Below are positions 1-64,000 of a stretch of 64,000 nucleotides of DNA, piece after piece. The position numbers and the translations under genes were made by a program. The first letter of the stretch is position 1; every line of letters starts with the position of its first letter. Source of the DNA: Halothermothrix sp. Lineage in GTDB: Bacteria; Bacillota; Halanaerobiia; DY22613. The notes under the pieces are model-generated. The model made no database searches. It saw nothing but the letters and a program-made list of their open reading frames with translations, and had not been told where the DNA came from. The stretch covers positions 6,739 to 70,738 of the forward strand of contig JAENYK010000013.1 of NCBI GenBank assembly GCA_016841825.1. Direction: 5' to 3'.

Positions 1-363
1 TATAAACCAGAGAACAAAGGTGGTCGTCAATCTGGGGTCCCAACTCCACCAGGTATTCCAGATTGATCTGGCCCATAAAGAACCAGTTATCAATACAATC
101 GTGGTGTAGACAAAGCCTATTTCGGCTGATGCCAATGCCATCAGTTCCCATCTTTCTCCTCTGGTATAAAGATACGCTACGCCAGAGATAAAGACTACAA
201 AAAAAGCAAAAAATCCAATCCAGGCTGATGAGAGATGAAAATAAAATATTTTCTGGACCACTCCCATAGTTTTCTCAACAGGTGCATATCCGAAAATCAG
301 ATATAAACACCCTACCATGCAGAACAATAGGCAGATTAAGAGTATCCTATTTATCCATTTCAT
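1..363 (-). CDS. ccmC: Cytochrome c maturation heme-handling protein CcmC (N-terminal 121 codons; runs off window start)
   Basis: ATG at 363, 2 nt after the ccmB stop. My minus-strand translation starts MKWINRILLICLLFCMVGCLY and ends ...WNTWWSWDPRLTTTFVLWFI, the Trp-rich WWD motif of CcmC. Not in the ORF track because it is truncated. Confidence 0.8.
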   Translation of the reverse strand, partial: MKWINRILLICLLFCMVGCLYLIFGYAPVEKTMGVVQKIFYFHLSSAWIGFFAFFVVFISGVAYLYTRGERWELMALASAEIGFVYTTIVLITGSLWARSIWNTWWSWDPRLTTTFVLWFI

Positions 364-365
364 TG

Positions 366-1031
366 TTACACCTCCATAACAAAATCGAAAATAGTTAGAG
401 GAATAATTGTAAATATCAGATCGTATATAATCATTAAAGATAACCACAACTGCAAATTCCCACTATTACCTAGTGCAATTCCTAAAGATTGACTGACTGC
501 AATTAATAATGGGATAACAATTGGAAAATACAGAATCGGCAAAAGTATCTGTCTACCATTCATCTGAAGGTTAATCGCATGTAAAAGTGTCCCAACCAGG
601 GTCAGACCAATACTACCTAATAACAGATTTAAAAACAGGATCTGAATGTTTAGAGTCCCTCGAAAATCTAAAAAGATCAAGTAAACAGGAACTACCACTA
701 TTTCCACCAGGCAAAGGAGAGTAAGATTAGTCAAAAATTTTCCAAAAAATATACTATACCATTCTCCGGTAGCCAAAAGTAATGCATCCAGAGCATCCTG
801 ATCTCTCTCTTTGTCCAGAGAATAACTCAAACCGATAGTTGAGGTAAAGAGAAAGATGACCCAGAGATATACTGGATAAATCTTCTGGCTGGCTGTTGGA
901 GAAACATTTATCGATAAACTAAAAACAAAAACCAGTAATAGAGCAAAAACAACCATCAATAGCAGGTTATGTAATGCCTTGAACTCTTCTCGTAAATCTT
1001 TGCCATAAATCCAAAATATCTTTTTTAACAT
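366..1031 (-). CDS. ccmB: Heme exporter permease CcmB-like
   Basis: 221-aa polytopic membrane ORF between ccmA and ccmC, overlapping the ccmA stop by 7 nt. Size, hydrophobicity and position fit CcmB. Confidence 0.7.
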   Translation of the reverse strand: MLKKIFWIYGKDLREEFKALHNLLLMVVFALLLVFVFSLSINVSPTASQKIYPVYLWVIFLFTSTIGLSYSLDKERDQDALDALLLATGEWYSIFFGKFLTNLTLLCLVEIVVVPVYLIFLDFRGTLNIQILFLNLLLGSIGLTLVGTLLHAINLQMNGRQILLPILYFPIVIPLLIAVSQSLGIALGNSGNLQLWLSLMIIYDLIFTIIPLTIFDFVMEV

Positions 1032-1681
1032 GACCGCTGGATCACCTCGATAACTTGCCCCAGATTTAATTTGACTTCACAGATTAACAGCCCCTGAAGA
1101 TAGTCCGGATTATGAGTGGTTAGAATCTGAATTTTACCTGCTTCCTGAAGTTCTCTGACAGTAGTCCTAAACAGACCTTGACCTTCTGGATCCAATCCAG
1201 TAAAAGGTTCATCATATAAGATCAGTGTCGGATCATGCAGCAGTGTTCTTGCCAGACCTAAACGCTGCATCATTCCGCGGGAAAAGGTATCAACCAAGTG
1301 GTGACGGTAGAAATATAATCCCACCTTACTTAGCAGACTCTCTATCCGAGATTTGTTCTCTATCTGATACATCTTGCCGAAAAAAGAAAGGTTCTCATAG
1401 GCTGTCAGTCCAGTATAGATCATTGGTCGATGACCAAGATAACCAATCTGACGGGATAGATCAGATATAGCCGGAATATAGGATTTGTCATCTAATAATA
1501 CCTCACCATTACTTTTTCTGATCAATCCAGCAATCAATCGCAACAAAGTGGTTTTCCCCGCCCCATTAGGCCCAGTTATCACCAGTAGATCACCAGAATT
1601 GACCTTTAGATTGACATCAGAGATAATTATTCTATTGCCGATTTTCTTTTCGAGATTCTGAACAACTACTTTCCGAAACAT
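1025..1681 (-). CDS. ccmA: ABC transporter ATP-binding protein, CcmA-like heme exporter subunit
   Basis: Walker A GPNGAGKTT, signature-like FSRGMMQRL, Walker B LILYDEPFTGLD. Sits in the ccm operon. Confidence 0.8.
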   Translation of the reverse strand: MFRKVVVQNLEKKIGNRIIISDVNLKVNSGDLLVITGPNGAGKTTLLRLIAGLIRKSNGEVLLDDKSYIPAISDLSRQIGYLGHRPMIYTGLTAYENLSFFGKMYQIENKSRIESLLSKVGLYFYRHHLVDTFSRGMMQRLGLARTLLHDPTLILYDEPFTGLDPEGQGLFRTTVRELQEAGKIQILTTHNPDYLQGLLICEVKLNLGQVIEVIQRSC

Positions 1682-1781
1682 GGTGTCTCTCCCTTCCTTC
1701 CAAATCTAATATAACTATAGCTGCTAGTTCAAAAAATAACAGATAGAGCTTTTGCCAATTATTCATTTTGATAAGGTTTGA

Positions 1782-3719
1782 TTATTTTTTAAGTTTTCTA
1801 TTGGGCCAGAGGATGACAACAATTCCCAGATAGAGTAAATATGATCCTATCCATACCCAAATTGTCAGTGGATGAAGAATAATCTGAATCTGTGCCCGAT
1901 CCTCTTTCCAACCAACCAGAGTAAAACAAATATCTTCCCGAAGATTTCCTAATATTCCAACTCTGGTTACTGGCTGTGAGTATTGGGGATAGAAAAGCTT
2001 TTCTGATCTAACTGTTCCTTCAAATCTATCTCCCCGATATACTTCCATCTGTGCAGACACTCCGATATATCTATCAGTATATTCCGGGATTAAACCAGTA
2101 TATTTGAGAGTATACAGACCAAGTCGAAACCGTTCACCAGGATCAATAACTGTGGTCAGTTCAGTCTTAAATATTGACCCGGTTATACCTATCAAAATCA
2201 CAATAATCCCCAGGTGTATGATATATGCTCCATACCTTTTTCTACCATGTCTGAAACATCTGCCAGGAGTAACCAATAATCTGAGATCATATTTGAACTT
2301 ATAATAGCAACAATCAATGACAAAATCTTGCAGGATGACAGTTACACCAAAGGCTGCACTAGACAAAGATAGTAGAGCCAACCAGTTATCTGTTAACTGA
2401 AGTAAAAGCAAAATCCCTGTTACTACTTCTACCGCAATTGGAATGATTAGTCTTCCCATTATCCTTTTCCTCTCAGTCTGCCTCCAGTTTAAAACAGGAC
2501 AGACTCCCAACAGAAAAACCAAACTTAACCAGAGAGGAATGGTTACTTGATTGTAAAACATCTGATCTACTGTACCTCTTCTTCCCAGAAACCAGGGAGA
2601 GATTAGTGAAAAAATAGTTCCAATAAATACCCCAATAAAGATCATCATTAATAAAATATTGGTGATTATTAATCCGGTTTCTTTAGAGAAAAATTTTAGC
2701 TCTCTAGATTCATCTTTTAATTGATGAAAACGACTGAACAGTAGGTAAACGGTAAAAATCATTATAACAATAATTACTCCCCAAAAATATTCTCCCACCT
2801 CAGTATCATTAAAACCATGCACCGAATCTATCACTCCACTACGTGTAATAAAAGTGCTAAAAATTGTAAGCATAAAAGTCGCTGAGATTAAAAGATAATT
2901 CCATAATTTCATCCCCCTATTCTGCCGTTGGAGAATTAGCGTATGAAGTAAAGCGCTAGAAGTTAACCAGGGAAAAAGTGAAGCATTCTCAACCGGATCC
3001 CATGCCCAATAACCGCCCCATCCCGATTCGGAATACGCCCAATTAGCTCCCGTAACCATCCCTACTGTTAACATCAGCCAGGAGAAAAGAATCCAGGGTC
3101 TACTGGAACTTGCCCAGTCAGCATCATCTCTTTTGAGCAAAGAGCTACTAACCAGAGCAAAAGGAACCGCAAAACCACTATAACCCAGGAAAAGAAAAGG
3201 TGGATGAACTACCATCTCAAAACTCTGAAGTATAGGATTTAGACCCACCCCATCTGAAGGTATCTCCTTTAAGGTAAGGAATGGTGAATCTAATGCAAGA
3301 ATAAAAACAATAAAGATCAGACGAATTAGATTCAACAAACTGAGCAGTATAATATCATCTGCCTGCTGACGAATTCTTTGACTAACCTGTAACAAGAAAG
3401 TAATCACTGAAAGCAGCAAAAGCCAGAGCAGCATTGATCCTGATTGACCCGCCCACAAAGCACTCACTTTGAAGATCAGAGGTAAATCATAACTAGTATA
3501 ATCAGCGACATAGGCAAAATTAAAATCACTAATAATCAGTGCATAAAGCAAGATAGCGGCTGAAATTACTGTCACCAGAGATGAAAAGAGGGTGGCAGTT
3601 CTCGAACTAATCGTCAACCACTGCTGTCCTGTCTGTTTGCCAATCAGGGCAGTTACAAGAGCAAACATTGTTGTGATTAAAATTATATAGATAGTAATAC
3701 TCCCAATTGATGCCATCAT
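1782..3719 (-). CDS. ccmF: Cytochrome c-type biogenesis protein CcmF (heme lyase component)
   Basis: 645-aa polytopic protein with the WWD motif GWGGYWAWDPVENASLFPWL. Start overlaps the ccmE stop by 4 nt. Confidence 0.85.
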   Translation of the reverse strand: MMASIGSITIYIILITTMFALVTALIGKQTGQQWLTISSRTATLFSSLVTVISAAILLYALIISDFNFAYVADYTSYDLPLIFKVSALWAGQSGSMLLWLLLLSVITFLLQVSQRIRQQADDIILLSLLNLIRLIFIVFILALDSPFLTLKEIPSDGVGLNPILQSFEMVVHPPFLFLGYSGFAVPFALVSSSLLKRDDADWASSSRPWILFSWLMLTVGMVTGANWAYSESGWGGYWAWDPVENASLFPWLTSSALLHTLILQRQNRGMKLWNYLLISATFMLTIFSTFITRSGVIDSVHGFNDTEVGEYFWGVIIVIMIFTVYLLFSRFHQLKDESRELKFFSKETGLIITNILLMMIFIGVFIGTIFSLISPWFLGRRGTVDQMFYNQVTIPLWLSLVFLLGVCPVLNWRQTERKRIMGRLIIPIAVEVVTGILLLLQLTDNWLALLSLSSAAFGVTVILQDFVIDCCYYKFKYDLRLLVTPGRCFRHGRKRYGAYIIHLGIIVILIGITGSIFKTELTTVIDPGERFRLGLYTLKYTGLIPEYTDRYIGVSAQMEVYRGDRFEGTVRSEKLFYPQYSQPVTRVGILGNLREDICFTLVGWKEDRAQIQIILHPLTIWVWIGSYLLYLGIVVILWPNRKLKK

Positions 3720-4135
3720 TCTTCCCCTGCAGAATGTTTTTCATATTTTGACGGACACTGGGTCATTAACTTAGATACCACAAAAATTTGAGCTTCACTC
3801 TGACCAGGGTTACTCATCTGACCTTCTACAATTATCTCTGAAACATGGTCAAAATTATTTGGAATCATACCTTGATAACTCATGTGTAATTCAGTTCGAC
3901 CATCAGTTAGAATACAGGACAATCTTTCAGTCTCAGAATTCCAAATGATACTATCCTTTACCAGACTTCCCCGGATACGCAGCTGTTTTTCCATAATCCC
4001 GTCCAAATTATTTAATTCTGAGACCGTATAGTAATAGGTCAGAGAGTTATCAATATTACTATAGATGAGATAACTGAAGAAAATAAGTGGAAGTAAAAGG
4101 GTTACCAATATTTTGTATTTTGATTTCATACCCAT
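3716..4135 (-). CDS. ccmE: Cytochrome c maturation heme chaperone CcmE, CXXXY variant
   Basis: 139 aa with one N-terminal TM helix and an OB-fold-sized domain. The C-terminal LMTQCPSKYEK has Cys where canonical CcmE has the heme-binding His of HxxxY. Operon context with ccmF. Confidence 0.7.
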   Translation of the reverse strand: MGMKSKYKILVTLLLPLIFFSYLIYSNIDNSLTYYYTVSELNNLDGIMEKQLRIRGSLVKDSIIWNSETERLSCILTDGRTELHMSYQGMIPNNFDHVSEIIVEGQMSNPGQSEAQIFVVSKLMTQCPSKYEKHSAGEE

Positions 4136-4423
4136 CCCTCCTGTGATCTAGTACGACTTAGTATTAATATTGCCAAAATACTCCACTATATTCTCAAAAT
4201 TATCCCATGCAAACTACATACTAACTTAAAAACTACATGAATTCATCAGCTTGATAAATAATAGATAGCTGGCTAAAAATTCCTTTTTGCACCCTTTGAG
4301 TATCTAAATTTAACAAAACTTTTCCCCTCTTCTGCGAATTTATCTAGAAGAAAACACTGATATATGTTATAATTCTAGTGAATCCTACATTATTTTTGTT
4401 AATAAAAAAAGGAGGACATCCTT

Positions 4424-5620
4424 GTGCGAAATAAAGAGATAAAGATATCTAGACCATTATACGCAACAGCGAAACTGACTCTTGGGAATTATGTTAAACA
4501 ATTATTTAATACGCAATATGTGGGCTCTGAACTCATTAACAAGCAAACTGGTTCCTATATTATCCTGGGAAATCATACTAATTTCTGGGACCCAGTTTTA
4601 GTAGCCTATGGAGTATCTGAGCATATTTATTTTGTCTCCTCTGACGAGTATTTTCGTAAGGGTATCCTAAAATTTCTCTTACCCTATGCAGGAGCAATTC
4701 CCAAAACTAAGTTCTTCTCAGATTCTGAGACAGTAAAAAACATTATTAAAGTCAGGAAAAAAGGTGGAATAATCGGAATATTTCCTGAAGGCAAGCGCAA
4801 TTGGGATGGAACAACACTTGAGATTCTATACCCTACAGCCAAATTAATTAAATCATTAAAGATTCCTGTTATTGTGACATTATTAAAAGGCGCTGCCCTC
4901 TCTTATCCCCGCTGGGCTAAAAAAAGCCGTAAAGGTAAGTTGATTGTTGAATATAAGATGGCTTTAGATCCAGATCAGATAGAAAATCTCTCAGTCGATG
5001 AGATTTATCAAGTGATTACTACTGAACTGACATATGACGAATATGACTGGCAAAAAGAACAGATGATTCCCTTTAAAGGTAAACTTCTGGCAGAGCAAAT
5101 GGAATTATTCCTCTTTACCTGCCCCCATTGTAAAACAATAGGCAGTATGCGTTCAACCGACGATCATTTCTACTGTCAAGAATGTGGTTATTCTACGAGC
5201 TATAACTTATACGGTTATCTAACAAAGGAATCAGACATCCTATATTTTGACAATCCCCGGGATTGGAACTATTGGCAGTTAGAATACCTGAATAATTTGA
5301 GTGAAGAATTGGACGATTCCACACCTCTGATCTCAGATGAAAAAGTTTCAATCTTTAAAGGACGGAGGCTTAGTCCACTAACGAGACAGAGCACAGGGCA
5401 GATTACTCTGTATTCTAAAGTCTTAGAGTTCACCAGTCGTCAGGGAGAACACCTCTCTTTTGTTTTAGAGAAGATTCAAGGGATGAACATTCAGTACAAT
5501 AATCAGTTTGAATTCTATTATAATAAATCTCTTTACCGATTTAGCTTTGAATTATCTCATATCTCAGCTTATAAATGGTCACAGGCGATTATGGCCTTAC
5601 AAAACAGGTCAAAAAACTAA
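4424..5620 (+). CDS. Lysophospholipid/1-acyl-glycerol-3-phosphate acyltransferase family protein with C-terminal zinc-ribbon region
   Basis: Acyltransferase blocks GNHTNFWDP (HX4D) and IFPEGKRN. CPHC...CQEC pair downstream. GTG start 7 nt after AAGGAGGA. Confidence 0.75.
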   Translation: MRNKEIKISRPLYATAKLTLGNYVKQLFNTQYVGSELINKQTGSYIILGNHTNFWDPVLVAYGVSEHIYFVSSDEYFRKGILKFLLPYAGAIPKTKFFSDSETVKNIIKVRKKGGIIGIFPEGKRNWDGTTLEILYPTAKLIKSLKIPVIVTLLKGAALSYPRWAKKSRKGKLIVEYKMALDPDQIENLSVDEIYQVITTELTYDEYDWQKEQMIPFKGKLLAEQMELFLFTCPHCKTIGSMRSTDDHFYCQECGYSTSYNLYGYLTKESDILYFDNPRDWNYWQLEYLNNLSEELDDSTPLISDEKVSIFKGRRLSPLTRQSTGQITLYSKVLEFTSRQGEHLSFVLEKIQGMNIQYNNQFEFYYNKSLYRFSFELSHISAYKWSQAIMALQNRSKN

Positions 5621-5637
5621 CGAAAGCGAGGACATCT

Positions 5638-7017
5638 ATGAATACTGATTGGTCTTTCTTTATTGATTTTGCCCTTTTATCACTCTTTCTGGGAACTGCC
5701 ACTTATTTGAAAAGAACTTTTTCAATCTTTCGCAAATACCTGATCCCGGATGCTATTATTGCAGGATTTATTGGACTGCTTCTCGGTCCGGAAGTTTTAA
5801 AAATTGTTCAGCTTAACCCCGATCGATTGGGTACTTTAATCTACCATTTGATGGCTATTGGTTTTATTGCACTATCTCTCAAAGATAGAAGACGTGAAAA
5901 AGGTAGAGATGTAGTCAATACAGGCATGTATATCGTTTCCACTTATCTAATTCAGGGAATTTTGGGATTTGGTATCTCTTTACTGCTGGCATATACCATT
6001 TATCCTGATCTCTTTCCAGCCTTTGGACTACTCTTACCTCTGGCATTTGGGCAAGGTCCTGGACAGGCTTTTGCCATTGGGACTCAATGGGAAGTTCACG
6101 GATTCCTTCATGGAGGCAATATCGGTCTTACCCTGGCTACCTTTGGTTACCTTTGGGCCAGTATCGGTGGCGTTATTTTGATGAACTATCTGATCAGACG
6201 TCGGAAAATGGAGGCATCATCTAAGACTGGATTTGCTGTTTCTAAGACAGAAGTAGTTGAATCCAATGAATTTCCACAGGGCGGATCTATTGATCATATT
6301 ACGATTCAACTCTTCTTGATCGGTATTATCTACCTTGTCACTTATGGAACACTTTTAGGATTAACCAAAATTGTTGAACCTCTGGGATCTTTTGGACAGA
6401 CTCTGGCAGGTCTTTTCTGGGGATTCCATTTTCTGATCGGTTCGGTATATGCTCTATTATTAAGAGTAATCTTTGACTTTTTCAAAAAGAAAAAAATAAT
6501 GGTTAATAATTATCCGAATAATTATCTTTTGGAAAGAATTTCTGGTGGTTCATTTGACTTTATGGTAACAGCTGCAATTACAGCTATCTCCGTCTCTATT
6601 GTCAAAGATTACATTTTACCGATCTTTTTTATCTCACTTCTGGGTGGAGTCGTAACCATTCTATTTACAATCTGGATCGCTAAAAGAATTTACAAACACC
6701 ATGTTCTGGAATACATTCTGGCTCTCTATGGAATGTTAACGGGTACTATCTCTACCGGGATGGCACTCCTTAGAGAAGTAGATCCCAACTTCAAGACACA
6801 GGTTGCAGAAAAGCTTGTTTTGGGAAGTGGCGTCGGATTACTCTTCGGTTTCCCTCTAATGATTATCTTAAATATTCCAATCTTCGGTTATATTAATAAC
6901 CAACCGATAATGTATCTGTACACTCTGTTAGCTTTAACAGCATATTTGGGAGCACTTATCTTAATGATGTGGTTAAACCGTCCCACAGCATTAAAGGTTA
7001 CACGACAAAAAAAATAA
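5638..7017 (+). CDS. Sodium/glutamate symporter (GltS/ESS family)-like membrane transporter
   Basis: About 459-aa polytopic protein. The N-terminus (DFALLSLFLGTATYLKR...LIPDAIIAGFIGLLLGPEVL) resembles GltS. I chose the ATG at 5638 (GAGGA RBS) over the track start 5575, which overlaps the upstream gene. Confidence 0.55.
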   Translation: MNTDWSFFIDFALLSLFLGTATYLKRTFSIFRKYLIPDAIIAGFIGLLLGPEVLKIVQLNPDRLGTLIYHLMAIGFIALSLKDRRREKGRDVVNTGMYIVSTYLIQGILGFGISLLLAYTIYPDLFPAFGLLLPLAFGQGPGQAFAIGTQWEVHGFLHGGNIGLTLATFGYLWASIGGVILMNYLIRRRKMEASSKTGFAVSKTEVVESNEFPQGGSIDHITIQLFLIGIIYLVTYGTLLGLTKIVEPLGSFGQTLAGLFWGFHFLIGSVYALLLRVIFDFFKKKKIMVNNYPNNYLLERISGGSFDFMVTAAITAISVSIVKDYILPIFFISLLGGVVTILFTIWIAKRIYKHHVLEYILALYGMLTGTISTGMALLREVDPNFKTQVAEKLVLGSGVGLLFGFPLMIILNIPIFGYINNQPIMYLYTLLALTAYLGALILMMWLNRPTALKVTRQKK

Positions 7018-7042
7018 CAGTTCCCATAATTTAACTGATAAA

Positions 7043-7080
7043 AGCCCCCTTGAGCCTGAATATCTCAAAGGGGCTTTTTT
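7043..7080 (+). terminator. Rho-independent terminator after the symporter gene
   Basis: GCCCCCTTGAG...CTCAAAGGGGC stem (10 of 11 pairs) followed by TTTTTT. Confidence 0.8.
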
Positions 7081-7257
7081 ACAAACAATTATTTCAATTG
7101 AATTAGTTGTATCGGCATTTAAAAAAAATACTATAAAAACCCTTTATTATATGTATAAGTTATCTTCATATATCTATCATAATTTCCACAATTTACCGTT
7201 AGACACTACTGAAAAGACCTCAGAATACTTAACTTCTAAGATCTTATTCGCTCTGAA

Positions 7258-8304
7258 CTAGACACCCTTAATGTTAGTTAGAGCCGCCAATAACCGCTTG
7301 TTTTCTTCTGAAGTACCTACACTGAAGCGGTAATAACCAGGCCAGTCTGGATAAGTTTTTACCTTAATTCCATAATTAACAAATCTCTCTCTCAACCAAC
7401 CTTCAGATCCTAATTCTTTACACCAGAAAAAGTTGGACTGACTGGTATATAGCTTTAGAAAAGAATGGTTTTTTAATAAAGAAGCTATCATCTCTCTCTG
7501 ACTTACTACCTCTTCAATTAACAAGCTATTAGTTGAACTAAATGCAGCTTCAGCTACCAGAAGCATAAAATTATTAAAATGAAATGGTAACTCCAAATCC
7601 CTAATACTATTAACCAACCAGGTAGGCCCAGCCATAAAACCAATCCTCACCCCAGCTAAACCCCAACCTTTAGACAAAGTTCGAGTGATTGCCAATCTAT
7701 CAGGATATTCCTGTAAAAGATTAACTAAACTCTGACCGGAAAAATCATAATATGCCTCATCAATAATTACCACTGTATTGGGTAACTGTTTAATTAATAA
7801 TTCAATCTTCTCTCTGTCAAAACAGTTACCTGTTGGGTTGTTTGGATATGCCAGAACGATTAAATCTGGTTTTTCCATCATAAAATTGTCCAGTGTAGCA
7901 TCAACTAACTCAAACTCAGTTGAAAGTCTGGCGGTACAGACCTGAACACCAGCCTGTCGAGCATAGATCGCATAACAGGGAAATCCAGGTTTAATAACAC
8001 CTAACTTCTTTCCACGAAAGACCAACATCATCCTAAATAATATATCATCTAATCCATTTCCCAAACAGACCCGTTCAACTGAACACCCTAAATAATCTGC
8101 TGCTAACCTTTCAATCTTTTGTACATCATCCAGAGTTGGATACCTATTTAATTCCAGTGTTGGTAGTCTCTCAATCAATTCTGGATAATCACTTATATAA
8201 GTTGGAAAAGGCATTTCATTTAGAGATATTCTAATCTCTTCCCCCCGATTAGATCTTAACCTTTGATCTCTCTTTTCAAAAGTCTGTAACTTCTTTGTCA
8301 GCAT
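7258..8304 (-). CDS. Class I/II PLP-dependent aminotransferase (histidinol-phosphate aminotransferase-like)
   Basis: YPNNPTGN and TLSKGWGLAGVRIGF (PLP lysine) motifs. ATG at 8304 preceded by AAAGGGGGGA; the track start 8388 would overlap the cupin gene. Confidence 0.75.
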   Translation of the reverse strand: MLTKKLQTFEKRDQRLRSNRGEEIRISLNEMPFPTYISDYPELIERLPTLELNRYPTLDDVQKIERLAADYLGCSVERVCLGNGLDDILFRMMLVFRGKKLGVIKPGFPCYAIYARQAGVQVCTARLSTEFELVDATLDNFMMEKPDLIVLAYPNNPTGNCFDREKIELLIKQLPNTVVIIDEAYYDFSGQSLVNLLQEYPDRLAITRTLSKGWGLAGVRIGFMAGPTWLVNSIRDLELPFHFNNFMLLVAEAAFSSTNSLLIEEVVSQREMIASLLKNHSFLKLYTSQSNFFWCKELGSEGWLRERFVNYGIKVKTYPDWPGYYRFSVGTSEENKRLLAALTNIKGV

Positions 8305-8357
8305 CTTAATCCCCCCTTTTAATAAGACGCAGACCTGATAAATTTTCTTTAATCGGT

Positions 8358-8729
8358 TTAAGCCATAGTACGAAACAATTCTGTACATGCCATTTTTAAT
8401 ACATTTCTATCCGTGTCAACCTGGTTTTCGGGCCAATGCCAATGCACAAGCTGTAATTCTTCATCATAACCAGCAAAGGAGTGAGGTGTATTCTGATCAA
8501 TTAAGATTAAATTCCCCTCACTAATATAATGAATATCTGCATCCAGATAGATCTTCCCTTGACCCTTCAAAACATATGTGATCTGTTTCGTCTGGTGATG
8601 AATTACCAAAGGTCGTTCACTCTCATCAGTTAAAATTTGTATCGGTATCTGCTGCAGATTAAATATCTCGCAAAACATCTCCCTCATCTCAGGCATAATC
8701 TTATGAATTTGATATTTTTTATCCTGCAT
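8358..8729 (-). CDS. Cupin-domain protein
   Basis: 123 aa. VIHHQTKQITYVLKGQGKIY...ISEGNLILIDQNTPHSF fits the two-motif cupin beta-barrel pattern. Confidence 0.6.
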   Translation of the reverse strand: MQDKKYQIHKIMPEMREMFCEIFNLQQIPIQILTDESERPLVIHHQTKQITYVLKGQGKIYLDADIHYISEGNLILIDQNTPHSFAGYDEELQLVHWHWPENQVDTDRNVLKMACTELFRTMA

Positions 8730-8790
8730 AGCACACCTCCTTTAATTAGTTCTAATTTAGCTGCCATCAGTATTCTATCTTTCCAAATGT

Positions 8791-10443
8791 TTATTGATTA
8801 AAAAACACTGGATCTTCATTTTTTGAAACTATTACCTCAATTACTACAGTCCCTTGAGAATTTAAAGCCTGTTCCAGTCCCCGGGTAAACTCTTCAACTG
8901 TTCGAACCTTGATTCCCCTCGCACCCATTGATTCTGCCCAATCAGCAAAATCAATCTCTGGTATATCTGAAGCCACATACTGGTCTGCACACACTAAATG
9001 TTGATATGTCCTCACTCTGCCCAGTGAACTATTATTATAGATAACAAAGATTGTATCCAGTCCCAGATAACTAGAAACTGAAATCTCATTACCAGACATT
9101 AATGTTGAACCATCGCCAGTTATACAGATTACCTTGCGTTCCGGAGCTGCTAATTTCATCCCAATAGCTGCTCCTATAGCATACCCCATGGTACCAAGTC
9201 CAATATTTGTGAACAATCCCCCAGCATTTTTAGTATGGTAACATGTTAACACGTTAAGCCAATGATTTCCTGCGTCTGGAACGACAATCGCATCATTAGG
9301 AAGAATGTGATTTAACTGGAATATGGTTTTGGCCATGATTAAATTATCAGACTGAAGTCTATCCTGAAGATAATCAGCTAGCAGTCTTTTTCCCAATCTA
9401 ATTCTGTCACGACGTTCATTACTCACACTCATTTTCTGACAGAGTGCAGGCAACCAATACCGTAAATCTGCCTGGATACCTAAATCTATCGCGGTTCTGA
9501 GTCCAAGTTGATGATGATCAATATCAACCTGAATAGTATAAACCTCATGCAAAAGTCTTCTAACCTGATCAAAATAATAATCTGCCAAACTGGCTCCAAG
9601 AATTAAAACTGTATCTGGCTGATAATCAGATATTAATTTGATTATCTGATTATTTTGCCCAGGGCCAACATGTCCCCAGACATATTCATGAGTGGCCTGG
9701 ACTGCAGCCAATCCCTTGATCGAAGTAATTACAGGAGCAGAGAGTTGTTCCGCAAGTTGATGTAATTCATCCAGTTTACTGGATAAATAGAGGCCCCATC
9801 CTACAAAGAGTAATGGCCTTTTGGATTGAACTAAAATATCTCCTATCTGGTCCACATTTTGATCACAGCTTATGACTCTGCTAGACTGTAATCTTTTGAG
9901 ATAACAATCTTCAATCCCATTGGGATCTATCTCTTGTTCCTGAAGAGTTACAGGAATACTCAGATGAACTGGCCCCGGTCTACCAGATACAGCTAACCTC
10001 AAAGCTGATTCAAAAAGATGAACCCCTGCTTTGATATCAGTAATCTCATAAGATCCTTTGGTAATGGGTGCAAAGATAGCCTGGGGAGAGAAACCTCTAT
10101 CCAGAGGAAAACATTCCTGAAAACAACCTCTCCCAAAGGTTTCAGGATTAGCCTGACCTGTAATAGCTAATATGGGAATTGAATCTTTGTAAGCACCAGC
10201 AATACCTGTGTACATATTGGTCTGTCCGGGACCCATCGTTGCAAGAACGACCCCTGGTTTTCCGGTTATTCTGGCCCACCCATCAGCCATATAAACAGCC
10301 CCAGACTCATGCCTTGCCAAAATCACCCCGGGAGACTGATCAAATTTCTGCCATAATGGCATAACATAACTTCCCGGTACTCCGAAAACTACGTCATACT
10401 CTAATTCCTGTAACCGCATTTTGATATACTCAGCCAGATTCAA
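8791..10443 (-). CDS. Thiamine-diphosphate-dependent enzyme (acetolactate synthase large-subunit-like/2-oxoacid decarboxylase family)
   Basis: N-terminal VFGVPGS and the TPP-binding GDGSTLMSGNE...N motif. The ORF extends to 10461, but the TTG at 10443 follows AAAGGAGGG and gives a typical (M)NLAEYI N-terminus. Confidence 0.8.
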   Translation of the reverse strand: MNLAEYIKMRLQELEYDVVFGVPGSYVMPLWQKFDQSPGVILARHESGAVYMADGWARITGKPGVVLATMGPGQTNMYTGIAGAYKDSIPILAITGQANPETFGRGCFQECFPLDRGFSPQAIFAPITKGSYEITDIKAGVHLFESALRLAVSGRPGPVHLSIPVTLQEQEIDPNGIEDCYLKRLQSSRVISCDQNVDQIGDILVQSKRPLLFVGWGLYLSSKLDELHQLAEQLSAPVITSIKGLAAVQATHEYVWGHVGPGQNNQIIKLISDYQPDTVLILGASLADYYFDQVRRLLHEVYTIQVDIDHHQLGLRTAIDLGIQADLRYWLPALCQKMSVSNERRDRIRLGKRLLADYLQDRLQSDNLIMAKTIFQLNHILPNDAIVVPDAGNHWLNVLTCYHTKNAGGLFTNIGLGTMGYAIGAAIGMKLAAPERKVICITGDGSTLMSGNEISVSSYLGLDTIFVIYNNSSLGRVRTYQHLVCADQYVASDIPEIDFADWAESMGARGIKVRTVEEFTRGLEQALNSQGTVVIEVIVSKNEDPVFFNQ

Positions 10444-10693
10444 AATTATCCCTCCTTTCATCCCTCAACTAGAATTAAAGCTAAACAGAATGTTCATAAA
10501 CCTCAACTAGCAGACAGGAAATTAAAATATTTAAGATAAATAATGTCACTATATATTAATTCGCTATTTGTTATAATTTACCTTCTTTTATGTTTTATTC
10601 TTTTTCATTTTTTTGGTTTTTTCGCCAATAATCAAAGATAAATTCCATACTTCATCTTTACTTGTCGATTACTCTTAAAAAAATTCCATAAAG

Positions 10694-10726
10694 AAAAGGT
10701 TCAAAATTTACATTTTTGAACCTTTT
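10694..10726 (-). terminator. Hairpin terminator downstream of peptide gene P1
   Basis: 13-bp perfect stem AAAAGGTTCAAAA/TTTTGAACCTTTT, followed by CTTTAT on the minus strand. Confidence 0.5.
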
Positions 10727-10796
10727 CTCTGTATATATAAAATTATAAATGGTGTTAAAATACAACCACTAAGGAAGTAGGGTAGGAGAATCTAGA

Positions 10797-10889
10797 TTAT
10801 ACTGGACAACAATATGCTTTAATAGGTGGATTATCTATACTGATTCTATCGTAGGAATATTCTTCAAGATTCCACAGTTGATCTAACAT
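10797..10889 (-). CDS. Small precursor-like peptide P1 (30 aa): MLDQLWNLEEYSYDRISIDNPPIKAYCCPV
   Basis: Hand-translated. ATG 7 nt after GGAGGTGA. One of four paralogs next to radical SAM/SPASM genes. Below the ORF-track size cutoff. Confidence 0.75.
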   Translation of the reverse strand: MLDQLWNLEEYSYDRISIDNPPIKAYCCPV

Positions 10890-11070
10890 AATTTCACCTC
10901 CTAACAAAATTTATTATATTTCAGGATCAAGTTATCCTGTTAAACCCTGCTATTGAGAATTGAAACAGATAGTGGATGACGTCAACAATATTAAAATATG
11001 TAGCTATGCAGACTATATTTAATCAATAGTTACAGTTTTAAAAGAGAAAGCAGGGATAGGGCTCTTCACA

Positions 11071-11163
11071 TTATACTGGGCAGCAATAAATCTTTGCGGG
11101 TGGCTCTTCTGGATTAATGATCTCATAGGAGTATTGGTCCAGGTTCCAAAGTTTATCTAACAT
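11071..11163 (-). CDS. Small precursor-like peptide P2 (30 aa): MLDKLWNLDQYSYEIINPEEPPAKIYCCPV
   Basis: Hand-translated. GGAGGGAGGTGA RBS. Paralog of P1, P3 and P4, with synonymous codon differences in the conserved N-terminus. Confidence 0.75.
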   Translation of the reverse strand: MLDKLWNLDQYSYEIINPEEPPAKIYCCPV

Positions 11164-11179
11164 TGTCTCACCTCCCTCC

Positions 11180-11208
11180 AATATTTCGAAATTCTAATAG
11201 ACTTTCAA
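11180..11208 (-). promoter_or_regulatory. Candidate sigma-A promoter in front of P2
   Basis: Minus strand reads TTGAAA-17 nt-AATATT, ending about 15 nt before the P2 RBS. Confidence 0.3.
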
Positions 11209-11251
11209 TCAAAAACATCTGAACGCTCTCCTATCCCTACTCCAAAAATAA

Positions 11252-11349
11252 CAACCAACAAAAAGTTTGTTAGTATAGGCAAAAAACATCTATAGGTAAT
11301 CTTTTATCTGTATATGCAATTTGCCTATACAGTTACTTTTTGTTGGTTG
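11252..11349. repeat. 98-nt compound inverted repeat (15-bp and 11-bp perfect stems) between the rSAM gene and P2
   Basis: CAACCAACAAAAAGT (11252-11266) pairs with ACTTTTTGTTGGTTG (11335-11349). The nested GTATAGGCAAA (11273-11283) pairs with TTTGCCTATAC (11320-11330). Confidence 0.7.
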
Positions 11350-11355
11350 ACTTGC

Positions 11356-12402
11356 CTATTTTGAATTTATGTTCAGACCATTTTCGACCTCATATTTGAA
11401 TAAACATAACGGATTTTCATAAAAAGTACCTGTGAGGGAAACAGCCATTGATGAACATCCAGCTCTACAGAGATCATTATACTTACACTCTGCACAGAAG
11501 CCAGTCAATTTGTCCACTGTCCGCTGGCGATAGTGAGTAAATTTAGTAGGGTCATTCCAGATATCTGCAAAAGACCGTTCCCGAATATTACCTTCAACAC
11601 ATTCATCACAGCCGATTACTGATAGGCAACCTCGAATATTGCCACTGGCTTCAACACCTACAACTTGCCGACCTGCTGAACATCCGGTAAAAGGATGATC
11701 CCGCAAATAAGGCTCAAAAGAAGTAAAGTACCCAACATTATCCCCAGTAAGAATTTTAAAACCTGGTTCTTCCCGTCTAAATTTCGCGATATATTTAGCT
11801 AACTTATATATTCCTGCTACTCCCATGCTCAACTTTTCATTTTTAAAAGCATTACCCACATCTTCGACAATCTGAACTTGCCAGGCACGAATATCTAGGC
11901 TTTTAATAAATTCATAAATTTCGGGAATTTGATCAAGATTTACCGCTGAAACTGCAGTAATAACGGCAATATTCAAACCTTCTTTTTTGGCTAATTTTAA
12001 ATGCTCAACAGCACGGTTAAAAATATTAGGTACCCCTCTAAGATAATCATGGGTTTCACCCAGCCCGTCAATACTAATTCCAAGTTTTTTGATACCAGCA
12101 GCTTTCATTTTTTGAATATTCTTCTCATTCATTAATAAGCCATTGGTCAAAGGGGCGACAATAACGCCATTCTCACTCAATCGTTTACTTACCTGCTCCC
12201 AGTGTGGGCTTAAGAAAAACTCTCCTCCCATTAGGGTCAGATGATAACAACCTGCTTCACTCAATTGATCACATACATGTAACGCTTCATCTAAACTCAA
12301 CTCATTTTCCCGGCACTCACCAGACTGAGAACCACAATGCAGACATTTAGCATTACAGGCATTTGTCAGTTCCCAGGCAGCATAACGTGGGACATAATTC
12401 AT
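11356..12402 (-). CDS. Radical SAM/SPASM-domain peptide-modifying enzyme (PqqE-like architecture)
   Basis: WELTNACNAKCLHCG (CX3CX2C). C-terminal SPASM Cys pattern GCSAGRQVVGVEASGNIRGC...CAECKYNDLCRAGC. ATG at 12402 after AAAGGAGGAAA (track start is 12444). Confidence 0.85.
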   Translation of the reverse strand: MNYVPRYAAWELTNACNAKCLHCGSQSGECRENELSLDEALHVCDQLSEAGCYHLTLMGGEFFLSPHWEQVSKRLSENGVIVAPLTNGLLMNEKNIQKMKAAGIKKLGISIDGLGETHDYLRGVPNIFNRAVEHLKLAKKEGLNIAVITAVSAVNLDQIPEIYEFIKSLDIRAWQVQIVEDVGNAFKNEKLSMGVAGIYKLAKYIAKFRREEPGFKILTGDNVGYFTSFEPYLRDHPFTGCSAGRQVVGVEASGNIRGCLSVIGCDECVEGNIRERSFADIWNDPTKFTHYRQRTVDKLTGFCAECKYNDLCRAGCSSMAVSLTGTFYENPLCLFKYEVENGLNINSK

Positions 12403-12461
12403 ATATCTTTCCTCCTTTTTAAAAGAAGTGGAGAAGAGTTTCACTGATTTTTCATAGGTTA

Positions 12462-12554
12462 TTACATTTCAGCTGGTGCACAGTACACTTTAATTGGAGC
12501 TATTTCAAATTGATCCCAGGCATATTGTTCCAGATCCCAAAGTTTATCTAGCAT
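12462..12554 (-). CDS. Small precursor-like peptide P3 (30 aa): MLDKLWDLEQYAWDQFEIAPIKVYCAPAEM
   Basis: Hand-translated. GGGAGGTGA RBS. Paralog of P1, P2 and P4. Confidence 0.75.
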   Translation of the reverse strand: MLDKLWDLEQYAWDQFEIAPIKVYCAPAEM

Positions 12555-12591
12555 AGTTTCACCTCCCAGATATATCTTTGATTAATCTTTT

Positions 12592-12678
12592 TTAGAAATC
12601 AGGTGTACAGTATAATTTTATAGGTGGAATTAATACCTCCCATGAATACTCTTCTAAGTTCCAAAGATTATCTAACAT
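12592..12678 (-). CDS. Small precursor-like peptide P4 (28 aa): MLDNLWNLEEYSWEVLIPPIKLYCTPDF
   Basis: Hand-translated. AAGGTGGTGA RBS. Paralog of P1-P3. Confidence 0.75.
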   Translation of the reverse strand: MLDNLWNLEEYSWEVLIPPIKLYCTPDF

Positions 12679-12752
12679 ACTATCACCACCTTTCACACAA
12701 AATGTAGCCAACAGTCTTATCAAATCTCTAGTACCCTTCTCCACTTCAAAAT

Positions 12753-14066
12753 TTAGGCCAGCTTACTTTTTGACAGATAGTATAATTCGATAATTCCATC
12801 CAGATCTGTTGCCTCCAAAGAACATGGATTTTTACCCACAATTCGATTATACCTACAACCACCCTGGCACATTGGTAAAAACTTGCAATGGGCACATTTT
12901 TCATCATCACCCGGTGTATAAGTTAACCATTTGGCCATGGTGTAGCTATCAATGATAATATTACCATCTTCTAATAAGTGACCCACAGTCTTACCATTTT
13001 CGAACTCTACTGTACATCTATATAGATCACCAGAAGGATGAACGATAAAATAGTTCTTTGAACCACTATTACAATGATGGTCTCGAATCTTCAGTGCCGG
13101 AATAAACACTTCAAAACCTTCTTGAAGACTATGAGTATATAAATCTTTCATTATTTGATAACTTTTAATTCGATTATTGGTTATCTCTTCTTCGATTCCT
13201 TTGTTCCCCTCTGGATCGGAAAAGATATCTTTATAGGCGAGCATCAGTTGAGGAGTGCGATATTTTTGGGGAATCATTTTAAGAAATTTAGGTATGGATG
13301 AATAATTTTCTTTATCCACATTGATTCTCAGAGCCACCTGGGCCTTAGTTCTGTCCAAAAGTCTAAAAACATTTTTAAGAATAACATCAAAAGATTCACT
13401 TCCATCTTTTAAAGGGCGGTATCTATTGTGATACTCCGGTGGACCATCAATCGTAATTTGAAAATTAGTCAGACGTAGATCATCAACTTTACTCAAGATC
13501 TCATCAGTAAGAAGATAGCCATTAGTGGTAATATCACTGTGGAAGAAGCAACCAGATTGAGCACAGGCAGCTTTGGCATGACTATTGATATTTTCAACAA
13601 TAGAAAAGTCCATCAGAGGTTCTCCGCCAAACCAGGTCAGCTGTAATCTGCGTGCCATTCTGGAAATCTTATTAATCCAGCTGATAAGTCCCTTCTGCAG
13701 TTCTTCACTCATATAACCAGTATCTCTGGATTCATAGCAGTATTTACAGGCAAAATTACAGTCTAATGTAGGCATGATCACCAGATTGTAAAACAAACTG
13801 TCATACCTGGAAGAAAGATTTCTAATGCGAATCATATCTAATTCATTAACATCCTCCGGAATGAGATACATCTCTTGAACCAACTCTTTTTTTAATTTTT
13901 GCTGATCTTCTGCAAGATCAGTGTTACAATGATCCATGACATAGATGTATTTTTCGAAGTCTGTGTCAGGTACTTCGATCATCTTTCCTGTGAAAAAATT
14001 AAACAAGACCTGTTTGCCGTTCTGAAGACTGGCCCAATGGTTGTAAAAAGATGGTTTTAGTTTCAT
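12753..14066 (-). CDS. Radical SAM/SPASM peptide maturase (anaerobic sulfatase-maturase/sactipeptide-ranthipeptide synthase-like)
   Basis: MPTLDCNFACKYCYE (CX3CX2C). C-terminal HCNSGSKNYFIVHPSGDLYRC...CAHCKFLPMCQGGC SPASM pattern. The N-terminal roughly 90 aa resemble a peptide-binding (RRE-like) extension. Confidence 0.85.
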   Translation of the reverse strand: MKLKPSFYNHWASLQNGKQVLFNFFTGKMIEVPDTDFEKYIYVMDHCNTDLAEDQQKLKKELVQEMYLIPEDVNELDMIRIRNLSSRYDSLFYNLVIMPTLDCNFACKYCYESRDTGYMSEELQKGLISWINKISRMARRLQLTWFGGEPLMDFSIVENINSHAKAACAQSGCFFHSDITTNGYLLTDEILSKVDDLRLTNFQITIDGPPEYHNRYRPLKDGSESFDVILKNVFRLLDRTKAQVALRINVDKENYSSIPKFLKMIPQKYRTPQLMLAYKDIFSDPEGNKGIEEEITNNRIKSYQIMKDLYTHSLQEGFEVFIPALKIRDHHCNSGSKNYFIVHPSGDLYRCTVEFENGKTVGHLLEDGNIIIDSYTMAKWLTYTPGDDEKCAHCKFLPMCQGGCRYNRIVGKNPCSLEATDLDGIIELYYLSKSKLA

Positions 14067-14200
14067 AGTTACCTCCTTAAGATTAAGTCTTTGCTCTAAT
14101 TAGCTATTGGTAAAATGGTTATAAAATTTTTTAAATCCAAAGTTATCAGTCTTTGTTTTATAATTAAATATTGACTAAAATTTGTTATTTTACATAGTTA

Positions 14201-14229
14201 ATTATATCATATCCTACATTTACATGCAA
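14201..14229 (-). promoter_or_regulatory. Candidate promoter of RiPP locus 1 (extended -10)
   Basis: Minus strand reads TTGCAT-17 nt (ending in TGA)-TATAAT, i.e. TGATATAAT, about 130 nt upstream of the rSAM start at 14066. Confidence 0.4.
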
Positions 14230-14377
14230 TTATCTCCTGCTTCTTTTTCATATTTTTTTATAAATATTTTTATTTACGAAATAATCACTGAAGAGTTTTA
14301 CTTTAAAATGGGAATAACCGAAGAAAAATTAAACTGTTTGTTATGCTCAATCAAAAATTAAAAAGTAATTTTTCGAA

Positions 14378-14406
14378 AGACTAATATAAACAACCTATGA
14401 TATAAT
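14378..14406 (+). promoter_or_regulatory. Candidate promoter of the Ada/AraC regulator gene (extended -10)
   Basis: TGATATAAT at 14398-14406 with a weak -35, about 20 nt upstream of the regulator ORF. Confidence 0.3.
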
Positions 14407-14424
14407 GAAATTAAATCGCTAACA

Positions 14425-14991
14425 ATGGAGGAGATGAACTCTATGAACCAGGATAGGTGGACTGCAGTCAAAGACAATGACTCCACAGCAGACGGTACAT
14501 TTTACTATGGTGTCAAAACTACCGCAATATTTTGTCTACCATCTTGCAAATCTAAATTACCCTTAAAAAAGAATGTTCTCTTCTTCGATTCTTATGAACA
14601 GGCTATCCATAGTGGTTTTCGGCCCTGTAAAAGATGTCGGCCAGATTTATATCCCGATAATACCCCTAATCAACAACTTCTGACCAGAATCAAAGATTTT
14701 TTAGATGAAAACTATACTCTCCCCCAATGCGTTAATGGATTGACAGAACGTTTTGGAATAAGTAGTTCCCATCTTGTACGAATTTTTAAGAATAAATTTG
14801 GCTTAACTCCAAATGAACTTGTTCGAACTAATAGGGTTAAATTAGCAGAACGACTGCTTTTGTCTTCGCAACTCAAAACTATTGATATTGCTTTACGTTG
14901 TGGTTTTTCAAGCTACACAACTTTCTTTACTAATTTCAAAAAAACAACTGGAATGACGCCAGGGAAATATCGAAAAGGAGGCAATTTATGA
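14425..14991 (+). CDS. Ada-type Zn-binding domain / AraC-family HTH transcriptional regulator
   Basis: N-terminal FYYGVKTTAIFCLPSCKSK...FRPCKRCRP (Ada Cys4 Zn site). C-terminal AraC-type double HTH (GISSSHLVRIFK..., CGFSSYTTFFTNFKK). The true start may be an internal ATG at 14434 or 14443, after GGAGGAG. Confidence 0.8.
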   Translation: MEEMNSMNQDRWTAVKDNDSTADGTFYYGVKTTAIFCLPSCKSKLPLKKNVLFFDSYEQAIHSGFRPCKRCRPDLYPDNTPNQQLLTRIKDFLDENYTLPQCVNGLTERFGISSSHLVRIFKNKFGLTPNELVRTNRVKLAERLLLSSQLKTIDIALRCGFSSYTTFFTNFKKTTGMTPGKYRKGGNL

Positions 14992-15641
14992 AAAAACTAT
15001 TTGCGCCGGGATGTGCCTTAACTATCTATAAGCCATATCTTGCAGAAAAGTTACACCAATTACTAGATGCCAGGCTGGGGAACATCGAAAGGCTCGATAT
15101 CTGTTGTAGAAATCACCCTTTATTGGAAGACGGTACTGAGGTAATTAATATCTGTCCAGGCTGTGATCGACGATATCGGGAGAATTACACTAACTCCTCT
15201 ACCGTTTCTCTCTGGGAAGTTCTCGCAGCTAATGATTTTCTCCCACTTCCCGATTATCAGGGGCAAAAGATGTCCATTATTGATGCCTGTCCAACCCGTA
15301 GTCAAGTAAGGGTTCATAAGGCTATCAGAATATTACTTGACAAAATGAACATCGAGTTGATGGAACCAGAAAAAACAGGTACAAAAAGCTCTTGCTGTGG
15401 TGATAGTTTTTGGAGTGTACTACCCACTGAACAGGTCAAAGAAAAAATGATTGAACGGGCAGCAGAAATGCCAGTAGATGATGTAGTAGTTTACTGCGTA
15501 TCCTGCAGTAAATCTCTATTCATTGGTGGGAAAAAACCTCATTACATGATTGACCTTTTATTTGGAGAAGAGACCATTCCTAAAACCTATGAACCTGACG
15601 AATGGCACCGGGAGGTTGATGAATTTATTGCTGCCCACTAA
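14988..15641 (+). CDS. Cysteine-rich CCG-domain protein (HdrB/GlpC/LutA-like Fe-S protein)
   Basis: Two Cys-rich halves: PGC...DICC...CPGC and DACP...SCCGD...YCVSC (CCG...CxxC signature). ATGA overlap with the regulator stop. Confidence 0.55.
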   Translation: MKKLFAPGCALTIYKPYLAEKLHQLLDARLGNIERLDICCRNHPLLEDGTEVINICPGCDRRYRENYTNSSTVSLWEVLAANDFLPLPDYQGQKMSIIDACPTRSQVRVHKAIRILLDKMNIELMEPEKTGTKSSCCGDSFWSVLPTEQVKEKMIERAAEMPVDDVVVYCVSCSKSLFIGGKKPHYMIDLLFGEETIPKTYEPDEWHREVDEFIAAH

Positions 15642-15665
15642 CTCACCTACTACTATAATTTTAAA

Positions 15666-15702
15666 AGTCGTAATTAGGACTATTGCCCTCCTAATTACGA
15701 CT
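15666..15702. terminator. Bidirectional terminator hairpin between convergent genes
   Basis: 13-bp perfect stem AGTCGTAATTAGG/CCTAATTACGACT, between the end of the CCG gene (+) and the end of the big operon (-). Confidence 0.55.
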
Positions 15703-15740
15703 TCTTAAGTCTACCAAACAAAACAGCAGAGTTTCCTCTA

Positions 15741-17204
15741 CTATTCAGATAATTCTGAGTTACCAATTCGATTTTTTAACATTAACCCCAGAACCAGGCG
15801 TTGAATCTTCTCTCTTTCAAAAATCAGTTTGTTAAAAGCATAGTCTAGAACCGTCCGATTTCTGGCACAACGATTTGTTTTATTTAACTTAATCCGATAA
15901 TCCCCTTCTTGACCATAATGTAAGACTGGACAGATACCACAGAAAGGCTTATAAGCGCATGAATCACAATAATACCCTTCCAAAATGGATCTCTTAATCA
16001 GATTTTTTGATTGCTCTCTCCGGATCAAATCGAGATAATTATCCCTAAATACATTTCCCACGATAAAATCTTCCATAACTCTAGCTTCATCACAACAATA
16101 AATGTCACCATTGTAGTTATAAACAATCTGTCCACGAATCATTCCACAGGGACTTCCCAAATCCAGAAAACCTGTGTCTGTTCCATGAAGTATATTCTTT
16201 AAGATTAAATGAAGATATCGATCCACAATGACTGTGCCTTCGTCTAACAATTCGAACATGTAGTTTACAGATTTTGTCCAGAATTCTACAAATTCTTCCA
16301 TAGTATAACCTATTTCATCCCAGACATCTACTGCATATCCCAAATAATCCAATGGTTTAACCTGTAAAGTTCGTTGACCCCATTTTACATATTCATCAAC
16401 AATCTCTTTCCAATATGGCAATGAGTATCTGGTAGTAACCATCAATAAGCCTACATGAATTCCTCTTTCATTACATCGTCTGACCCATTTGGTAACCTGA
16501 TCATAAGTTCCGGAATTACTATGGACATACAGACGATTTTTATCATGTACCTCTTTTGGACCATCTAATGAACTGGTTAGCATAAATTTATCTTTTCTGG
16601 CGGCTAAATAATCCAGAAATTCTTCATCCATCGCCAATAAATTTGTTACCAAAGCAAGTTTATATTCTTTGTTGTACTGCTGACTTAACTTTTCTGCATA
16701 CTCAAAGGTCAACTTGACCATTGGTTTATTTAATAGTGGCTCCCCACCTTGAAACTCAATCAATATCTTCTTCTTTGGTGATTGAAAGATAAACTCTAAT
16801 GTACGCAGCAAAGTCCGTTCATCCATGTCATATTGATTACCTTCTGTAATTGCAGCCGCTTCTGAATGGCAGTAAACACAGCGTAAATTACACCGTATTG
16901 TTGGAACAATAATGTGCAGAGCTGCACCAGTTTGAATATGTTTATATCTTTTATAATATCCTTCAATAATCTGTTCATAATTATCAACTGTGATGATAAT
17001 TCCCCGATTAATCAGATCTGGATACAGTTGTGAATCTATCTTTCCTGCCAAAAAATTATCATATGCCTCCACACTCAACGAAACCCAGGTTCCGTGATCG
17101 GTTGTCAATAAAACTTTGTCTTTTATCCTTTTTGGACGATAGAAATTTACTATATGACCGCCATTTTCCTCTAATTTTTTTTGAATATAATCCATCTCCA
17201 TCAT
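15741..17204 (-). CDS. Radical SAM/SPASM peptide maturase, paralog of 23093..24541 (HxsB-like)
   Basis: VPTIRCNLRCVYCHS. SPASM tail GSPCGMIRGQIVYNYNGDIYCCDE...CDSCAYKPFCGICPV. About two-thirds identical by eye to the 482-aa paralog. Confidence 0.85.
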   Translation of the reverse strand: MMEMDYIQKKLEENGGHIVNFYRPKRIKDKVLLTTDHGTWVSLSVEAYDNFLAGKIDSQLYPDLINRGIIITVDNYEQIIEGYYKRYKHIQTGAALHIIVPTIRCNLRCVYCHSEAAAITEGNQYDMDERTLLRTLEFIFQSPKKKILIEFQGGEPLLNKPMVKLTFEYAEKLSQQYNKEYKLALVTNLLAMDEEFLDYLAARKDKFMLTSSLDGPKEVHDKNRLYVHSNSGTYDQVTKWVRRCNERGIHVGLLMVTTRYSLPYWKEIVDEYVKWGQRTLQVKPLDYLGYAVDVWDEIGYTMEEFVEFWTKSVNYMFELLDEGTVIVDRYLHLILKNILHGTDTGFLDLGSPCGMIRGQIVYNYNGDIYCCDEARVMEDFIVGNVFRDNYLDLIRREQSKNLIKRSILEGYYCDSCAYKPFCGICPVLHYGQEGDYRIKLNKTNRCARNRTVLDYAFNKLIFEREKIQRLVLGLMLKNRIGNSELSE

Positions 17205-17221
17205 CTGTTATTCCCCCAAAA

Positions 17222-18130
17222 TTATTCATTTGTTAAACGCATACATGGATTTTCCCAAGTTATAACACTCTCTTCACACTCACTCATCGACTTTCGAAAA
17301 TCTGCTAACTGTCTATTATCCTGGATAATCTGCTTAAAATTATTGTTCAAAAGATTTCCCAGCGTGAACTTATCCTGATCAAAATATGGGCAAGGTAACA
17401 GCGTGCCGTCACATCTAACAACAAAAGTCTCCTTACCGGCATTACATTTTAGGTTCCCAACCTGACCATTTTCGATAAATTCACGAAAAGAATGTAACCA
17501 ATAAAAACTACAATCATACACGAAACGGATATACTTTTTATAATGATCAATAACCTTAAACAATTGGTAATAGTCAACAAAATCTAAAGCTTCCTGTCTG
17601 TACCATTTTAGATTTTTACTCATTTTGGGTGGTATAAGATATATGAGAGTGAAACCATTCTGGGCAAGAAAAAGAAATGAGTCAATCATATCCTGCAAAA
17701 AAGTTTTTCCCGTGATAATGTTAACACCTATCTTGATCTGCAGATTATTCTCCTTAGCATAGGTACAAAGGTCACTATATCTCTGAACTTCGTTGATGCA
17801 GATAGTAGAGCCCAAACTGATATAAACTTCATTCAAACCAGAATTATTTAACTCAACTAATCGCTCTTTATCTAATAAAATTCCGTTAGTTGCCAACTGA
17901 GTCTTAAAACCCTTAAGATGAGCCTGCTGAATTATCTGGTTCAAATCATCTCGTAAAAGTGGCTCACCTCCTGAAAGTTTTAAATACCGGAAATCATTAT
18001 CTTGTAAATCAAGCAGAATCTGATCAATCTCTGCAACGCTCATCAATCTTCGAGGTTTATCATGCTCATAACAGAAAGTACAGTTGGAATTACATTCCTG
18101 ATTTACCTTCAGATTAACACCTTTACCCAT
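17222..18130 (-). CDS. Radical SAM enzyme with short SPASM/twitch-type C-terminal Cys cluster
   Basis: VNQECNSNCTFCYE (CX3CX2C), GGEPLL, and C-terminal CNAGKETFVVRCDGTLLPCPYF. Confidence 0.8.
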   Translation of the reverse strand: MGKGVNLKVNQECNSNCTFCYEHDKPRRLMSVAEIDQILLDLQDNDFRYLKLSGGEPLLRDDLNQIIQQAHLKGFKTQLATNGILLDKERLVELNNSGLNEVYISLGSTICINEVQRYSDLCTYAKENNLQIKIGVNIITGKTFLQDMIDSFLFLAQNGFTLIYLIPPKMSKNLKWYRQEALDFVDYYQLFKVIDHYKKYIRFVYDCSFYWLHSFREFIENGQVGNLKCNAGKETFVVRCDGTLLPCPYFDQDKFTLGNLLNNNFKQIIQDNRQLADFRKSMSECEESVITWENPCMRLTNE

Positions 18131-19365
18131 TAAACCTCACTCTTTTCATCTTTTTTTATGATAATTGTCTTGGGATTTATCAAATAATTATTTGCAATTT
18201 TTTGTAATTCAGCATCAGTTATTTCTGCATACTGATCCAAAACCGTTTCAAAAGGAATTATCTGATTAGTCAAAAGTTCTTCAATACCAAAAACACTGGC
18301 CAGAGATAATGTTGTCTCAAATTTTCGATATAAACTGCCTGCGTATTGTGTTTTGACAAATTCCAGTTCTTCGCTGGAGATTAATTCACTCCTCAATCTG
18401 ATTAACTCATGATTAATTACATCTTCTACCTGATCAATCATCTCAGGAGAAGATTTAGTATAGATCAGAAAAATACCTGTATCTTCATATGGTAAATGTT
18501 TAGCTTCAACAGAATATACCAATCTCTCATCTTCCCGAAGACGCTTATATAAACGTGAGTAAAAACCTTCACCTAACAGTTGAGCAAATGTTTTAAAATA
18601 TGGTTGAAGCGAGCTCTTCAGTCCAGTAACGGGAAATGCTATAAACAGATGGGCTAAAGATAGATTGCGAGAAATAATAATTTTTTCCCGCTTTACCTCT
18701 TCTTGCGACAGATTTTCTACTTTTAAATCTTCCGACTTCTTCTGAAAGTGACTAAAATAGTTATCCAAAAATCCAGTAAACTCTTCTTCTAAAATATCAC
18801 CACAACAGGAGATTACTATATTTTTATAGTTAAAATACTTGTTATAGTGTTCAATCAAGTGTTCAGGACAAAACTGATTAACCGTTTGGACATACCCACG
18901 AATTGGATTCCGCAATGGATGTTCATTCCAATAATATAACGAAAAAAGATCCCACATCGCTCCCGGTGAATTCTGATGTGTCAAAATCTCCTGTAAGATG
19001 ATTGTTTTTTCCGATTCCAAAAGATCTGCAGCAAGGTTGAATTGAAAGATAGTCTCTAAAACCAATGGCAGTACTGTATAGAGATACTCTTTTCGGATCA
19101 CAAAATAAGTAGCCAGATAATCGCGAGTTGTAACAGCATTGAACACCCCACCATATTTTTCTACTGCATAGAAAACTTGTTGGTTTACCTGTCGATTTTC
19201 AAATAACATATGCTCTAAGACATGGGTTATCCCAAATCTGTCTCCATCATTTTGACTACCTACTTTAATGAATATTTTTACAGCACACAATCCAGTATTC
19301 TCTTTATGTGTACAGATCGTCCTGATACCATTAGATAGATTATTTTTCTTAATCATCATTCTCAT
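18130..19365 (-). CDS. M16-family zinc peptidase (catalytic HxxEH present, no signal peptide)
   Basis: GITHVLEHMLFEN inverzincin motif. 1-nt and 4-nt overlaps with neighbouring genes. Confidence 0.8.
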   Translation of the reverse strand: MRMMIKKNNLSNGIRTICTHKENTGLCAVKIFIKVGSQNDGDRFGITHVLEHMLFENRQVNQQVFYAVEKYGGVFNAVTTRDYLATYFVIRKEYLYTVLPLVLETIFQFNLAADLLESEKTIILQEILTHQNSPGAMWDLFSLYYWNEHPLRNPIRGYVQTVNQFCPEHLIEHYNKYFNYKNIVISCCGDILEEEFTGFLDNYFSHFQKKSEDLKVENLSQEEVKREKIIISRNLSLAHLFIAFPVTGLKSSLQPYFKTFAQLLGEGFYSRLYKRLREDERLVYSVEAKHLPYEDTGIFLIYTKSSPEMIDQVEDVINHELIRLRSELISSEELEFVKTQYAGSLYRKFETTLSLASVFGIEELLTNQIIPFETVLDQYAEITDAELQKIANNYLINPKTIIIKKDEKSEV

Positions 19366-20687
19366 TTTTCGAACTCCTTAGACATAGTTTGAATTTCTAT
19401 CTTTTCCTTATCTGAATAGCTGCCGACATAAGTAATAACCAGATTTGCTAATAGTTTTCTAGCAATTCTCTGATATAGCCCAACTTCCTGCATTTCTGGA
19501 CCATCCAGAAAAGTTAGTAGGCCTTCAGGAGAAAAACCTAAGAGCAAACCTTCACCAACGTAATCTGCATATCTTTCTTTATCCTCCAAAGAAAGATAAA
19601 AATTAGTTAAAAATCTTCTAACTACCTGCTCAAAATCATGATCATAGATATCCGAATTCAAAAGGTCGATCATCTCCTGCAAAATAGTCTTACCCACCAG
19701 ATATCCCTGATCACTAACAACCTTAATCTCCAGGGTGTTTAACTCACCAACTTCTATCTGTACATTAACCGTATAAGCTAGCCCCAGCTCTCGACGTAAT
19801 ACTTCATATAAACGTCGTGCTAAATATTCCTGAATGATATGTAGTCCAACCAGTTCTACTGTAGATTTAGCCTGATAGTTACTATAGGCTGCAACAAAAC
19901 TCTGATCAGAATCTATAAACTCAACGCTCTGATCAATTGTTGGAATAGCAATCTGCAGTTTCTCAAACTTATCTCTCTGGTCAACTTTAATTCCCGCTAA
20001 AGCTGCTTCAACTTCGGATTTCTCAAAATTACCAAAGATGACGATTGTTAATTTCCCGGTAAGGATCAGTTGTTGATAATATTCCTGAAGAGTTGGAAAA
20101 TCTATCTGCATAATTGATACAGGTGTACCTGCTGCCGGACTACTTAATGGATGAGATCTATAATAATTTTGACGAATTCTGTGCAGTATCTTCTCTTCTT
20201 CACCTATGCTTGATAGTTTAGTATATACCTGTTTCTGCTCTTCCAGGAACTCTGATTCTGTCAACTTATTAGCAAAGATGATTTCTTTTAAAAGTTGTCC
20301 TACTAACTGCAAATCTTCCTTATAAAATTTAATACAAAGTGCCCCATAAGTATAGTTTGCCAGATTGTTAAATTGAATTATATGTCTGTTTTTTAAGTCG
20401 CCAATCTCTGTATTGGTATACTTTTGGGTATCTCCCTTTAACAATGTCCGCATTAATAAATAATCTACACCCCCGGGATACTTTTGCTGATCTTTTGAGA
20501 TTTCATAATAGAGATTCATCACCGCAAAATTTTCAAATGAATCCTGTATCTGAATCACTTTAATCCCATCTACCTGATATTCTAAAAAACCATCGTTCGG
20601 TTCTGCTGCAAACCCATTGAGGGATAACGTTATTAATAAAAAAATAGTAATAGCTAAATTACGAATTTCCCTTTTCATAGTAATCAT
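19362..20687 (-). CDS. M16-family peptidase-like protein lacking HxxEH (non-catalytic partner), secreted
   Basis: N-terminal signal peptide (LLITLSLNGFAAEP). M16-like length and layout, but GGVDYLLMRTLLKG sits where HxxEH would be. Confidence 0.6.
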   Translation of the reverse strand: MITMKREIRNLAITIFLLITLSLNGFAAEPNDGFLEYQVDGIKVIQIQDSFENFAVMNLYYEISKDQQKYPGGVDYLLMRTLLKGDTQKYTNTEIGDLKNRHIIQFNNLANYTYGALCIKFYKEDLQLVGQLLKEIIFANKLTESEFLEEQKQVYTKLSSIGEEEKILHRIRQNYYRSHPLSSPAAGTPVSIMQIDFPTLQEYYQQLILTGKLTIVIFGNFEKSEVEAALAGIKVDQRDKFEKLQIAIPTIDQSVEFIDSDQSFVAAYSNYQAKSTVELVGLHIIQEYLARRLYEVLRRELGLAYTVNVQIEVGELNTLEIKVVSDQGYLVGKTILQEMIDLLNSDIYDHDFEQVVRRFLTNFYLSLEDKERYADYVGEGLLLGFSPEGLLTFLDGPEMQEVGLYQRIARKLLANLVITYVGSYSDKEKIEIQTMSKEFEK

Positions 20688-20701
20688 TCTCTCCCCCCTT
20701 T

Positions 20702-22054
20702 TTACTCATTTTTTGCTGCCTGATTTACAACTGCACCTGTCACACATGGTTCTTTAATAAGATATTTGTTGCCAAACCTAATCAAATCTCTCTTTGTAAT
20801 TCCTTTTACTTTATCAATATAATAGATAGCATAGTCCAGATCACTGGCAGTCCAAATATTTGCATATAACTTTGCCTGTTCACTTAATCTCTCCTGTGCA
20901 ATAATCCACTGATAATTAAGAATTTCTTTACTTTGATTAATTATTTTTTTTGAAATTAGATAATAAAATAGTTTTCTACGCATTATTTTTGTTAAATCTT
21001 TTCGTGCTTTTTCAATATCACTCTGTTTTACTACTGCCTGCAGAACAAAAGGAGCCTTATACCGTTTGGAAGCATAATAGATATAAAAATCTCTAACATA
21101 ACCTAAATTCTGAATCTGCTTTGCGAAATATGAATCAGGATTGTTCATTACCGCACATAATAAATCTGCAATATGTGAGTCATCGCTCTCTTCATCCAGT
21201 CCTGGCCCCTCCCAGACCATATACAAAGATGTATATGGTCCACGTTTTTCATCAAAATAATAGATTTCTTGATCTGAACTCAATGAACTCTCATTAAAAA
21301 CTGGTTCCTGAATAGGTTCGCCTCTATCCCAATCACTGAAATACTTTTCAATATCCTGTTTCCAATCTATCCCCCGAATATCTCCTGCAACAGCAATTAA
21401 CGATCGTTCTGGTCTAAAATATTGGTCATGAATGGTTCGTAAATCATCAACTGTTATTGTTCCCAAAGTTGAAGCATCCCCTAATACATCAAAGCTCTGA
21501 GTCTCTTCTGTCCACAATTCCGCCCGGATTAAATCCCACAATCTCTCGTCTATATTGGTCAATCGCTCTGCAGCCTCAGCTAAGACTATCTGCCTTTCTT
21601 TAATTAAAGTTTCTTCACGCAAGGGAGGATTTCGCATCATTTTACTCAAAATCTTCAATCCCTCACTCCAATAATCTTTTGTAAAAGATAGATGGACGAT
21701 AACATGGTCTTGAGATGTCATAGCATTTGCAACTGCTCCTATTTGATTGAGGTCTTCTTCTACATCAATAAATAGCAGATGTTCAATCAGATGAAAAATC
21801 CCCCGATTATTATCTGACTGATAAATTGCTCCGACTTTAAAGGCACCTACTAATGTTATCAGGGGAAGGTCATTATTATTTAAAGCAATAACTTCTAATC
21901 CGTTTGCAAGATCTGTCCTCTCATATTTCGCTGTAAAAGAAGTGAAAGATGTAAAAGTATCTGTGCTATTTGAGAAACATCCTCCCAGGACAGATATCAG
22001 AATCAGAAACGCAAGGGATGTAATGATTATCCTACCTTTATGCCCTACAATCAT
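20702..22054 (-). CDS. M16-family zinc peptidase, predicted lipoprotein
   Basis: FHLIEHLLF (HxxEH). N-terminal hydrophobic segment ending in the lipobox-like VLGGCFS. Confidence 0.75.
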   Translation of the reverse strand: MIVGHKGRIIITSLAFLILISVLGGCFSNSTDTFTSFTSFTAKYERTDLANGLEVIALNNNDLPLITLVGAFKVGAIYQSDNNRGIFHLIEHLLFIDVEEDLNQIGAVANAMTSQDHVIVHLSFTKDYWSEGLKILSKMMRNPPLREETLIKERQIVLAEAAERLTNIDERLWDLIRAELWTEETQSFDVLGDASTLGTITVDDLRTIHDQYFRPERSLIAVAGDIRGIDWKQDIEKYFSDWDRGEPIQEPVFNESSLSSDQEIYYFDEKRGPYTSLYMVWEGPGLDEESDDSHIADLLCAVMNNPDSYFAKQIQNLGYVRDFYIYYASKRYKAPFVLQAVVKQSDIEKARKDLTKIMRRKLFYYLISKKIINQSKEILNYQWIIAQERLSEQAKLYANIWTASDLDYAIYYIDKVKGITKRDLIRFGNKYLIKEPCVTGAVVNQAAKNE

Positions 22055-23078
22055 CTAAATTCTCCCCTTCAGCCTTTTTTTGTGGTTCAAACTTATGTAA
22101 TTTCTCCATTTTACTTAATACCTTTGTAAACCTACCGAGATCAGTAACCGCCGTGAACTCATTTTCACCGTAATAAAAAATATATTCTTTCCAGACACCT
22201 TCACACAGTTGATTAAAGAAACAATTCTCACAAACTTTTGCTTTATCTTTAATCTCCAAACGACGTTTTTGCCAATCAATGGTCGCTGATTGAATAGGAC
22301 TACCATAGATTTTTTTCTTTTTGTTCCAGAAAAGGTCCGAGTATTCAGTGAACTCCTCATAATCTTCAAGAAAACAGAAAGGAACACATTCTAACTGTAA
22401 AGGTAGGTGCTCTGACTTGGCATATTCCAGAACTTCCAGGATAAATGGTTGAATCTCAGAATATTTTGGAACATAATCAGCAAACCGTGGATCTCCGATT
22501 GATGAATGGGGGAAAGCAATATTTACATATTTGGCCTGCAAACGATGAAATAGTTTTACTGTGTCCAACAGGAAAGAATAATTTTCTTTCGAAATAACTA
22601 CCTTACCCATAATGTTTCCACAACAGTCTGCAATATTACGTAAACCTTGTACTGTTTCTGCAAAACTACCTTTTCTTCTTGTCACCCTATCGTGAATGTC
22701 TGCATTCGAACCATGCAGGGCAATACCAAAGGCAATGGGATAATTTTCAACTAATCTCTTTGTCAGATGAAAATCTGCCAAAACCCGGCCATTGGTTTGC
22801 ATATCAATATAGGTAAACCCTTTTTCCATTACACTATCACACAATTGAAACAGATCTTTTCTAATAGTCACTTCTCCACCAGTCAACACCACCTTTGAAT
22901 AACTTTCTCCCTGAGATATTCTCTGGCAATAGGCTTTTTTTAGTTCTTCTTCACATTCTTCAAAAGTACGGTCACAGGTTTTACCCACTTTGATAATCTC
23001 ATCCCGATTTAGCGCTATAATACAATGAATACAGTCATTATTACAGGAATATCCCACTTTTAAATCAAATACATACAT
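22038..23078 (-). CDS. Radical SAM enzyme (HxsC-like position and size)
   Basis: KVGYSCNNDCIHC (CX3CX2C), LTGGEVT. C-terminal Cys tail CVPFC...CENCFFNQLCEG. Lies immediately downstream of the HxsB-like gene. Confidence 0.8.
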   Translation of the reverse strand: MYVFDLKVGYSCNNDCIHCIIALNRDEIIKVGKTCDRTFEECEEELKKAYCQRISQGESYSKVVLTGGEVTIRKDLFQLCDSVMEKGFTYIDMQTNGRVLADFHLTKRLVENYPIAFGIALHGSNADIHDRVTRRKGSFAETVQGLRNIADCCGNIMGKVVISKENYSFLLDTVKLFHRLQAKYVNIAFPHSSIGDPRFADYVPKYSEIQPFILEVLEYAKSEHLPLQLECVPFCFLEDYEEFTEYSDLFWNKKKKIYGSPIQSATIDWQKRRLEIKDKAKVCENCFFNQLCEGVWKEYIFYYGENEFTAVTDLGRFTKVLSKMEKLHKFEPQKKAEGENLDDCRA

Positions 23079-23092
23079 GGTATCACCTCACT

Positions 23093-24541
23093 TTACTGTT
23101 CATCAAATTTTAACTTTAACATCATTCCCACAATCAATTGTTGAATTTTTTTCCGCTCATAGATCAATTTTTCAAACACTACATCCATTACTGCCCGATT
23201 TAACTGACAGCGATTTGTTTTATTGAGCTTTAAAGCAAAGTTTCCTTCCTGTCCATAATGCAGAACCGGACAGACACCACAATACGGTTTATAAACACAG
23301 CTATCACAATAATAACCTTCCAAAATTGAAGACTGAATCAATTCCCTGGACTGCCTTTTTTGAATAATCTCCTGATACCGATTTTCAAAAACACTACCAA
23401 TTACCAGACCATCCACGACCCTGGCTTCATCACAACAATAGATATCACCATTATAGTTATATACGATCTGACCTCTAATCATCCCACAGGGACTAGACCA
23501 GTCCATATATCCTGTATCTACGTCGTACAGAATATTTTTTAGAGCCAGACGAACATGTCTTTCATGAAGGATCACACCTTTTCCCAATAACGCAAAAATA
23601 TAATCAACACTTCTCCGCCAGAATTCAATAAATTCCTCCATTGTATAGCCAATCTCATCCCAGACCTCTACTGCATAACCTAAATAATCCAATGGCTTAA
23701 TCTGAATCTCTTTTTGTTCCCACTTTACATATTCGTCAATAATCTCTTTCCAATATGGTAAAGAATATTTTGTTGTAACCATCAATAATCCAACCCATAA
23801 CCCCCTGGCTTTACATCTTTCTATCCAATGAGTTACCTGGGCATAGCTGCCATTTCCAGAATGAACATATTGACGATTCCTATCATGGACATAAGCTGGT
23901 CCGTCTAAAGATGTTGTAAGTTTAATTTGATCTTTATGGTCACACAGAAAATCTAAAAATTCTTCATCCATTGTAGTAAAATTACTCACCAGGGCAAAAC
24001 GATAACGTTTATTATATTTTTTATTCAACTCTGCAGCATATTCGATGGCCAATTTGACCAATGGTTTATTAAGTAAGGGTTCTCCACCCTGAAATTCAAT
24101 GGTAAATTCCTCTCTTGGTGAATCAAAAATAAATTCAAGAGTGTATTTTAATGTCTCCTCTGACATATCATACTCAGAACCTTCCGTAATTGCTTCCGCT
24201 TCAGAATGGCAATACAGACAGCGTAAATTGCAGCGAATAGTCGGTACAAGAATATGTAAACTGGCTCCTGTTTCAAAATTTTGATATCTTCGATAATACT
24301 TTTGCACAATCTCTTCAAAATTATCTTCTGTTATAATAAATCCTCTATGTAGAAGGTCTGCATACAACTTATCATTCAAATTATCATTGAGAAAGTTGAA
24401 ATAATCAGCATCTGTTAAGTTCACCCAGGACCCATGGTCTGTAGTTAGTAGATACGAATCTTTAAGCTTTTTCTGTCGATAAAAATTTTTTATATATTCC
24501 TGATTAGTTAGTTGATTGCCAATCCAGTCAGGTAACACCAT
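23093..24541 (-). CDS. Radical SAM/SPASM peptide maturase (HxsB-like)
   Basis: VPTIRCNLRCLYCHS. SPASM tail SSPCGMIRGQIVYNYNGDIYCCDE...CDSCVYKPYCGVCPV. Start abuts the stop of the 125-aa upstream gene. Confidence 0.85.
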   Translation of the reverse strand: MVLPDWIGNQLTNQEYIKNFYRQKKLKDSYLLTTDHGSWVNLTDADYFNFLNDNLNDKLYADLLHRGFIITEDNFEEIVQKYYRRYQNFETGASLHILVPTIRCNLRCLYCHSEAEAITEGSEYDMSEETLKYTLEFIFDSPREEFTIEFQGGEPLLNKPLVKLAIEYAAELNKKYNKRYRFALVSNFTTMDEEFLDFLCDHKDQIKLTTSLDGPAYVHDRNRQYVHSGNGSYAQVTHWIERCKARGLWVGLLMVTTKYSLPYWKEIIDEYVKWEQKEIQIKPLDYLGYAVEVWDEIGYTMEEFIEFWRRSVDYIFALLGKGVILHERHVRLALKNILYDVDTGYMDWSSPCGMIRGQIVYNYNGDIYCCDEARVVDGLVIGSVFENRYQEIIQKRQSRELIQSSILEGYYCDSCVYKPYCGVCPVLHYGQEGNFALKLNKTNRCQLNRAVMDVVFEKLIYERKKIQQLIVGMMLKLKFDEQ

Positions 24542-24919
24542 CTAACTCACCTCTTTATTATCGGCAGATGGAGATCGGCTATCACCTGTTTTCTCTTGTG
24601 CACAGAGCAAAACCCGTTCTAAGATTATTTCCCGCAATCGTCCTTTTGTCTCCATCATTTGGGAGTAAAAACTATAGTTAATCACTTCTTCATTAAATTC
24701 GTAAACTATTTTCTCGAGATCTCCACTATTAACACTAATTTCAACAAGAATATCATCTGGTCGAGAATCATCGCAGACGAGTACTGCATTGCATTTGCCA
24801 ATCATATAGTGAGCAACGGCGATAATGATCTCTGGTTGATAGATCTCTTTATGAAAGGTTAAAATAGCAGTAGACTCTGATACCTTTTTAAAATTCCCTA
24901 ATTGATTAATTTTTTCCAT
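24542..24919 (-). CDS. Small accessory protein, possibly HxsD-like
   Basis: 125 aa, translationally abutted to the rSAM gene. FNEEVINYSFYSQMMETKGRLREIILERVL loosely resembles the LLNDYxLRE signature I recall for HxsD. Confidence 0.4.
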   Translation of the reverse strand: MEKINQLGNFKKVSESTAILTFHKEIYQPEIIIAVAHYMIGKCNAVLVCDDSRPDDILVEISVNSGDLEKIVYEFNEEVINYSFYSQMMETKGRLREIILERVLLCAQEKTGDSRSPSADNKEVS

Positions 24920-24932
24920 TTTTTACCCTCCT

Positions 24933-26180
24933 TTATGCAGTTTCTTTCTGTACTTTAAAAATATTGGAAGCCTTGTTATATATGAAGACTACAATTGCTT
25001 TAAATAAACCATAAATTCGCTGAACAATAAAGATTGACAAAGGAATGAAGAGGACTATTCCTAAAGCCGACTGAAAAGTAATTTTCTCAAGATCCAATGA
25101 GATAATTAAATAAAATATCTCTTGACTGCGTTGAATGATCATTCGACCAAAAAAGTAAGTGATATAAGTAGTGGACATAATCGCATAGATCAATAATTTA
25201 ACCTCCTGGGCTGTTATCTTTTCACGATTTTTAATCTTCTTTGGCAGTCGTTTTTTTAAAAAATTAGCTGATTGTGCCTTCAAATTAGGAACATTCATCA
25301 AATCCATCAACAGATAATAACCATCCCATTTTAATAATGGATTCAAATTTAGAATGATTCGGATATATGCCAGGACAGTTACCTGATAGAATAGAGGCGA
25401 ATAGATCGTTTGCGGTAATAAATAATAAATAACCATAGATAATCCTCCAATAATTACATCAACAAGTGGGCCAGCAGCGCTTGTTATAATCCGTGCTTTC
25501 CTGTCAGACATCCAAATATCGCTAGTATTAACATAAAAAACTGGGATAAACATATAGAACATAAATCCTGCATCTTTTACATTGCGTCCATATCGTAAAC
25601 AAGCCAGGGCATGACCTAATTCATGCAAAAACACTGGGAAGAAAGCTGCACAGTACAACAAAAACATGTTGAAGAAATTTTTCTTAAGCAACAATGGTTT
25701 TGCGGGAGTTAACGTATATAATATCCACCCCAGAACAGATACAACAAAATAAAAAATTATAGCCTGTTTGGAAAATACAAGATTTCCAATCTGTTTATAA
25801 ACCCACTTGAATAGACGGTCAATATTTCTAATCGGTATCCTGATCTGATATAACTTTTGCTTGTACTTTAATGTCTTTGGATCATACTCATAATTCCCCA
25901 GAAAGCCCCGGTCACCCAAATCTTTGATTAGTTTTTCAATATGATCTACTGAAATCCGATTATACTCATAGTAAAACTTCAGGTTAATCTCTTCGATAGA
26001 ATGTTGCCCATCTAATAGTTCCCAGATAAAATAATCATGGGGACTTAGCAGCATATAAACATCATCATTTTTATTCTTTAAAATATATTGTGTGTTATTG
26101 TCTTTAGAACTGAATGAATTTTTAATTTCGACATTTTCGATTCGTTTTGGTTCATTCGGTATTACTATATCTGTACTCAC
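24933..26180 (-). CDS. PqqD/RRE-like domain fused to a membrane M50 (site-2-protease family) metalloprotease
   Basis: N-terminal LSPHDYFIWELLDGQHSIEEINLKFYYEY...IEKLIKDLGDRGFL (PqqD-like). Then TM helices with FLHELGHAL (HExxH) and LNLNPLLKWDGYY (NxxPxxxxDG). Confidence 0.75.
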   Translation of the reverse strand: MSTDIVIPNEPKRIENVEIKNSFSSKDNNTQYILKNKNDDVYMLLSPHDYFIWELLDGQHSIEEINLKFYYEYNRISVDHIEKLIKDLGDRGFLGNYEYDPKTLKYKQKLYQIRIPIRNIDRLFKWVYKQIGNLVFSKQAIIFYFVVSVLGWILYTLTPAKPLLLKKNFFNMFLLYCAAFFPVFLHELGHALACLRYGRNVKDAGFMFYMFIPVFYVNTSDIWMSDRKARIITSAAGPLVDVIIGGLSMVIYYLLPQTIYSPLFYQVTVLAYIRIILNLNPLLKWDGYYLLMDLMNVPNLKAQSANFLKKRLPKKIKNREKITAQEVKLLIYAIMSTTYITYFFGRMIIQRSQEIFYLIISLDLEKITFQSALGIVLFIPLSIFIVQRIYGLFKAIVVFIYNKASNIFKVQKETA

Positions 26181-26193
26181 TGGTTAACACCTC

Positions 26194-27042
26194 CTATTTA
26201 TAAATTATGGTTCGTAAATACTCTCCAGTAACAACTTTATCTCCAATTTTGATTATCCTAGGAGAGATTATCTCGACCTCTTTAAATTCCATTAAATCTT
26301 TATATAATTCGTTTTTTTGAATATATTTAATAGTTGAAAATTTGATTCTTTTTCCATATGGGGATACACTTTCAGTAAAATCATTAGCATAGTAAATCTC
26401 TGTCTCCCCCAAATGAATAGCAAAGCAGGTCAGTTGATTCCTAAATTGATTAGCAATCTGAGGATATTTTTCTTGTAAAAGAGTATAAACCTGTTCTCCC
26501 ATTTTTAACGAATCAGCACACTCAACAGAACAGGGGAAATGTTGAATTAACGCATATCTAAAATAGCGAATCAGTGTATTGACATAAAAGGAAGCTGGAT
26601 CAGAAGATTCAATTGTCAAAGCTGTAAAATCAATCTTATTCATTCTTACCTGATTCACATTACAATCATAAGCATCAAGACAACACTCTGGATATCCCAG
26701 TAATTTTCCAAAATCCCGATCAGATATATTATCCAGATCCGATTTTAGCAGAGTAGGATCTTTTGCCAAATAAATATAATGATATCCTTGTGCCGATTCC
26801 TGAAAAGTCCAGTCTTTTTTACTACTAAATCCTATTCGTCCATCTTTATCAATTATTTTATATGCAGATATATAATAAGATAATGAATTTTGTTGACAAA
26901 AATTTTTATATAACTCCAACTGGTCAACATAGGCATTCAATCTTATCAATGGTTTTAAGCCTTCACAAAGACAAAGCAACTGCAAACTACTGAGATAGTC
27001 TCGACAGACAAAATTTAAATCTATACCATTATATATCATCAA
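26194..27042 (-). CDS. Conserved-looking hypothetical protein with GYPECC...HFPCSVEC Cys motif
   Basis: 282-aa ORF tightly packed in the operon. I recognise no family with confidence. Confidence 0.5.
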   Translation of the reverse strand: MMIYNGIDLNFVCRDYLSSLQLLCLCEGLKPLIRLNAYVDQLELYKNFCQQNSLSYYISAYKIIDKDGRIGFSSKKDWTFQESAQGYHYIYLAKDPTLLKSDLDNISDRDFGKLLGYPECCLDAYDCNVNQVRMNKIDFTALTIESSDPASFYVNTLIRYFRYALIQHFPCSVECADSLKMGEQVYTLLQEKYPQIANQFRNQLTCFAIHLGETEIYYANDFTESVSPYGKRIKFSTIKYIQKNELYKDLMEFKEVEIISPRIIKIGDKVVTGEYLRTIIYK

Positions 27043-27051
27043 TCTCCACTC

Positions 27052-28572
27052 CTAAAAAAAACTAGTTTCCATTAACATACTAACTTTTTCAAAATTGTAC
27101 ACATTACTGAGAGAAAGGGAAGGATAATTTGTGGTAATTAGACCACGAATACTCTCCATCTTTTTTTCAGCTAATGGTAAGAGTTCTTTGATCTGATTTC
27201 TCAGTCTATCGGTATTATTTTCAATTTGATCTTTACTCAGATTTTTCCCATAATGAGATATATATGTTTTTAAGTTTCCCGACAAAATCTCATCTGCATT
27301 AAAATCCGAATATACAGCATAATCCTCAAAACTGGATAATAAGACCTGTATTTCAAAATCATCTTGATTCTCATAGCAATCTGTATACGGAAAAATTACT
27401 GTCGGAGTAACCCATCTGGGCTTGCCTCCTGCTTCAACAGTTTTTCGAATGACTTCTTCAGTTACTGCTATATCTTCTTCTGTCTCCATCGGAAAACCAG
27501 ACATCCACCATGTATCTGCCACTATTCCACATTCATATGCATCTCTAATTGATTTGAGCATCTGTTCAACAGTATACGGACGTTTGTGAGCTTTCAACAA
27601 TTTTGGTGAACCTGTTTCACATCCAAAATCTACAAAAGAGTAATTAGCTTTAACCATCTCCTGTAAAAGATCACGACTAAATATCGGAGCAGCATTATCT
27701 CTAATCAATTCAAACTGGTTACCAAGTCCAGATTTATTTATCTTCTGTGCTATCTCCAGCAGATGTTCTTCCGCATTACTGGCTGCCCAGGCTTCATCTT
27801 GAAAATAAATATGATTAGCCCCATGTTCTTTTAATAATCTGATCTGATCGATGACCCAATCAGTATCCATTAGTTTAAACTCGCTTCGACCGTGAAATCT
27901 ATCCAATTTACATCCCAGACAATAAGTACAGTTAAAAGGGCATCTACCGCGAACACGATTCACAGCAATTGGAATAGAAGAAGCCATTCTTGTTTTCAAC
28001 AAACCTGGATCGTAAATTGGAATTTTGTTTACATCATCAATCAGTTCTGGCAGCCCTCCATCGTGATATTTTGTGACAACTCCCGGAATTTTGATGTCAT
28101 AAAGAGAACTTCCATTATCGATTGCCAACAATAGTTTTTCTAAGGGAATCTCCGCTTCTCCCCTGATGACTACGTCTATTTCTGGATAGTGAACGATCTG
28201 ATCGGCAAAAATGGAAGCATTTGTCCCTCCAACAATTACTGGTTTGTCAGGATAGGTTGCTTTGAGCAATTTAGCAAATCTCAATGTACTTTTACTTTCT
28301 AACATCCAGTTAAGTTGTAAACAATATACATCATAATTCAGTAATATATCATTCAAAATTTGTCTAAAATTATTTTCAATCAAAGCAGATGTTAAGGAAA
28401 ATATAGCTGTCTCATACTTGTTGGATATATATGTAGCCAGATGTAACATTCCATATCCAATAGTTCCACCATCCCGTACCATTGTAGCCCGGGGATGGTT
28501 TATTAACCAATCAACATATTCTAATCCCTTGTGAAACCCTCTGGGCACCTGAATAAAAGCTACGTTTTGCAT
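27052..28572 (-). CDS. B12-binding-domain radical SAM enzyme (class B)
   Basis: N-terminal Rossmann-like cobalamin-domain pattern (PVIVGGTNASIF...DVVIRGEAEIPLEKLL), then RGRCPFNCTYCLG (CX3CX2C). Confidence 0.8.
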   Translation of the reverse strand: MQNVAFIQVPRGFHKGLEYVDWLINHPRATMVRDGGTIGYGMLHLATYISNKYETAIFSLTSALIENNFRQILNDILLNYDVYCLQLNWMLESKSTLRFAKLLKATYPDKPVIVGGTNASIFADQIVHYPEIDVVIRGEAEIPLEKLLLAIDNGSSLYDIKIPGVVTKYHDGGLPELIDDVNKIPIYDPGLLKTRMASSIPIAVNRVRGRCPFNCTYCLGCKLDRFHGRSEFKLMDTDWVIDQIRLLKEHGANHIYFQDEAWAASNAEEHLLEIAQKINKSGLGNQFELIRDNAAPIFSRDLLQEMVKANYSFVDFGCETGSPKLLKAHKRPYTVEQMLKSIRDAYECGIVADTWWMSGFPMETEEDIAVTEEVIRKTVEAGGKPRWVTPTVIFPYTDCYENQDDFEIQVLLSSFEDYAVYSDFNADEILSGNLKTYISHYGKNLSKDQIENNTDRLRNQIKELLPLAEKKMESIRGLITTNYPSLSLSNVYNFEKVSMLMETSFF

Positions 28573-28573
28573 A

Positions 28574-30037
28574 TCATTCTCCTCCTTTCTGAGTCAAGTA
28601 ATTTTCATAAATTGCCAGATATCGTCTATCATAAAAGAACTTACTATAGATTCCATAATCCATAGCATCTTTGTAATCAAAATATAAATATTTAGAATCA
28701 ACCTTTATTTTATCCAGGTATTCCAGGCAGGTTATCTCAAAAATAAACTCCTCGAGTAAATCAATACCAAAGAATTGTTGAAACTTCTCTAAATCGACCT
28801 GCTTATTGCGATATAACATCTCAAGAATATAAATCTGCATGGTCTCCTTTACCGTTTCCTGTTTCCCTTTAAAGATTGCATCAATGCAGTTAAACCTGGT
28901 TATATCAGGATCAGTTCGATAATTAACAACCATTTTAGGTGATGTTATATAAGAGACACTACTAGGTCCAAATCCCAAACATGAATTTCCTCCTGTTAGA
29001 TTAGGTCGTGTATTATAGTTAAATTTGTTAAAGGTGATCTCCTTAGAAACAAAAGATTGAAATTCTAAATTATCGTTATTACATAGATTATGATACCCAT
29101 ACTCCTCACTCATCAAATTCGCAGCTTTTAAAGTGGGGTAGATTAATGAATTATAATAGTTATCTAAAAATTTCTCATGATTTTCAATCGAGCCAAACTC
29201 CCCTCTTCCACGCCGATAGACATAAACTGTTATTGAATAAGGACGGAGTTTAATCAATTGTTGAAAACTTTCCATAAAACTTTCTTTAGTTTGTCCATCC
29301 AGACCTAACATTAAGTCAACATTAATTTGATCAAATTTTAGCTTTTTAGCCAATTGAATAATCTCCAGCATTTTTTCGGGAGCTACATAGTCCCGTTTGA
29401 CTTTCTTTAAAACCTCCTGATCAAATGCCTGAACTCCGAAACTGACCCGATTAAATCCATAATCTTTAACCAATCTTAATTTTTCTAGATCGAAAATTCT
29501 CGGAGAATTCTCAAATGTTTTTTGAGAATTTTTTTTAAACTTAAACCATTTGAGAAATTCACTAAAAAGGTATTCCATCTGCTCTACAGTCAGTATATTC
29601 GGAGTACCACCACCCACGTATAGTGAATTATAGTCTATATCTCCTAATACTTCAGACATATCTGCCATCATTGGAATCAAAATCTCCAAATACCCATCTA
29701 TTTCAGAGGAATCAGCTAAAACGTGTGAGCGATACATACAATAAGTACATCTTTCTGGTCCAACACAAAAGGGAATACCGATATAGACATCAATCTTTTC
29801 CTTAATTTTAGGAATTGTTATTGCTTTTCGCCACCATTCTTTTACCTGTGAGAAATCAACACATTGATTATCTATGCTTCCGGTAAATCTCCATGGTGGA
29901 GTGATTAAGTTAAAACTTTCGGTAATTTTTTTATACGATGCAATCAACTGATCCAATTTCCCTGTTTCAATAACCTTTTCTGTCAAAGCAATTTTGTAAA
30001 GCGAATTATAGTCCAAGCAGTTTTCACCATGACTCAT
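28574..30037 (-). CDS. HemN-like (coproporphyrinogen III oxidase family, class C-type) radical SAM enzyme with a CX5CX2C motif
   Basis: VYIGIPFCVGPERCTYCMY, YVGGGTPN, and HemN-like length with a C-terminal helical domain. Confidence 0.7.
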   Translation of the reverse strand: MSHGENCLDYNSLYKIALTEKVIETGKLDQLIASYKKITESFNLITPPWRFTGSIDNQCVDFSQVKEWWRKAITIPKIKEKIDVYIGIPFCVGPERCTYCMYRSHVLADSSEIDGYLEILIPMMADMSEVLGDIDYNSLYVGGGTPNILTVEQMEYLFSEFLKWFKFKKNSQKTFENSPRIFDLEKLRLVKDYGFNRVSFGVQAFDQEVLKKVKRDYVAPEKMLEIIQLAKKLKFDQINVDLMLGLDGQTKESFMESFQQLIKLRPYSITVYVYRRGRGEFGSIENHEKFLDNYYNSLIYPTLKAANLMSEEYGYHNLCNNDNLEFQSFVSKEITFNKFNYNTRPNLTGGNSCLGFGPSSVSYITSPKMVVNYRTDPDITRFNCIDAIFKGKQETVKETMQIYILEMLYRNKQVDLEKFQQFFGIDLLEEFIFEITCLEYLDKIKVDSKYLYFDYKDAMDYGIYSKFFYDRRYLAIYENYLTQKGGE

Positions 30038-30089
30038 ATCAAAGACTCCTCTCTTATAAAATTAATCTTTATATTTTCAGAACTTTACT

Positions 30090-31523
30090 TTAATGTGAGA
30101 TAATATCCTGTATGATCTCGATCTGTTCTTCGGGAGTCAATTTACTTTGCAAGTCATAACCATGGAGCATTGTTTTTTCCTTCTTTTCTTTGAGATGTGT
30201 ATAATAATCGACAAAGTTCTGAATTCGACGACTAACAGTCAGTTCCTCAGAATTACAAAAAATATTGCTGGCAGGATGCATTTCTGCTTTATAATATTCA
30301 ACTTTGGCGTTAATTTTTTTTAAGTTCCTAATGTATATTGCCTGTTCTAAAGTTGTCTGGAAATCATCACCTGGCATTCCTAAGTTGAAGCTAGTAATCA
30401 CTTTAACCCCTGTCTCGCGGCCATATTTGATTACATCCAAAACTTTATCATAGGGAACATAACTATGATTCAATTTAGCGATTCGTTCATTGGCATGACC
30501 GACATAAATTGTATATAAAGAGTTAGCAGGATTAAAAACCGCTGCATACCGCAGATTGACTTCCCGATCAAAATAAAATGGAAAGTCTTCAAAATAAAAA
30601 CCTGCGTTTAGCTCAATCCTACTGTTCTCCAAAATATCTAATAACTGATGATGGTATTTATCCTGGACAATCATCGGACTATGAGGGATATATATATGCC
30701 CTATTCCCAGAGAATTCAGTTTTAAAATGTCTGCAGCCACTTTTTCTGGACTCCTTAAAATAATCTTATCCCGATTAAAACATCTTTTGAAAGCATTTTT
30801 TGAACCTCCACAAAATGAACAATTAAAGCTACAACCTCTGCCAGTATAAACTGGCCAAAAACCCTTTCTCTGAGGACGATAATACTCGGAGATTTTATTT
30901 GGAGCTGAGCGGTGGAATTGATAATCCAGATTGTATAAATAAAACATCTGTTCCCAATTGTTAATCATCTCAAAATCCAGAAAATCTATCTCCTCAAATA
31001 ACTGTTGATCAATCAGATAAGTTATTGGATTATTCTGGACACCGCTACAAGTTCGATAAGTTAAATTAGGTATCTCTGCATAATTATTGCTTTCAGAGAG
31101 TAAAGTTTCAACCAACATCCTGAGCGGTTCTTCTGCTTCTCCTTTGATTACAAAATCTATACAAAGAAAATTTACTAATATCTCTACTGCAAAAAATGAA
31201 GCTGTTAAGCCGCCTAAAATAACTACAGAGTTGGGATAAATCTCTTTTATTGTCTCAGCTAATGCTATCGCTTCAAAAGAATGGACAAACCAGTGTAGAT
31301 CAATACAAAATATCTTTGTTTCCAGTGTAGCTAAAATATCCCAGTCAGTTAATTTATCATCTAATGCTTTCTCTAAAAGCAGATTTATTATACTGACCTG
31401 ATAATTATTTTTCTTTAAATATGAAGCTAGTCCAATCATTCCAATCGGTGCTAAAGGTCCCTGCAGTCCTTCTAAATTTCTGCCACCAGCATGTAAAAAT
31501 ACTACATCGTTCTCTTTCTTCAT
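30090..31523 (-). CDS. B12-binding-domain radical SAM enzyme (class B)
   Basis: VVILGGLTASFF...DFVIKGEAEEPLRMLV, then TGRGCSFNCSFCGG. ATG at 31523 after AAGAGGTG (track start is 31568). Confidence 0.8.
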   Translation of the reverse strand: MKKENDVVFLHAGGRNLEGLQGPLAPIGMIGLASYLKKNNYQVSIINLLLEKALDDKLTDWDILATLETKIFCIDLHWFVHSFEAIALAETIKEIYPNSVVILGGLTASFFAVEILVNFLCIDFVIKGEAEEPLRMLVETLLSESNNYAEIPNLTYRTCSGVQNNPITYLIDQQLFEEIDFLDFEMINNWEQMFYLYNLDYQFHRSAPNKISEYYRPQRKGFWPVYTGRGCSFNCSFCGGSKNAFKRCFNRDKIILRSPEKVAADILKLNSLGIGHIYIPHSPMIVQDKYHHQLLDILENSRIELNAGFYFEDFPFYFDREVNLRYAAVFNPANSLYTIYVGHANERIAKLNHSYVPYDKVLDVIKYGRETGVKVITSFNLGMPGDDFQTTLEQAIYIRNLKKINAKVEYYKAEMHPASNIFCNSEELTVSRRIQNFVDYYTHLKEKKEKTMLHGYDLQSKLTPEEQIEIIQDIISH

Positions 31524-31564
31524 CGTTAGCACACCTCTTTCTGCCCAACACAAGTAAACAGTAT

Positions 31565-33238
31565 TCAAACCTGAGTTTTGGCTCCCCTGGCTTTATATTT
31601 AAATAAATCTAAAAAGTTGGTTACTGGCCTTAGTAACTGATCTTCACCCATCTGCCGGATCACCTGTGAACATGTGACCAGACAATAGTCTTTCAAATAA
31701 CAATCACATTGAGAAAGGCAGTCCAGATTATTAGATTGAACTGTATCATTAATGTAAGATAGTTCTTTCGAATAATTCTCATCTGAGTTCAGATGATGGA
31801 TGATAAAACAGATCGGAAGTCCTTCAAAATTCAAAAAATACTCTTCTTTTTGTGAGAATTCGATAAACAACTGACAGTAATCAGTGATAGTTGAAAAGTT
31901 TTTAATGTTAGAGAAGTTAAGTATCACATTCTTACACCATTTCTGATAACGTTCAAGTAATGTTTTACTTTTTTGTAAATCCAACTCTATAAGCGGAAGT
32001 CGGATAAAAACATCCCCCATTTTGATTTTAATAATCTGTAATTCACGTCGTGAAGGGTTAAGGTTAAGGTCTTCAAAGATATTCAAATTACAGATCACCG
32101 GATATTCTCCCAGAACATCAAAAAATCTCTCACACTCCTGTACCGACTCCATCGAAACATTTATTTCAAAATAATCAATCCCTTTTGCAAAAGCGAGTTC
32201 AATAGCATCAGCAAACAATTTTTCAGAGACAAAATTATCGTGATTCATCACCAGACATCTGAGTCGATGACTTTTAGAATCCTCTAGCAGCTGATTAACC
32301 TTCTGTTCCCATTCTTCCAGTGAAGAATATTGGGAAGCAAGATAGTAAAAACATCTCGTCTCTTGAGTAATCGCATTTGATTCAAGTTGACAGCGATACG
32401 ACAGTTCTTTCCATTCTCGATATTGAACAGTCAGTGCATAGGCACGTTGATAGTGACCTTTGATAATCAACTTTCGAATAAGGCGGACAAAACTGGTTGC
32501 TGTGTTTTTAATAAGTATATCCGCATAATATTTTTCATAAATTTTATCATATTCAGTATATTCCCCATATTTTTGATAATGATGTAGAAGATTCAAAGCC
32601 AGGTTAGCCCGATTTGACTGATATTGTCCACTTTCCAGTTGCTTTAAACCTAACTCATTGTAGTATTTCGATTTGAACTGTTTTTTTCTAACTGAGCCAA
32701 CATGTAATATCTTCAAACTCAAAGGTTCAGGATCATCAATTGGTTTTTCACCATCGCGATTAACAATATATTCATGAATTATGCCCTCATAATGAAATCC
32801 AGTGTTGTTTTTATATAAAATTACCCGACTATTTTCAAATTGAACAACCATATTCATATAATAGTAATCAAAATCATAACTTTTATCTTGCTCGAACTTA
32901 CAGTTCAAAATATGGGAACTAAAATATTCCCGATCAGATTTTTGAAATTTATCAAAAAAACTATATTCCAGAACCAATTCATCAGCATCCAGATTCAATA
33001 TGTACTCACAAGTGGCAAACTGATTGGCATAATTACGCGGTGCACTATAATCATCACACCACTCAAAATGATAAATTTTATCGGTATACTTTTCTGCGAT
33101 GTTAATTGTATTATCGGTAGAACCTGTATCAACAATAACAATCTCATCCACATAATCCTTTACCCGACTCAGACAGACATCAAGAACATTTTCTTCATTT
33201 TTCACAATCATGCATAAGCTAATAGTCTTCTTTTTCAT
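31565..33238 (-). CDS. Family-2 glycosyltransferase fused to helical and Cys-rich C-terminal regions (SunS-like peptide glycosyltransferase candidate)
   Basis: N-terminus ISLCMIVKNEENVLDVCL...DEIVIVDTGSTDNT...NLDADE (GT-A/GT2 DxD). C-terminus CLSQCDCYLKDYCLVTC. The ORF extends to 33247. Confidence 0.7.
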   Translation of the reverse strand: MKKKTISLCMIVKNEENVLDVCLSRVKDYVDEIVIVDTGSTDNTINIAEKYTDKIYHFEWCDDYSAPRNYANQFATCEYILNLDADELVLEYSFFDKFQKSDREYFSSHILNCKFEQDKSYDFDYYYMNMVVQFENSRVILYKNNTGFHYEGIIHEYIVNRDGEKPIDDPEPLSLKILHVGSVRKKQFKSKYYNELGLKQLESGQYQSNRANLALNLLHHYQKYGEYTEYDKIYEKYYADILIKNTATSFVRLIRKLIIKGHYQRAYALTVQYREWKELSYRCQLESNAITQETRCFYYLASQYSSLEEWEQKVNQLLEDSKSHRLRCLVMNHDNFVSEKLFADAIELAFAKGIDYFEINVSMESVQECERFFDVLGEYPVICNLNIFEDLNLNPSRRELQIIKIKMGDVFIRLPLIELDLQKSKTLLERYQKWCKNVILNFSNIKNFSTITDYCQLFIEFSQKEEYFLNFEGLPICFIIHHLNSDENYSKELSYINDTVQSNNLDCLSQCDCYLKDYCLVTCSQVIRQMGEDQLLRPVTNFLDLFKYKARGAKTQV

Positions 33239-33262
33239 CTCTACCATCCTTCATTTGATTAG

Positions 33263-33294
33263 AGAGATAGTATCTCAAACGAGATACTATCTCT
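33263..33294 (-). terminator. Strong stem-loop just after the precursor genes (attenuator/transcript-stabilising hairpin)
   Basis: 14-bp perfect stem AGAGATAGTATCTC/GAGATACTATCTCT with a 4-nt loop, 14 nt after the precursor A2 stop. No U-tract. Confidence 0.55.
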
Positions 33295-33307
33295 TCTGGA
33301 GATTAAT

Positions 33308-33592
33308 TTACCATGAACTATTATGGTCGTTATCATGAGAAGTGTGTAAATCACTATGTCCCATCTCTTCATCTTCACCTAGTTGTGGTAAATTGATAAA
33401 CGATTTTGAAAGACGCTCTTCCAACTCTGCATTAACAGCAGAAATCTCTACCAGATTGATAGATTTTAATTCCGCAATCTCTGCATCTGAAAGATCATAA
33501 CCCTCACATGCTTTAACTGGATCAGTTAAAAATGAAGATCTAAACTGTTCATCTGTTACAACTCTGGAGATAATTGTGTTAAGTTTTGACAT
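33308..33592 (-). CDS. RiPP precursor peptide A2 (94 aa), core ...LGEDEEMGHSDLHTSHDNDHNSSW
   Basis: ATG at 33592, 8 nt after GGAGG (the track start 33607 lies inside the RBS). Paralog of A1 with an invariant junction block. Confidence 0.8.
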   Translation of the reverse strand: MSKLNTIISRVVTDEQFRSSFLTDPVKACEGYDLSDAEIAELKSINLVEISAVNAELEERLSKSFINLPQLGEDEEMGHSDLHTSHDNDHNSSW

Positions 33593-33631
33593 ACTTTTCA
33601 CCTCCATTTACACATTAATAATTATTTCGGT

Positions 33632-33922
33632 TTACCAACTAGCATCACCATGACTGTCATCAGTATGGTTTACGTGAGAACTGGAATGATACATCTCTTC
33701 ATCTTCTCCCAGGCTAGGCAAGTTAATAAAAGATTTAGAGAGACGTTCTTCCAACTCTGCATTGACCTGATTCAGTTCAGAAAGGTCAATCTCACTCAAC
33801 TTAGCAATCTCTTCTTGAGACAGACCAAAGCCTTCAGTAGCTTTGATTGGATCCTGCAAGAATTCACGACGGAAATTCTCATCCATGATCGCTTTGCTGA
33901 TTACATCATTAATTTTTTTCAT
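33632..33922 (-). CDS. RiPP precursor peptide A1 (96 aa), core ...LGEDEEMYHSSSHVNHTDDSHGDASW
   Basis: GGAGG RBS 8 nt upstream. Leader VISKAIMDENFRREFLQDPIKATEGFGLSQEEIAKL resembles long helical NHLP/Nif11-type RiPP leaders. Confidence 0.8.
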   Translation of the reverse strand: MKKINDVISKAIMDENFRREFLQDPIKATEGFGLSQEEIAKLSEIDLSELNQVNAELEERLSKSFINLPSLGEDEEMYHSSSHVNHTDDSHGDASW

Positions 33923-34078
33923 GGGTTACACCTCCTTTCTTCCTTTATTTAACTTTATCCCAGTGAAATTTAGTGCAGCTATATTCAGTGAGATAAAGAA
34001 AATTTGTAATTTTTTATATTAATATTATTAATTACATTTATTGTATTTTTGGAGTATAAAAAGAAAGGTATTGCCCAT

Positions 34079-34975
34079 TTATTTTGAATTTTCTTTCTTA
34101 TCTATAAAAAAAGTTTCTCCTTCACAGTCCCCAATATCTAAACCCATCATGCGGCGATTCAGACCTTCAAGGCTCACATCTCCCGAAAAAAAATCTTCAA
34201 AACCCAATATAGATGGATCCTGATGTAATTGATAAAATAACTCTAAATTTCTTTGTCGATATAGTCGATTCTGTTTATGAACAATATGATAATTTATTGC
34301 ATTCTCATTAAGTACAAAGGGAATACCTGCCTTATTTAAGCGAAAACCTAATTCAGTATCTTCAAAACCCCAACCTGTAAAATTTTCATTAAATGTTCCA
34401 ACTTTTTCGAAAAGACTGGTACCCATTGCTACATTTCCAGTCAAAAACATTACCCATCTAAGTTTAGGCATCTCTAAAGAACTTCTCAGTTTTACCCAAT
34501 AATATTCTGTGAGGGCACGGGCAAAAACTTTTTCCGGATAGTTTTGCATAAAATATTTGATCTCTTGATAGTTCTTCTCAAATTGATCAATATGCAAATT
34601 TCTCCTTTTGCCAATAACAACCAAATCAGTAGTACCTGTATTTATATATGATCGAGCATATTGAGAGACAAAATCAGGTGCAACCAATCGATCATCATCA
34701 ACAAAGATAATAATATCACCTTGAGCATTCCCGATTCCGGTATTGCGAGCAGCTGACCTCCCTTTATTCTGCTGATAAAAATATTTTAATTGAATTGAAG
34801 TATTCAGCTGATGTGACCTGACCATTTCTTCAGTCTGGTCAGAAGAGCCGTCATTGACAATGACAACTTCAAATTTGTTGTAATCATAATCCTGTCTTTC
34901 TAGAGATAACAGTGTCAAATCTAATGCTTTCCATTTGTTATAGGTAGGTATCAATACTGAGATAAACAACTTCAC
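34079..34975 (-). CDS. Family-2 glycosyltransferase
   Basis: ISVLIPTYNK...VVIVNDGSSD...FVDDD (GT2 motifs). GTG at 34975 or TTG at 34969 after AAGGAGGG. First gene of the operon. Confidence 0.8.
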   Translation of the reverse strand: MKLFISVLIPTYNKWKALDLTLLSLERQDYDYNKFEVVIVNDGSSDQTEEMVRSHQLNTSIQLKYFYQQNKGRSAARNTGIGNAQGDIIIFVDDDRLVAPDFVSQYARSYINTGTTDLVVIGKRRNLHIDQFEKNYQEIKYFMQNYPEKVFARALTEYYWVKLRSSLEMPKLRWVMFLTGNVAMGTSLFEKVGTFNENFTGWGFEDTELGFRLNKAGIPFVLNENAINYHIVHKQNRLYRQRNLELFYQLHQDPSILGFEDFFSGDVSLEGLNRRMMGLDIGDCEGETFFIDKKENSK

Positions 34976-35072
34976 ACCCTCCTTATATATTTATTGTTTT
35001 GTGAGTTATTTTTTGCTTTTTTGTTATCTAGATAGTATTTATGTAACATAATTCCTAAAAAGTCATATATAG

Positions 35073-35101
35073 ATTTTAGCATATATTTTTCAGTCTGTCA
35101 A
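35073..35101 (-). promoter_or_regulatory. Near-consensus sigma-A promoter of the 17-gene operon
   Basis: Minus strand reads TTGACA-17 nt-TAAAAT with a TGC extended -10, about 95 nt upstream of the GT2 start. Confidence 0.55.
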
Positions 35102-35424
35102 CCATTTAGAGGGAATTTATACTTTTATTGGTGTAATTGTTATTTAATATTTACATTAAATTAACTTTAAAGCTTCTCTCAAAATAAATACCCTACTCAA
35201 TATGAGAAGATGGTTTTCCAATTCTATAATAAAAAAATCGCAATGATGCAAATAAATTCACCTCTAAGGTCATTATCACCCCTTTTGCCAGACCATATGT
35301 TAATGTGACATGCTACTAAAGTATTCGAAGTTTCAGAGATTACAAAACCTGACTGCAATCCAGTTAGGTCTCATTTTTTTCAGGATTAGAAAAAACCGCC
35401 CCAATAAACCGGGACGGTTTCTAA

Positions 35425-36207
35425 TCAAAAATATTGCCGATACTTTTCTGGCAAATAAACTTTTCGAATTTCCTGAATATGTAATTGCAAAGATGTCCTT
35501 TCCATCCTGAGAAAAAACTTTAATCTATCTAACACCGAACTACAGAACAATAACGGATAAAAAAACAGATGAAAAGTTCGCTGACTTAAAAACAATCCAC
35601 AGATTAAAACCATACCCCAACTCATCACCTGCCAATACATCTCTTTAGTGTATACATATTGGCTAATACCCAAAATCATCTCTTTGATTAATTTAACTAT
35701 AATACCCAAATTCAACAAAACAACTACTATCACACTATCAAAATTCACCACACCACTTCTCCACATCACCAACAAAAAAACTGAACAAATAAACACCCCT
35801 TCACCAAGAAAATCTATTACCACCGGCCACTTTCTAATCGACCCACTCTGGGAATAAAGATTTATCGTCGAAATTACACCAAATAGACCAACACAAAAAA
35901 TCGCAAACCGCCACCCACCTCCTCTGAGTTCGGGAAAGGTTAACTGAAATATTATCCCACCAAAGAAAAGGATAAAAATTACTGCCTCTTTACTAAACCA
36001 CGAGCTTAATATATTTTTCACCGTTCTAAAAGTTGCCGTAGGTTTGCTTAAATGTAAACTGGCCACTCCCATAAATGCACCTCCCACCAGAAGATGCCAT
36101 AAAAGAAAAGTCAGATCACCTTGATAATTTAATCCATAACTGAAAACTACCCCCGGTATAATCAATGTAAAAATTATCAATGGAACATGATGCCAGATTT
36201 TCATCAT
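35425..36207 (-). CDS. DmsC-like membrane anchor subunit of a Mo-oxidoreductase
   Basis: 260-aa protein with about 8 TM helices. 4-nt overlap with the upstream Fe-S subunit gene. Confidence 0.5.
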   Translation of the reverse strand: MMKIWHHVPLIIFTLIIPGVVFSYGLNYQGDLTFLLWHLLVGGAFMGVASLHLSKPTATFRTVKNILSSWFSKEAVIFILFFGGIIFQLTFPELRGGGWRFAIFCVGLFGVISTINLYSQSGSIRKWPVVIDFLGEGVFICSVFLLVMWRSGVVNFDSVIVVVLLNLGIIVKLIKEMILGISQYVYTKEMYWQVMSWGMVLICGLFLSQRTFHLFFYPLLFCSSVLDRLKFFLRMERTSLQLHIQEIRKVYLPEKYRQYF

Positions 36208-36776
36208 CGCTCCCTCCTCTTTGAAAAACCCTGAACACCATCAATGCGACGTGTCCCTTTCAGCCGCAGTTTGACCTGAGTCTCATCTTCCGGAAATCCT
36301 GAAATACTGGTCAGTACATTCCCCTGAATAGAAGAGTCTAAATGCTCTACCAACTCCAGTGCCTGAGTTGGGCAAGCACTGACACAGGCAGGCTCTAAAC
36401 CACGAATTAATCGTTCTTCACACAGATCACACTTTTCTACCTTCCTCTTCTGCTTAGAATACTGAGGTGCATCATAGGGACAGACCCATAAACAATACCG
36501 ACATCCAATACATTCATTAGGATGATGGATTACAATTCCATTTCGCTTACGGTAAGCATTCACTGGACAACCTTTCAGACAGGCTGGATCTTCACAGTGA
36601 TTGCAGGCGATAGATATTCGATAAGTTGGAAATTCAGGATATAATTCAGGATTCACTATATGCAATCTGCGATATTGAATCCCGGGCAAAGTATTGTGTT
36701 CTTGTTTACAAGCTAGCACACAAGATTCACACCCAATACACCTGTCCAGATTGAATATCCAGTAATATTTACCCAT
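36204..36776 (-). CDS. 4Fe-4S ferredoxin-type electron-transfer subunit (DmsB-like)
   Basis: Four Cys clusters: CIGCESCVLAC, CNHCEDPACLKGCP, CIGCRYCLWVCP, CDLC...CVSACP. Confidence 0.85.
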   Translation of the reverse strand: MGKYYWIFNLDRCIGCESCVLACKQEHNTLPGIQYRRLHIVNPELYPEFPTYRISIACNHCEDPACLKGCPVNAYRKRNGIVIHHPNECIGCRYCLWVCPYDAPQYSKQKRKVEKCDLCEERLIRGLEPACVSACPTQALELVEHLDSSIQGNVLTSISGFPEDETQVKLRLKGTRRIDGVQGFSKRRER

Positions 36777-38772
36777 CTTTTCTCACCTCGACTAAACAAT
36801 CATGAAACGCGGTTCCGTATCCCAAATCAGTTATCCGATCTTCAGAAAGAACATCTACACTACCTCCCTCACGAAGCCACCATCCTTCTTCAATAACCAC
36901 TACGCCAGAATTAAGCCCCCAACTTATCTCCACGCTAGCGTTTATCTTACCTCGATCATTATAAATAATTATCGGATCACCATTTTTCAAACTCCGCAAT
37001 ATAGCATCATCTATATTCATTTTCAATCTCGGCCCCTGGCTGATCTCATTCAACCACCGATTAGATCTGAACTGACTATGAATCCGCCCCCTGGGATGAA
37101 TCGTTACCAGATGCAAAGGATAACGTTCATCACTTCCGTTACTTTCTACTGGTGGCCGATAATGAGGTACTCTGGTTAAGCCCCAAATTGCTTCAGCTTC
37201 ACTAGATACTAATTGAATCTTACCAGATGGAGTCTCAAATTGATAGTCACAATATACTACCGGGTTGGCCCAGGGAGCATATACTGGCCCCTGTCTCAAC
37301 ATCTCCAGGCTTAACCCTTTAGTCCTTAACTGTTTATCTAATAGTTCTTCAGTATCTTCAGGAATCCAGTGCCCATCATACCCCATGCGCAAAGCTAATT
37401 GACGATAAATCCACGGTTCCGTTTTAATTCCAGCATATGGCTCAATTAATTTATCTCTGATTTGAATATAACTATGCCAATAGCTTGTGACAACATCTGT
37501 CTGTTCAAACATTGATTTAGCTGGTAAGATCAAATCTGCCTGAGCTGCCGTATCAGTGATAAATTGGTCTACTACAACTATAAACTCCAATTTTCCAAAC
37601 CCTGCTTTTAATTTATTAACATTTGGATTAGAAACTAACGGATTACCATATTCAATCCAGGCCATCCGTAAAGCAGGATCAGTCGTCTCATGCAACCCAG
37701 AAGCCATCCGGGCTACAGGTATGGACAACCTGATCCGCTCGGGCTCTGGTGGTAAAGGTATCTCCAGATCGAATGAACTCTGTAAATTCGCATAATTCCA
37801 TCCACCTCCCGGAATACCAATATTACCTGTTAAAGCGGGAATCAGAGCCATTGCTCTTACAGTTTCACCTCCATTGGTATAGCGCTGCAATCCATAGCCA
37901 GAAATAATTCGTGCAGGCTTTATCTCTCTAAACAAATCTACCAGGGCCAGAATCTGCTCCGCTAAAATCCCAGTACCTTCAGCCCCTTTTGCCAAAGAAT
38001 ATGCTCCAATCTCTGCTTTTAACTCTGAAAATCCCTGACAATAGTTCTGAACAAACTCCCGATCATATCCACCATCTAATATCAACTCTTGAATTATCGT
38101 CAAAGCCAACAAGCCATCTGTTCCGGGGCGCGGCTGTAAAAACAGATCTGCAACCTCTGCTAATGGATTCTTGAAAGGATCAATTACTACCAACTTTGTC
38201 CCCGATTCAACAGCATCCAGAATCCAGCGGGTTTCCTGAATATTGGTGTAAGATGGGTTCTTGCCCCAGAGAATTAACAACTTTGAATTTAGAATATCTT
38301 GAGGATCGGAATGTCTATTCTCTCCATATACCAATCGCTCTCCTTCCAGGCCAGCAGACCAACAAAGATCACCATATACCCCAGTATAACCACCGTATTG
38401 ATACCAAAAAGCTTTCGCCAATTTATTCAATGCCCCAGAAGAACCACTACCAGCATAATAAAAGACAGCTTCTGGCCCACTCACTTCCCGGATCACCTTT
38501 AACTTATCTACTATCATCTCCAGAGCCTGATCCCAACTAACCTTCTCCCATTGACCTCCACCCCGTTGACCTTTTCGAACCAATGGATAAACCAATCTTT
38601 CAGGAGAATACACCTGTTCCACATATGACAACCCTTTCAAACATGGTTGACGAGTTGTTAACTGCAGAGGATCACCTTCGATTTTTGTAACTCGTCCATC
38701 TTCTACTGTAACCAATAAACTACAAGTACTGTAACAATTTCGCGGACAGGAGGTTCTATACTTTTTCCCCAT
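36769..38772 (-). CDS. Molybdopterin-dependent oxidoreductase catalytic subunit (DMSO reductase family), no Tat signal
   Basis: N-terminal Fe-S motif CPRNCYSTC right after MGKKYRTS. Typical MopB length. ATG at 38772 after GAAGGTGA (track start is 38814). Confidence 0.8.
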   Translation of the reverse strand: MGKKYRTSCPRNCYSTCSLLVTVEDGRVTKIEGDPLQLTTRQPCLKGLSYVEQVYSPERLVYPLVRKGQRGGGQWEKVSWDQALEMIVDKLKVIREVSGPEAVFYYAGSGSSGALNKLAKAFWYQYGGYTGVYGDLCWSAGLEGERLVYGENRHSDPQDILNSKLLILWGKNPSYTNIQETRWILDAVESGTKLVVIDPFKNPLAEVADLFLQPRPGTDGLLALTIIQELILDGGYDREFVQNYCQGFSELKAEIGAYSLAKGAEGTGILAEQILALVDLFREIKPARIISGYGLQRYTNGGETVRAMALIPALTGNIGIPGGGWNYANLQSSFDLEIPLPPEPERIRLSIPVARMASGLHETTDPALRMAWIEYGNPLVSNPNVNKLKAGFGKLEFIVVVDQFITDTAAQADLILPAKSMFEQTDVVTSYWHSYIQIRDKLIEPYAGIKTEPWIYRQLALRMGYDGHWIPEDTEELLDKQLRTKGLSLEMLRQGPVYAPWANPVVYCDYQFETPSGKIQLVSSEAEAIWGLTRVPHYRPPVESNGSDERYPLHLVTIHPRGRIHSQFRSNRWLNEISQGPRLKMNIDDAILRSLKNGDPIIIYNDRGKINASVEISWGLNSGVVVIEEGWWLREGGSVDVLSEDRITDLGYGTAFHDCLVEVRKDG

Positions 38773-38944
38773 ACTATCACCTTCTTTGCTTATTTCATTT
38801 ATAAATTTCTTCATAACCTGCTTAAATCCTCTAAACTATCACAAGACTACAATTAGGTTTTTTGCATATATATGGGTTGTAATTCATAGACATGTAATGT
38901 ATAATATAAGTAATACTATCTATAGATTGAAGGGGGATTTGGAA

Positions 38945-39940
38945 ATGTCAGCCGTTACTACCGTAAGTTTGCAAGAATTATTCTACCAACATTTTAATCA
39001 AGCATCAGCTCTTTTAGAGAAGAAGGAATATCACAAAGCCAATCTGTTCTTTGCCAGATCCCTGACTATTGGAGAGATTTTAAATGATCCCCAGTTAATT
39101 ATCAAATCTTTTCTAAAGATTGCTGATGTTCTTTTTGTCAGCAATAAACTACAGGACGCTTATACAGTTTATCAGGATCTGGAGGCACTTGAAACTGACA
39201 TGTCTCCTGAAGTGTACTGTCACGTGAGAAACCGTATTGGAGTTATTTTTGCTCGAACAGGTCGTTATCAGGAGGCCAAAAACATATTTGAAGATATGGT
39301 CAAACATGATGATCCTAAAGCTAAACGCCGTGCATATATTAATATGGGTATGATGTATTATTATCGACATAGTTTTTTCGAAGAGAATTGTATGGATAAA
39401 GCTATTCAAAGTTTTACTAAAGCTGACGAATTTTGCTCAGGTAAAGATGATGATCAATTAATGAAACATAGAATCCTGCGGGATATCGGTATGGCCTTTT
39501 ACGAGATGAAAGATTACACTTCTGCTTTAAGGAAATTTAAAGAGAGTTTGCTGCTAATTGAGGATAAAGTTGAATTAGCAAAAACACTGAATGAGATTGC
39601 TAAAGTGTATATTGAGTTTCATGATTATGAGCAAGCTCAGAAAAACCTCAGAGAAGCCGAGAAGATTCTCCTACATAAGAATTACCGCAATCTTGAAGAA
39701 CTATCTAGAAATATTTTTATCCATGGGTTATTATCTAAAAAACAAGGCAGAACCGAAACCGCCTTCTCTCAGTTTAAAACTGCCCTTCAGGGATTTGTCG
39801 AATCTGAAATATATCCAGAAGCGGTATTAGTTTGTCGCGAGATTTATGAGATGTATCGCGATATTAACACCGAGAGAGCAGACTTCTATATGGATCAGTA
39901 TCAGTTTTACTTAAATTACCTTGACCCAATGGTATTATAA
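38945..39940 (+). CDS. TPR-repeat protein
   Basis: Repeated 34-aa A/Y/F-patterned helices (e.g. YHKANLFFARSL, YQEAKNIFEDMV, YTSALRKFKESL). ATG at 38945 after GAAGGGGGA (track start is 38786). Confidence 0.6.
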   Translation: MSAVTTVSLQELFYQHFNQASALLEKKEYHKANLFFARSLTIGEILNDPQLIIKSFLKIADVLFVSNKLQDAYTVYQDLEALETDMSPEVYCHVRNRIGVIFARTGRYQEAKNIFEDMVKHDDPKAKRRAYINMGMMYYYRHSFFEENCMDKAIQSFTKADEFCSGKDDDQLMKHRILRDIGMAFYEMKDYTSALRKFKESLLLIEDKVELAKTLNEIAKVYIEFHDYEQAQKNLREAEKILLHKNYRNLEELSRNIFIHGLLSKKQGRTETAFSQFKTALQGFVESEIYPEAVLVCREIYEMYRDINTERADFYMDQYQFYLNYLDPMVL

Positions 39941-40039
39941 AACACTCTAAATTAAGGAGGTGTTTTCTGTGAGGAGGAATGGACCTGGTTGGGATGACTC
40001 TGACTTATAATTTAGAGTTGACTTATCAAAAAAGGCAAA

Positions 40040-40074
40040 AAGGGTTGGACTTATAAGTCCAACCCTTTTTCTTT
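40040..40074. terminator. Bidirectional rho-independent terminator
   Basis: AAGGGTTGGAC-TTATAA-GTCCAACCCTT, flanked by an A-run and a T-run, between convergent genes. Confidence 0.8.
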
Positions 40075-40083
40075 AAGCAGAAT

Positions 40084-41295
40084 TTATTCTGAAGTCGCAG
40101 CAGCTTCTTTAATTCGACCCTGCTTTATCTTTTTAATCATTTCAGGAATAATCTGATTTAAATCTCCTACCAGGCCAAAAGTTGCATGGTTAAAGATAGG
40201 TGCTTCAGGATCTTTATTAATCGCAATAATCACATCTGAAGATTTCATTCCAACCAGATGTTGTACTGCTCCAGAAATTCCACAGGCAATATAAATCTTG
40301 GGGCCTACAGTCTTACCAGTCTGACCGACCTGATGTGCATAAGGTATCCAACCATTATCCACAGCAGCTCTTGATGCACCTACAGCACCACCTAAAGCCT
40401 GTGCCAGATCAGCTATCAATTTAAAATTCCCTGGCGTTCCCACACCCCGACCGCCAGAAACGATAATATCAGCTTCTTCTATTTTAATTAGCTCAGTCAT
40501 CTCTTCAATAACTTCCAGCACTCTGGTCTTCATAGTTAGCTCACTGGTGTCAAAATCATGTTGTTGAACTTTACCCTGAAAACCATTAATTGGGGAAGCA
40601 GCATTCATCACCCGTGGACGTACAGTCGCCATCTGAGGTCGATTATTTTTACAGACGATAGTTGCCATAATGTTACCACCAAAAGCTGGTCTAGTCTGTA
40701 ACAGATTTTGGGTTTCCTGATCAATATCCAATCCCGTGCAATCTGCAGTAAGTCCAGTCTTAATTCTGGCAGCAACCCGTGGACCTAAAGAACGTCCAAT
40801 AGTAGTCGCACCTAACAAAATAATAGATGGTTGATAACTGTTAATTAGGTCAACCATTACGGAAGTATAAGATTCATCATTATAGACAGATAATTCATGC
40901 TCATCTACTAAATAAACTTTATTCACACCATATTGTAATAAATCATCTGCTGCAGCTGAAAGCTGACTGCCAATCAAAGCAACGCAGAGCTGTTCACCTA
41001 ATTTGTCAGCTAATTTTCGACCTTCACCAATAAGTTCATAAACTACAGAATTAATCTCACCATTACGCTGTTCACCAAAAACCCAGACATCTTGATAGTC
41101 TCTAAGGTTAACAGCAGCTTGCTTCTCACGCTCTATCTGAATAGCCTGCACAGGACAGACGCTTTCACAAGAACCACATAAAGTACAACTATCAGAGATT
41201 ACAGCCATGTTTTCCTTTAATTCAATCGCACCAAAAGGACATTGCTGTAGACAAATTCCACATCCAATACATGCATCAGTTACACGAATACTCAT
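40084..41295 (-). CDS. etfA: Electron transfer flavoprotein alpha subunit with N-terminal 2x[4Fe-4S] ferredoxin domain
   Basis: CIGCGICLQQCP and CTLCGSCESVCP, then the EtfA core with IYIACGISGAVQHLVGM. Confidence 0.85.
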   Translation of the reverse strand: MSIRVTDACIGCGICLQQCPFGAIELKENMAVISDSCTLCGSCESVCPVQAIQIEREKQAAVNLRDYQDVWVFGEQRNGEINSVVYELIGEGRKLADKLGEQLCVALIGSQLSAAADDLLQYGVNKVYLVDEHELSVYNDESYTSVMVDLINSYQPSIILLGATTIGRSLGPRVAARIKTGLTADCTGLDIDQETQNLLQTRPAFGGNIMATIVCKNNRPQMATVRPRVMNAASPINGFQGKVQQHDFDTSELTMKTRVLEVIEEMTELIKIEEADIIVSGGRGVGTPGNFKLIADLAQALGGAVGASRAAVDNGWIPYAHQVGQTGKTVGPKIYIACGISGAVQHLVGMKSSDVIIAINKDPEAPIFNHATFGLVGDLNQIIPEMIKKIKQGRIKEAAATSE

Positions 41296-41309
41296 GGTTT
41301 CACCTCCAA

Positions 41310-42095
41310 TTAAACAATCTGCCGCTCACGGAGCGCAGCGAATAATTTTTGTACCTGTTCTTCAGCTTTACCTCTAAAAATTTCCCCTTTTGATCCCAAT
41401 TCAGGAGTAGCAATAGTTACTACCTGGGTAGGTGATCCTTTAAGACCAATTCGAGTCTCATCCACATCCAGATCATTGGCTGTCCAGATAGGAACTTCTA
41501 TCTCCCTGGAACGTAAAATTCCCCGAATGGATGGAAATCTTGGTTCATTGATCTCTTTTACCACAGTAATCAGTGCTGGCATATCCAACTCAATTCGCTC
41601 ATAGCCACCTTCGATCATTCTTTGAACCCGTATATGCTCCCCTGTAATCTCTTCTACTGCTTTGATATAAGTGGAATGAGGAATATGCAGCCATTCAGCA
41701 ATCCCAGGGCCAACCTGTGCAGTATCACCATCAATCGCCTGCTTACCAGTAATAATCAGATCAACTTCGCCGATCTTCTCAATAGTTTTCGCCAGAGTAT
41801 AAGAAGTCGCCAGGCTATCAGCCCCTGCAAAAGCCCGATCACTGATTAGAATAACATTATCTACACCCAAAGAAACTGCTTCCTTTAATGCTTCACAGAC
41901 CTGTGGAGGTCCCATACTAATAACTGTCACACTACCACCATAAATCTCTTTTAATGCCAGACCCTCTTCAATAGCATAGACATCGTAAGGATTAATAATA
42001 CTTTTGACTCCCTCACGAATCAAAGTATTGGTCTCTTTATTGATTTTCACATCAGTAGTATCGGGGACCTGTTTGATACATACGACTATCTTCAT
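41310..42095 (-). CDS. etfB: Electron transfer flavoprotein beta subunit
   Basis: MKIVVCIKQVPDT N-terminus. 261 aa. Sits between the acyl-CoA dehydrogenase and etfA. Confidence 0.9.
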   Translation of the reverse strand: MKIVVCIKQVPDTTDVKINKETNTLIREGVKSIINPYDVYAIEEGLALKEIYGGSVTVISMGPPQVCEALKEAVSLGVDNVILISDRAFAGADSLATSYTLAKTIEKIGEVDLIITGKQAIDGDTAQVGPGIAEWLHIPHSTYIKAVEEITGEHIRVQRMIEGGYERIELDMPALITVVKEINEPRFPSIRGILRSREIEVPIWTANDLDVDETRIGLKGSPTQVVTIATPELGSKGEIFRGKAEEQVQKLFAALRERQIV

Positions 42096-42106
42096 CTCGA
42101 CCCCTC

Positions 42107-43252
42107 CTATTTATTTTTCTTCCAAAGATTTTGCGCAACAACATTGCGTTGGATCTGGTTAGTACCCTCATATATCTGCGTGATCTTGGCATCACGCATC
42201 ATTTTCTCAACCGGGTATTCTTTCATATATCCATAACCACCAAAGATCTGTACAGCATCAGTGGTAACCTTCATACAAACATCACCCGCAAAATATTTAC
42301 ACATAGCAGATTCTTTACTGATATCTTCAGCACCAGAATCAATCATTCGCGCGGTAGCATAGACCAGTGCTCTGGCAGCTTCGATCTGAGTAGCCATATC
42401 AGCTAACATATGCTGAATAACCTGAAAATTTGCAATAGGTTGTCCAAACTGTTCCCGTTCTTTAGTATATTTAAGACATGCATCAAGAGCACCTTGGGCG
42501 ATACCAACAGCCTGAGCACCTACTCCTGGACGAGTTCGATCCAATGTTCTCAACGCAACTATATAACCCATACCCGGTCTTGCCAGAATCTGATCTTTAT
42601 GAACCCGACAGTTATCAAAAATTAATTCACGGGTAGTTGACGCACGAATCCCCATTTTGTCTTCTTTCTTACCAAAAGTAAAGCCTGGAGTACCTTTCTC
42701 CACAATAAATGCAGTGGCACCTCTAGAACCTTTCTTTTTATCGGTCATGGCAATTACAGTATAAATATCTGCTTCACCACCATTGGTAATCCACTGTTTA
42801 ACACCATTTAAGATATAATAATCACCATCTCTGGTAGCAGTAGTGGTCATATTACTGGCATCACTACCTGCAGATGCCTCAGTAAGAGCAAAAGCTGCAA
42901 CTGTACCATTAGCTACTCTGGTCATGTATTCTTTCTTCTGAGCTTCGTTTCCAAAAAGCAAAATTGGCATGGATCCTAGACCAGTTGCTGCATAGCCTAA
43001 AGCAATGCCGCCACAGATCCGGCTTAGTTCTTCCGTTACGATAGCCATTTCCATAACTCCACCACCCAGACCATCATAATCTTCAGGTATGAATACTCTA
43101 AATAGATCTGATTTTGCTAAAGTTCTTACAATCTCCCAGGGAAAAGCACCAGTTTCGTCAAACTCTTTAACTACAGGAGCAATCTTTTCTTCAGCGATCC
43201 GTCTGGTTAAGTCACGGATTATTTGCTGTTTTTCTGTAAAAAAATATTCCAT
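42107..43252 (-). CDS. bcd: Acyl-CoA dehydrogenase (butyryl-CoA dehydrogenase-like)
   Basis: ALTEASAGSDAS, and C-terminal QIYEGTNQIQR. ATG at 43252 (the GTG at 43264 is also possible). Confidence 0.85.
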   Translation of the reverse strand: MEYFFTEKQQIIRDLTRRIAEEKIAPVVKEFDETGAFPWEIVRTLAKSDLFRVFIPEDYDGLGGGVMEMAIVTEELSRICGGIALGYAATGLGSMPILLFGNEAQKKEYMTRVANGTVAAFALTEASAGSDASNMTTTATRDGDYYILNGVKQWITNGGEADIYTVIAMTDKKKGSRGATAFIVEKGTPGFTFGKKEDKMGIRASTTRELIFDNCRVHKDQILARPGMGYIVALRTLDRTRPGVGAQAVGIAQGALDACLKYTKEREQFGQPIANFQVIQHMLADMATQIEAARALVYATARMIDSGAEDISKESAMCKYFAGDVCMKVTTDAVQIFGGYGYMKEYPVEKMMRDAKITQIYEGTNQIQRNVVAQNLWKKNK

Positions 43253-43657
43253 CTCTACCTTCACTCCCTATCGCAAAATTTTAAACTTTTCTTTAAAAAA
43301 ATTTTAATTCAGTATCTATTATATCGTATAAGCAAAATATATTCAACAAGAATTTATGACCTGGTACTAATTTTATGTTAATTTTTCCTGCTTGTCCAAC
43401 AAATAAATAGACAATTTTGGCAAGAACATATTAAGAGAATTTTTAAACTATTCTGTTTGTAATTATTGACATTATTATTGCTCTACAAATTTTAAAAGTC
43501 CTTTTTTCTGTGGGTTTTGCACTATTAACAATTGCTATTCCAATCGCCTGGTAGGATTTGCGGTGGATGGTTTTCTGAAATTTGCCAAAAAGAAGCGCCA
43601 TTCTGTTCCTGGTTAACTGGGATACATAAGATCTATGCACGTGTAACTCAATCTAGT

Positions 43658-43694
43658 AAAGGCCTGTGAAATTCAGAAGAGTTCACAGGCCTTT
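43658..43694 (-). terminator. Hairpin downstream of the Rpn-like gene
   Basis: 13-bp stem AAAGGCCTGTGAA/TTCACAGGCCTTT. Confidence 0.45.
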
Positions 43695-43748
43695 GTTGTT
43701 CTATTATTCTCTTTAGCGTTAGCATAGAAACCTTTAGTTTTGATCCTG

Positions 43749-44729
43749 TTAACCTTCCAAAGAATATCCTAACCGCTTAGCCAATCTTGAGATCTCTCCT
43801 GCCGATAAATCAGTAAATTTAACTATCGTTCCAACAGGCATTCCAGCCTCAATCATTCGCATGGCAATATTACGTTTACCTTCTACTATTCCTTCTTTCA
43901 CCCCTTTTAACATCCCTTCTTTTCTGCCTTCCATGATGCCTTCCCGCTTACCATCAGTAACTCCTCTGGCATACCCCTCTTTCTGCCCTTTTAACTGATA
44001 GGAAGTAACAAAACCCATTATCTTTTCACTCTCCTTTCGACCAAACTCATCCTGCAATCGCTGATCAATAATCAGCTCTTCTTCTTCAGTAAGTGTCATT
44101 CCCGAATCAAAATAAGCCATAATCAATTCAACCTTCTCGGCTGGTAGACTAAGCCTGGCGATAATTCTGAGGTGAGCCAATTTGACTTCTATCCGCTCCG
44201 GAGAACTATACTTCATTCGACTCAGCATAGCAGCGGCGATCGGATTTACACAATCTCGATAAGATTTCCAATCCTGCTTCTTCAACTGAACCTTCAAAAA
44301 CCTGAACCTTAAGGTCTTCAGAAAAGGAAATTCCATACTGTATTCATCCGTCTCCTCAACTTTCACACCAGATGAAAAGACTACTACAGAGAGAATCTTC
44401 ATGATCGGATACTTCTCGTGCAGCCGAATAAAGTAACTGAACATCTGACGATTATAATCCTTAACCCGCTGTTCCTGCCCTTCAATATGTAAGATAACCT
44501 CTCTCTTCTCACCCCGCATTCGCAGTCGATAGACAAGATCGGCAATTCTGGTGCTTAGATCACCCATAATCCGTAATTCACAGTTTTCTTCTTTAATACT
44601 ATCCTGCTCAATAAGCAGTGCTGCATCTGTAAAATACAACTCCATAAACTCTAACAAAAAAGCACCAATCAACTGTTTGAACATCCTGTCATAATCTGTA
44701 TAAGAATCTGCTGAACTATTATTCACCAT
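43749..44729 (-). CDS. Rpn-family recombination-promoting nuclease/putative transposase (PD-(D/E)xK) with DUF4351-like tail
   Basis: N-terminal YDRMFKQLI...DLVYRL...VILHIEGQ pattern. C-terminal periodic EG/KEG repeats, then MRMIEAGMPVGTIVKFTDLS. Confidence 0.55.
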   Translation of the reverse strand: MVNNSSADSYTDYDRMFKQLIGAFLLEFMELYFTDAALLIEQDSIKEENCELRIMGDLSTRIADLVYRLRMRGEKREVILHIEGQEQRVKDYNRQMFSYFIRLHEKYPIMKILSVVVFSSGVKVEETDEYSMEFPFLKTLRFRFLKVQLKKQDWKSYRDCVNPIAAAMLSRMKYSSPERIEVKLAHLRIIARLSLPAEKVELIMAYFDSGMTLTEEEELIIDQRLQDEFGRKESEKIMGFVTSYQLKGQKEGYARGVTDGKREGIMEGRKEGMLKGVKEGIVEGKRNIAMRMIEAGMPVGTIVKFTDLSAGEISRLAKRLGYSLEG

Positions 44730-45098
44730 CTACTTGCACCCCCTTATTAGAATAAGGTGGTTGGTTAGCTGAGTTGTCAAATTGAGATAAAAGGGCTGTA
44801 AAAGTAATAAGGAGTTCCGGGAAGGTTAATTTTGGCAAGATAGGCAATTACAATCGGGGTATCTAGTTATGGTGAACAGTGCGGAGGTCAAGATTTATCC
44901 TGACTGTCAATCTATAACTATACTATCATTAAAGTATTCAATTTGCAAGAGTTATTTATCAAAATTTCATAAAATTTAATATTTTGTCATAGGACAACAT
45001 TAATAACTCAAACTATTACTATATTAATTAGATAAATTACTAAAATTATAATAGACCCCTCATAAACAGTCTGTTTGTTTAAAACTATCCTGAAAAAT

Positions 45099-45213
45099 AT
45101 ATCTAAGCTCTATGACTCCCACTTCTATTAAGTGAGACCTGCCTTGTCTGCTTCAGGTGGGGTTAAATCCCCATCTGAAGCCCCGAAGTTCAGCTTTAGC
45201 TGAACGAGTTCAC
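45099..45213 (+). repeat. Intergenic three-hairpin repeat, copy 1
   Basis: Aligns over about 115 nt with the copies at 59714 and 63259: ATATCTAAG...GACTCCCACTTCTAT...CTTCAGGTGGGG...CCCCATCTGAAG...GTTCAGCTTTAGCTGAACGAGTTCAC. Confidence 0.85.
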
Positions 45214-45310
45214 GCAATTTTGACTCAGAGATTTGTCTTTCTCTTTGCATAATTTATACTTTCAATAAATAATTGTTCACATCCTGCGAAAAGCATAATT
45301 TCTGGACAGC

Positions 45311-45341
45311 AAAAAACCGTCTGTACCAACAGACGGTTTTT
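45311..45341 (-). terminator. Rho-independent terminator after the OMP-like gene
   Basis: AACCGTCTG-TACCAA-CAGACGGTT, with a T-run on the minus strand immediately after the stop. Confidence 0.8.
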
Positions 45342-46028
45342 CTAGAATCCGAAACTAACATTGAGCAGCAAACTCATTCCATGCATTTGAGTCAAAATTT
45401 GTTCACCGGGAATTTTCTGTCCTCCCTGCTGCCAATCACCCAGGGTGTGTGAGTAGTGATAACCTACTTTAAATTCAACGTCCAAATACCGTTTAAGAGA
45501 ATAATTAATCCCGATCATTGGCTTAATCATAAAAATAGTTGCTTTCATCAAGGTCTCCTGGGGTACGACAAAACCTTCTTCAATACTATCGACAGTATCA
45601 TGAATCAGATTCAATTTCAGACTACCCAGTGATGTCGCCATTATACCACTGATAGCCAGAGAAGGGTTTAAAGGTAAAATTTGCTCTAACCAGACCCCAC
45701 CCTGAGTTAATGATAAGGCGGCAGTCTTGCCATCCACTGTTGTAGAAGTAACAGAACCGCCAGAACCAAAATTAGCATACCGCAAATTGTTCTCTGTCTG
45801 AGAAAACAAATTACCTCCATAAATAAACATCTTATCATCCAATGGTTCAAACTCATTATCTTTCAACATTTCATTAAGTTGGAAAAGATCGAGAGATAAC
45901 ATCTCCAGAGTCAATCCTCCACCACTTTGATGTAAAAGTTCGTTCTCTTCTATTACAGCAGCATCAGTAACAGATGTAAGACTTACAAATAATAATAGAA
46001 CCCAAAAAAATTTTTTTATAATCTTCAC
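45342..46028 (-). CDS. Secreted beta-barrel outer-membrane-protein-like protein
   Basis: Signal peptide (LLLFVSLTSVTDA), alternating beta-strand pattern and a C-terminal ...NVSFGF aromatic terminus. Confidence 0.45.
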   Translation of the reverse strand: MKIIKKFFWVLLLFVSLTSVTDAAVIEENELLHQSGGGLTLEMLSLDLFQLNEMLKDNEFEPLDDKMFIYGGNLFSQTENNLRYANFGSGGSVTSTTVDGKTAALSLTQGGVWLEQILPLNPSLAISGIMATSLGSLKLNLIHDTVDSIEEGFVVPQETLMKATIFMIKPMIGINYSLKRYLDVEFKVGYHYSHTLGDWQQGGQKIPGEQILTQMHGMSLLLNVSFGF

Positions 46029-46034
46029 ACCTCC

Positions 46035-46718
46035 TTAATCAGATCCAAGTACAGGATAATCACATATCTGATTTAGTTGACAGATTTCACACTTAGGATT
46101 GCGGGATGTACAAACTCCTCTCCCATGAGCAATTAACCGATGGCAAAACTTTGTCCATTGATCCTGGGGAATAAGTTTCATTAGATCATATTCCACCTTT
46201 TCTGGATTCTTCTCTGTAGTTAGACCCATTCTCCGGGACAAACGCCCAGCATGAGTATCAACAACAATTCCCGGTACACCAAAACCATCACCCAAAACCA
46301 CATTGGCAGTCTTGCGGCCGACTCCCGCCAATTGAGTTAATTCCTCTAAAGTCTGGGGAACTTCTCCGCCATGTTTAGTCACTAGATCCTGAGAACAACG
46401 AATAATATTTTTCGCCTTATTTCTAAAAAATCCAGTGGAGCGGATAGCCTCTTCCAACTCTTCGGGAATTGCATTGGCAAAAGCTGCAGGATCTGGATAT
46501 TTTTGAAATAGATCTTTAGTGACTTCATTAACCCGCTTATCTGTACATTGGGCAGCAAGAATAGTAGAAATCAATAATTCAAAAGGATTCTTAAAATTCA
46601 ATGAACAACTGGCATCAGGATATTCCCGTTCTAAAAACTCTAAAATCTGATCAACTTTTATTTGAATCTCTGTTTCAGTCAAATTACGTCTCTTTCTAGT
46701 TTTCTCTTTCGAAGCCAC
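46035..46718 (-). CDS. nth: Endonuclease III (DNA glycosylase/AP lyase)
   Basis: HhH-GPD region (LPGVGRKTANVVL) and C-terminal CX6CX2CX5C (CTSRNPKCEICQLNQIC). Confidence 0.9.
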   Translation of the reverse strand: MASKEKTRKRRNLTETEIQIKVDQILEFLEREYPDASCSLNFKNPFELLISTILAAQCTDKRVNEVTKDLFQKYPDPAAFANAIPEELEEAIRSTGFFRNKAKNIIRCSQDLVTKHGGEVPQTLEELTQLAGVGRKTANVVLGDGFGVPGIVVDTHAGRLSRRMGLTTEKNPEKVEYDLMKLIPQDQWTKFCHRLIAHGRGVCTSRNPKCEICQLNQICDYPVLGSD

Positions 46719-46719
46719 A

Positions 46720-48489
46720 TTATCTCTCCTTTCTAAAATTTTGTCTTCTCCCAGCTAAATATGCTTTAACCTCTTCAACACTCTTCGTATTAAAGACATT
46801 CTCCTTTGTCAGCCAACCTTTTCTGGCAACAGCCAAACCATATTCCAGATCGTCCAGACCGGTAACCCGATGAGCATCAGGATTAATACTAATCGAAACA
46901 CCCTGCTCAGCTGCATATTTACAATACCTCCAGTCCAGATCCAATCTGTGGGGATTGGCATTTAATTCTATAATCACCTGATGTTCGGCACAGGCTCGAA
47001 TAATTTTATTTAGATCAACCGGATAGCCTACCCGTCCCAACAAAAGTCTTCCGGTAGGATGACCCAGCATAGTCGTATATGGATTCTCAATTGCCCGCAA
47101 AATCCGTCTGGTCATCTGTTCTTCTGTACCATTAAAGTTAGAATGGATCGAAGCAATCACAAAATCAAATCCCTGCAAAATCTCTTCGGGATAATCCAGA
47201 GAACCATCTCCCAAAATCTCGGATTCTATTCCTTTGAAGATTTGAAAACCCTGAATCTCTTCATTCAAAGCATCAATCTCTTCCCATTGAGCCTGAACAG
47301 CAGAGTCCTTCAACCCATGGGCATAGACTGCTGTTCTACTATGGTCAGAGATACCCAGATAGTTAAAGCCCCGTTCACGACAGGCTTTAACTAGTTCTGG
47401 AATTGAATCAACGCCATCACTGTAGCGGGTATGAGTATGAAAAATACCACGAAAGTCATCTCTGGTAATCAATTCAGGTAAAGTCCCTGCTTCTGCTGCC
47501 TGAATCTCTCCCTGATCTTCCCGCAGTTCGGGAGGAATAAATTCCAGACCTAAAACTTTGAAAAACTCCTTTTCATCCCTGACGGGAATTCGCTCTTCAG
47601 CTTTAAAAATCCCATATTCATTAATTTTTAAGCCCATCTCTTTAGCCCGACCTCGCAGAGCAGTATTATGCTCTTTGCTTCCTGTAAAATGATGCAAGGC
47701 AGATACATATTCATCAGGTTTAACAGCTCTAAGATCTAAATTAATCCCAGCTTTTAAGACTACTGAAGTTTTGGTAGAACCACTACCAACCACTTCTTCT
47801 ACCTGATCAAATTCAATCAACCGTTCCATCACTTTTTCTGGTTGATTAGCCGCAGCAACCAGATCAATATCTTTGATAATTTCTTTTTTTCTCCTAATGC
47901 TGCCAGCTAACTCAACCTTTTCCACCTCTGGCCATCCTCTGACTACTTCCAGAATAGTTTCGGCATACCCAATAACATTGGCATATAGATGCTGACCCTG
48001 GAATTTTTTCAGATGGTCAATTCCCTTAACGATCTTATCCTGGGTTTTAGCACCAAAACCACTGAGTTCCAACAATCTATTCTCAACACAGGCATATTCT
48101 AATTCTCCCAGAGTAGATATCCCTAACTCCTGATAAAGTTTGCTAACTTTCTTCGGACCTAATCCAGGTAACTTTAAAATATCAAATAAGCCCGGAGGTA
48201 AAGATTCAGTTAACTCTTTAAAATAAGCTAATTCCCCAGTCTCTACCAACTCTTTAATTGTGTCTGCGAGGGAGGCACCAATTCCTGAAATCTCCCGCAA
48301 TCTATCATCTTTGACCAGTTGGAGTAGATCTTCTTCTAACATCTCGATCTTTCGGGCTCCATTGTAATAAGCTCTGGCTTTGAATTGATTCTCTCCGCGA
48401 AGCTCCATCATCGTACCCATTTGATTTAAAATTCTGCTTACCTCTTTTTTATCCATCTCGCTAAGATCACCCATCCCTTTATTCGTCAA
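46720..48489 (-). CDS. polX: DNA polymerase X family protein with C-terminal PHP domain
   Basis: N-terminal Pol-beta-like HhH modules (GIGASLADTI, LPGLGPKKVSKLY), the nucleotidyltransferase GSIRR...DIDL, and a PHP domain (FHTHTRYSDG). Confidence 0.85.
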   Translation of the reverse strand: MTNKGMGDLSEMDKKEVSRILNQMGTMMELRGENQFKARAYYNGARKIEMLEEDLLQLVKDDRLREISGIGASLADTIKELVETGELAYFKELTESLPPGLFDILKLPGLGPKKVSKLYQELGISTLGELEYACVENRLLELSGFGAKTQDKIVKGIDHLKKFQGQHLYANVIGYAETILEVVRGWPEVEKVELAGSIRRKKEIIKDIDLVAAANQPEKVMERLIEFDQVEEVVGSGSTKTSVVLKAGINLDLRAVKPDEYVSALHHFTGSKEHNTALRGRAKEMGLKINEYGIFKAEERIPVRDEKEFFKVLGLEFIPPELREDQGEIQAAEAGTLPELITRDDFRGIFHTHTRYSDGVDSIPELVKACRERGFNYLGISDHSRTAVYAHGLKDSAVQAQWEEIDALNEEIQGFQIFKGIESEILGDGSLDYPEEILQGFDFVIASIHSNFNGTEEQMTRRILRAIENPYTTMLGHPTGRLLLGRVGYPVDLNKIIRACAEHQVIIELNANPHRLDLDWRYCKYAAEQGVSISINPDAHRVTGLDDLEYGLAVARKGWLTKENVFNTKSVEEVKAYLAGRRQNFRKER

Positions 48490-49016
48490 TCATCATTATT
48501 TTCATGTTTACTTTTAAAATATAAATACAATCCAATACAGATCAGTGCCAGAGGAATCACGGTATTCAATACTCTAATCTGCCCCAAAATGAAATTTTCA
48601 TGTTCCACGAGCAAAACAAAACATCCAAAAGCTGCCAGACCGCCGGCGGGGAAAATAGGCCAATTTCTGGAACTCCAATCCAGATTCGTGTATTGTCGTG
48701 TATGTAATAGAACTAATAAAAAAGCCCCTGCCAGAAATATGAAAAATACTCCACCACCGATGGCATGGAAAAATGGCAAATCTTCTACATCAGCAAAAAG
48801 GGCTACTGCTGTAATAACTGATCCCGGAATCAGGAATCCAATATTCCCATAATGTCTGCTGCCCCCCAACATAAAATAGGTCAAGAAAAATCCTCCAGCT
48901 ACCAGATACAAGAAGATCATATCTGAAATTAAACCTATTTTCGCCAATAACATAAATACACCAATGAAGATAAGAATAAAACCAATGTTTGCATTAGAAG
49001 AATTCCTTCTAACCAT
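48486..49016 (-). CDS. Small integral membrane protein
   Basis: 176 aa with about 5 hydrophobic helices. 4-nt overlap with polX. Confidence 0.5.
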   Translation of the reverse strand: MVRRNSSNANIGFILIFIGVFMLLAKIGLISDMIFLYLVAGGFFLTYFMLGGSRHYGNIGFLIPGSVITAVALFADVEDLPFFHAIGGGVFFIFLAGAFLLVLLHTRQYTNLDWSSRNWPIFPAGGLAAFGCFVLLVEHENFILGQIRVLNTVIPLALICIGLYLYFKSKHENNDD

Positions 49017-49037
49017 TGAACATACCTCCTTTCTAGA

Positions 49038-49694
49038 CTAGGCCAACTCCACAATCTGTTTAAAGTCAGTTACTAGATGATCGGCATCAACCAACTCTTC
49101 AACTTTACCAAAACCATAGTTACAACCAATGGTTAACAGACCGTTCTTTTTACCAGCTTCTATATCAGAACTACGGTCACCAACCATGATGTATTCCCCA
49201 TCTTTGAAACGCTGGAGAATCAGTTTAACTAGATCAACTTTAGAGCGAGTCTGATAACCTCCTGCACTATAAACGGCTTCAAACAGACCAGAAAAATGAT
49301 ACTCTGCAACTCCAGTAACATAACCTTGATCACCGTTAGAAGCTATACACAACCGATAATCTCTTTGACGAAAATTCTGTAAAACTTCAGAAACTCCCGG
49401 GTAAGGTCTACCCTCTCCCCGATGTAAGCGCAGCATCTCATAATACAACATATATTCATCAGCTTTTTCCACCACAGCTACAGAAACTCCCGGTAACAAC
49501 TCTGCCCAGATTTGATCGTTGGTTTTGCCGAACATCGATTTTAACACCTCATCACTGGGGATCGGTCCCGGATATAATCCCTCTTTCTGCAATCTGAACA
49601 TCGTGTCATGAAACGCAGGGATAGCTAATGTATCAGATTGGAATAATGTACCATCGAGATCAAAGATAATTGTTTTGACGAATTCTTTTCCCAT
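49038..49694 (-). CDS. HAD-superfamily hydrolase (phosphoglycolate phosphatase-like)
   Basis: IIFDLDGTL motif I and VGDRSSDIEAG motif. ATG at 49694 after GAGGAGG (track start is 49709). Confidence 0.75.
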   Translation of the reverse strand: MGKEFVKTIIFDLDGTLFQSDTLAIPAFHDTMFRLQKEGLYPGPIPSDEVLKSMFGKTNDQIWAELLPGVSVAVVEKADEYMLYYEMLRLHRGEGRPYPGVSEVLQNFRQRDYRLCIASNGDQGYVTGVAEYHFSGLFEAVYSAGGYQTRSKVDLVKLILQRFKDGEYIMVGDRSSDIEAGKKNGLLTIGCNYGFGKVEELVDADHLVTDFKQIVELA

Positions 49695-49876
49695 TTTGTT
49701 CCTCCTCATTTACGGTTATCTTCATCTAATTAACTTCAAGACCTTTTCCAAAATTCCTGCTCTATTTATTATATATAAAGACAAAGAGAGAAAATGTTCC
49801 TTAACAGGTTTACACTTTCTCTCTAATACATAGTTAGACCATTATTGATAGGTTTAAATTTATAAATGATAGTTGT

Positions 49877-50362
49877 CTAGATCGTAGTGGGTTCTGTTAA
49901 CACCCGGTTAAGTGCTTCCTCATATGCCTGTAAATTCAAAGTTGCAATCTGATTAACAGTGTTCATTCCAGCTACTCGCCGTTTCTCATTACCCAAATCC
50001 TCACTCAAAACCTCCTGCAGCTCATCAAAATGTTCTATCAAACTGTCAATCTCCTCAGTTATCTGATCTATTATAGAAGTATGCACAATCTGTGTATATT
50101 GTTCACCAATCAGTTCACTCATCTCTGAATCCGGAAATCTGTTAACAAAAGCCCGATTAACCATATTTAACAAAACCATCAATCTGGTCATGTAAATACC
50201 CTGCTGTAGGATATTATCATCCTTATATTCTTTATGGATGATATCATTTGATATATCAATCAAATTTTGCATAACATTGAACTGCCAATCCATCATTGCA
50301 TCGTAATTCAAAGTCTTTAACTGCTTCATCTCTTTATCATTGATTAGCACAAGGTTTGTCAT
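49877..50362 (-). CDS. Hypothetical helical protein
   Basis: 161-aa ORF with normal codon usage. No family recognised. Confidence 0.4.
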   Translation of the reverse strand: MTNLVLINDKEMKQLKTLNYDAMMDWQFNVMQNLIDISNDIIHKEYKDDNILQQGIYMTRLMVLLNMVNRAFVNRFPDSEMSELIGEQYTQIVHTSIIDQITEEIDSLIEHFDELQEVLSEDLGNEKRRVAGMNTVNQIATLNLQAYEEALNRVLTEPTTI

Positions 50363-50481
50363 TTACCAGATCATCCTCCTTACTTTTCTCCCATTAGTAT
50401 AAACAGAAAAGCAGGATTATACCAAAAAAAATAATCTGACTACCAATATCCCGTAATCAGATTACTTGACTTTAATCTTAA

Positions 50482-51819
50482 TTATACATTAGTCTTCCCG
50501 GTAAAGTGGAAGTTTTTAATCTTCAAAGCAGGTACATAGTTTGTTCCTCTAAAAGATGGAACCTGTTGTCGTTCACTGGAGATGGTTTCTACATTGTTAA
50601 ATGCATCTAACATACTCTCAGTAAAACGCATATTCTTCACACTACCTACTAATTTACCATTTTCAATCTTAAACACCCCATCTCGCGTTAGAGCAGTCAA
50701 AATAGCCTGACGGGGATTAACCACATTCATATAGTGGAAACGTGTAACCAATAAACCCTTCTCAGTATTAGCAATAATCTCCTGCAAACTCTCTTCTCCA
50801 GGTACAATAGTCAGATGTAACGGTAGAGCACCCATACCAGGCATATTGATCGAATGACCAGTAGTTTCGACTCCGTCTTTAATCGCACTGGCAGTGTCAT
50901 AAACCAGACCTTTAGCCACCCCGTCTTCGATAATCATAACTTTCTGACGTGGATAACCTTCCAGGTCAAATGGCATAGTCATGGTATGCTCATTTGTGTG
51001 ATCATCAATAATCGTAATATTTTTACCCAGAACTAATTCTCCAAGTTTGCCAGTCAAAAAACTACGCTTATATTGCACACTCTTCGCTGAAAAACCCATG
51101 TATGCCATATATTGAACCATCTCACCAACTGCTAATGGTTCCAAAATAACTGTATAAGCACCTGGTTCTAACTGCTCTGGATCTTGATTCATTTTTGCTT
51201 TATCATAGGCAATCGTAAAACTACCTGTGATATCAATCTCATCTGGGAGGTTAGAATTTGCTTCTGCATAGCCTGACCCACCCTTATCAGAATCAATTAG
51301 AACACTGAATTTAACAGTGTTAGCACTAGCGAAGCGTTTGACATTCTTCGAGTTACCATAACCAAAACTTTCCATAGTATACGAAAGAGCACCAAATGCT
51401 TTAAATCCTTCATCCAAAATGTCAATGCCTTCTTTAATCAGCCTGGCTCTTTCTTCAATATTGAACAGGTCTATCAATTCTTCATTTACTTCTTCTACTT
51501 CCAATACCTCTGGAGACTCAACTAATGGCAATTCCAACTCACCTTCCGGCACAAATTCCAGATTGTCAATAGTCTCCTGGACAGCTAATCGTAATCCTTC
51601 CTCATCATAGCGGGTTGTTTTGATTTCACTAACTTTTTTACCCTGCTGGATAGTGATCGCCACACCAGTCATATCCTCAAACATATTCTGATGAATCTCC
51701 GAATTTGCAAATCTGGTCAGACCTTCTTCTCTGGAATTGACAACTACTCTGACATTATATCCTACAGCCTGATTAACAACAAAATCAATGACCTGATAAA
51801 TTTGTTCTTTATTTAACAT
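50482..51819 (-). CDS. pmbA: PmbA/TldE-family metalloprotease subunit
   Basis: Paired with tldD and has the family's typical length. The ATG at 51819 overlaps the tldD stop. Confidence 0.75.
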   Translation of the reverse strand: MLNKEQIYQVIDFVVNQAVGYNVRVVVNSREEGLTRFANSEIHQNMFEDMTGVAITIQQGKKVSEIKTTRYDEEGLRLAVQETIDNLEFVPEGELELPLVESPEVLEVEEVNEELIDLFNIEERARLIKEGIDILDEGFKAFGALSYTMESFGYGNSKNVKRFASANTVKFSVLIDSDKGGSGYAEANSNLPDEIDITGSFTIAYDKAKMNQDPEQLEPGAYTVILEPLAVGEMVQYMAYMGFSAKSVQYKRSFLTGKLGELVLGKNITIIDDHTNEHTMTMPFDLEGYPRQKVMIIEDGVAKGLVYDTASAIKDGVETTGHSINMPGMGALPLHLTIVPGEESLQEIIANTEKGLLVTRFHYMNVVNPRQAILTALTRDGVFKIENGKLVGSVKNMRFTESMLDAFNNVETISSERQQVPSFRGTNYVPALKIKNFHFTGKTNV

Positions 51820-53251
51820 CAGCCACACCTACCTTAATTTTTCTAAATCTCGCTGGAGCCGCACCATGACCTACATGCGCAACCTGCATAGGTTGGCCCT
51901 TCCCACAGTTAGGTGTACCAAACATAGTCCAATATTTCTCACTACATACTCCATCACAAGAACCCCAAAATTGTGGAGTAATACCTGTATAAAGTGGATT
52001 TTTATATATCTTACCAGTCAATTTACCGTCTTTGATCTGATAAGCGATCTCACAGGCAAACTGGAAATTCAATCGTTTGTCATCAATGCTCCAACTCTTA
52101 TTGGTGCAGAAATAGAAACCATCTTCAATACCCTGAATTAATTCGTCTAACTCCCTATCTCCAGGCAAAAGGTTAATATTAGTCATCCGAACAATCGGTG
52201 TTCTCCCCCAACCATCAGCTCTATTGGTACCATTCGATGGTTGGTTAAGTAAGCAAGCAGTATCCCTGGAACTAATAAAGTTTTGGAAGATACCTTTAGT
52301 AATAACCTCAGTTCTCTGACCTTTCACACCATCATCATCATAACCAAACGTTCCCAATCCTCCAGGTACTGTAGCATCAGCTACCACATTTACATACTCA
52401 GAACCGTATTGAAAACCAATCATCTCCGGACTAATAAAGCTAGTTCCGGCAAAACCCGCTTCATAACCAAATACCCGGTCTAATTCAACCGGATGCCCGA
52501 TACTCTCATGAATCTGCAGCGCTAACTGAGAACCATCAATGATAATATCATATACTCCCGATGGACATTCTTCAGCATCCAGTAGTGCTTCTGCTTCTTG
52601 AGCAATTTTCTGAGCATTCTCCACCAGTTTTAGATCCAAAATATACTCCCAACCCGCAGTACCATGATTACCTCGAAAAGAGTTAGGATAGCTCCGACCC
52701 TGCATATCCTGTTCATTCGCTGCAATAGCTTCAATTCCACCACCAGTCTCATAAAGCTTCTGAGTGATATATGACCCTTCTGTATCTGCAAAAATTTTCT
52801 CCTCTTTTCGAAAATCCATGCTACCTACAGTCCTAAATAGTTTGGCATGTTTGCGCATCTCTTCTTCAGCTTTGAATAACAGATCTAACTTTTCCTTCTT
52901 GGAGATGGTAAACGGATCAATCCCGATAGGAGTTTGATAATGATCAACGACCACTTCCTTTGCTGATAAACGAATGGCCTGACGTTGAGCCAGACGGCTG
53001 GCCCTGGCAATTCGTACAGCCTTTAAGGCTGTCTCTTCCAGCTTGTCAAAATCTTGAGAACCAGCAAAACCCATAGAACCATCTACAAAAACCCTGATAC
53101 CATAACCCTTACTGAAAGTTGTGGAGATATCCCTTACTGTTAGATTTTCAGTATTAATCTTCTCCTCAATAATCTCGTTAACACGAATGTCAGCGTAATC
53201 CACCTGGTGAAGCTTTAACATTTTAAGGATTGCTAATAACTTTTCCCTCAT
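51809..53251 (-). CDS. tldD: TldD-family metalloprotease
   Basis: QIHESIGHPVELDR (HExxxH-type TldD motif). 480 aa. Confidence 0.85.
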   Translation of the reverse strand: MREKLLAILKMLKLHQVDYADIRVNEIIEEKINTENLTVRDISTTFSKGYGIRVFVDGSMGFAGSQDFDKLEETALKAVRIARASRLAQRQAIRLSAKEVVVDHYQTPIGIDPFTISKKEKLDLLFKAEEEMRKHAKLFRTVGSMDFRKEEKIFADTEGSYITQKLYETGGGIEAIAANEQDMQGRSYPNSFRGNHGTAGWEYILDLKLVENAQKIAQEAEALLDAEECPSGVYDIIIDGSQLALQIHESIGHPVELDRVFGYEAGFAGTSFISPEMIGFQYGSEYVNVVADATVPGGLGTFGYDDDGVKGQRTEVITKGIFQNFISSRDTACLLNQPSNGTNRADGWGRTPIVRMTNINLLPGDRELDELIQGIEDGFYFCTNKSWSIDDKRLNFQFACEIAYQIKDGKLTGKIYKNPLYTGITPQFWGSCDGVCSEKYWTMFGTPNCGKGQPMQVAHVGHGAAPARFRKIKVGVADVK

Positions 53252-53396
53252 ACCTTTAAATCTCCTTTCCAGTCAAAATTTGCTTTATAATTTTTATATT
53301 ATACATTTCTAAATTTATTCCTGTTAAAAATTTCGTTTTCCTAAATTTTTTTAAAAAAATAATCTGGAGGCACTCTTCCTCCAGATTATTTGTAAT

Positions 53397-53972
53397 CTAA
53401 ATATTTTTATTTGTCATCAAAGTTGATTTATCAGGAGAAGTACGCAAAACGTTGGCGACTGATTTATAAACTATTAAAGTAATAACAGAGTTAATCCCAG
53501 CCTTCAATAAGTTAAAAGGAATAATAGTTGGGATTATCATCTTAATCACTGCCTCCCGTGGTACACCCATAAAGATAACCGTAAAGATCAGGTTTGCCGG
53601 AATCATCATCAAAGCCATGGCCATAGAACCACAAATCAAAGCCATAATTCCACCTTTGAAAGTATGAAACTTCCGATATATAGATCCTGCAACAAGTGCA
53701 AAAGTTCCCGTAGCCATCACATGCATCACAAAACCAATCCAGCCACTACCTGCACTAACCGTCATCGCTTGAACCAGAGATGCCACAACTGTGATTATAA
53801 ATCCAGCAACTGGCCCATACATAAAGGTCCCTATCATAATTGGAATATCTGCCGGATCATATTCCATAAATGGAGCCTGAGGTAATAATGGGAAATGAAT
53901 AATTGTCACTAACAGAATGGACATTGCAGCTAATAAAGCCATCTTAACTAATCGGTTTGTCTTGCTTTTCAT
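53397..53972 (-). CDS. ribU: ECF-transporter S component for riboflavin
   Basis: 191-aa protein with about 5-6 TM helices, directly downstream of an FMN riboswitch. Confidence 0.75.
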   Translation of the reverse strand: MKSKTNRLVKMALLAAMSILLVTIIHFPLLPQAPFMEYDPADIPIMIGTFMYGPVAGFIITVVASLVQAMTVSAGSGWIGFVMHVMATGTFALVAGSIYRKFHTFKGGIMALICGSMAMALMMIPANLIFTVIFMGVPREAVIKMIIPTIIPFNLLKAGINSVITLIVYKSVANVLRTSPDKSTLMTNKNI

Positions 53973-54036
53973 AAGTATTTCACTCTCCTCTAGAATAGAT
54001 TTGATAGTTACTAAATGAGAGTGAGATTGAGAACAT

Positions 54037-54067
54037 TAAAAAAGCCCTGAAACAAATGTTCAGGGCT
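54037..54067 (-). terminator. Terminator hairpin of the FMN riboswitch expression platform
   Basis: Minus strand reads AGCCCTGAA-CATTTGT-TTCAGGGCT followed by TTTTTT. Confidence 0.75.
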
Positions 54068-54094
54068 ATGTGCTCATGCACAAAAAGATCTCAA

Positions 54095-54230
54095 ATCTCA
54101 CCTTCTCTCATCCGGACTATACCGTCGGTTCTGGAATTACACCAGATCTGCCACAGCGCGTGTCGCACTATTGGCTCGTGGACTGTCACCACCGGTAGGG
54201 AATCTCACCCTGCCCTGAAGGCAAATATAA
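54095..54230 (-). promoter_or_regulatory. FMN riboswitch (RFN element)
   Basis: Minus strand reads CTTCAGGGCAGGGTGAGATTCCCTACCGGTGGT...AGTCCACGAGCC...GGTGTAATTCCAGAACCGACGGTATAGTCCGGATGAGAGAAGG, matching the conserved RFN cores. Confidence 0.9.
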
Positions 54231-54314
54231 ATTTTTCATTAACAGAATAACAGATATTTGCTACTTTGTCAAGGAAAATCTCGAATAAAAATCACTAGCC
54301 TTACCAAAATCATT

Positions 54315-55145
54315 CTAATTCAAAAAACTAATAGTTAAGCCACCGCGTCCAGCATGGGTTGCAATACAACTACCCATATAACTAAGAATAACCTCTCTGG
54401 GGTTAAATCTATCGATAATCATCTTCTTCAAAGCTTCAGCATCAGGTAAATTATCCGCATGAGAAATACCAATAATCTTATCTTCCAGACTCTGACCACA
54501 CTCTTCCAACATCTGAATAAACTTATTAAATACTCTCTTTTTACCACGCATTTTATCTAAAAACTTAATCTCACCATCTTCATTAGTAAGTAAAAGTTTT
54601 AGATTAAACATATTGACCAGAGAACCTGCCACTTTACCAAGCCTACCACTTTTAACGATATTCTTCGCAGTATCCAAAAAGATTAACATTCGCAAATTTT
54701 CAATTCGCCCTGTTATCTCATCAACAATATCGTGAATTCCTTTCCCAAGTTTCGCCATCTCTGCTGCATATACGGTTATGATACCCAGACCGAGAGTGGC
54801 AGCTTTGGAATCAATAAACCAGACCTTACGTCCGGCTATATCAGCAGCTAATCTGGCACTTTGAAGAGTTCCACTTAATTTGGAAGAAAGAGTAATGCAA
54901 ATTATCTGGTCTTCTTCAGGTATCTCCTTAAACACATTAACAAAAGCTTGTGGGGATGCGGATCCTGTTTTAGGTAATTCTTCAGCCTGTTCCATCTTAT
55001 CAAAAAACTCTTTACCGTCCAACTCACCATCCTGGTATAACTCCCCTTCAAATTCCAGAGAAAGGGGAACAACTTTGATTCCATACCGCTCAATTATTTC
55101 TGCAGGTAAGTCTGCAGAGCTATCAGTTACTATCCGAATAGCCAT
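54315..55145 (-). CDS. DegV-family fatty-acid-binding protein
   Basis: IRIVTDSSADLP N-terminus. 276 aa. Confidence 0.85.
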   Translation of the reverse strand: MAIRIVTDSSADLPAEIIERYGIKVVPLSLEFEGELYQDGELDGKEFFDKMEQAEELPKTGSASPQAFVNVFKEIPEEDQIICITLSSKLSGTLQSARLAADIAGRKVWFIDSKAATLGLGIITVYAAEMAKLGKGIHDIVDEITGRIENLRMLIFLDTAKNIVKSGRLGKVAGSLVNMFNLKLLLTNEDGEIKFLDKMRGKKRVFNKFIQMLEECGQSLEDKIIGISHADNLPDAEALKKMIIDRFNPREVILSYMGSCIATHAGRGGLTISFLN

Positions 55146-55149
55146 ATAT

Positions 55150-55723
55150 AAAAAACCTCCTTAAACATCTCATTTAATTTAGAGTAGTGACAAACCAGTT
55201 ATTGATCTCATCTTCCATCAATAAGATCCGATGATCTAATTCCATATCCTAATGACTACCCATCTCTAAGATGCCTAGTCATATAATCACCAAAACCAAC
55301 CAATCCATTAGATTCATAACCCTGTTATCGGACAAAATAGACTGCTTCCTGAATATCAAAAGCTTCCTTAATGCCTCCAGTAAATTCTCCTCCACTTCTA
55401 CCTTGTCCGCGAAAATCAATGTTTAAAGTATCATATCTATGACCCAATTTGTCGGGAAGTGCTCGCTTAAAATTATCATCTTTCATCGAATATAGTCCAT
55501 CAAGCAAAATAATTAGGCTTTGATGCCTTCTGATAAAATAATTACCGACTATCTTAACTCCATCTACAGTAGTGAGAATGATCTCCTGAAGATTATTAGG
55601 CAGGGGTTTTAACAGATCATTAGTACCCAATCCACCATGAACTCGCTCACTCCAAATGGCTAGCACCAGAATAGAAACAGCAGTAAGTGTCGTCTGAAAA
55701 TACCTTTCTGGTTTTCGAACCAT
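55150..55723 (-). pseudogene. Degraded alpha/beta-hydrolase gene
   Basis: The 132-aa ORF (55325..55723) ends after IDFRGQGRSGG...AVYFVR. Past the in-frame TAA it continues QGYESNGLVGFGDYMTRHL, a decayed nucleophile-elbow region, and then meets further stops. Confidence 0.4.
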
Positions 55724-55974
55724 TCTCCCATCTCCCTTACCTTTTATTTAATCTATAAATAACCCATAGCAATCTTTCTAACAATCTTTTCTAAACAATC
55801 TCTTCTACCTAGTATATTTGACAAAACTTAATAAAACCCTTCATTTTCATTATATAACTTTGAGAAAAAGAAATTGCTTCTGAATCTCATAAAACCAAAA
55901 AAAATGAACTTTTTGGCCAGTCAAAAAGTTCATTTTGAACTACTGCTAATATTGAAGTTATATTATCATGCCTT

Positions 55975-56082
55975 AAACTTAACGACTTCAGAAGGGGATT
56001 TGTATCTCCACTGACGTAAACATCATTAGTTATTCAGACTCCCATTTATAAAGGTTGAGAGATTTCCCTTCTGATATATCGT
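55975..56082 (-). repeat. Diverged, inverted copy of the intergenic repeat (subfamily with 61190 copy)
   Basis: CTTCAGAAGGGGATTTGTATCTCCACTGACG...ACTCCCATTTATAAAGGTTGAGAG aligns with the 61190 copy and with the reverse complement of copies 1-3. Confidence 0.55.
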
Positions 56083-56096
56083 TAAATCTATTCTTT

Positions 56097-56285
56097 CTAT
56101 CTTTCAACATGATTTTGAACCATTTTACGTAATTCATCCTCACTTATATCTTCCAGATTAGTAGCTCCTAACATCTCTAAATATCTCCTGGGATTTTCTA
56201 AGAATGCAGTTAATTCTGCAGCATCAGCATTAAAGGTCTCCAACAAATGATTAATACTCTCTTCCCGTTGACCATCGGTTATCAT
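56097..56285 (-). CDS. Small acidic hypothetical protein (62 aa)
   Basis: ATG preceded by AGGAGGTGAG. No family recognised. Confidence 0.5.
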   Translation of the reverse strand: MITDGQREESINHLLETFNADAAELTAFLENPRRYLEMLGATNLEDISEDELRKMVQNHVER

Positions 56286-56359
56286 CTAGACTCACCTCCT
56301 AAAGTTAGTATTGCTTGAATTATAGGTGAAGATTCTATCTCAACAATGAAAAATTTGTC

Positions 56360-56388
56360 AAAAAAACCCCTACGCTTTCGCGTAAGGG
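56360..56388 (-). terminator. Rho-independent terminator after the 5'-nucleotidase gene
   Basis: Minus strand reads CCCTTACGC-GAAA-GCGTAGGGG followed by TTTTTTT. Confidence 0.8.
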
Positions 56389-56396
56389 TTAACAAG

Positions 56397-59255
56397 TTAT
56401 TGAATAGTTATTCTCTCCTCTGCTAAACTACCTGGAATAGGTTCAGTCAGATTAATAATATAATCAAGAAGCATACTTTGTTCAGAAGAATCACTTACAT
56501 TTTCACTAATTACTTTATCTGCCAGGCCATAATAGTTATTATAATTATAATCATTAAATGATACTGTATAGACCTCATCATCAACAATCGGATCACCATT
56601 CTCTAAATAACACTCTACACTGGACAAATTACCAGCTTCAAGCTGGATTACATACGTCATCCCAGACACCTGAACATCAGCATTGTTATATCTATCCGAA
56701 CGATCAAAGAAGAATTGTTTTAAATCCGAACCTTTGATCTCCGCGACGACTGCTTTATTACTGCCAATATAGCTGCCATAAAGTTGGAGTAGAGCAGTCT
56801 GGTTAATTGAGCCAGCCTGAATATCATCAGCAGAACTATTTAGATAACTGGATGGAAATGTGACAATTTGTGCATCAGTATGGGCTCTAATAGCATCTGT
56901 CATCAAATTCCCTGCTGTGTTTGAACCGTTATAGCAATCTTTTGCACTTAAAGTTACATCAGTTTGACCAATTATATTGGTCGCTATAGTCACTCGCTCT
57001 TCCGCTAAACTAACCGGAAGAGGACTATCCAGATCCAACATATAATCAAGCAGCATCTCTTGTTCCGTTGTTTCACCAACAACTTCGTTGGTAACTTTTC
57101 CCGATACCCCATAATAACTATCATAATAATAATCATTAAAAGATACTGTATAAGTCTCATCATCAGCAATCACATTCCCGTTCTCCAGATAGCATTCTAC
57201 ATCAGCTAAATCTCCTGTGTCATCAAAATTAATCACATAAGTCATACCTGACACCTGAATATCGGCGTTTTTATTTCTTGCTGAACGCTCATAGATTAAT
57301 TGTTTTAGATCAGAACCCAGAATATCTGCAACCACATACTCGTTACTGTTTATATAACTAGAGTACAATTGGAGCAAATCCCCTTCATTAACTGATCCCA
57401 CTGGAATATCAACAGCGGAACCATTCAAATTGCCAGATGGGAACAAAGCGATATCTGCACCAGTATAGACCCTAATCGCATCAGCTATCAAATTACCTGC
57501 CGTATTCGAACCGTTATAACAATCTGCAGAGCTCAAAATAACATCTGTCTGTCCGACTACATTGTTAGAACTTCGACCAGTTCTGACGACGCCATCATAA
57601 TCCAGATTGCCACCATTATCAATATACTCAATAATAGTCTCTGCCATTGTGCTATAGATAGACACACCTGGATCATCATGTTCAAAATCATAAGTAGCTG
57701 ATGAAGCGATAAAACTATTAAGCCCAACTGAATATGTTCTGGTTTCATCAATTGGATTACCAGCATAATCGGTCAACACTACATCTTTGACCTCACCCCA
57801 CTCGGTTAACACCATATATTTGATTCCAGAGACAAACAGGTCAGTAAAGTTCCTATTTGCTTTCATCAATAATGCTTCAATCTCATCAACACTTAGTTCA
57901 TATCTGATAATCTCATTGCCAAAAGGTTCAAGAGCATAAATATCACTTACAGTAATTTCACCTTCTAATGAACTCACCCGAATTCCCCCAGAATTTTGAA
58001 ATGCAATATCCAGGTCATGAATCTCAGTCATAGCATCAGTCATCAGGCAGCCCAGCTCTTCTTGCGAGTCAATAGCACTCGTCGCTATGCCTATTACCCT
58101 GTTAAATGAGTCATCACTATTATAATCATCAACAAGTTTCTGAATCTCCTGATCGATATTCGGAGATTCTTCATTTAAAGTAATCAGTTCACCATCAATG
58201 TTTGCTACATGATCATTCTCCATAGTGACAATAATTTTACCCAGATATGTAAGATCATCGCCAGCCTGAACAATTGCAACACCATTTGTCAATACTGGTT
58301 CCTCAATAACAGTATGAGAATGTCCACCAATGATTAAATCCATTTCACCCATCTGATTGGCTAAGTCTGAGTCAGTAGAAGAACCCAGATGAGAAAGGGC
58401 GATGAATAGATTACTATCATCTGCCAGATCAAGATATTCCTCAGCAACAGTTAAGCCATCAGTAAAGTTAATTCCCACAACATTATCTGGATGGGTAGCA
58501 GGAATTCCTGTGGTACTACTAATCTGCACTAATCCTAAAACTGCTATCTTCAATTCATTCTCGGTAGTCAGAAAAACATAAGGTTCTGGTTGTGGTAAGT
58601 TATCTGTGGTAACCTCTAAATTAGCACAAATCATTGGAAATTCTGCATCTGCCATTCGGCCTTTGAGAACTCCTTGACCATAATCAAAATCATGGTTCCC
58701 CAGAGTCATGACGTCAAAACCAACCTTGTTCATCAGGTCAATCATCGGATATCCTTTTGGGTCATATTGATCAACAATTGGGCTTCCAGAGAACATATCA
58801 CCAGCACTTAAGAGAAATACGTTATCATAATTATCTCTGGCATCTTTGACTATCCAACTCAATTTTGGAAAATTATTAAGCTTACTATGTGTATCATTTA
58901 CATGAAAAATTACAATTTCAGTCATTATTGGATATGTAATAGTAAGAGATTTCATGTTTTTCACTGCATTAACAACTATTTTCCCAGTACCTTTGTTACC
59001 AATCAAAGCTAAAACATTTCGGCCCTCTTTCACGTTTGTGAAAGTGAACTTGCCATCCTTATTAGTTTTAACAGTCGCATCTGAATCAATAATAGATAGC
59101 GTAATTTCAGCTATTGGTTTAGAATTAGCATCAACAACAACCCCAGTAATATTTATAGTATCTTTTTTAGCAAAACCACAGCCTGATACAAGAACACTGA
59201 TTCCAACTAGCAAAAGAATAGCCAGGGTTAGTTTTTTGCTAACAAACTTTTTCAC
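56397..59255 (-). CDS. Lipoprotein 5'-nucleotidase/metallophosphoesterase with CarboxypepD_reg-like domain and triplicated C-terminal nucleotidase domain
   Basis: Lipobox VSGCGF. Metallophosphatase motifs HVNDTHS, GDMFSGS, GNHDFDYG and GGHSH. Two additional tandem 194-aa C-terminal repeats. Confidence 0.85.
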   Translation of the reverse strand: MKKFVSKKLTLAILLLVGISVLVSGCGFAKKDTINITGVVVDANSKPIAEITLSIIDSDATVKTNKDGKFTFTNVKEGRNVLALIGNKGTGKIVVNAVKNMKSLTITYPIMTEIVIFHVNDTHSKLNNFPKLSWIVKDARDNYDNVFLLSAGDMFSGSPIVDQYDPKGYPMIDLMNKVGFDVMTLGNHDFDYGQGVLKGRMADAEFPMICANLEVTTDNLPQPEPYVFLTTENELKIAVLGLVQISSTTGIPATHPDNVVGINFTDGLTVAEEYLDLADDSNLFIALSHLGSSTDSDLANQMGEMDLIIGGHSHTVIEEPVLTNGVAIVQAGDDLTYLGKIIVTMENDHVANIDGELITLNEESPNIDQEIQKLVDDYNSDDSFNRVIGIATSAIDSQEELGCLMTDAMTEIHDLDIAFQNSGGIRVSSLEGEITVSDIYALEPFGNEIIRYELSVDEIEALLMKANRNFTDLFVSGIKYMVLTEWGEVKDVVLTDYAGNPIDETRTYSVGLNSFIASSATYDFEHDDPGVSIYSTMAETIIEYIDNGGNLDYDGVVRTGRSSNNVVGQTDVILSSADCYNGSNTAGNLIADAIRVYTGADIALFPSGNLNGSAVDIPVGSVNEGDLLQLYSSYINSNEYVVADILGSDLKQLIYERSARNKNADIQVSGMTYVINFDDTGDLADVECYLENGNVIADDETYTVSFNDYYYDSYYGVSGKVTNEVVGETTEQEMLLDYMLDLDSPLPVSLAEERVTIATNIIGQTDVTLSAKDCYNGSNTAGNLMTDAIRAHTDAQIVTFPSSYLNSSADDIQAGSINQTALLQLYGSYIGSNKAVVAEIKGSDLKQFFFDRSDRYNNADVQVSGMTYVIQLEAGNLSSVECYLENGDPIVDDEVYTVSFNDYNYNNYYGLADKVISENVSDSSEQSMLLDYIINLTEPIPGSLAEERITIQ

Positions 59256-59268
59256 TGTACCATCCCCC

Positions 59269-59463
59269 TTAATTTTCAGAAATTTTTAAATTCTCCTGTC
59301 CAGTCAATTCCCCATTCAACGAAACAGGTTGATTATCATTTCGCACTATTTTTTTTCCTTTAAGCACGTCCTGATACATCTCAGTTGAATATTTTCTAAT
59401 AACATCTTTAACTCTGGCACCCGTAAAAATTTGTACTTTTGTTTCATTAACTTTTATTTCCAT
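59269..59463 (-). CDS. Small hypothetical protein (64 aa)
   Basis: ATG at 59463 after GGGAGGTG. The track start 59550 lacks an RBS. Confidence 0.45.
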   Translation of the reverse strand: MEIKVNETKVQIFTGARVKDVIRKYSTEMYQDVLKGKKIVRNDNQPVSLNGELTGQENLKISEN

Positions 59464-59713
59464 TGAACACCTCCCAGAAAAATTCAGTATTTGCCTGATC
59501 CTATTCTTAAAACGATGAGTAAATATAGTTATTCTATATGAAATCCACATATCCTGCCAATTAACATAAATTTAGGATAATAGCAAAATATTCAATAAAA
59601 ATTTTGATTTAATCAACATGAACTGACGTTACTCGTAGTCTTTAAACAGACAAATATTTTTAAAACAACTTAACCAACAAACTATCATACTACTGATTAG
59701 CTCTATCTAAACT

Positions 59714-59828
59714 ATATCTAAGTTCGATGATTCCCATTTCTATAAGTGGGAGCCTCCTTGTTCTACTTCAGGTAGAGTTGAATCCCCATCTGAAGCTCCA
59801 AAGTTCAGCTTTAGCTGAACGAGTTCAC
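59714..59828 (+). repeat. Intergenic three-hairpin repeat, copy 2
   Basis: Aligns with copies 1 and 3, with a compensatory change in hairpin 1 (TTCCCATTT/AAGTGGGAG). Confidence 0.85.
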
Positions 59829-59950
59829 TCTGATATGTGTAACTTTTAGAATAAAAAATTCACCAAATGCGTGCAAAACTGACCAATGTAGTGTATAATA
59901 ATTAATGGCTAAAAAAATGCTCAATAATCTACAGAGAGAGGGATTACAAG

Positions 59951-61030
59951 ATGAAAATTGGGATAATTGGATTGCCGATGGTAGGTAAAACCACATTATT
60001 TAACTTATTAACTAACTCCAATGTGGAACCTCATTCCGGCAAAATAGAAGCTGTTACAGCTATCGGTTCAATTCCAGATGAACGAATTGATTATCTATCT
60101 TCTTTATACAATCCCAAAAAAACTACCTATGCACGAATTGAATTTGTCGATATTCCTGCATTGGTTAAAGGGGCCAGTAAAGGTGAAGGCAGTGGGAATT
60201 CTTTTTTGAATGAAGTTCGCAATGTGGACGCACTTATTCATGTTATCAGGACTTTTGATGACCCAGCTCTGCCGCATGTCGAAGGAGATATTAATCCATT
60301 GCGTGATTTTGCTACTATTAATGATGAACTCCTCTTTTCAGATCTGGCAGTTATTGAAAAAAGAATTGAAAAGATTCAATCCAGTCAAAAGACCATGAAA
60401 CAACACGGTCACGAACTGCCCATCCTGGAAAAATGTCGAGAGGTCTTAGAAGAAGAAGGCAATATTGCTCAACTAGACCTAACTGAAGATGAAGCTACTC
60501 TGATTAGAGGTTATGCTTTCTTCACTCAAAAACCACTGATTGTTGTTTTAAACTTAAGTGATGATCAACTGAAAAACGATCAATACCCTGAAAAAGATGA
60601 GTTTGAAGCACATATGCTAGAGAAAGAGATTCCCTTCGCCAAAGTTTCAGCTGCGATTGAGATGGAGATCAACCAGCTAGATGAGGAAGATAAAGAGATG
60701 TTCATGGAAGAACTGTGTATAACTGAGCCAGGCATTAACAAAATCGCCCGTGCTACCTATAAGCGTCTCGGTTTAATCTCTTTCTTTACCGTTGGTGAAG
60801 ATGAGGTTCGAGCCTGGACCATTAAATCCGATTCTCCAGCACCCAAAGCAGCCCGGGCCATCCACACCGATATCGAAAGAGGATTTATCCGGGCAGAAGT
60901 CGTAGCGTATCCAGCACTAAGAGAACACGGTTCAATGAAAGCATGCAAAGAAGCTGGGCTTGTTCGCCTGGAAGGAAAAGAATATCTGGTTCAAGATGGA
61001 GATATTATTAATTTCCGCTTTAACGTTTAA
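59951..61030 (+). CDS. ychF: Redox-regulated ribosome-binding ATPase YchF (Obg family)
   Basis: GIIGLPMVGKTTLFN P-loop. C-terminal RAWTI...AAxxIHxDxxxGFIRAEV. Confidence 0.9.
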   Translation: MKIGIIGLPMVGKTTLFNLLTNSNVEPHSGKIEAVTAIGSIPDERIDYLSSLYNPKKTTYARIEFVDIPALVKGASKGEGSGNSFLNEVRNVDALIHVIRTFDDPALPHVEGDINPLRDFATINDELLFSDLAVIEKRIEKIQSSQKTMKQHGHELPILEKCREVLEEEGNIAQLDLTEDEATLIRGYAFFTQKPLIVVLNLSDDQLKNDQYPEKDEFEAHMLEKEIPFAKVSAAIEMEINQLDEEDKEMFMEELCITEPGINKIARATYKRLGLISFFTVGEDEVRAWTIKSDSPAPKAARAIHTDIERGFIRAEVVAYPALREHGSMKACKEAGLVRLEGKEYLVQDGDIINFRFNV

Positions 61031-61189
61031 TGCTGTCATCTTCGACAGCATTACTTTCTGAGATTACATTTCGTACTACGAATTTTTTCAACTATCTATG
61101 ATTTTTTGCTATTTAGAATATTGATGAGATACAATCCCTCTAACAGACAGTTATCTGTCTCAATTAAAGTAGCATCAACAGCAAGCTAT

Positions 61190-61300
61190 TAACGCTCGGG
61201 TTGAACAACCTTCAGAAGAAGATTTGTATCTCCACTGAAGTACCCATCATTTAATTATCTATACTCCCACCTATAGCGGCTGGGCAACTTCGATTCTGAA
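61190..61300 (-). repeat. Diverged, inverted copy of the intergenic repeat
   Basis: CTTCAGAAGAAGATTTGTATCTCCACTGAAG...ACTCCCACCTATAGCGGCTGGG aligns with the 55975 copy. Confidence 0.55.
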
Positions 61301-61337
61301 ACACATTTAAAACTTATTCACAAAGGAGTGTTGTAGG

Positions 61338-61979
61338 TTGTTTCGATATATCCTTTTTGATCTTGATGGTACAGCGTTAGACACACACGAGGCTATCTTC
61401 CAGACTTTTGAACATACTTTGAAAAAAAGACTTAACGTAAATGTTAGTCGTACAGAGTTAATGAAAATCTTTGGAGAACCTTTGCGTAAACAGATGGCTT
61501 ACTTCAGTCCCGAACTTGCTGATAGTTTGTGTGATACCTATCGGAACTTTTATGCACAATGCAGTGCGAAGCTCACCGTTCCCTTTCCGGGAGTTAGAGA
61601 GATTTTAGATCAGCTAAAAGAGCTCAAAATTCCTGTCGGAATTGTAACTAACAAAGCGAGAATTCCCGCACAAAGAGCTCTGGAAGATTTAAAGCTTATG
61701 TCGAAAATTGATTTTCTCATCGGTTATGACCAGGTTACCTACCCCAAACCTCATCCTGAAGCACTACTGACAGGAATGAAACTAATGCACGCTGATCCTG
61801 CAAAAACCTTAATAATTGGTGATAGTCCACTTGATATTGAAGCTGGTTACCGGGCTGGAATTAAAACCGCTCTAGTTAGCTGGAGCATCTTTGCGTCTGA
61901 CAGATTTACCCTGCCTCCTCACTATATTTTAGACCAAATGATAGACTTGATAGAGCTAGTTGATGGAAATGTAGCTTAA
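61338..61979 (+). CDS. HAD-superfamily hydrolase (PpaX/phosphoglycolate phosphatase-like)
   Basis: ILFDLDGT motif I, VTNK, and IGDSPLDIEAG. TTG start after AAGGAG. Confidence 0.75.
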   Translation: MFRYILFDLDGTALDTHEAIFQTFEHTLKKRLNVNVSRTELMKIFGEPLRKQMAYFSPELADSLCDTYRNFYAQCSAKLTVPFPGVREILDQLKELKIPVGIVTNKARIPAQRALEDLKLMSKIDFLIGYDQVTYPKPHPEALLTGMKLMHADPAKTLIIGDSPLDIEAGYRAGIKTALVSWSIFASDRFTLPPHYILDQMIDLIELVDGNVA

Positions 61980-62026
61980 TCAGCAATAAACAAGTTATTA
62001 AAAGTTAATCCAAAGGGGGAATAGTA

Positions 62027-63208
62027 ATGAATCGACTAAAAAATCTACTGACAATCAACACATGGCCTGATAATTTAAAATACCTGGCCCTGGCTACATT
62101 TTTGATGAGTATGTCTCTGGCTTTAAAAGATACCACTTTCACAAATTTTGCTAATGATTTAGGAATTCAGCCAGACCAATTAGGCTGGATTGAATCGATT
62201 AGGGAAGTACCTGGACTATTAACTGTAGTCATGGCTATGTTAACTTATCTGATCACTGAATCTCTGCTTGCTGCTTTATCGCTGATCGCCCTCTCATTGG
62301 GAATGTTTATATTTAGCATCTCCACTGGATTCTATTGGTTAGTCGGAGCCAGCTTGATTTATAGTATCGGCTTTCACCTCTTTTATCCATTACAATCTGC
62401 GATGGCTTTAAAGATGGTTAGTAAAGAGGACAGTGGTAAACAGTTAGGACTCATGGGGAGTATTGGTTCTACAGCTCAACTTCTGGGAATGGGGTCTGTA
62501 ATTATTTTGAGTCAGTTATTAGAGATTCGCCATATTTTTTTGATTGGTATGGTATTGGCTTTTTTTGGTGCTTTAACGCTGTTTAAAATGCCTAGACCTG
62601 AAGTTCATCTGAAGCCCAAAACTTTAATCTTCAGAAAACGCTATAAATTCTATTATCTATTAACATTTCTTTCGGGTTGTAGGCGTCATATCTTTACTAT
62701 TTTTGCTCCTTTTGTTCTAGTTAAAATTTTTGATGTAAATATTACAACAATGGCTACTTTAATGACCGTCAACCAGTTTTTAAACATTTATACTAAACAA
62801 CGAATTGGCAAATTAATTGATGCTATGGGTGAAAAAGTCGCTCTTACCATTAATTATGGCTCTTTAATCTTTATCTTTTTAGGATATGCCTATAGTAAAT
62901 CAATAATGATACTCTTTGGTTTATACATTCTGGACAACATCTGTTTTGGTTTTAATATGGCTGTATCTACGTATTTGAATAAAATCTGTTCTGACGAAGA
63001 CCTGGGACCATCATTAGCTATGGGTTCCACCATCAACCATATTGCAGCTATCTTTATTCCGATTATTGGTGGAATATTATGGGACACTCACGGTTACCAG
63101 ACAGTTTTTTATGCAGGTGCGATAATTGTCGCTATATCTTTAGTGGTTACACTTTCAATTAAAGAACTGGGCATTAAAGGTTTGCCGGAAATGAAACATT
63201 CTGCATAG
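62027..63208 (+). CDS. MFS-type transporter
   Basis: 393 aa with about 11-12 TM helices in two halves. Confidence 0.55.
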   Translation: MNRLKNLLTINTWPDNLKYLALATFLMSMSLALKDTTFTNFANDLGIQPDQLGWIESIREVPGLLTVVMAMLTYLITESLLAALSLIALSLGMFIFSISTGFYWLVGASLIYSIGFHLFYPLQSAMALKMVSKEDSGKQLGLMGSIGSTAQLLGMGSVIILSQLLEIRHIFLIGMVLAFFGALTLFKMPRPEVHLKPKTLIFRKRYKFYYLLTFLSGCRRHIFTIFAPFVLVKIFDVNITTMATLMTVNQFLNIYTKQRIGKLIDAMGEKVALTINYGSLIFIFLGYAYSKSIMILFGLYILDNICFGFNMAVSTYLNKICSDEDLGPSLAMGSTINHIAAIFIPIIGGILWDTHGYQTVFYAGAIIVAISLVVTLSIKELGIKGLPEMKHSA

Positions 63209-63258
63209 CGTAATCTGCTTAACGCAATTAAATCTTGATCTCACTCAACCTAAACCTT

Positions 63259-63372
63259 ATATCTAAATTCTATGACTCCCACTTCTATAAGTGAGAGCTG
63301 CCTTGTTCTACATCAGGTGGGGTGAATCCTCGTCTGAAGCCCCGAGGTTCAGCTTTAGCCGAACGAGTTCAC
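63259..63372 (+). repeat. Intergenic three-hairpin repeat, copy 3
   Basis: Aligns over its full length with copies 1 and 2. Confidence 0.85.
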
Positions 63373-63483
63373 TCCCAAAGTAAAATGCCAGTTACCAGGG
63401 TTCTGATGGATTGGAAAATCAGTGAACCCTTGCTTAACTGGCATTTTACTGAATATAATGTTTTAAATGACCAGTTTCAAACA

Positions 63484-64000
63484 TCACATTAATGGTGTAA
63501 AGGCCACAGTATCCTCCACATTTTCCCCATCTAAAAAATCATTGATAACCTGAGCCAATATCTTCACTCCTTTGGTCATCTCCGCTTCTTCCACAGCAGC
63601 GATACTCAATCTGAACATATTGTTAGGTCTACCATCAGGATAAAAAACCGAACCTGGAATGATAATTACTCCTTCAGCCAGACATTTTTTGTATAATTGA
63701 TTTGCTGAATAACCATCCGGTAAAGTTATCCAATAATTCAAACCACCTTTAGGTAGAGTATATTTTACTTCTCGAGGGAGAACCTCTGTTAAAAGTTTGA
63801 CAAATAGTTGGTATTTGCCTAAATAAATCTGACGCATGCCTTCGATATGTTTCTCCCACAGACCCTGGCGCAAAAGTAGGTCAAATGTTCGTTGAATCAA
63901 CCCTGATGAAGAGATATCAGAAGTGTGTTTGGCAGCCATTACCTGACCAATTATTGAATCTGGCAAAACCATAAAAGCAATTCGAAAACCCGGAAGGAAA
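63484..64000 (-). CDS. PLP-dependent aminotransferase, C-terminal part (continues beyond window end)
   Basis: The frame stays open upstream of the track ATG (…PGFRIAFMVLPDS, the typical aminotransferase GxRxG region). The C-terminal domain is IIPGSVFY...RLSIA. Confidence 0.6.
   Translation of the reverse strand, partial: FLPGFRIAFMVLPDSIIGQVMAAKHTSDISSSGLIQRTFDLLLRQGLWEKHIEGMRQIYLGKYQLFVKLLTEVLPREVKYTLPKGGLNYWITLPDGYSANQLYKKCLAEGVIIIPGSVFYPDGRPNNMFRLSIAAVEEAEMTKGVKILAQVINDFLDGENVEDTVAFTPLM

Follow-up and report, generated by a model that had tools for sequence, protein, structure and literature searches.

The locus occupies the minus strand of the window (the whole stretch of DNA analysed, 64,000 nucleotides). 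It contains four paralogous ORFs of 28-30 aa, P1 to P4, interleaved with two radical SAM (rSAM)/SPASM genes in the order rSAM-A (437 aa)-P4-P3-rSAM-B (348 aa)-P2-P1-terminator. An initial annotation had reported this order, the four ORFs with their places and sequences (P1 10797-10889 to P4 12592-12678) and a strong ribosome-binding site for each, all of which were confirmed. The features are as follows, with coordinates that include the stop codon:

12753..14066, minus strand: rSAM-A, 437-aa radical SAM/SPASM protein with an N-terminal RRE-like domain, CteB-like; accessory maturase, presumed Cys-directed
12592..12678, minus strand: P4, putative precursor peptide MLDNLWNLEEYSWEVLIPPIKLYCTPDF; ORF with GGTGG 7 nt upstream of the ATG
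12462..12554, minus strand: P3, putative precursor peptide MLDKLWDLEQYAWDQFEIAPIKVYCAPAEM; ORF with GGAGG 7 nt upstream of the ATG
11356..12402, minus strand: rSAM-B, 348-aa radical SAM/SPASM protein read from the ATG at 12402, without an RRE; CxxxCxxC from residue 16
11253..11349, minus strand: long, very stable RNA hairpin and U-run between rSAM-B and P2, from RNA folding against shuffles
11071..11163, minus strand: P2, putative precursor peptide MLDKLWNLDQYSYEIINPEEPPAKIYCCPV; ORF with GGAGG 7 nt upstream of the ATG
10797..10889, minus strand: P1, putative precursor peptide MLDQLWNLEEYSYDRISIDNPPIKAYCCPV; ORF with GGAGG 7 nt upstream of the ATG
about 10690..10730, minus strand: intrinsic-terminator-like hairpin (17 bp) with a U-rich tail that closes the locus, from RNA folding against shuffles

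The closing hairpin (dG -19.4 kcal/mol, z -4.55, 0/200 shuffles equally good) was not picked up by a simple consensus scan for terminators. Folding of 11180-11360 gave dG -53.6 against a shuffle mean of -30.9 kcal/mol (z -6.2, again 0/200 equally good), and the hairpin at 11253-11349 could be an internal terminator, an attenuator or an mRNA-stabilising element; it is absent from locus L003, where a peptide abuts rSAM-B. P3 lies directly upstream of rSAM-B, and this adjacency is the ancestral peptide-enzyme arrangement. Next to the locus lie genes for a TPP enzyme, an Ada/AraC regulator and a CCG-domain protein. No protease or exporter gene is found among the immediate neighbours, as previously noted. 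A separate RiPP cluster 4-12 kb upstream carries M16 and HExxH proteases.

Conservation of the peptides and linkage to the enzymes

Each peptide consists of residues 1-14 (MLDxLWNLEEYSWE), of which 3-14 are predicted to be helical at low confidence, and a C-terminal P-(I/A)-K-x-Y-C-x-P. The four residues after which this K-x-Y-C-x-P branch is named (K, Y, C, P) never vary, and many copies have a second Cys besides the one invariant Cys; a locus can hold up to four divergent paralogues, with hypervariable residues around Tyr and variable tails. Over the leader and core codons of eight paralogues and orthologues, pN was 0.15 against a saturated pS of 0.85 (ratio 0.18), and for P4 and its orthologue L003a the values were 0.06 and 0.91. 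The peptides are under purifying selection, which the initial annotation had argued from synonymous codons.

A profile of the four sequences, searched against 1.84 billion representative proteins, returned 11 further peptides of 29-38 aa (E 1e-13 to 1e-4), and it also picked out peptides in every syntenic locus retrieved via the enzymes; these matches far exceed chance. Peptide HMM scores were 65.8 (P4), 68.6 (P2) and 71.6 (P1) bits. All four genes had been described as unannotated, which stands for P1, P2 and P4; P3 has a gene call (30 aa) in GCA_018436825.1, a GenBank MAG copy of the locus, and is P0266 in the protein collection.

The initial annotation had also suggested checking whether the peptides are conserved and co-occur with the two enzymes. 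The set of rSAM-A, rSAM-B and K-x-Y-C-x-P peptides is complete in 6/6 related loci recovered (window/L001, L002, L003, L004/L005, L100/L101). Seven further rSAM-A/rSAM-B cluster pairs have longest contigs of equal size within each pair, and peptides found independently of the enzymes are also on contigs of sizes matching such pairs. Conservation and linkage support the original view of the locus as RiPP-type, the four peptide genes encoding precursors and the two rSAM/SPASM enzymes acting as maturases.

More widely, rSAM-B homologues adjoin W-N-L peptides in 11 loci. Five loci have rSAM-B only, in 1:1 peptide-enzyme pairs or with peptide arrays, and combine the same leader with different cores: YMP(V/I)E, CYG..PP or PYSAAT. 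P1-P4 are the K-x-Y-C-x-P branch of this wider W-N-L-leader precursor set, always found beside rSAM-B homologues, and rSAM-B is the core, cognate maturase of the family. No Pfam or NCBIfam model matches any of the four peptides, in keeping with their description as an unrecognised family, but they do not stand alone. In all 32 W-N-L peptides a Tyr follows the leader Trp at a distance of 17-20 residues; the alignment was anchored on this Tyr by rule, and MAFFT alone registers a shared P-(I/V/L)-(K/E/D) motif instead, so that Tyr is then not in one column. Tyr is the sole conserved core residue of the wider rSAM-B-associated family, in which Lys is not conserved. rSAM-A is present only where Cys directly follows Tyr in the core; the L089 cores contain Cys (C-Y-G), yet that locus is without rSAM-A.

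Kinship of the two rSAM enzymes

rSAM-B has the Pfam domains Radical_SAM and SPASM. Its top NCBIfam matches are TIGR03913 (249.6 bits) and TIGR04103 (235.2 bits), the next family being 57-70 bits lower at 178; both scores are far under the curated cut-offs (592 and 725), and no curated model claims the W-N-L rSAM-B clade. Weaker scores go to MftC (119), WgkB (112), PqqE (96.5), StsB (92) and AlbA (79 bits), and no cyclophane synthase model is among the top 25 matches. By tblastn rSAM-B is 33-36% identical (E 1e-58 to 1e-67) to GDL-type, nif11-maturase-3 and Agathobacter enzymes, dropping to 29% or less (E 1e-33 or worse) beyond these. SPASM enzymes at such identity often differ in reaction. 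A neighbour-joining tree recovers a W-N-L clade (bootstrap 191/200), separated by long stems from the GDL and nif11 enzymes, within a splicease-type superclade (156/200, 78%) that also holds the TIGR04103/PlpX class, the TIGR03913 GDL/DUF1843 class and an Agathobacter enzyme encoded beside an MYG peptide. PlpX itself belongs to the IPR026482 class (PMC11002830). By its sequence relationships rSAM-B is best placed in the tyramine-splicease lineage and not among generic cross-linkers.

Substrates elsewhere in this lineage bear on the target site. In the Nostoc maturase-3 locus the Nif11 precursor terminates in ...IALYGLPPELF, and the place of PlpY is taken by a small ORF downstream. DUF1843 substrates carry LYG, PYG and MYG as well as MYM, LYA and MYA, with Y-G mixed with Y-M or Y-A within the same arrays, so that Gly does not invariably follow Tyr in the splicease lineage. 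Published mining used YG, as do the characterised splicease substrates described (PMC10849128, PMC11414181, PMC11626197); none of P1-P4 has the canonical X-Y-G site, and chemistry at Y-C may therefore differ.

rSAM-A has the Pfam domains Radical_SAM and Fer4_12. Its best NCBIfam matches, all under their cut-offs, are Clo7bot (252 bits, cut-off 600), the Cys-rich-peptide maturase TIGR04463 (234) and CefB (209), followed by PapB (112, cut-off 340) and the SCIFF maturase (109, cut-off 425). The best PDB sequence match is CteB (5WGG, 80.5 bits). An AF2 model (pLDDT 90.6) folds residues 3-87 into a beta-strand/three-helix N-terminal domain, and its best Foldseek matches are again CteB (5WHY/5WGG, TM 0.68 over ~450 columns, N-terminal domain included). 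In sequence and model rSAM-A resembles CteB, a ranthipeptide thioether synthase, with an RRE + rSAM + SPASM architecture; paralogues 40-47% identical to it are encoded amid arrays of Cys-rich peptides. Both enzymes had been taken for thioether or cross-link enzymes. For the CteB-like rSAM-A that assignment remains apt, and for rSAM-B, which nests with spliceases, it does not.

Proposed maturation and its alternatives

We infer, with a probability of about one half, that the locus encodes a two-enzyme RiPP of the spliceotide lineage, its target site being a non-canonical X-Y-C and its second rSAM a Cys-directed addition. The conserved P1-P4 would be the precursors, with residues 1-14 as a helical leader and P-(I/A)-K-x-Y-C-x-P as the core. 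Co-occurrence marks rSAM-B as the ancestral maturase, cognate to the W-N-L-leader family as a whole; because it is without an RRE, it probably contacts the leader helix itself, in the manner of binary spliceases. Its target would be the single conserved Tyr. Homology to the PlpX-type and GDL-type enzymes makes removal of a tyramine equivalent its most likely reaction (expected -135.07 Da). The initial annotation had anticipated -2 Da steps; since rSAM-B falls in the splicease clade, the expected signature is a -135 Da backbone excision at Tyr and not only -2 Da. rSAM-A would have been added only to the branch with Cys directly after the core Tyr, and most likely takes the invariant Cys as sulfur donor for a thioether (-2 Da per link). 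Leader removal and export appear not to be encoded in cis, judging by the immediate neighbours. The product may be a short constrained ketoamide peptide with a protease-inhibitor-type warhead, a speculation by analogy with characterised spliceotides. The pairing of a splicease-lineage enzyme with a CteB-like rSAM and a Tyr-Cys target motif found no match in the models and literature searched.

It is possible, if doubtful, that both rSAMs instead install -2 Da cross-links (thioether and/or C-C/C-O, at Cys, Tyr, Lys or Trp) and leave the backbone uncut, which would make the products a new class of macrocyclic RiPP; rSAM-B might for example join the conserved Tyr to a neighbouring residue while rSAM-A makes the Cys thioether. 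The four invariant residues of the branch would suit such links, as would the resemblance of rSAM-A to CteB, the scores of rSAM-B to the cross-linkers WgkB, StsB and AlbA, its just 33-36% identity to splicease-class enzymes, and the non-Gly residue after Tyr, which leaves canonical splicing unproven. The cross-linker families nevertheless score 140-170 bits under the two splicease-class families for rSAM-B, and because Tyr and not Lys is conserved in the wider family, a fixed Lys-Tyr or Trp-X link cannot be its ancestral reaction. The Trp first proposed as a cross-link partner lies in the leader, and so is more likely a recognition residue; it is common to branches with unrelated cores.

We consider it improbable that rSAM-B has moved from a splicease ancestor to a different Tyr-directed reaction (a three-residue cyclophane from the Tyr ring to C-beta of the +2 residue, a Tyr C-beta modification or a Tyr-Cys linkage), which would make the W-N-L family a new reaction class and not spliceotides. 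The distinctness of the W-N-L clade with its long stems, the want of a curated model for it and the predominance of Y-M-P, Y-C-x-P or Y-S-A cores over Y-G all fit this reading, but L089 (C-Y-G) and the Agathobacter relative (M-Y-G) retain canonical X-Y-G with the same leader type, the mixed DUF1843 arrays argue that a single chemistry can accept different residues after Tyr, and cyclophane synthase models are missing from the top matches of rSAM-B. It is very hard to credit that the peptides give rise to a peptide-derived redox cofactor or signal (as with PQQ or mycofactocin) instead of a secreted bioactive RiPP, or that they are unmodified regulatory small ORFs: the weak similarity of rSAM-B to MftC and PqqE and the lack of a conserved protease or exporter in cis are set against RiPP-type diversification of the paralogues, an internal rather than C-terminal Tyr and the absence of an MftB/PqqD chaperone or partner dehydrogenase from the locus, while strict maturase linkage and the low pN/pS speak against regulatory ORFs.

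Known systems

The spliceotide systems PlpX/PlpY/PlpA (type I, cyanobacteria) and the binary RhaX/RhaA and RcsX/RasX (Rheinheimera) share the rSAM/SPASM lineage of rSAM-B. Their cores are Pro-rich and hold one target Tyr downstream of a basic residue, and the Plp splice tag PIRP(L/M)YGLPI (PMC10533398) resembles the PPIK-x-YC-x-P of P1-P4. The binary spliceases likewise rely on a leader helix, without an RRE or Y protein (PMC11414181), and sister loci of P1-P4 keep X-Y-G. P1-P4 differ in being 28-30 aa long with a 14-residue W-N-L leader in place of Nif11/NHLP or longer leaders, in having Cys instead of Gly after Tyr, and in the second, CteB-like rSAM; rSAM-B also falls well short of the TIGR04103 cut-off (235 against 725), and tyramine excision here would follow from homology.

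The GDL-motif (DUF1843/DUF1842) systems of Azospirillum, Burkholderia and Aureibacter, with their TIGR03913 maturase, provide the best model match to rSAM-B (35-36% identity). They array one to three substrate genes directly upstream of the enzyme, place a basic residue and Pro upstream of the Tyr site, and naturally have G, A or M after it. In contrast to P1-P4, their substrates have Tyr near the N-terminus followed by a ~50-aa helical GDL domain, the enzymes have an extra C-terminal region of ~130-170 aa, and the loci, in Proteobacteria and Bacteroidota, are without a second rSAM.

For rSAM-A the nearest system is CteB/thermocellin (also PapB/freyrasin and SCIFF maturases), whose full RRE-rSAM-SPASM architecture it shares, and its presence goes with a core Cys; the P1-P4 core has one invariant Cys, unlike Cys-rich or CX3D-repeat cores, and rSAM-A always co-occurs with a splicease-lineage enzyme. 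A plasmid locus of Agathobacter rectalis combines an unannotated ORF, MFNLEELSLEFVKISELKTSKNLFGPVMYGTGVRM (pattern MFNLEELSLEF...VMYGTGVRM), with the rSAM WP_015515522.1 and an MFS transporter. Its short precursor has an acidic (F/W)-N-L-E-E leader and one Tyr, and its enzyme, without an RRE, has the NCBIfam profile of rSAM-B and is 36% identical to it. It differs in its canonical M-Y-G, a leader-to-Tyr spacing of 27 against 17-20 in the W-N-L peptides, the absence of rSAM-A and the adjacent exporter gene.

Layout of the locus and its surroundings

The locus as a whole occupies window 10690-14229 on the minus strand. It encodes two radical SAM (rSAM)/SPASM enzymes, rSAM-A and rSAM-B, and four paralogous precursor peptides of 28-30 aa, P1 to P4.

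Features of the locus, in order of transcription
12753-14066, minus strand, rSAM-A, 437 aa
12592-12678, minus strand, peptide P4
12462-12554, minus strand, peptide P3
11356-12402, minus strand, rSAM-B, 348 aa from an ATG with a GGAGG site
~11253-11349, minus strand, hairpin between rSAM-B and P2 with a U-run after it, dG -53.6 kcal/mol, z -6.2
11071-11163, minus strand, peptide P2
10797-10889, minus strand, peptide P1
~10690-10730, minus strand, terminator hairpin, 17 bp and U-tail, dG -19.4 kcal/mol, z -4.55

The automatic ORF list runs rSAM-B on to a GTG; we took the ATG that gives 348 aa. The initial annotation had reported the four peptides, each behind a strong ribosome-binding site. Its observation is confirmed: our translations agree with it letter for letter, and GGAGG or GGTGG lies 7 nt before every one of the four ATGs. 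The same locus is found in the metagenome-assembled genome (MAG) GCA_018436825.1, where P3 is the sole peptide called as a gene, and both enzymes have their closest named relatives in Halanaerobiales MAGs.

The hairpin at 11253-11349 may be an internal terminator, attenuator or stabiliser, and may set P2 and P1 apart from the enzyme genes in transcription. It is absent from L003, a locus of orthologous arrangement; the RNA fold of the P2-P1 spacer is ordinary (z -0.8), and an Rfam search of the locus gave no credible match.

Upstream lies a separate large RiPP-type cluster (15741-28572, minus strand), with a divergent gene pair between it and the locus. In L001, which carries the same locus, this pair is likewise the neighbour, and its regulator could control either RiPP cluster. 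We rejected the HxsB cluster as part of the locus, as it is a separate system beyond the divergent pair.

Neighbouring features
14425-15641, plus strand, Ada-Zn/AraC-family regulator (188 aa) and CCG cysteine-rich domain protein (217 aa)
15741-17204, minus strand, HxsB-type rSAM, 387.8 bits, above the NCBIfam cut-off of 370
17222-18130, minus strand, small SPASM rSAM
18130-22054, minus strand, three M16-family peptidase-like genes
22038-23078, minus strand, HxsC/HxsC4-like rSAM
23093-24541, minus strand, HxsB-type rSAM, 390.2 bits, above the same cut-off of 370
24933-26180, minus strand, daptide-type HExxH intramembrane metalloprotease, 127.8 bits, under the cut-off of 300

Conservation of the peptides with both enzymes

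The small ORFs are real genes. A profile of the four peptides, run against 1.84 billion representative proteins, returned 13 matches at E <= 1e-3, 11 of them peptides of 29-38 aa that align over their whole length and share the consensus MLDxLWNL(E/D)xYSW(E/D)...P(I/V)KxYC(C/x)P. Conservation in related loci, the check proposed in the initial annotation, is borne out: peptides are present in every locus fetched via rSAM-A, and the loci reached through its homologues (clusters P0002, P0003, P0004 and P0010) each have one or two of them between or after both rSAM genes. The argument from synonymous codons likewise survives. Across eight paralogues and orthologues pS is 0.85 (saturated) and pN 0.15, a ratio of 0.18, and these substitutions indicate purifying selection on the peptides. 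No peptide model in Pfam or NCBIfam matches P1-P4, which have 1-2 Cys per 28-30 aa, and searching the literature for the leader pentapeptides brought up no relevant match.

The clade of rSAM-A has few members (~11 clusters at >= 57% identity). A second tier follows at 37-47%, and beyond it generic relatives at ~33%. The one second-tier member sampled (L006, a Logan contig) lies amid Cys-rich peptide arrays: its three rSAM-A paralogues and an ABC exporter are surrounded by over 12 small ORFs in tandem, all rich in Cys (e.g. MKVLISPKSVNTGIVTPQCGSNSVCNDPC...), at 1247-5760 and 9337-10290. These ORFs form a large array of precursors that belong to another, Cys-rich family.

The best 11 rSAM-B clusters pair with rSAM-A clusters, seven pairs being made through a longest contig of identical size and the remainder checked directly. 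Peptides with the core K-x-Y-C-x-P, found without enzyme queries, lie on contigs of those same sizes. Given this pairing and these enzyme-independent finds, rSAM-A, rSAM-B and the Y-C peptide are a conserved unit. A profile search of genome contigs with the rSAM-A clade alignment gave, among the matches listed, only relatives at <= 33% identity and no genuine peptides of this kind; it keyed on generic rSAM motifs, and the leader-pattern matches there are regex noise. No protease or transporter is conserved with the triad among the five loci compared: ABC transporter genes and an S8 peptidase occur in L002 and L003 and a C11 peptidase in L004, and neither protease nor transporter is found in L100 or among the immediate neighbours of the locus described here.

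The wider W-N-L family and the lineages of the two enzymes

Relatives of rSAM-B outnumber those of rSAM-A (~70 clusters at >= 46% identity), and five loci have rSAM-B without rSAM-A.

Loci with rSAM-B only
L087, three peptide-enzyme pairs
L088, two peptide-enzyme pairs
L089, four tandem peptides and a single enzyme
L090, four peptides surrounding a single enzyme
L091, a B12-rSAM, one peptide and rSAM-B

Their peptides have the leader M-x-x-(x)-W-N-L-x-x-x-(Y/F/L)-x-(Y/W/F)-(E/D/..) in common, followed by unrelated cores: (R/L/D)-Y-M-P-(V/I)-(E/D), C-Y-G-x-x-P-P and (K/T)-P-Y-S-A-A-T. We call all short peptides with this leader beside rSAM-B homologues the W-N-L family, of which the window peptides are the K-x-Y-C-x-P branch. 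In an alignment where Tyr anchoring was set by rule (unaided MAFFT aligns the shared P-(I/V/L)-(K/E/D) motif instead), a Tyr lies 17-20 residues past the leader Trp in 32/32 W-N-L peptides, and the next residue is C, M, G or S; spacing is tighter in the Tyr register. We therefore take rSAM-B to be the cognate maturase from the family's ancestral state, with the leader as its handle, and accessory rSAMs (the SPASM enzyme rSAM-A or a B12-rSAM) to have joined it in certain W-N-L branches. The conserved Tyr is likely the site of rSAM-B action. The initial annotation, which did not recognise the peptide family, was right about a RiPP locus with two rSAM maturases; its reading is revised in that the peptides form one branch within a larger family that shares the leader, and one enzyme appears to be of splicease lineage.

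A single MAG, GCA_018434525.1, holds L089, L090 and L091, at least three separate W-N-L/rSAM-B loci (cores C-Y-G, Y-M-P and P-Y-S-A-A-T). The B12-binding rSAM (494 aa) precedes the locus in L091, and its best matches are BchE and RiPP C-methyltransferase types. The set suggests modular recruitment of accessory rSAMs. A further small system adjoins the L091 locus at 4714-7963 (minus strand), with a Cys-rich peptide of 57 aa whose C-terminus is ...AGIAGYRYGS, proteins of 131 aa and 485 aa, the latter an rSAM, and a C11 peptidase. Family members came from Logan, ENA and NCBI assemblies, and none from JGI. Two JGI metagenome matches to the degenerate leader pattern (~44 bits) were rejected as chance, being out of frame inside a 484-aa ORF. 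The ORFs on these contigs (L098 and L099) are homologous, low-complexity and Ala/Pro/Lys-rich, come from two unrelated metagenomes and are not W-N-L members.

For rSAM-B the best NCBIfam model is TIGR03913, ‘GDL motif peptide-associated maturase’, at 249.6 bits against a cut-off of 591.75. The second is TIGR04103, ‘nif11-class peptide radical SAM maturase 3’ (235.2 bits, far under its cut-off), which we take to be the same class as IPR026482; the next family scores 178 bits, also under cut-off. The Nostoc locus is in keeping with that equation: its Nif11 precursor, read from the DNA, has the C-terminus ...GGRGSIALYGLPPELF, and a 71-aa ORF follows the enzyme in the place of PlpY. Neither TIGR model is named in any paper of the literature searched. 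In tblastn against annotated plasmids, identity is 33-36% (E 1e-58 to 1e-67) to enzymes of the GDL and nif11-3 classes and to one from Agathobacter rectalis, and falls to <= 29% past those, which leaves a distinct break before other SPASM families. The neighbor-joining tree supports the W-N-L clade at 191/200, its Y-C sub-clade at 195/200, and at 156/200 a superclade of W-N-L, Agathobacter, nif11-3, GDL, Tropicibacter and more distant homologues; TIGR04133, TIGR04053, NirJ and MftC fall outside. No solved structure close to rSAM-B was found in the PDB.

Spliceases cut a tyramine equivalent out of a peptide at X-Y-G. PlpX is of the rSAM/SPASM class IPR026482 (PMC11002830), and the Plp splice tag is PIRP(L/M)YGLPI (PMC10533398). 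The window core P-P-I-K-x-Y-C-x-P is like this tag in its basic residue, hydrophobic X, Tyr, small residue and Pro at +3. The DUF1843 peptides, read from the DNA, begin ...PIRMLYGG, ...IKPYGV, ...RPMYMAT, ...VLYAAG, ...PMYAAS and ...QPYGAG, so that G, A or M follows the presumed splice-site Tyr. The published motif is X-Y-G. The residue at this place varies even within single arrays: L093 at 3040-3755 has LYG, PYG and MYM, and L095 at 2162-2875 has LYA, MYA and PYG. Since the core is Plp-like, the leader resembles that of the Agathobacter peptide and DUF1843 arrays have G, A or M after Tyr, we place rSAM-B by homology in the splicease lineage, at lineage level and short of equivalog status.

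The Agathobacter peptide is an unannotated 35-aa ORF, MFNLEELSLEFVKISELKTSKNLFGPVMYGTGVRM, just upstream of the rSAM (L094, ~3860-3970, plasmid NZ_CP143948.1). It is likely a spliceotide-type precursor in a human-gut Lachnospiraceae strain; the rSAM is annotated only as ‘radical SAM protein’ and an MFS transporter lies alongside.

Several other known classes were rejected. GDL-motif systems (TIGR03913/DUF1843) supply the best model for rSAM-B, but the peptides have neither a GDL domain nor a Pfam match and the enzyme is without the C-terminal extension. The signature of a mycofactocin- or PQQ-type cofactor precursor is a C-terminal Val-Tyr or an E-x3-Y; here the Tyr is internal, no MftB/PqqD chaperone ORF occurs in the locus, and rSAM-B stays under the cut-offs of MftC (119 bits, cut-off 265) and PqqE (96.5 bits, cut-off 381) and is apart from MftC and NirJ in the tree. 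For triceptides and three-residue cyclophanes, the YhhB model gives rSAM-A 58 bits (cut-off 445) and is outside the top 25 for rSAM-B. The SCIFF, Clo7bot and other Cys-rich families (six Cys in ~45 aa; Clo7bot repeats) were rejected on the peptides, which have no NCBIfam match, and on the rSAM-A scores.

These scores put rSAM-A under all curated NCBIfam equivalog cut-offs (Clo7bot 252/600, TIGR04463 234/525, SCIFF 109/425). Its full-length matches, namely Clo7bot, TIGR04463, CefB, PapB, the SCIFF maturase and QhpD, are maturases of Cys-containing peptides, and its top PDB sequence match is CteB (5WGG, 80.5 bits). In the AF2 model (pLDDT 90.6) three helices and four short strands make up the N-terminal domain, and the rSAM and SPASM domains follow; the model's best Foldseek matches are CteB 5WHY and 5WGG (~450 columns, TM 0.68). 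In sequence and model, rSAM-A thus appears to be a CteB/PapB/AlbA-type rSAM/SPASM enzyme with an RRE, N-terminal domain included, as in ranthipeptide and sactipeptide systems. It is confined to cores having Cys after Tyr (6/6 loci, against 0/5 of the rSAM-B-only loci), and Cys at +1 of Tyr is invariant in K-x-Y-C-x-P peptides. The most economical prediction is that rSAM-A forms a thioether with the core Cys as donor.

Predicted chemistry and comparison with known systems

The leader helix would recruit rSAM-B directly and rSAM-A through its RRE. At the conserved Tyr, rSAM-B would excise the tyramine unit; rSAM-A would cross-link the adjacent Cys, and unlinked proteases and exporters would complete the product. 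A leader helix is predicted at residues 3-14 (AF2, peptide alone) with a pLDDT of just 58. The locus has no Y-like ORF; binary splicease systems have no Y protein and use the leader helix as activator (PMC11414181). The splice motif X-Y-G is absent from 4/4 window peptides and from all ~20 K-x-Y-C-x-P homologues, which are all Y-C, and is found solely in two sister loci, as C-Y-G in L089 and as M-Y-G in Agathobacter.

We give a probability of about 0.3 to the reading that K-x-Y-C-x-P peptides undergo chemistry not yet described, which could take either of two forms. Splicing at Tyr-Cys would leave an alpha-ketoamide beside a thiol, to be captured spontaneously as a hemithioketal or thiomorpholinone, or by rSAM-A as a thioether, giving a hybrid ‘spliceo-ranthipeptide’ scaffold. 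Alternatively, the W-N-L clade of rSAM-B would have moved from excision to a new Tyr-centred reaction. Under either form, the W-N-L family, with its cores YC, YM, YS and YG, would offer anaerobic Bacillota a compact platform of two genes for backbone-edited peptides from ~30-aa precursors. With a leader of 14 residues and an enzyme of 348 aa that has no RRE, the system would be unusually small and portable. True splicing at Tyr-Cys would widen the recognised sequence space of the reaction and would be a natural combination of splicing with a thioether-forming rSAM on a ~15-residue peptide; if the enzyme does not splice, a splicease-derived clade with new Tyr chemistry would be just as useful for the prediction of rSAM function.

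Few enzymes edit the backbone of a ribosomal peptide, and spliceases are among them; they install beta-amino-alpha-ketoamide protease-inhibitor warheads and are used in protein engineering. Splicing has a mass signature of -135.06 Da and its products inhibit proteases (PMC11626197). A review (PMC10849128) states that mining for these enzymes went by how often YG motifs occur. Keyed on Y-G, it would let the Y-C, Y-M and Y-S branches escape. A splicease survey reportedly predicted 939 systems. Part of the wider W-N-L family, its Y-G members above all, may already be catalogued in Scott et al. 2022; the locus departs from the known kind in its non-canonical Tyr-Cys site, its ultra-short precursor and its added CteB-like enzyme.

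Follow-up and report, generated by a model that had tools for sequence, protein, structure and literature searches.

The Hxs system, reportedly defined by Haft and Basu in 2011, comprises HxsD, HxsB, HxsC, and HxsA. In 2026, Li et al. (Nat Commun; PMC13128918) showed that HXS acts as an antiphage system in which SHRSS of HxsA is modified by +8 Da; 99.7% of HXS systems are found in Pseudomonadota, and 99.6% of canonical systems have the gene order D-B-C (PMC13128918). The description of Hxs as biochemically uncharacterised, made in the initial annotation of the locus studied here, is therefore outdated. Among other radical SAM (rSAM)/SPASM enzymes, the triceptide synthases HtkB and HaaB act on repeated three-residue motifs starting with an aromatic residue or His (PMC11499958). 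Here, we compare these systems with a cassette on the minus strand of the window, the whole 64,000-nucleotide stretch of DNA that was analyzed. We consider it probable that this cassette (24919-22038) is a divergent HxsD-HxsB-HxsC homolog recruited into a leader-dependent RiPP pathway, and not an antiphage HXS system.

The cassette consists of three adjacent minus-strand ORFs encoding an HxsD-like small protein of 125 aa (24542-24919), an HxsB-family rSAM/SPASM maturase of 482 aa (23093-24541), and an HxsC-like rSAM enzyme of 346 aa (22038-23078). The gap is 0 nt between the first two and 14 nt between the second and third, exactly as annotated at the outset, and the 346-aa ORF shares 17 nt with the M16 peptidase gene that comes next. 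The rSAM and SPASM calls made at that stage also hold: both larger proteins carry CxxxCxxC (CNLRCLYC at residue 104 of the 482-aa protein, CNNDCIHC at residue 12 of the 346-aa protein), and the 482-aa protein has SPASM cysteines (C352, C369/370, C412, C415, C421, C424, and C445) and matches Pfam Radical_SAM and SPASM. The gene order is that of canonical HXS and was also seen in locus L018. This arrangement is non-random, as the D-like/HxsB pair was found again in seven other loci.

We performed hmmsearch with the HxsB model (TIGR03978), which placed the 482-aa protein above the NCBIfam cutoff (390.2 versus 370 bits, E = 1.2 × 10−116). The maximum among the other NCBIfam models was 132.7 bits for PapB, with further matches to DynA, SCIFF, and anSME, and the solved structures nearest by sequence were CteB and anSME. 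Identity to canonical HxsB was 31-35%, and a neighbor-joining (NJ) tree placed the protein in a RiPP-type clade (50/50 bootstraps) apart from the canonical sequences. The best matches of the cassette proteins were all Hxs models and not other rSAM families, in keeping with the Hxs assignment proposed initially.

For the 125-aa protein, HxsD was the top NCBIfam match (TIGR03976, 29.2 bits, E = 8.6 × 10−7, below the cutoff of 50), as it was for three relatives (25-33 bits); a precomputed Pfam match to PF27806 HxsD also exists, and the AF2 model has a pLDDT of 78.6. Pairwise BLAST between D-like proteins and canonical HxsD found no match. Using hhalign, we obtained 97.4% probability (E = 9 × 10−12) against an HxsD set including an archaeal member, versus 16% (E = 1.5 × 10−3) against strictly canonical HxsD; the archaeal HxsD that bridges the two groups itself passes the TIGR03976 cutoff (53.9 versus 50). 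D-like proteins share with this archaeal HxsD the variant motif E(E)(V/L)(I/L)NYxΦY. The initial annotation had likened FNEEVINYSFY...RLREII, which is indeed present, to the LLNDYxLRE signature of HxsD; the actual counterpart is EVINYSFYS, with N for D and Y for R, and RLREII matches the downstream xIRxLLI helix instead. The D and R replaced here were targets of mutation in the 2026 study (PMC13128918).

The top two NCBIfam matches of the 346-aa protein, above every other rSAM family, were HxsC4 (89.4 bits, E = 2.4 × 10−25) and HxsC (67.6 bits, E = 7.9 × 10−19), both below their curated cutoffs of 500 and 267.9 bits. Alignment to canonical HxsC with hhalign gave 98.9% (E = 2.3 × 10−17) over 251 columns, spanning the C-terminal PxC...DW(K/Q)...CxxCxxxxxC, compared with E = 7.8 × 10−10 over 161 N-terminal columns for a control against an unrelated rSAM. 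The N-terminal domain of ~100 aa found in canonical HxsC is missing from the protein. The structures closest to its AF2 model (pLDDT 93.9) were those of the peptide maturases SuiB, SkfB, ChlB, and anSME, and more distant HxsC-like homologs (35-38% identity) were found in multi-rSAM clusters of unrelated type that contain neither HxsB nor HxsD. Divergent homology of the D-like and C-like proteins is supported by the profile comparisons, by motifs in common, and by the canonical D-B-C order; that both score far below curated cutoffs counts against it. The Hxs assignment first proposed is supported. Since the D-like and C-like proteins fail their cutoffs and HxsA is absent, the system is not canonical Hxs: a search of both precursors with the HxsA model gave nothing at E ≤ 1, and tandem HxS repeats were absent from all ORFs in the window.

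The cassette is embedded in a tightly packed minus-strand operon of ~17 genes running from 33922 to 15741 (~18 kb). At its start are precursor peptides 1 (96 aa, 33632..33922) and 2 (99 aa, 33308..33607), each an NHLP-clan leader plus a core (...GEDEEMYHSSSHVNHTDDSHGDASW and ...GEDEEMGHSDLHTSHDNDHNSSW, respectively) and scoring 60.6 and 67.1 bits with the Os1348-family model NF038399 (cutoff 40). The cores are short, acidic, Cys-free, rich in His/Ser/Asp/Asn, and Trp-terminated, with a net charge of −7 for precursor 1. Next comes a protein of 560 aa whose N-terminal part is a GT2 domain (31565..33247; Pfam Glycos_transf_2 61.1 bits); it has weak SunS similarity (TIGR04195 42.3 bits, cutoff 350) and a 591-aa GT2 counterpart in L012. 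Two B12-binding rSAM enzymes (492 aa, 30090..31568, TIGR04190 199.8 bits, cutoff 500; 506 aa, 27052..28572, 100.3 bits; both Pfam B12-binding and Radical_SAM), the former a putative methyltransferase, flank a HemN/HemZ-like rSAM enzyme (487 aa, 28574..30037; NF006067 146.9 and TIGR03994 140.2 bits, neither reaching its cutoff). B12-rSAM genes are also present in L013, L015, L027, and a JGI contig, and the HemN/HemZ-like gene is restricted to the window. A DUF483/DUF5838-type protein (282 aa, 26194..27042; Pfam DUF483 28.9 bits, cutoff 25) has counterparts annotated as one or the other in L012, L015, L027, and L028. Toward the operon end lies a short rSAM/SPASM enzyme (302 aa, 17222..18130; Pfam Radical_SAM and SPASM) with counterparts of 292-307 aa in L012, L013, L015, L016, L027, and L028. 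The last gene encodes a second HxsB-family paralog (487 aa, 15741..17204; TIGR03978 387.8 versus 370 bits), 64% identical to the 482-aa protein; it lies outside the span considered in the initial annotation and had been missed there. A terminator-like hairpin at the operon end (15721..15746, minus strand, 11-bp stem, consensus scan) is only suggestive because such sites occur regionally at chance (11 found versus 8.7 expected). A 298-aa GT2 glycosyltransferase (34079..34975, minus strand; Glycos_transf_2 105.9 bits), 156 nt upstream of the first precursor and with no conservation in related loci, possibly belongs to the cluster. No MacB/ABC exporter was found in the window; relatives carry such exporters.

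Four peptidase-related genes complete the operon, also on the minus strand. The 415-aa M50-like HExxH intramembrane metalloprotease (24933..26180; HELGH at residue 186; Pfam Peptidase_M50 32.5 bits) has a PqqD/ScmD-like N-terminal segment (TIGR04248 ScmD, E = 5.8 × 10−7, residues 34-95) and is a candidate leader-binding protease. Its gene is immediately upstream of the HxsD-like gene in L012, L013, L027, and the JGI contig; in L015 and L028, a DUF364 gene lies between the two. On the other side of the cassette lie a 450-aa M16 peptidase (20702..22054; Pfam Peptidase_M16 and M16_C; HxxEH, as HLIEH, at residue 88), a 441-aa M16-like protein (19362..20687; weak Pfam M16 and M16_C) that lacks HxxEH and is probably a non-catalytic partner, and a 411-aa M16 peptidase (18130..19365; M16_C 121.2, M16 63.9 bits; HxxEH, as HVLEH, at residue 48).

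Clusters of the same family were found in seven other loci (L012, L013, L015, L026, L027, L028, and the JGI contig), Ruminiclostridium herbifermentans among them. All seven share a precursor, an M50-like protease, HxsD-like and HxsB proteins, and M16 peptidase(s); most add an HxsC-like rSAM and a ~300-aa rSAM/SPASM enzyme, and the HxsC-like gene directly follows HxsB in 5/7. Because L016 has HxsB with HxS precursors and neither D nor C, and one further relative has no C adjoining B, D and C may not be obligatory.

The HxS triplets first noted in the window precursors are present (HSS in the 96-aa precursor, HTS and HNS in the 99-aa precursor), but their counts of 1 and 2 are those of composition-matched chance (P = 0.64 and 0.10), so the case for HxS rests on related cores. 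Across 19 related cores from other loci, HxS occurred 56 times versus 17.2 ± 3.5 expected (0/5000 shuffles), a significance that shuffling somewhat overstates because the cores are not phylogenetically independent. HxSW was found 11 times versus 0.6 expected, and H..S (i,i+3) was depleted (6 versus 16.6 expected). Terminal Trp was present in 19/19 cores outside the window and 22/22 overall, and Cys occurred once in 610 residues. Together with the Os1348-family assignment of the precursors, this enrichment bears out the long-leader substrate of very different type that was suggested initially. In the 405 kb of loci examined, every ORF reaching 4 or more HxS per 25 aa lay beside an HxsB homolog, and HxS-rich substrates accompany HxsB homologs in most of these loci, whether canonical, Actinomycetota, or RiPP-type. 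Among 68 representatives of the leader family, taken from a set of 1.84 billion proteins, only ~9-10 had His/Ser-rich cores, and all of these were Trp-terminated.

The closest described system would make this cassette a canonical HXS antiphage defence, whose exported effector, HxsA, is matured by HxsD, HxsB, and HxsC and prevents phage DNA from entering. Both have an HxsB that exceeds its curated cutoff, alongside an HxsD-type small protein and another rSAM sharing the C-terminal Cys motif; the D-B-C order is identical, and the substrates are His-x-Ser-enriched. However, we regard this reading as very improbable. Where canonical HXS has HxsA, the window has ~96-99-aa NHLP-leader peptides with a C-terminal Trp and without a signal peptide, peptidoglycan-binding domain, or contiguous basic HxS array; their cores are acidic (net −7, versus +4 for the canonical repeat block), and the proposed electrostatic DNA binding is therefore inapplicable here. 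The D-like protein is below cutoff and has N/Y for D/R of LLNDYxLRE, the C-like protein is below cutoff and without the N-terminal ~100 aa, and HxsB falls in a separate clade. Rather than forming a mobile 4-gene island, the module sits inside a 17-gene biosynthetic operon with M50/M16 proteases, an extra rSAM/SPASM enzyme, B12-rSAMs, a HemN-like rSAM, and glycosyltransferases. The window is also Firmicutes-type and its only named relative is a Clostridia genome, whereas HXS is 99.7% in Pseudomonadota (PMC13128918).

Two further readings concern the enzymes and their target. It is improbable that these are generic rSAM/SPASM RiPP maturases (sactipeptide, ranthipeptide, or triceptide-type cyclophane synthase) with only superfamily-level likeness to Hxs, as the PapB, DynA, SCIFF, and anSME matches, the CteB and anSME structures, the C-like fold closest to SuiB, SkfB, and ChlB, and the fit of H-x-S to the Ω1-X2-X3 motif form of the His-acting HtkB and HaaB (PMC11499958) would allow. 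HxsB passes its equivalog cutoff at 390 bits, with no other family above 133, scores with the triceptide models are 60.8 (TIGR04261, cutoff 310) and 65.4 (NF041707, cutoff 445), the D-like partner and D-B-C order are Hxs-specific, HxS-rich substrates lie beside HxsB homologs in most loci examined, and the essentially Cys-free cores exclude thioether chemistry. Somewhat more credible, though still unlikely, is that the cassette is Hxs-derived but HxS enrichment reflects product function (e.g., His/Ser/Asp metal chelation) and not enzyme recognition, with the invariant C-terminal Trp or another site as target, or D-B-C acting in one step such as leader processing. The terminal Trp is more conserved than any single HxS, the window's own cores have few HxS, several other rSAM enzymes of the operon could modify the core, and canonical HXS needs B, C, and D for HxsA N-terminal cleavage. 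Yet the spacing is strictly i,i+2, the canonical +8 Da modification is located on an HxS repeat, and product function alone hardly explains why HxsB is accompanied by HxS-dense substrates of three unrelated architectures.

We therefore favor recruitment of an Hxs-like cassette into a leader-dependent RiPP pathway. The data establish the homology, the synteny, the recurrence of the cluster family, and the HxS/terminal-Trp signature of its substrates, whereas the division of labor among the enzymes, their chemistry, and the function of the product are inferred. The precursor would be docked on the maturases via its leader, and HxsB, together with the HxsC-like rSAM and its small HxsD-like partner, would perform radical chemistry on His-x-Ser-type motifs, with the modified site most likely including the C-terminal H-x-S-W region. 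The basis for this chemistry is analogy: canonical HxsC-HxsD and HxsB are needed for the +8 Da (+C, −4H) on SHRSS of HxsA. Extra tailoring may involve the short rSAM/SPASM enzyme, the two B12-rSAMs, the HemN-like rSAM, and the glycosyltransferase(s), followed by leader removal by the M50-like protease and M16 peptidases and, finally, product export. With its acidic, His-rich core, the product is plausibly a metal-binding or signalling peptide. This arrangement could ease study of the Hxs chemistry.

The locus has partial parallels in known systems. The top match of the 415-aa protease is the daptide HExxH protease (NF041824, 127.8 bits, below the cutoff of 300), and the M16 proteins have weak, below-cutoff similarity to the PqqF-like M16 peptidases known from RiPP pathways; what sets this cluster family apart is an M50-like protease combined with three M16 genes, of which one lacks HxxEH. 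Os1348/PosA-type precursors of Pseudomonas sp. Os17 share the leader family NF038399, and neither they nor the window precursors have a double-Gly cleavage site (PMC7726476, PMC12636437). However, the PosA core (…IGVAAIFDTQQQQARMD) is unrelated to the window cores, and the enzymes that modify PosA are of αKG-HExxH and MNIO type, not rSAM (PMC7726476, PMC12636437). Triceptide synthases are a plausible analogy for action on H-x-S, but belong to other families and are without HxsD/HxsC partners, and the only mass shift reported for Hxs is +8 Da, not −2 Da. In the NJ tree, the sister clade of the window HxsB belongs to a DPANN-archaeal/Omnitrophota cassette of HxsD, HxsD_rel, HxsB, and a short C-like rSAM (e.g., Nanoarchaeota L017). 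The L017 locus, as far as it was examined, had no NHLP precursor, M16/M50 peptidases, or HxS-dense ORF; unlike in the window, its HxsD passes the TIGR03976 cutoff (53.9) and an HxsD_rel gene is added. Its HxsD has the same variant motif (ELLNYxΦY) as the window D-like protein, and its C-like rSAM is likewise short (311 aa) with HxsC4 as top match (162.6 bits). An Hxs-like cassette within an operon for small, leader-bearing, His/Ser-rich peptides with a terminal Trp is rare and, apparently, has not been described before.

Three co-directional minus-strand ORFs encode proteins of 125 aa (24542..24919), 482 aa (23093..24541) and 346 aa (22038..23078), separated by gaps of 0 and 14 nt, which is the layout the initial annotation had read as a module resembling HxsD, HxsB and HxsC of the His-Xaa-Ser (HXS) system. 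The order D-B-C, with B and C adjacent, is the canonical HXS order, both as published (PMC13128918) and in the canonical locus fetched for comparison (L018). There is a 17-nt overlap between the 346-aa ORF and the next gene, and the trio belongs to a tight minus-strand run of ~17 genes (33922 to 15741; gaps -17 to +60 nt). The M50-like protein of this operon contains HELGH together with a segment resembling ScmD/PqqD (E 5.8e-7), and HxxEH is present in two of its M16 proteins and absent from one. A terminator-like hairpin (15746..15721) follows the last gene, such sites occurring at chance frequency in the region; a promoter scan of the window was also at chance level (85 found, 85.6 expected) and was not used. 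DNA 99.9% identical to 14164..26204 is carried by a contig of the MAG GCA_018434525.1.

The operon is flanked (35425..38814 and 1782..3719) by genes of respiratory or redox type that have no relation to the cluster. Their products are a 681-aa molybdopterin-type oxidoreductase, a 190-aa subunit of the 4Fe-4S ferredoxin type, a 260-aa membrane protein and a 645-aa CcmF-type protein of cytochrome c biogenesis. A separate RiPP-like cluster lies on the minus strand at 10797..14066, with a 437-aa rSAM/SPASM enzyme (best match Clo7bot TIGR04334, 252 bits, short of the cutoff of 600), a 362-aa rSAM/SPASM enzyme (11356..12444) and four paralogs of ~30 aa that follow the pattern MLDxLWNLExYS…P(I/A)KxYC(C/T/A)P (12592..12744, 12462..12554, 11071..11181 and 10797..10907). 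An Ada/AraC regulator (14425..14991, plus strand) and a CCG-domain protein stand between this cluster and the Hxs-like operon.

By curated criteria, HxsB is the one Hxs component of the window that is a family member. The 482-aa protein scored 390.2 bits on the NCBIfam model TIGR03978 (cutoff 370, E 1.2e-116) across profile positions 3-462 of 466, the next-best family being PapB at 132.7 bits. The 125-aa (D-like) and 346-aa (C-like) proteins had HxsD and HxsC4/HxsC as their best matches, below the cutoffs, and neither of the two precursor peptides (96 aa, 33632..33922; 99 aa, 33308..33607) matched HxsA (TIGR03979) at E<=1. With corrections, these results support the Hxs-like interpretation: one component passed its cutoff, and the best matches of the other two were to Hxs models and not to other defined rSAM families. 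A 487-aa paralog (15741..17204), outside the span initially annotated, is 64% identical to the 482-aa protein and also exceeds the TIGR03978 cutoff, at 387.8 bits.

To place these proteins, we computed a neighbor-joining tree from 24 sequences of the HxsB family, with the window's unrelated SPASM enzyme (437 aa) as the root. Both window paralogs grouped with L012 (Ruminiclostridium herbifermentans), L013 and L015 in 50/50 bootstraps, and this clade adjoined a large DPANN-archaeal/Omnitrophota group and was separate from the canonical sequences of plasmid origin, with which the window's HxsB shares 28-35% identity. The R. herbifermentans ortholog (61% identity) is already named "HxsB" by NCBI. 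Scanning reference genomes with the 482-aa protein yielded no close relative, only distant loci (26-36% identity), of which two from Actinomycetota later served as HxsA-like controls.

Pairwise BLAST gave no alignment between the D-like protein and canonical HxsD and only 25% identity over 105 aa between the C-like protein and HxsC; profiles were needed. Canonical operons for these profiles came from plasmids of Aeromonas, Calothrix, Adhaeribacter, Leptospira, Methylobacter and Rhizobium, together with a Nanoarchaeota locus. The two best NCBIfam matches of the C-like protein, HxsC4 (NF038332, 89.4 bits, cutoff 500) and HxsC (TIGR03977, 67.6 bits, cutoff 267.9), rank ahead of WgkB (53.3 bits); a canonical HxsC scored 395.9 bits as a control. 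In hhalign, its profile matched canonical HxsC at 98.9% (E 2.3e-17, 251 columns), including the C-terminal PxC…DW(K/Q)…CxxCxxxxxC, which corresponds to C235, C283, C286 and C292 of the window protein. The control, an unrelated ~300-aa rSAM/SPASM family from the same clusters, reached E 7.8e-10 over 161 columns, in the N-terminal core only. The C-like protein is without the ~100-residue N-terminal domain of canonical HxsC, its radical-SAM cysteines lying at 12-19 as against 105/108 in the latter. Its predicted structure (pLDDT 93.9) is nearest to SuiB, SkfB, ChlB and anSME, which are peptide-modifying SPASM/twitch enzymes. Farther homologs (35-38% identity) occur in Heliobacterium chlorum (L024, 8907..17075) and a Clostridiaceae genome (L025, 1992..10966), in clusters with 3-4 rSAM genes, a U32 peptidase, a thymidylate-kinase-like protein and a large ABC/UvrA-like ATPase. 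These clusters adjoin Tn7-like or serine-recombinase genes, encode neither HxsB nor HxsD, and possibly represent a mobile system for defence or nucleotide modification that is not yet described.

The best NCBIfam match of the D-like protein is HxsD (TIGR03976) at 29.2 bits (E 8.6e-7), under the cutoff of 50, compared with 78.8 bits for a canonical HxsD and 53.9 bits for an archaeal one. Precomputed Pfam annotation lists PF27806:HxsD for the exact 125-aa protein at E<=1e-5 and likewise for most relatives' D-like proteins; this label comes from precomputed annotation only, the model being evidently newer than the Pfam copy we searched. A word-indexed homolog search returned three proteins, too few for a deep alignment. 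In hhalign, the D-like profile matched an HxsD alignment with an archaeal member at 97.4% (E 9e-12); this strong match depends on the archaeal sequence as a bridge, since against canonical HxsD alone the value was just E 1.5e-3, with the register unchanged. The published HxsD motifs are LYW and LLNDYxLRE, with D61/R65 and Y23 functionally important (PMC13128918). The D-like protein has neither motif as such: AHYMIG and EVINYSFYS are aligned there, N replacing D and Y replacing R. The counterparts of canonical LL(N)D(Y/F)xLR(E/D) in the alignment are EVINYSFYS in the window protein and ELLNYAVYK in the archaeal HxsD, which carries the same variant motif and still passes the family cutoff. Of the likeness to LLNDYxLRE that had been noticed at the outset, EVINYSFYS stands as the counterpart, and RLREII does not; the latter aligns with xIRxLLI, a downstream helix of HxsD (IRxLLI) kept here as LREIIL. 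As judged from these profile alignments, the D and C proteins are shown to be divergent homologs of HxsD and HxsC.

The structural model of the D-like protein (pLDDT 78.6) has a β-β-α-β-β arrangement followed by a long helix. A PDB sequence search with its profile gave nothing significant, and Foldseek found no match at E<=0.001, the best being RNA-polymerase Rpb11/L-like subunits (E 0.013); no PqqD/RRE-type fold was among the 50 matches listed. The model is that of a predicted small α/β partner protein.

Both precursors have leaders of the NHLP clan, scoring 67.1 (99 aa) and 60.6 bits (96 aa) on the Os1348-family model NF038399 (cutoff 40) and 41.4 and 41.6 bits on Pfam Frankia_peptide, slightly under the cutoff of 48. 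Their cores, …GEDEEM-YHSSSHVNHTDDSHGDASW and …GEDEEM-GHSDLHTSHDNDHNSSW, contain one and two His-x-Ser (HxS) triplets, numbers within what chance gives for their composition (P 0.64 and 0.10). To determine if HxS is enriched in the family, we took 19 non-identical related cores, leaving out the window, and shuffled them 5000 times. HxS occurred 56 times against 17.2±3.5 in shuffles (0/5000), H-x-S-W 11 times against 0.6 expected, and H/S pairs at i,i+3 spacing were depleted (6 against 16.6). We also considered a generalised H-x-[S/D/N] motif, which describes 8/8 cases in the window cores, and rejected it because in the family only Ser contributes to the excess (H.[DN] 15 against 13.3). A terminal Trp closes 19/19 related cores, or 22/22 when the core of L028 and the two window cores are counted. 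The cores are rich in Ser (19%), His (12%), Asp (10%) and Asn (9%), and Cys is absent from the window cores and occurs once in 610 residues across the core family. An exhaustive search of 1.84 billion representatives found 68 leader relatives of the 96-aa precursor, and His/Ser-rich cores were present in only ~9-10 of these, every one ending in Trp. This defines a rare and discrete precursor subclass that is rich in His/Ser and in HxS, Cys-free and Trp-terminated.

Seven other loci share a common core with the window: L012, L013, L015, L027, L028, L026 (partial) and a JGI contig. This core comprises one to five Os1348/Frankia-type precursors, an M50-like HExxH protease, an HxsD-like protein, HxsB and one to three M16 peptidases. 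HxsB is directly followed by the C-like rSAM in 5/7 loci; of the other two, L026 has it at another position and the JGI contig showed none. A ~300-aa rSAM/SPASM enzyme is present in 5/7, and B12-rSAM, DUF5838/DUF483 and MacB/ABC exporter genes vary. The window's operon is the most elaborate version, with two B12-rSAMs, a HemN-like rSAM, two GT2 proteins and duplicated HxsB. Upstream of the L013 precursors (4714..5242), short ORFs of 65 and 59 aa look like pieces of the 560-aa protein with a GT2 domain in the window (…NNNGYHYEGLIYEYL… against …NNTGFHYEGIIHEYIV…), a similarity that suggests a decayed glycosyltransferase gene in this relative. A further locus, L016, encodes an HxsB with 49% identity next to HxS-containing precursors of this type, along with a short SPASM enzyme, and has neither D nor C. 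In the window, the 487-aa HxsB paralog directly follows a 302-aa rSAM/SPASM gene (17222..18130), and the pairing in L016 suggests that these form a second functional pair in the operon.

HxsB also occurs in other settings. In DPANN archaea, HxsD, a 76-aa HxsD_rel (62.6 bits, cutoff 41), HxsB and a short C-like rSAM lie beside replication genes, for example in Nanoarchaeota (L017, 7310..10345; further proteins P0019, P0025, P0027, P0052 and P0057); no HxS-dense ORF was detectable in the fetched L017 locus. Several archaeal HxsB, including two that NCBI names Woesearchaeota, carry a fused APH-type kinase domain (PF01636). Two Actinomycetota MAGs encode HxsA-like proteins (L003, 8919..9590; L004, 8592..9605) that have seven HxS repeats in a row (…HYSHVSHASHSSHVSHYSSSHSSHGSHFSHS…), and just downstream of each comes an HxsB homolog that shares 31-33% identity with the window's; these are outliers, since the published census places 99.7% of HXS systems in Pseudomonadota (PMC13128918). 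Across 405 kb of fetched loci, ORFs with >=4 HxS per 25 aa, the Actinomycetota proteins with seven repeats among them, occurred only beside HxsB homologs, so the link between HxsB and HxS spans three substrate architectures. The NCBI label "HxsB" covers at least three biologically different systems and, outside Proteobacteria, should not be taken to mean antiphage HXS.

HxsD-B-C-A is now known as a broad antiphage system (Li et al., Nat Commun 2026, PMC13128918), which makes the initial description of Hxs as uncharacterised outdated. The order D-B-C-A holds in 99.6% of HXS systems, HxsC binds HxsD, and N-terminal processing of HxsA needs HxsB, HxsC and HxsD (PMC13128918). The SHRSS of HxsA carries a +8 Da (+C/-4H-type) change whose radical chemistry is stated to be unresolved, and in vitro reconstitution of HxsB/C/D failed, partly from HxsA insolubility (PMC13128918). 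The window shares the D-B-C order, but its being such a canonical defence is very unlikely: it has no HxsA, its cores are acidic, the genes sit within a biosynthetic operon and its HxsB falls in a separate clade. An HxsA effector has a signal peptide, tandem HxS repeats and a domain that binds peptidoglycan. In the 64-kb window there were no HxsA-like ORFs or extra precursors, and no ORF had >2 HxS per 25 aa. PADLOC, with a 2023 library older than HXS, returned generic viperin-level rSAM similarity only.

Sactipeptide or ranthipeptide maturation, including by AlbA-type enzymes, is excluded because the cores have no Cys for a thioether, and the scores fell far below the cutoffs (PapB 132.7 against 340, SCIFF 100.2 against 425). 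Membership in the triceptide cyclophane synthase families was rejected as well (GrrM/OscB TIGR04261, 60.8 against 310; YhhB NF041707, 65.4 against 445); a triceptide-like crosslink is plausible as the way in which the cassette works, not as its family identity. The operon has canonical synteny, belongs to a recurrent cluster family and encodes a member of HxsB, and the interpretation with the best support is that of a RiPP pathway that depends on a leader and has a divergent Hxs cassette at its centre. In such a pathway, H-x-S motifs, above all the terminal H-x-S-W, would be the target of HxsB and of the C-like/D-like pair, proteases of the M50-like and M16 types would take off the leader, and the product would be exported. 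No exporter gene is evident beside the window's operon, whereas most relatives have one.

We further propose, with slightly less than even confidence, an undescribed RiPP class in which an ancient, portable D-B-C cassette places the HxsA-type +8 Da His/Ser radical modification on short soluble leader peptides with an invariant C-terminal Trp. If so, the exported acidic poly-His product could be a metallophore or a signal, and one cassette would serve three lifestyles, maturing an antiphage effector in Proteobacteria, making natural products in Clostridia and having a third role in DPANN archaea. Peptides of ~100 aa with NHLP leaders are a tractable format for RiPP enzymology by co-expression, MS/MS and NMR. 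The precursors of the homologous cassettes are of this size (~100 aa, cores of 17-50 residues), and R. herbifermentans is a cultured organism with a complete genome, so the cluster family could make Hxs chemistry directly testable and offers a tractable route to it. No description of an NHLP-linked Hxs cassette was found in the searchable, open-access literature. The founding Os1348/PosA precursor has a leader of the same family, but its core is unrelated and its enzymes are not rSAM proteins; the repeat block of canonical HxsA is basic, whereas the cores of this cluster family are mostly net negative.
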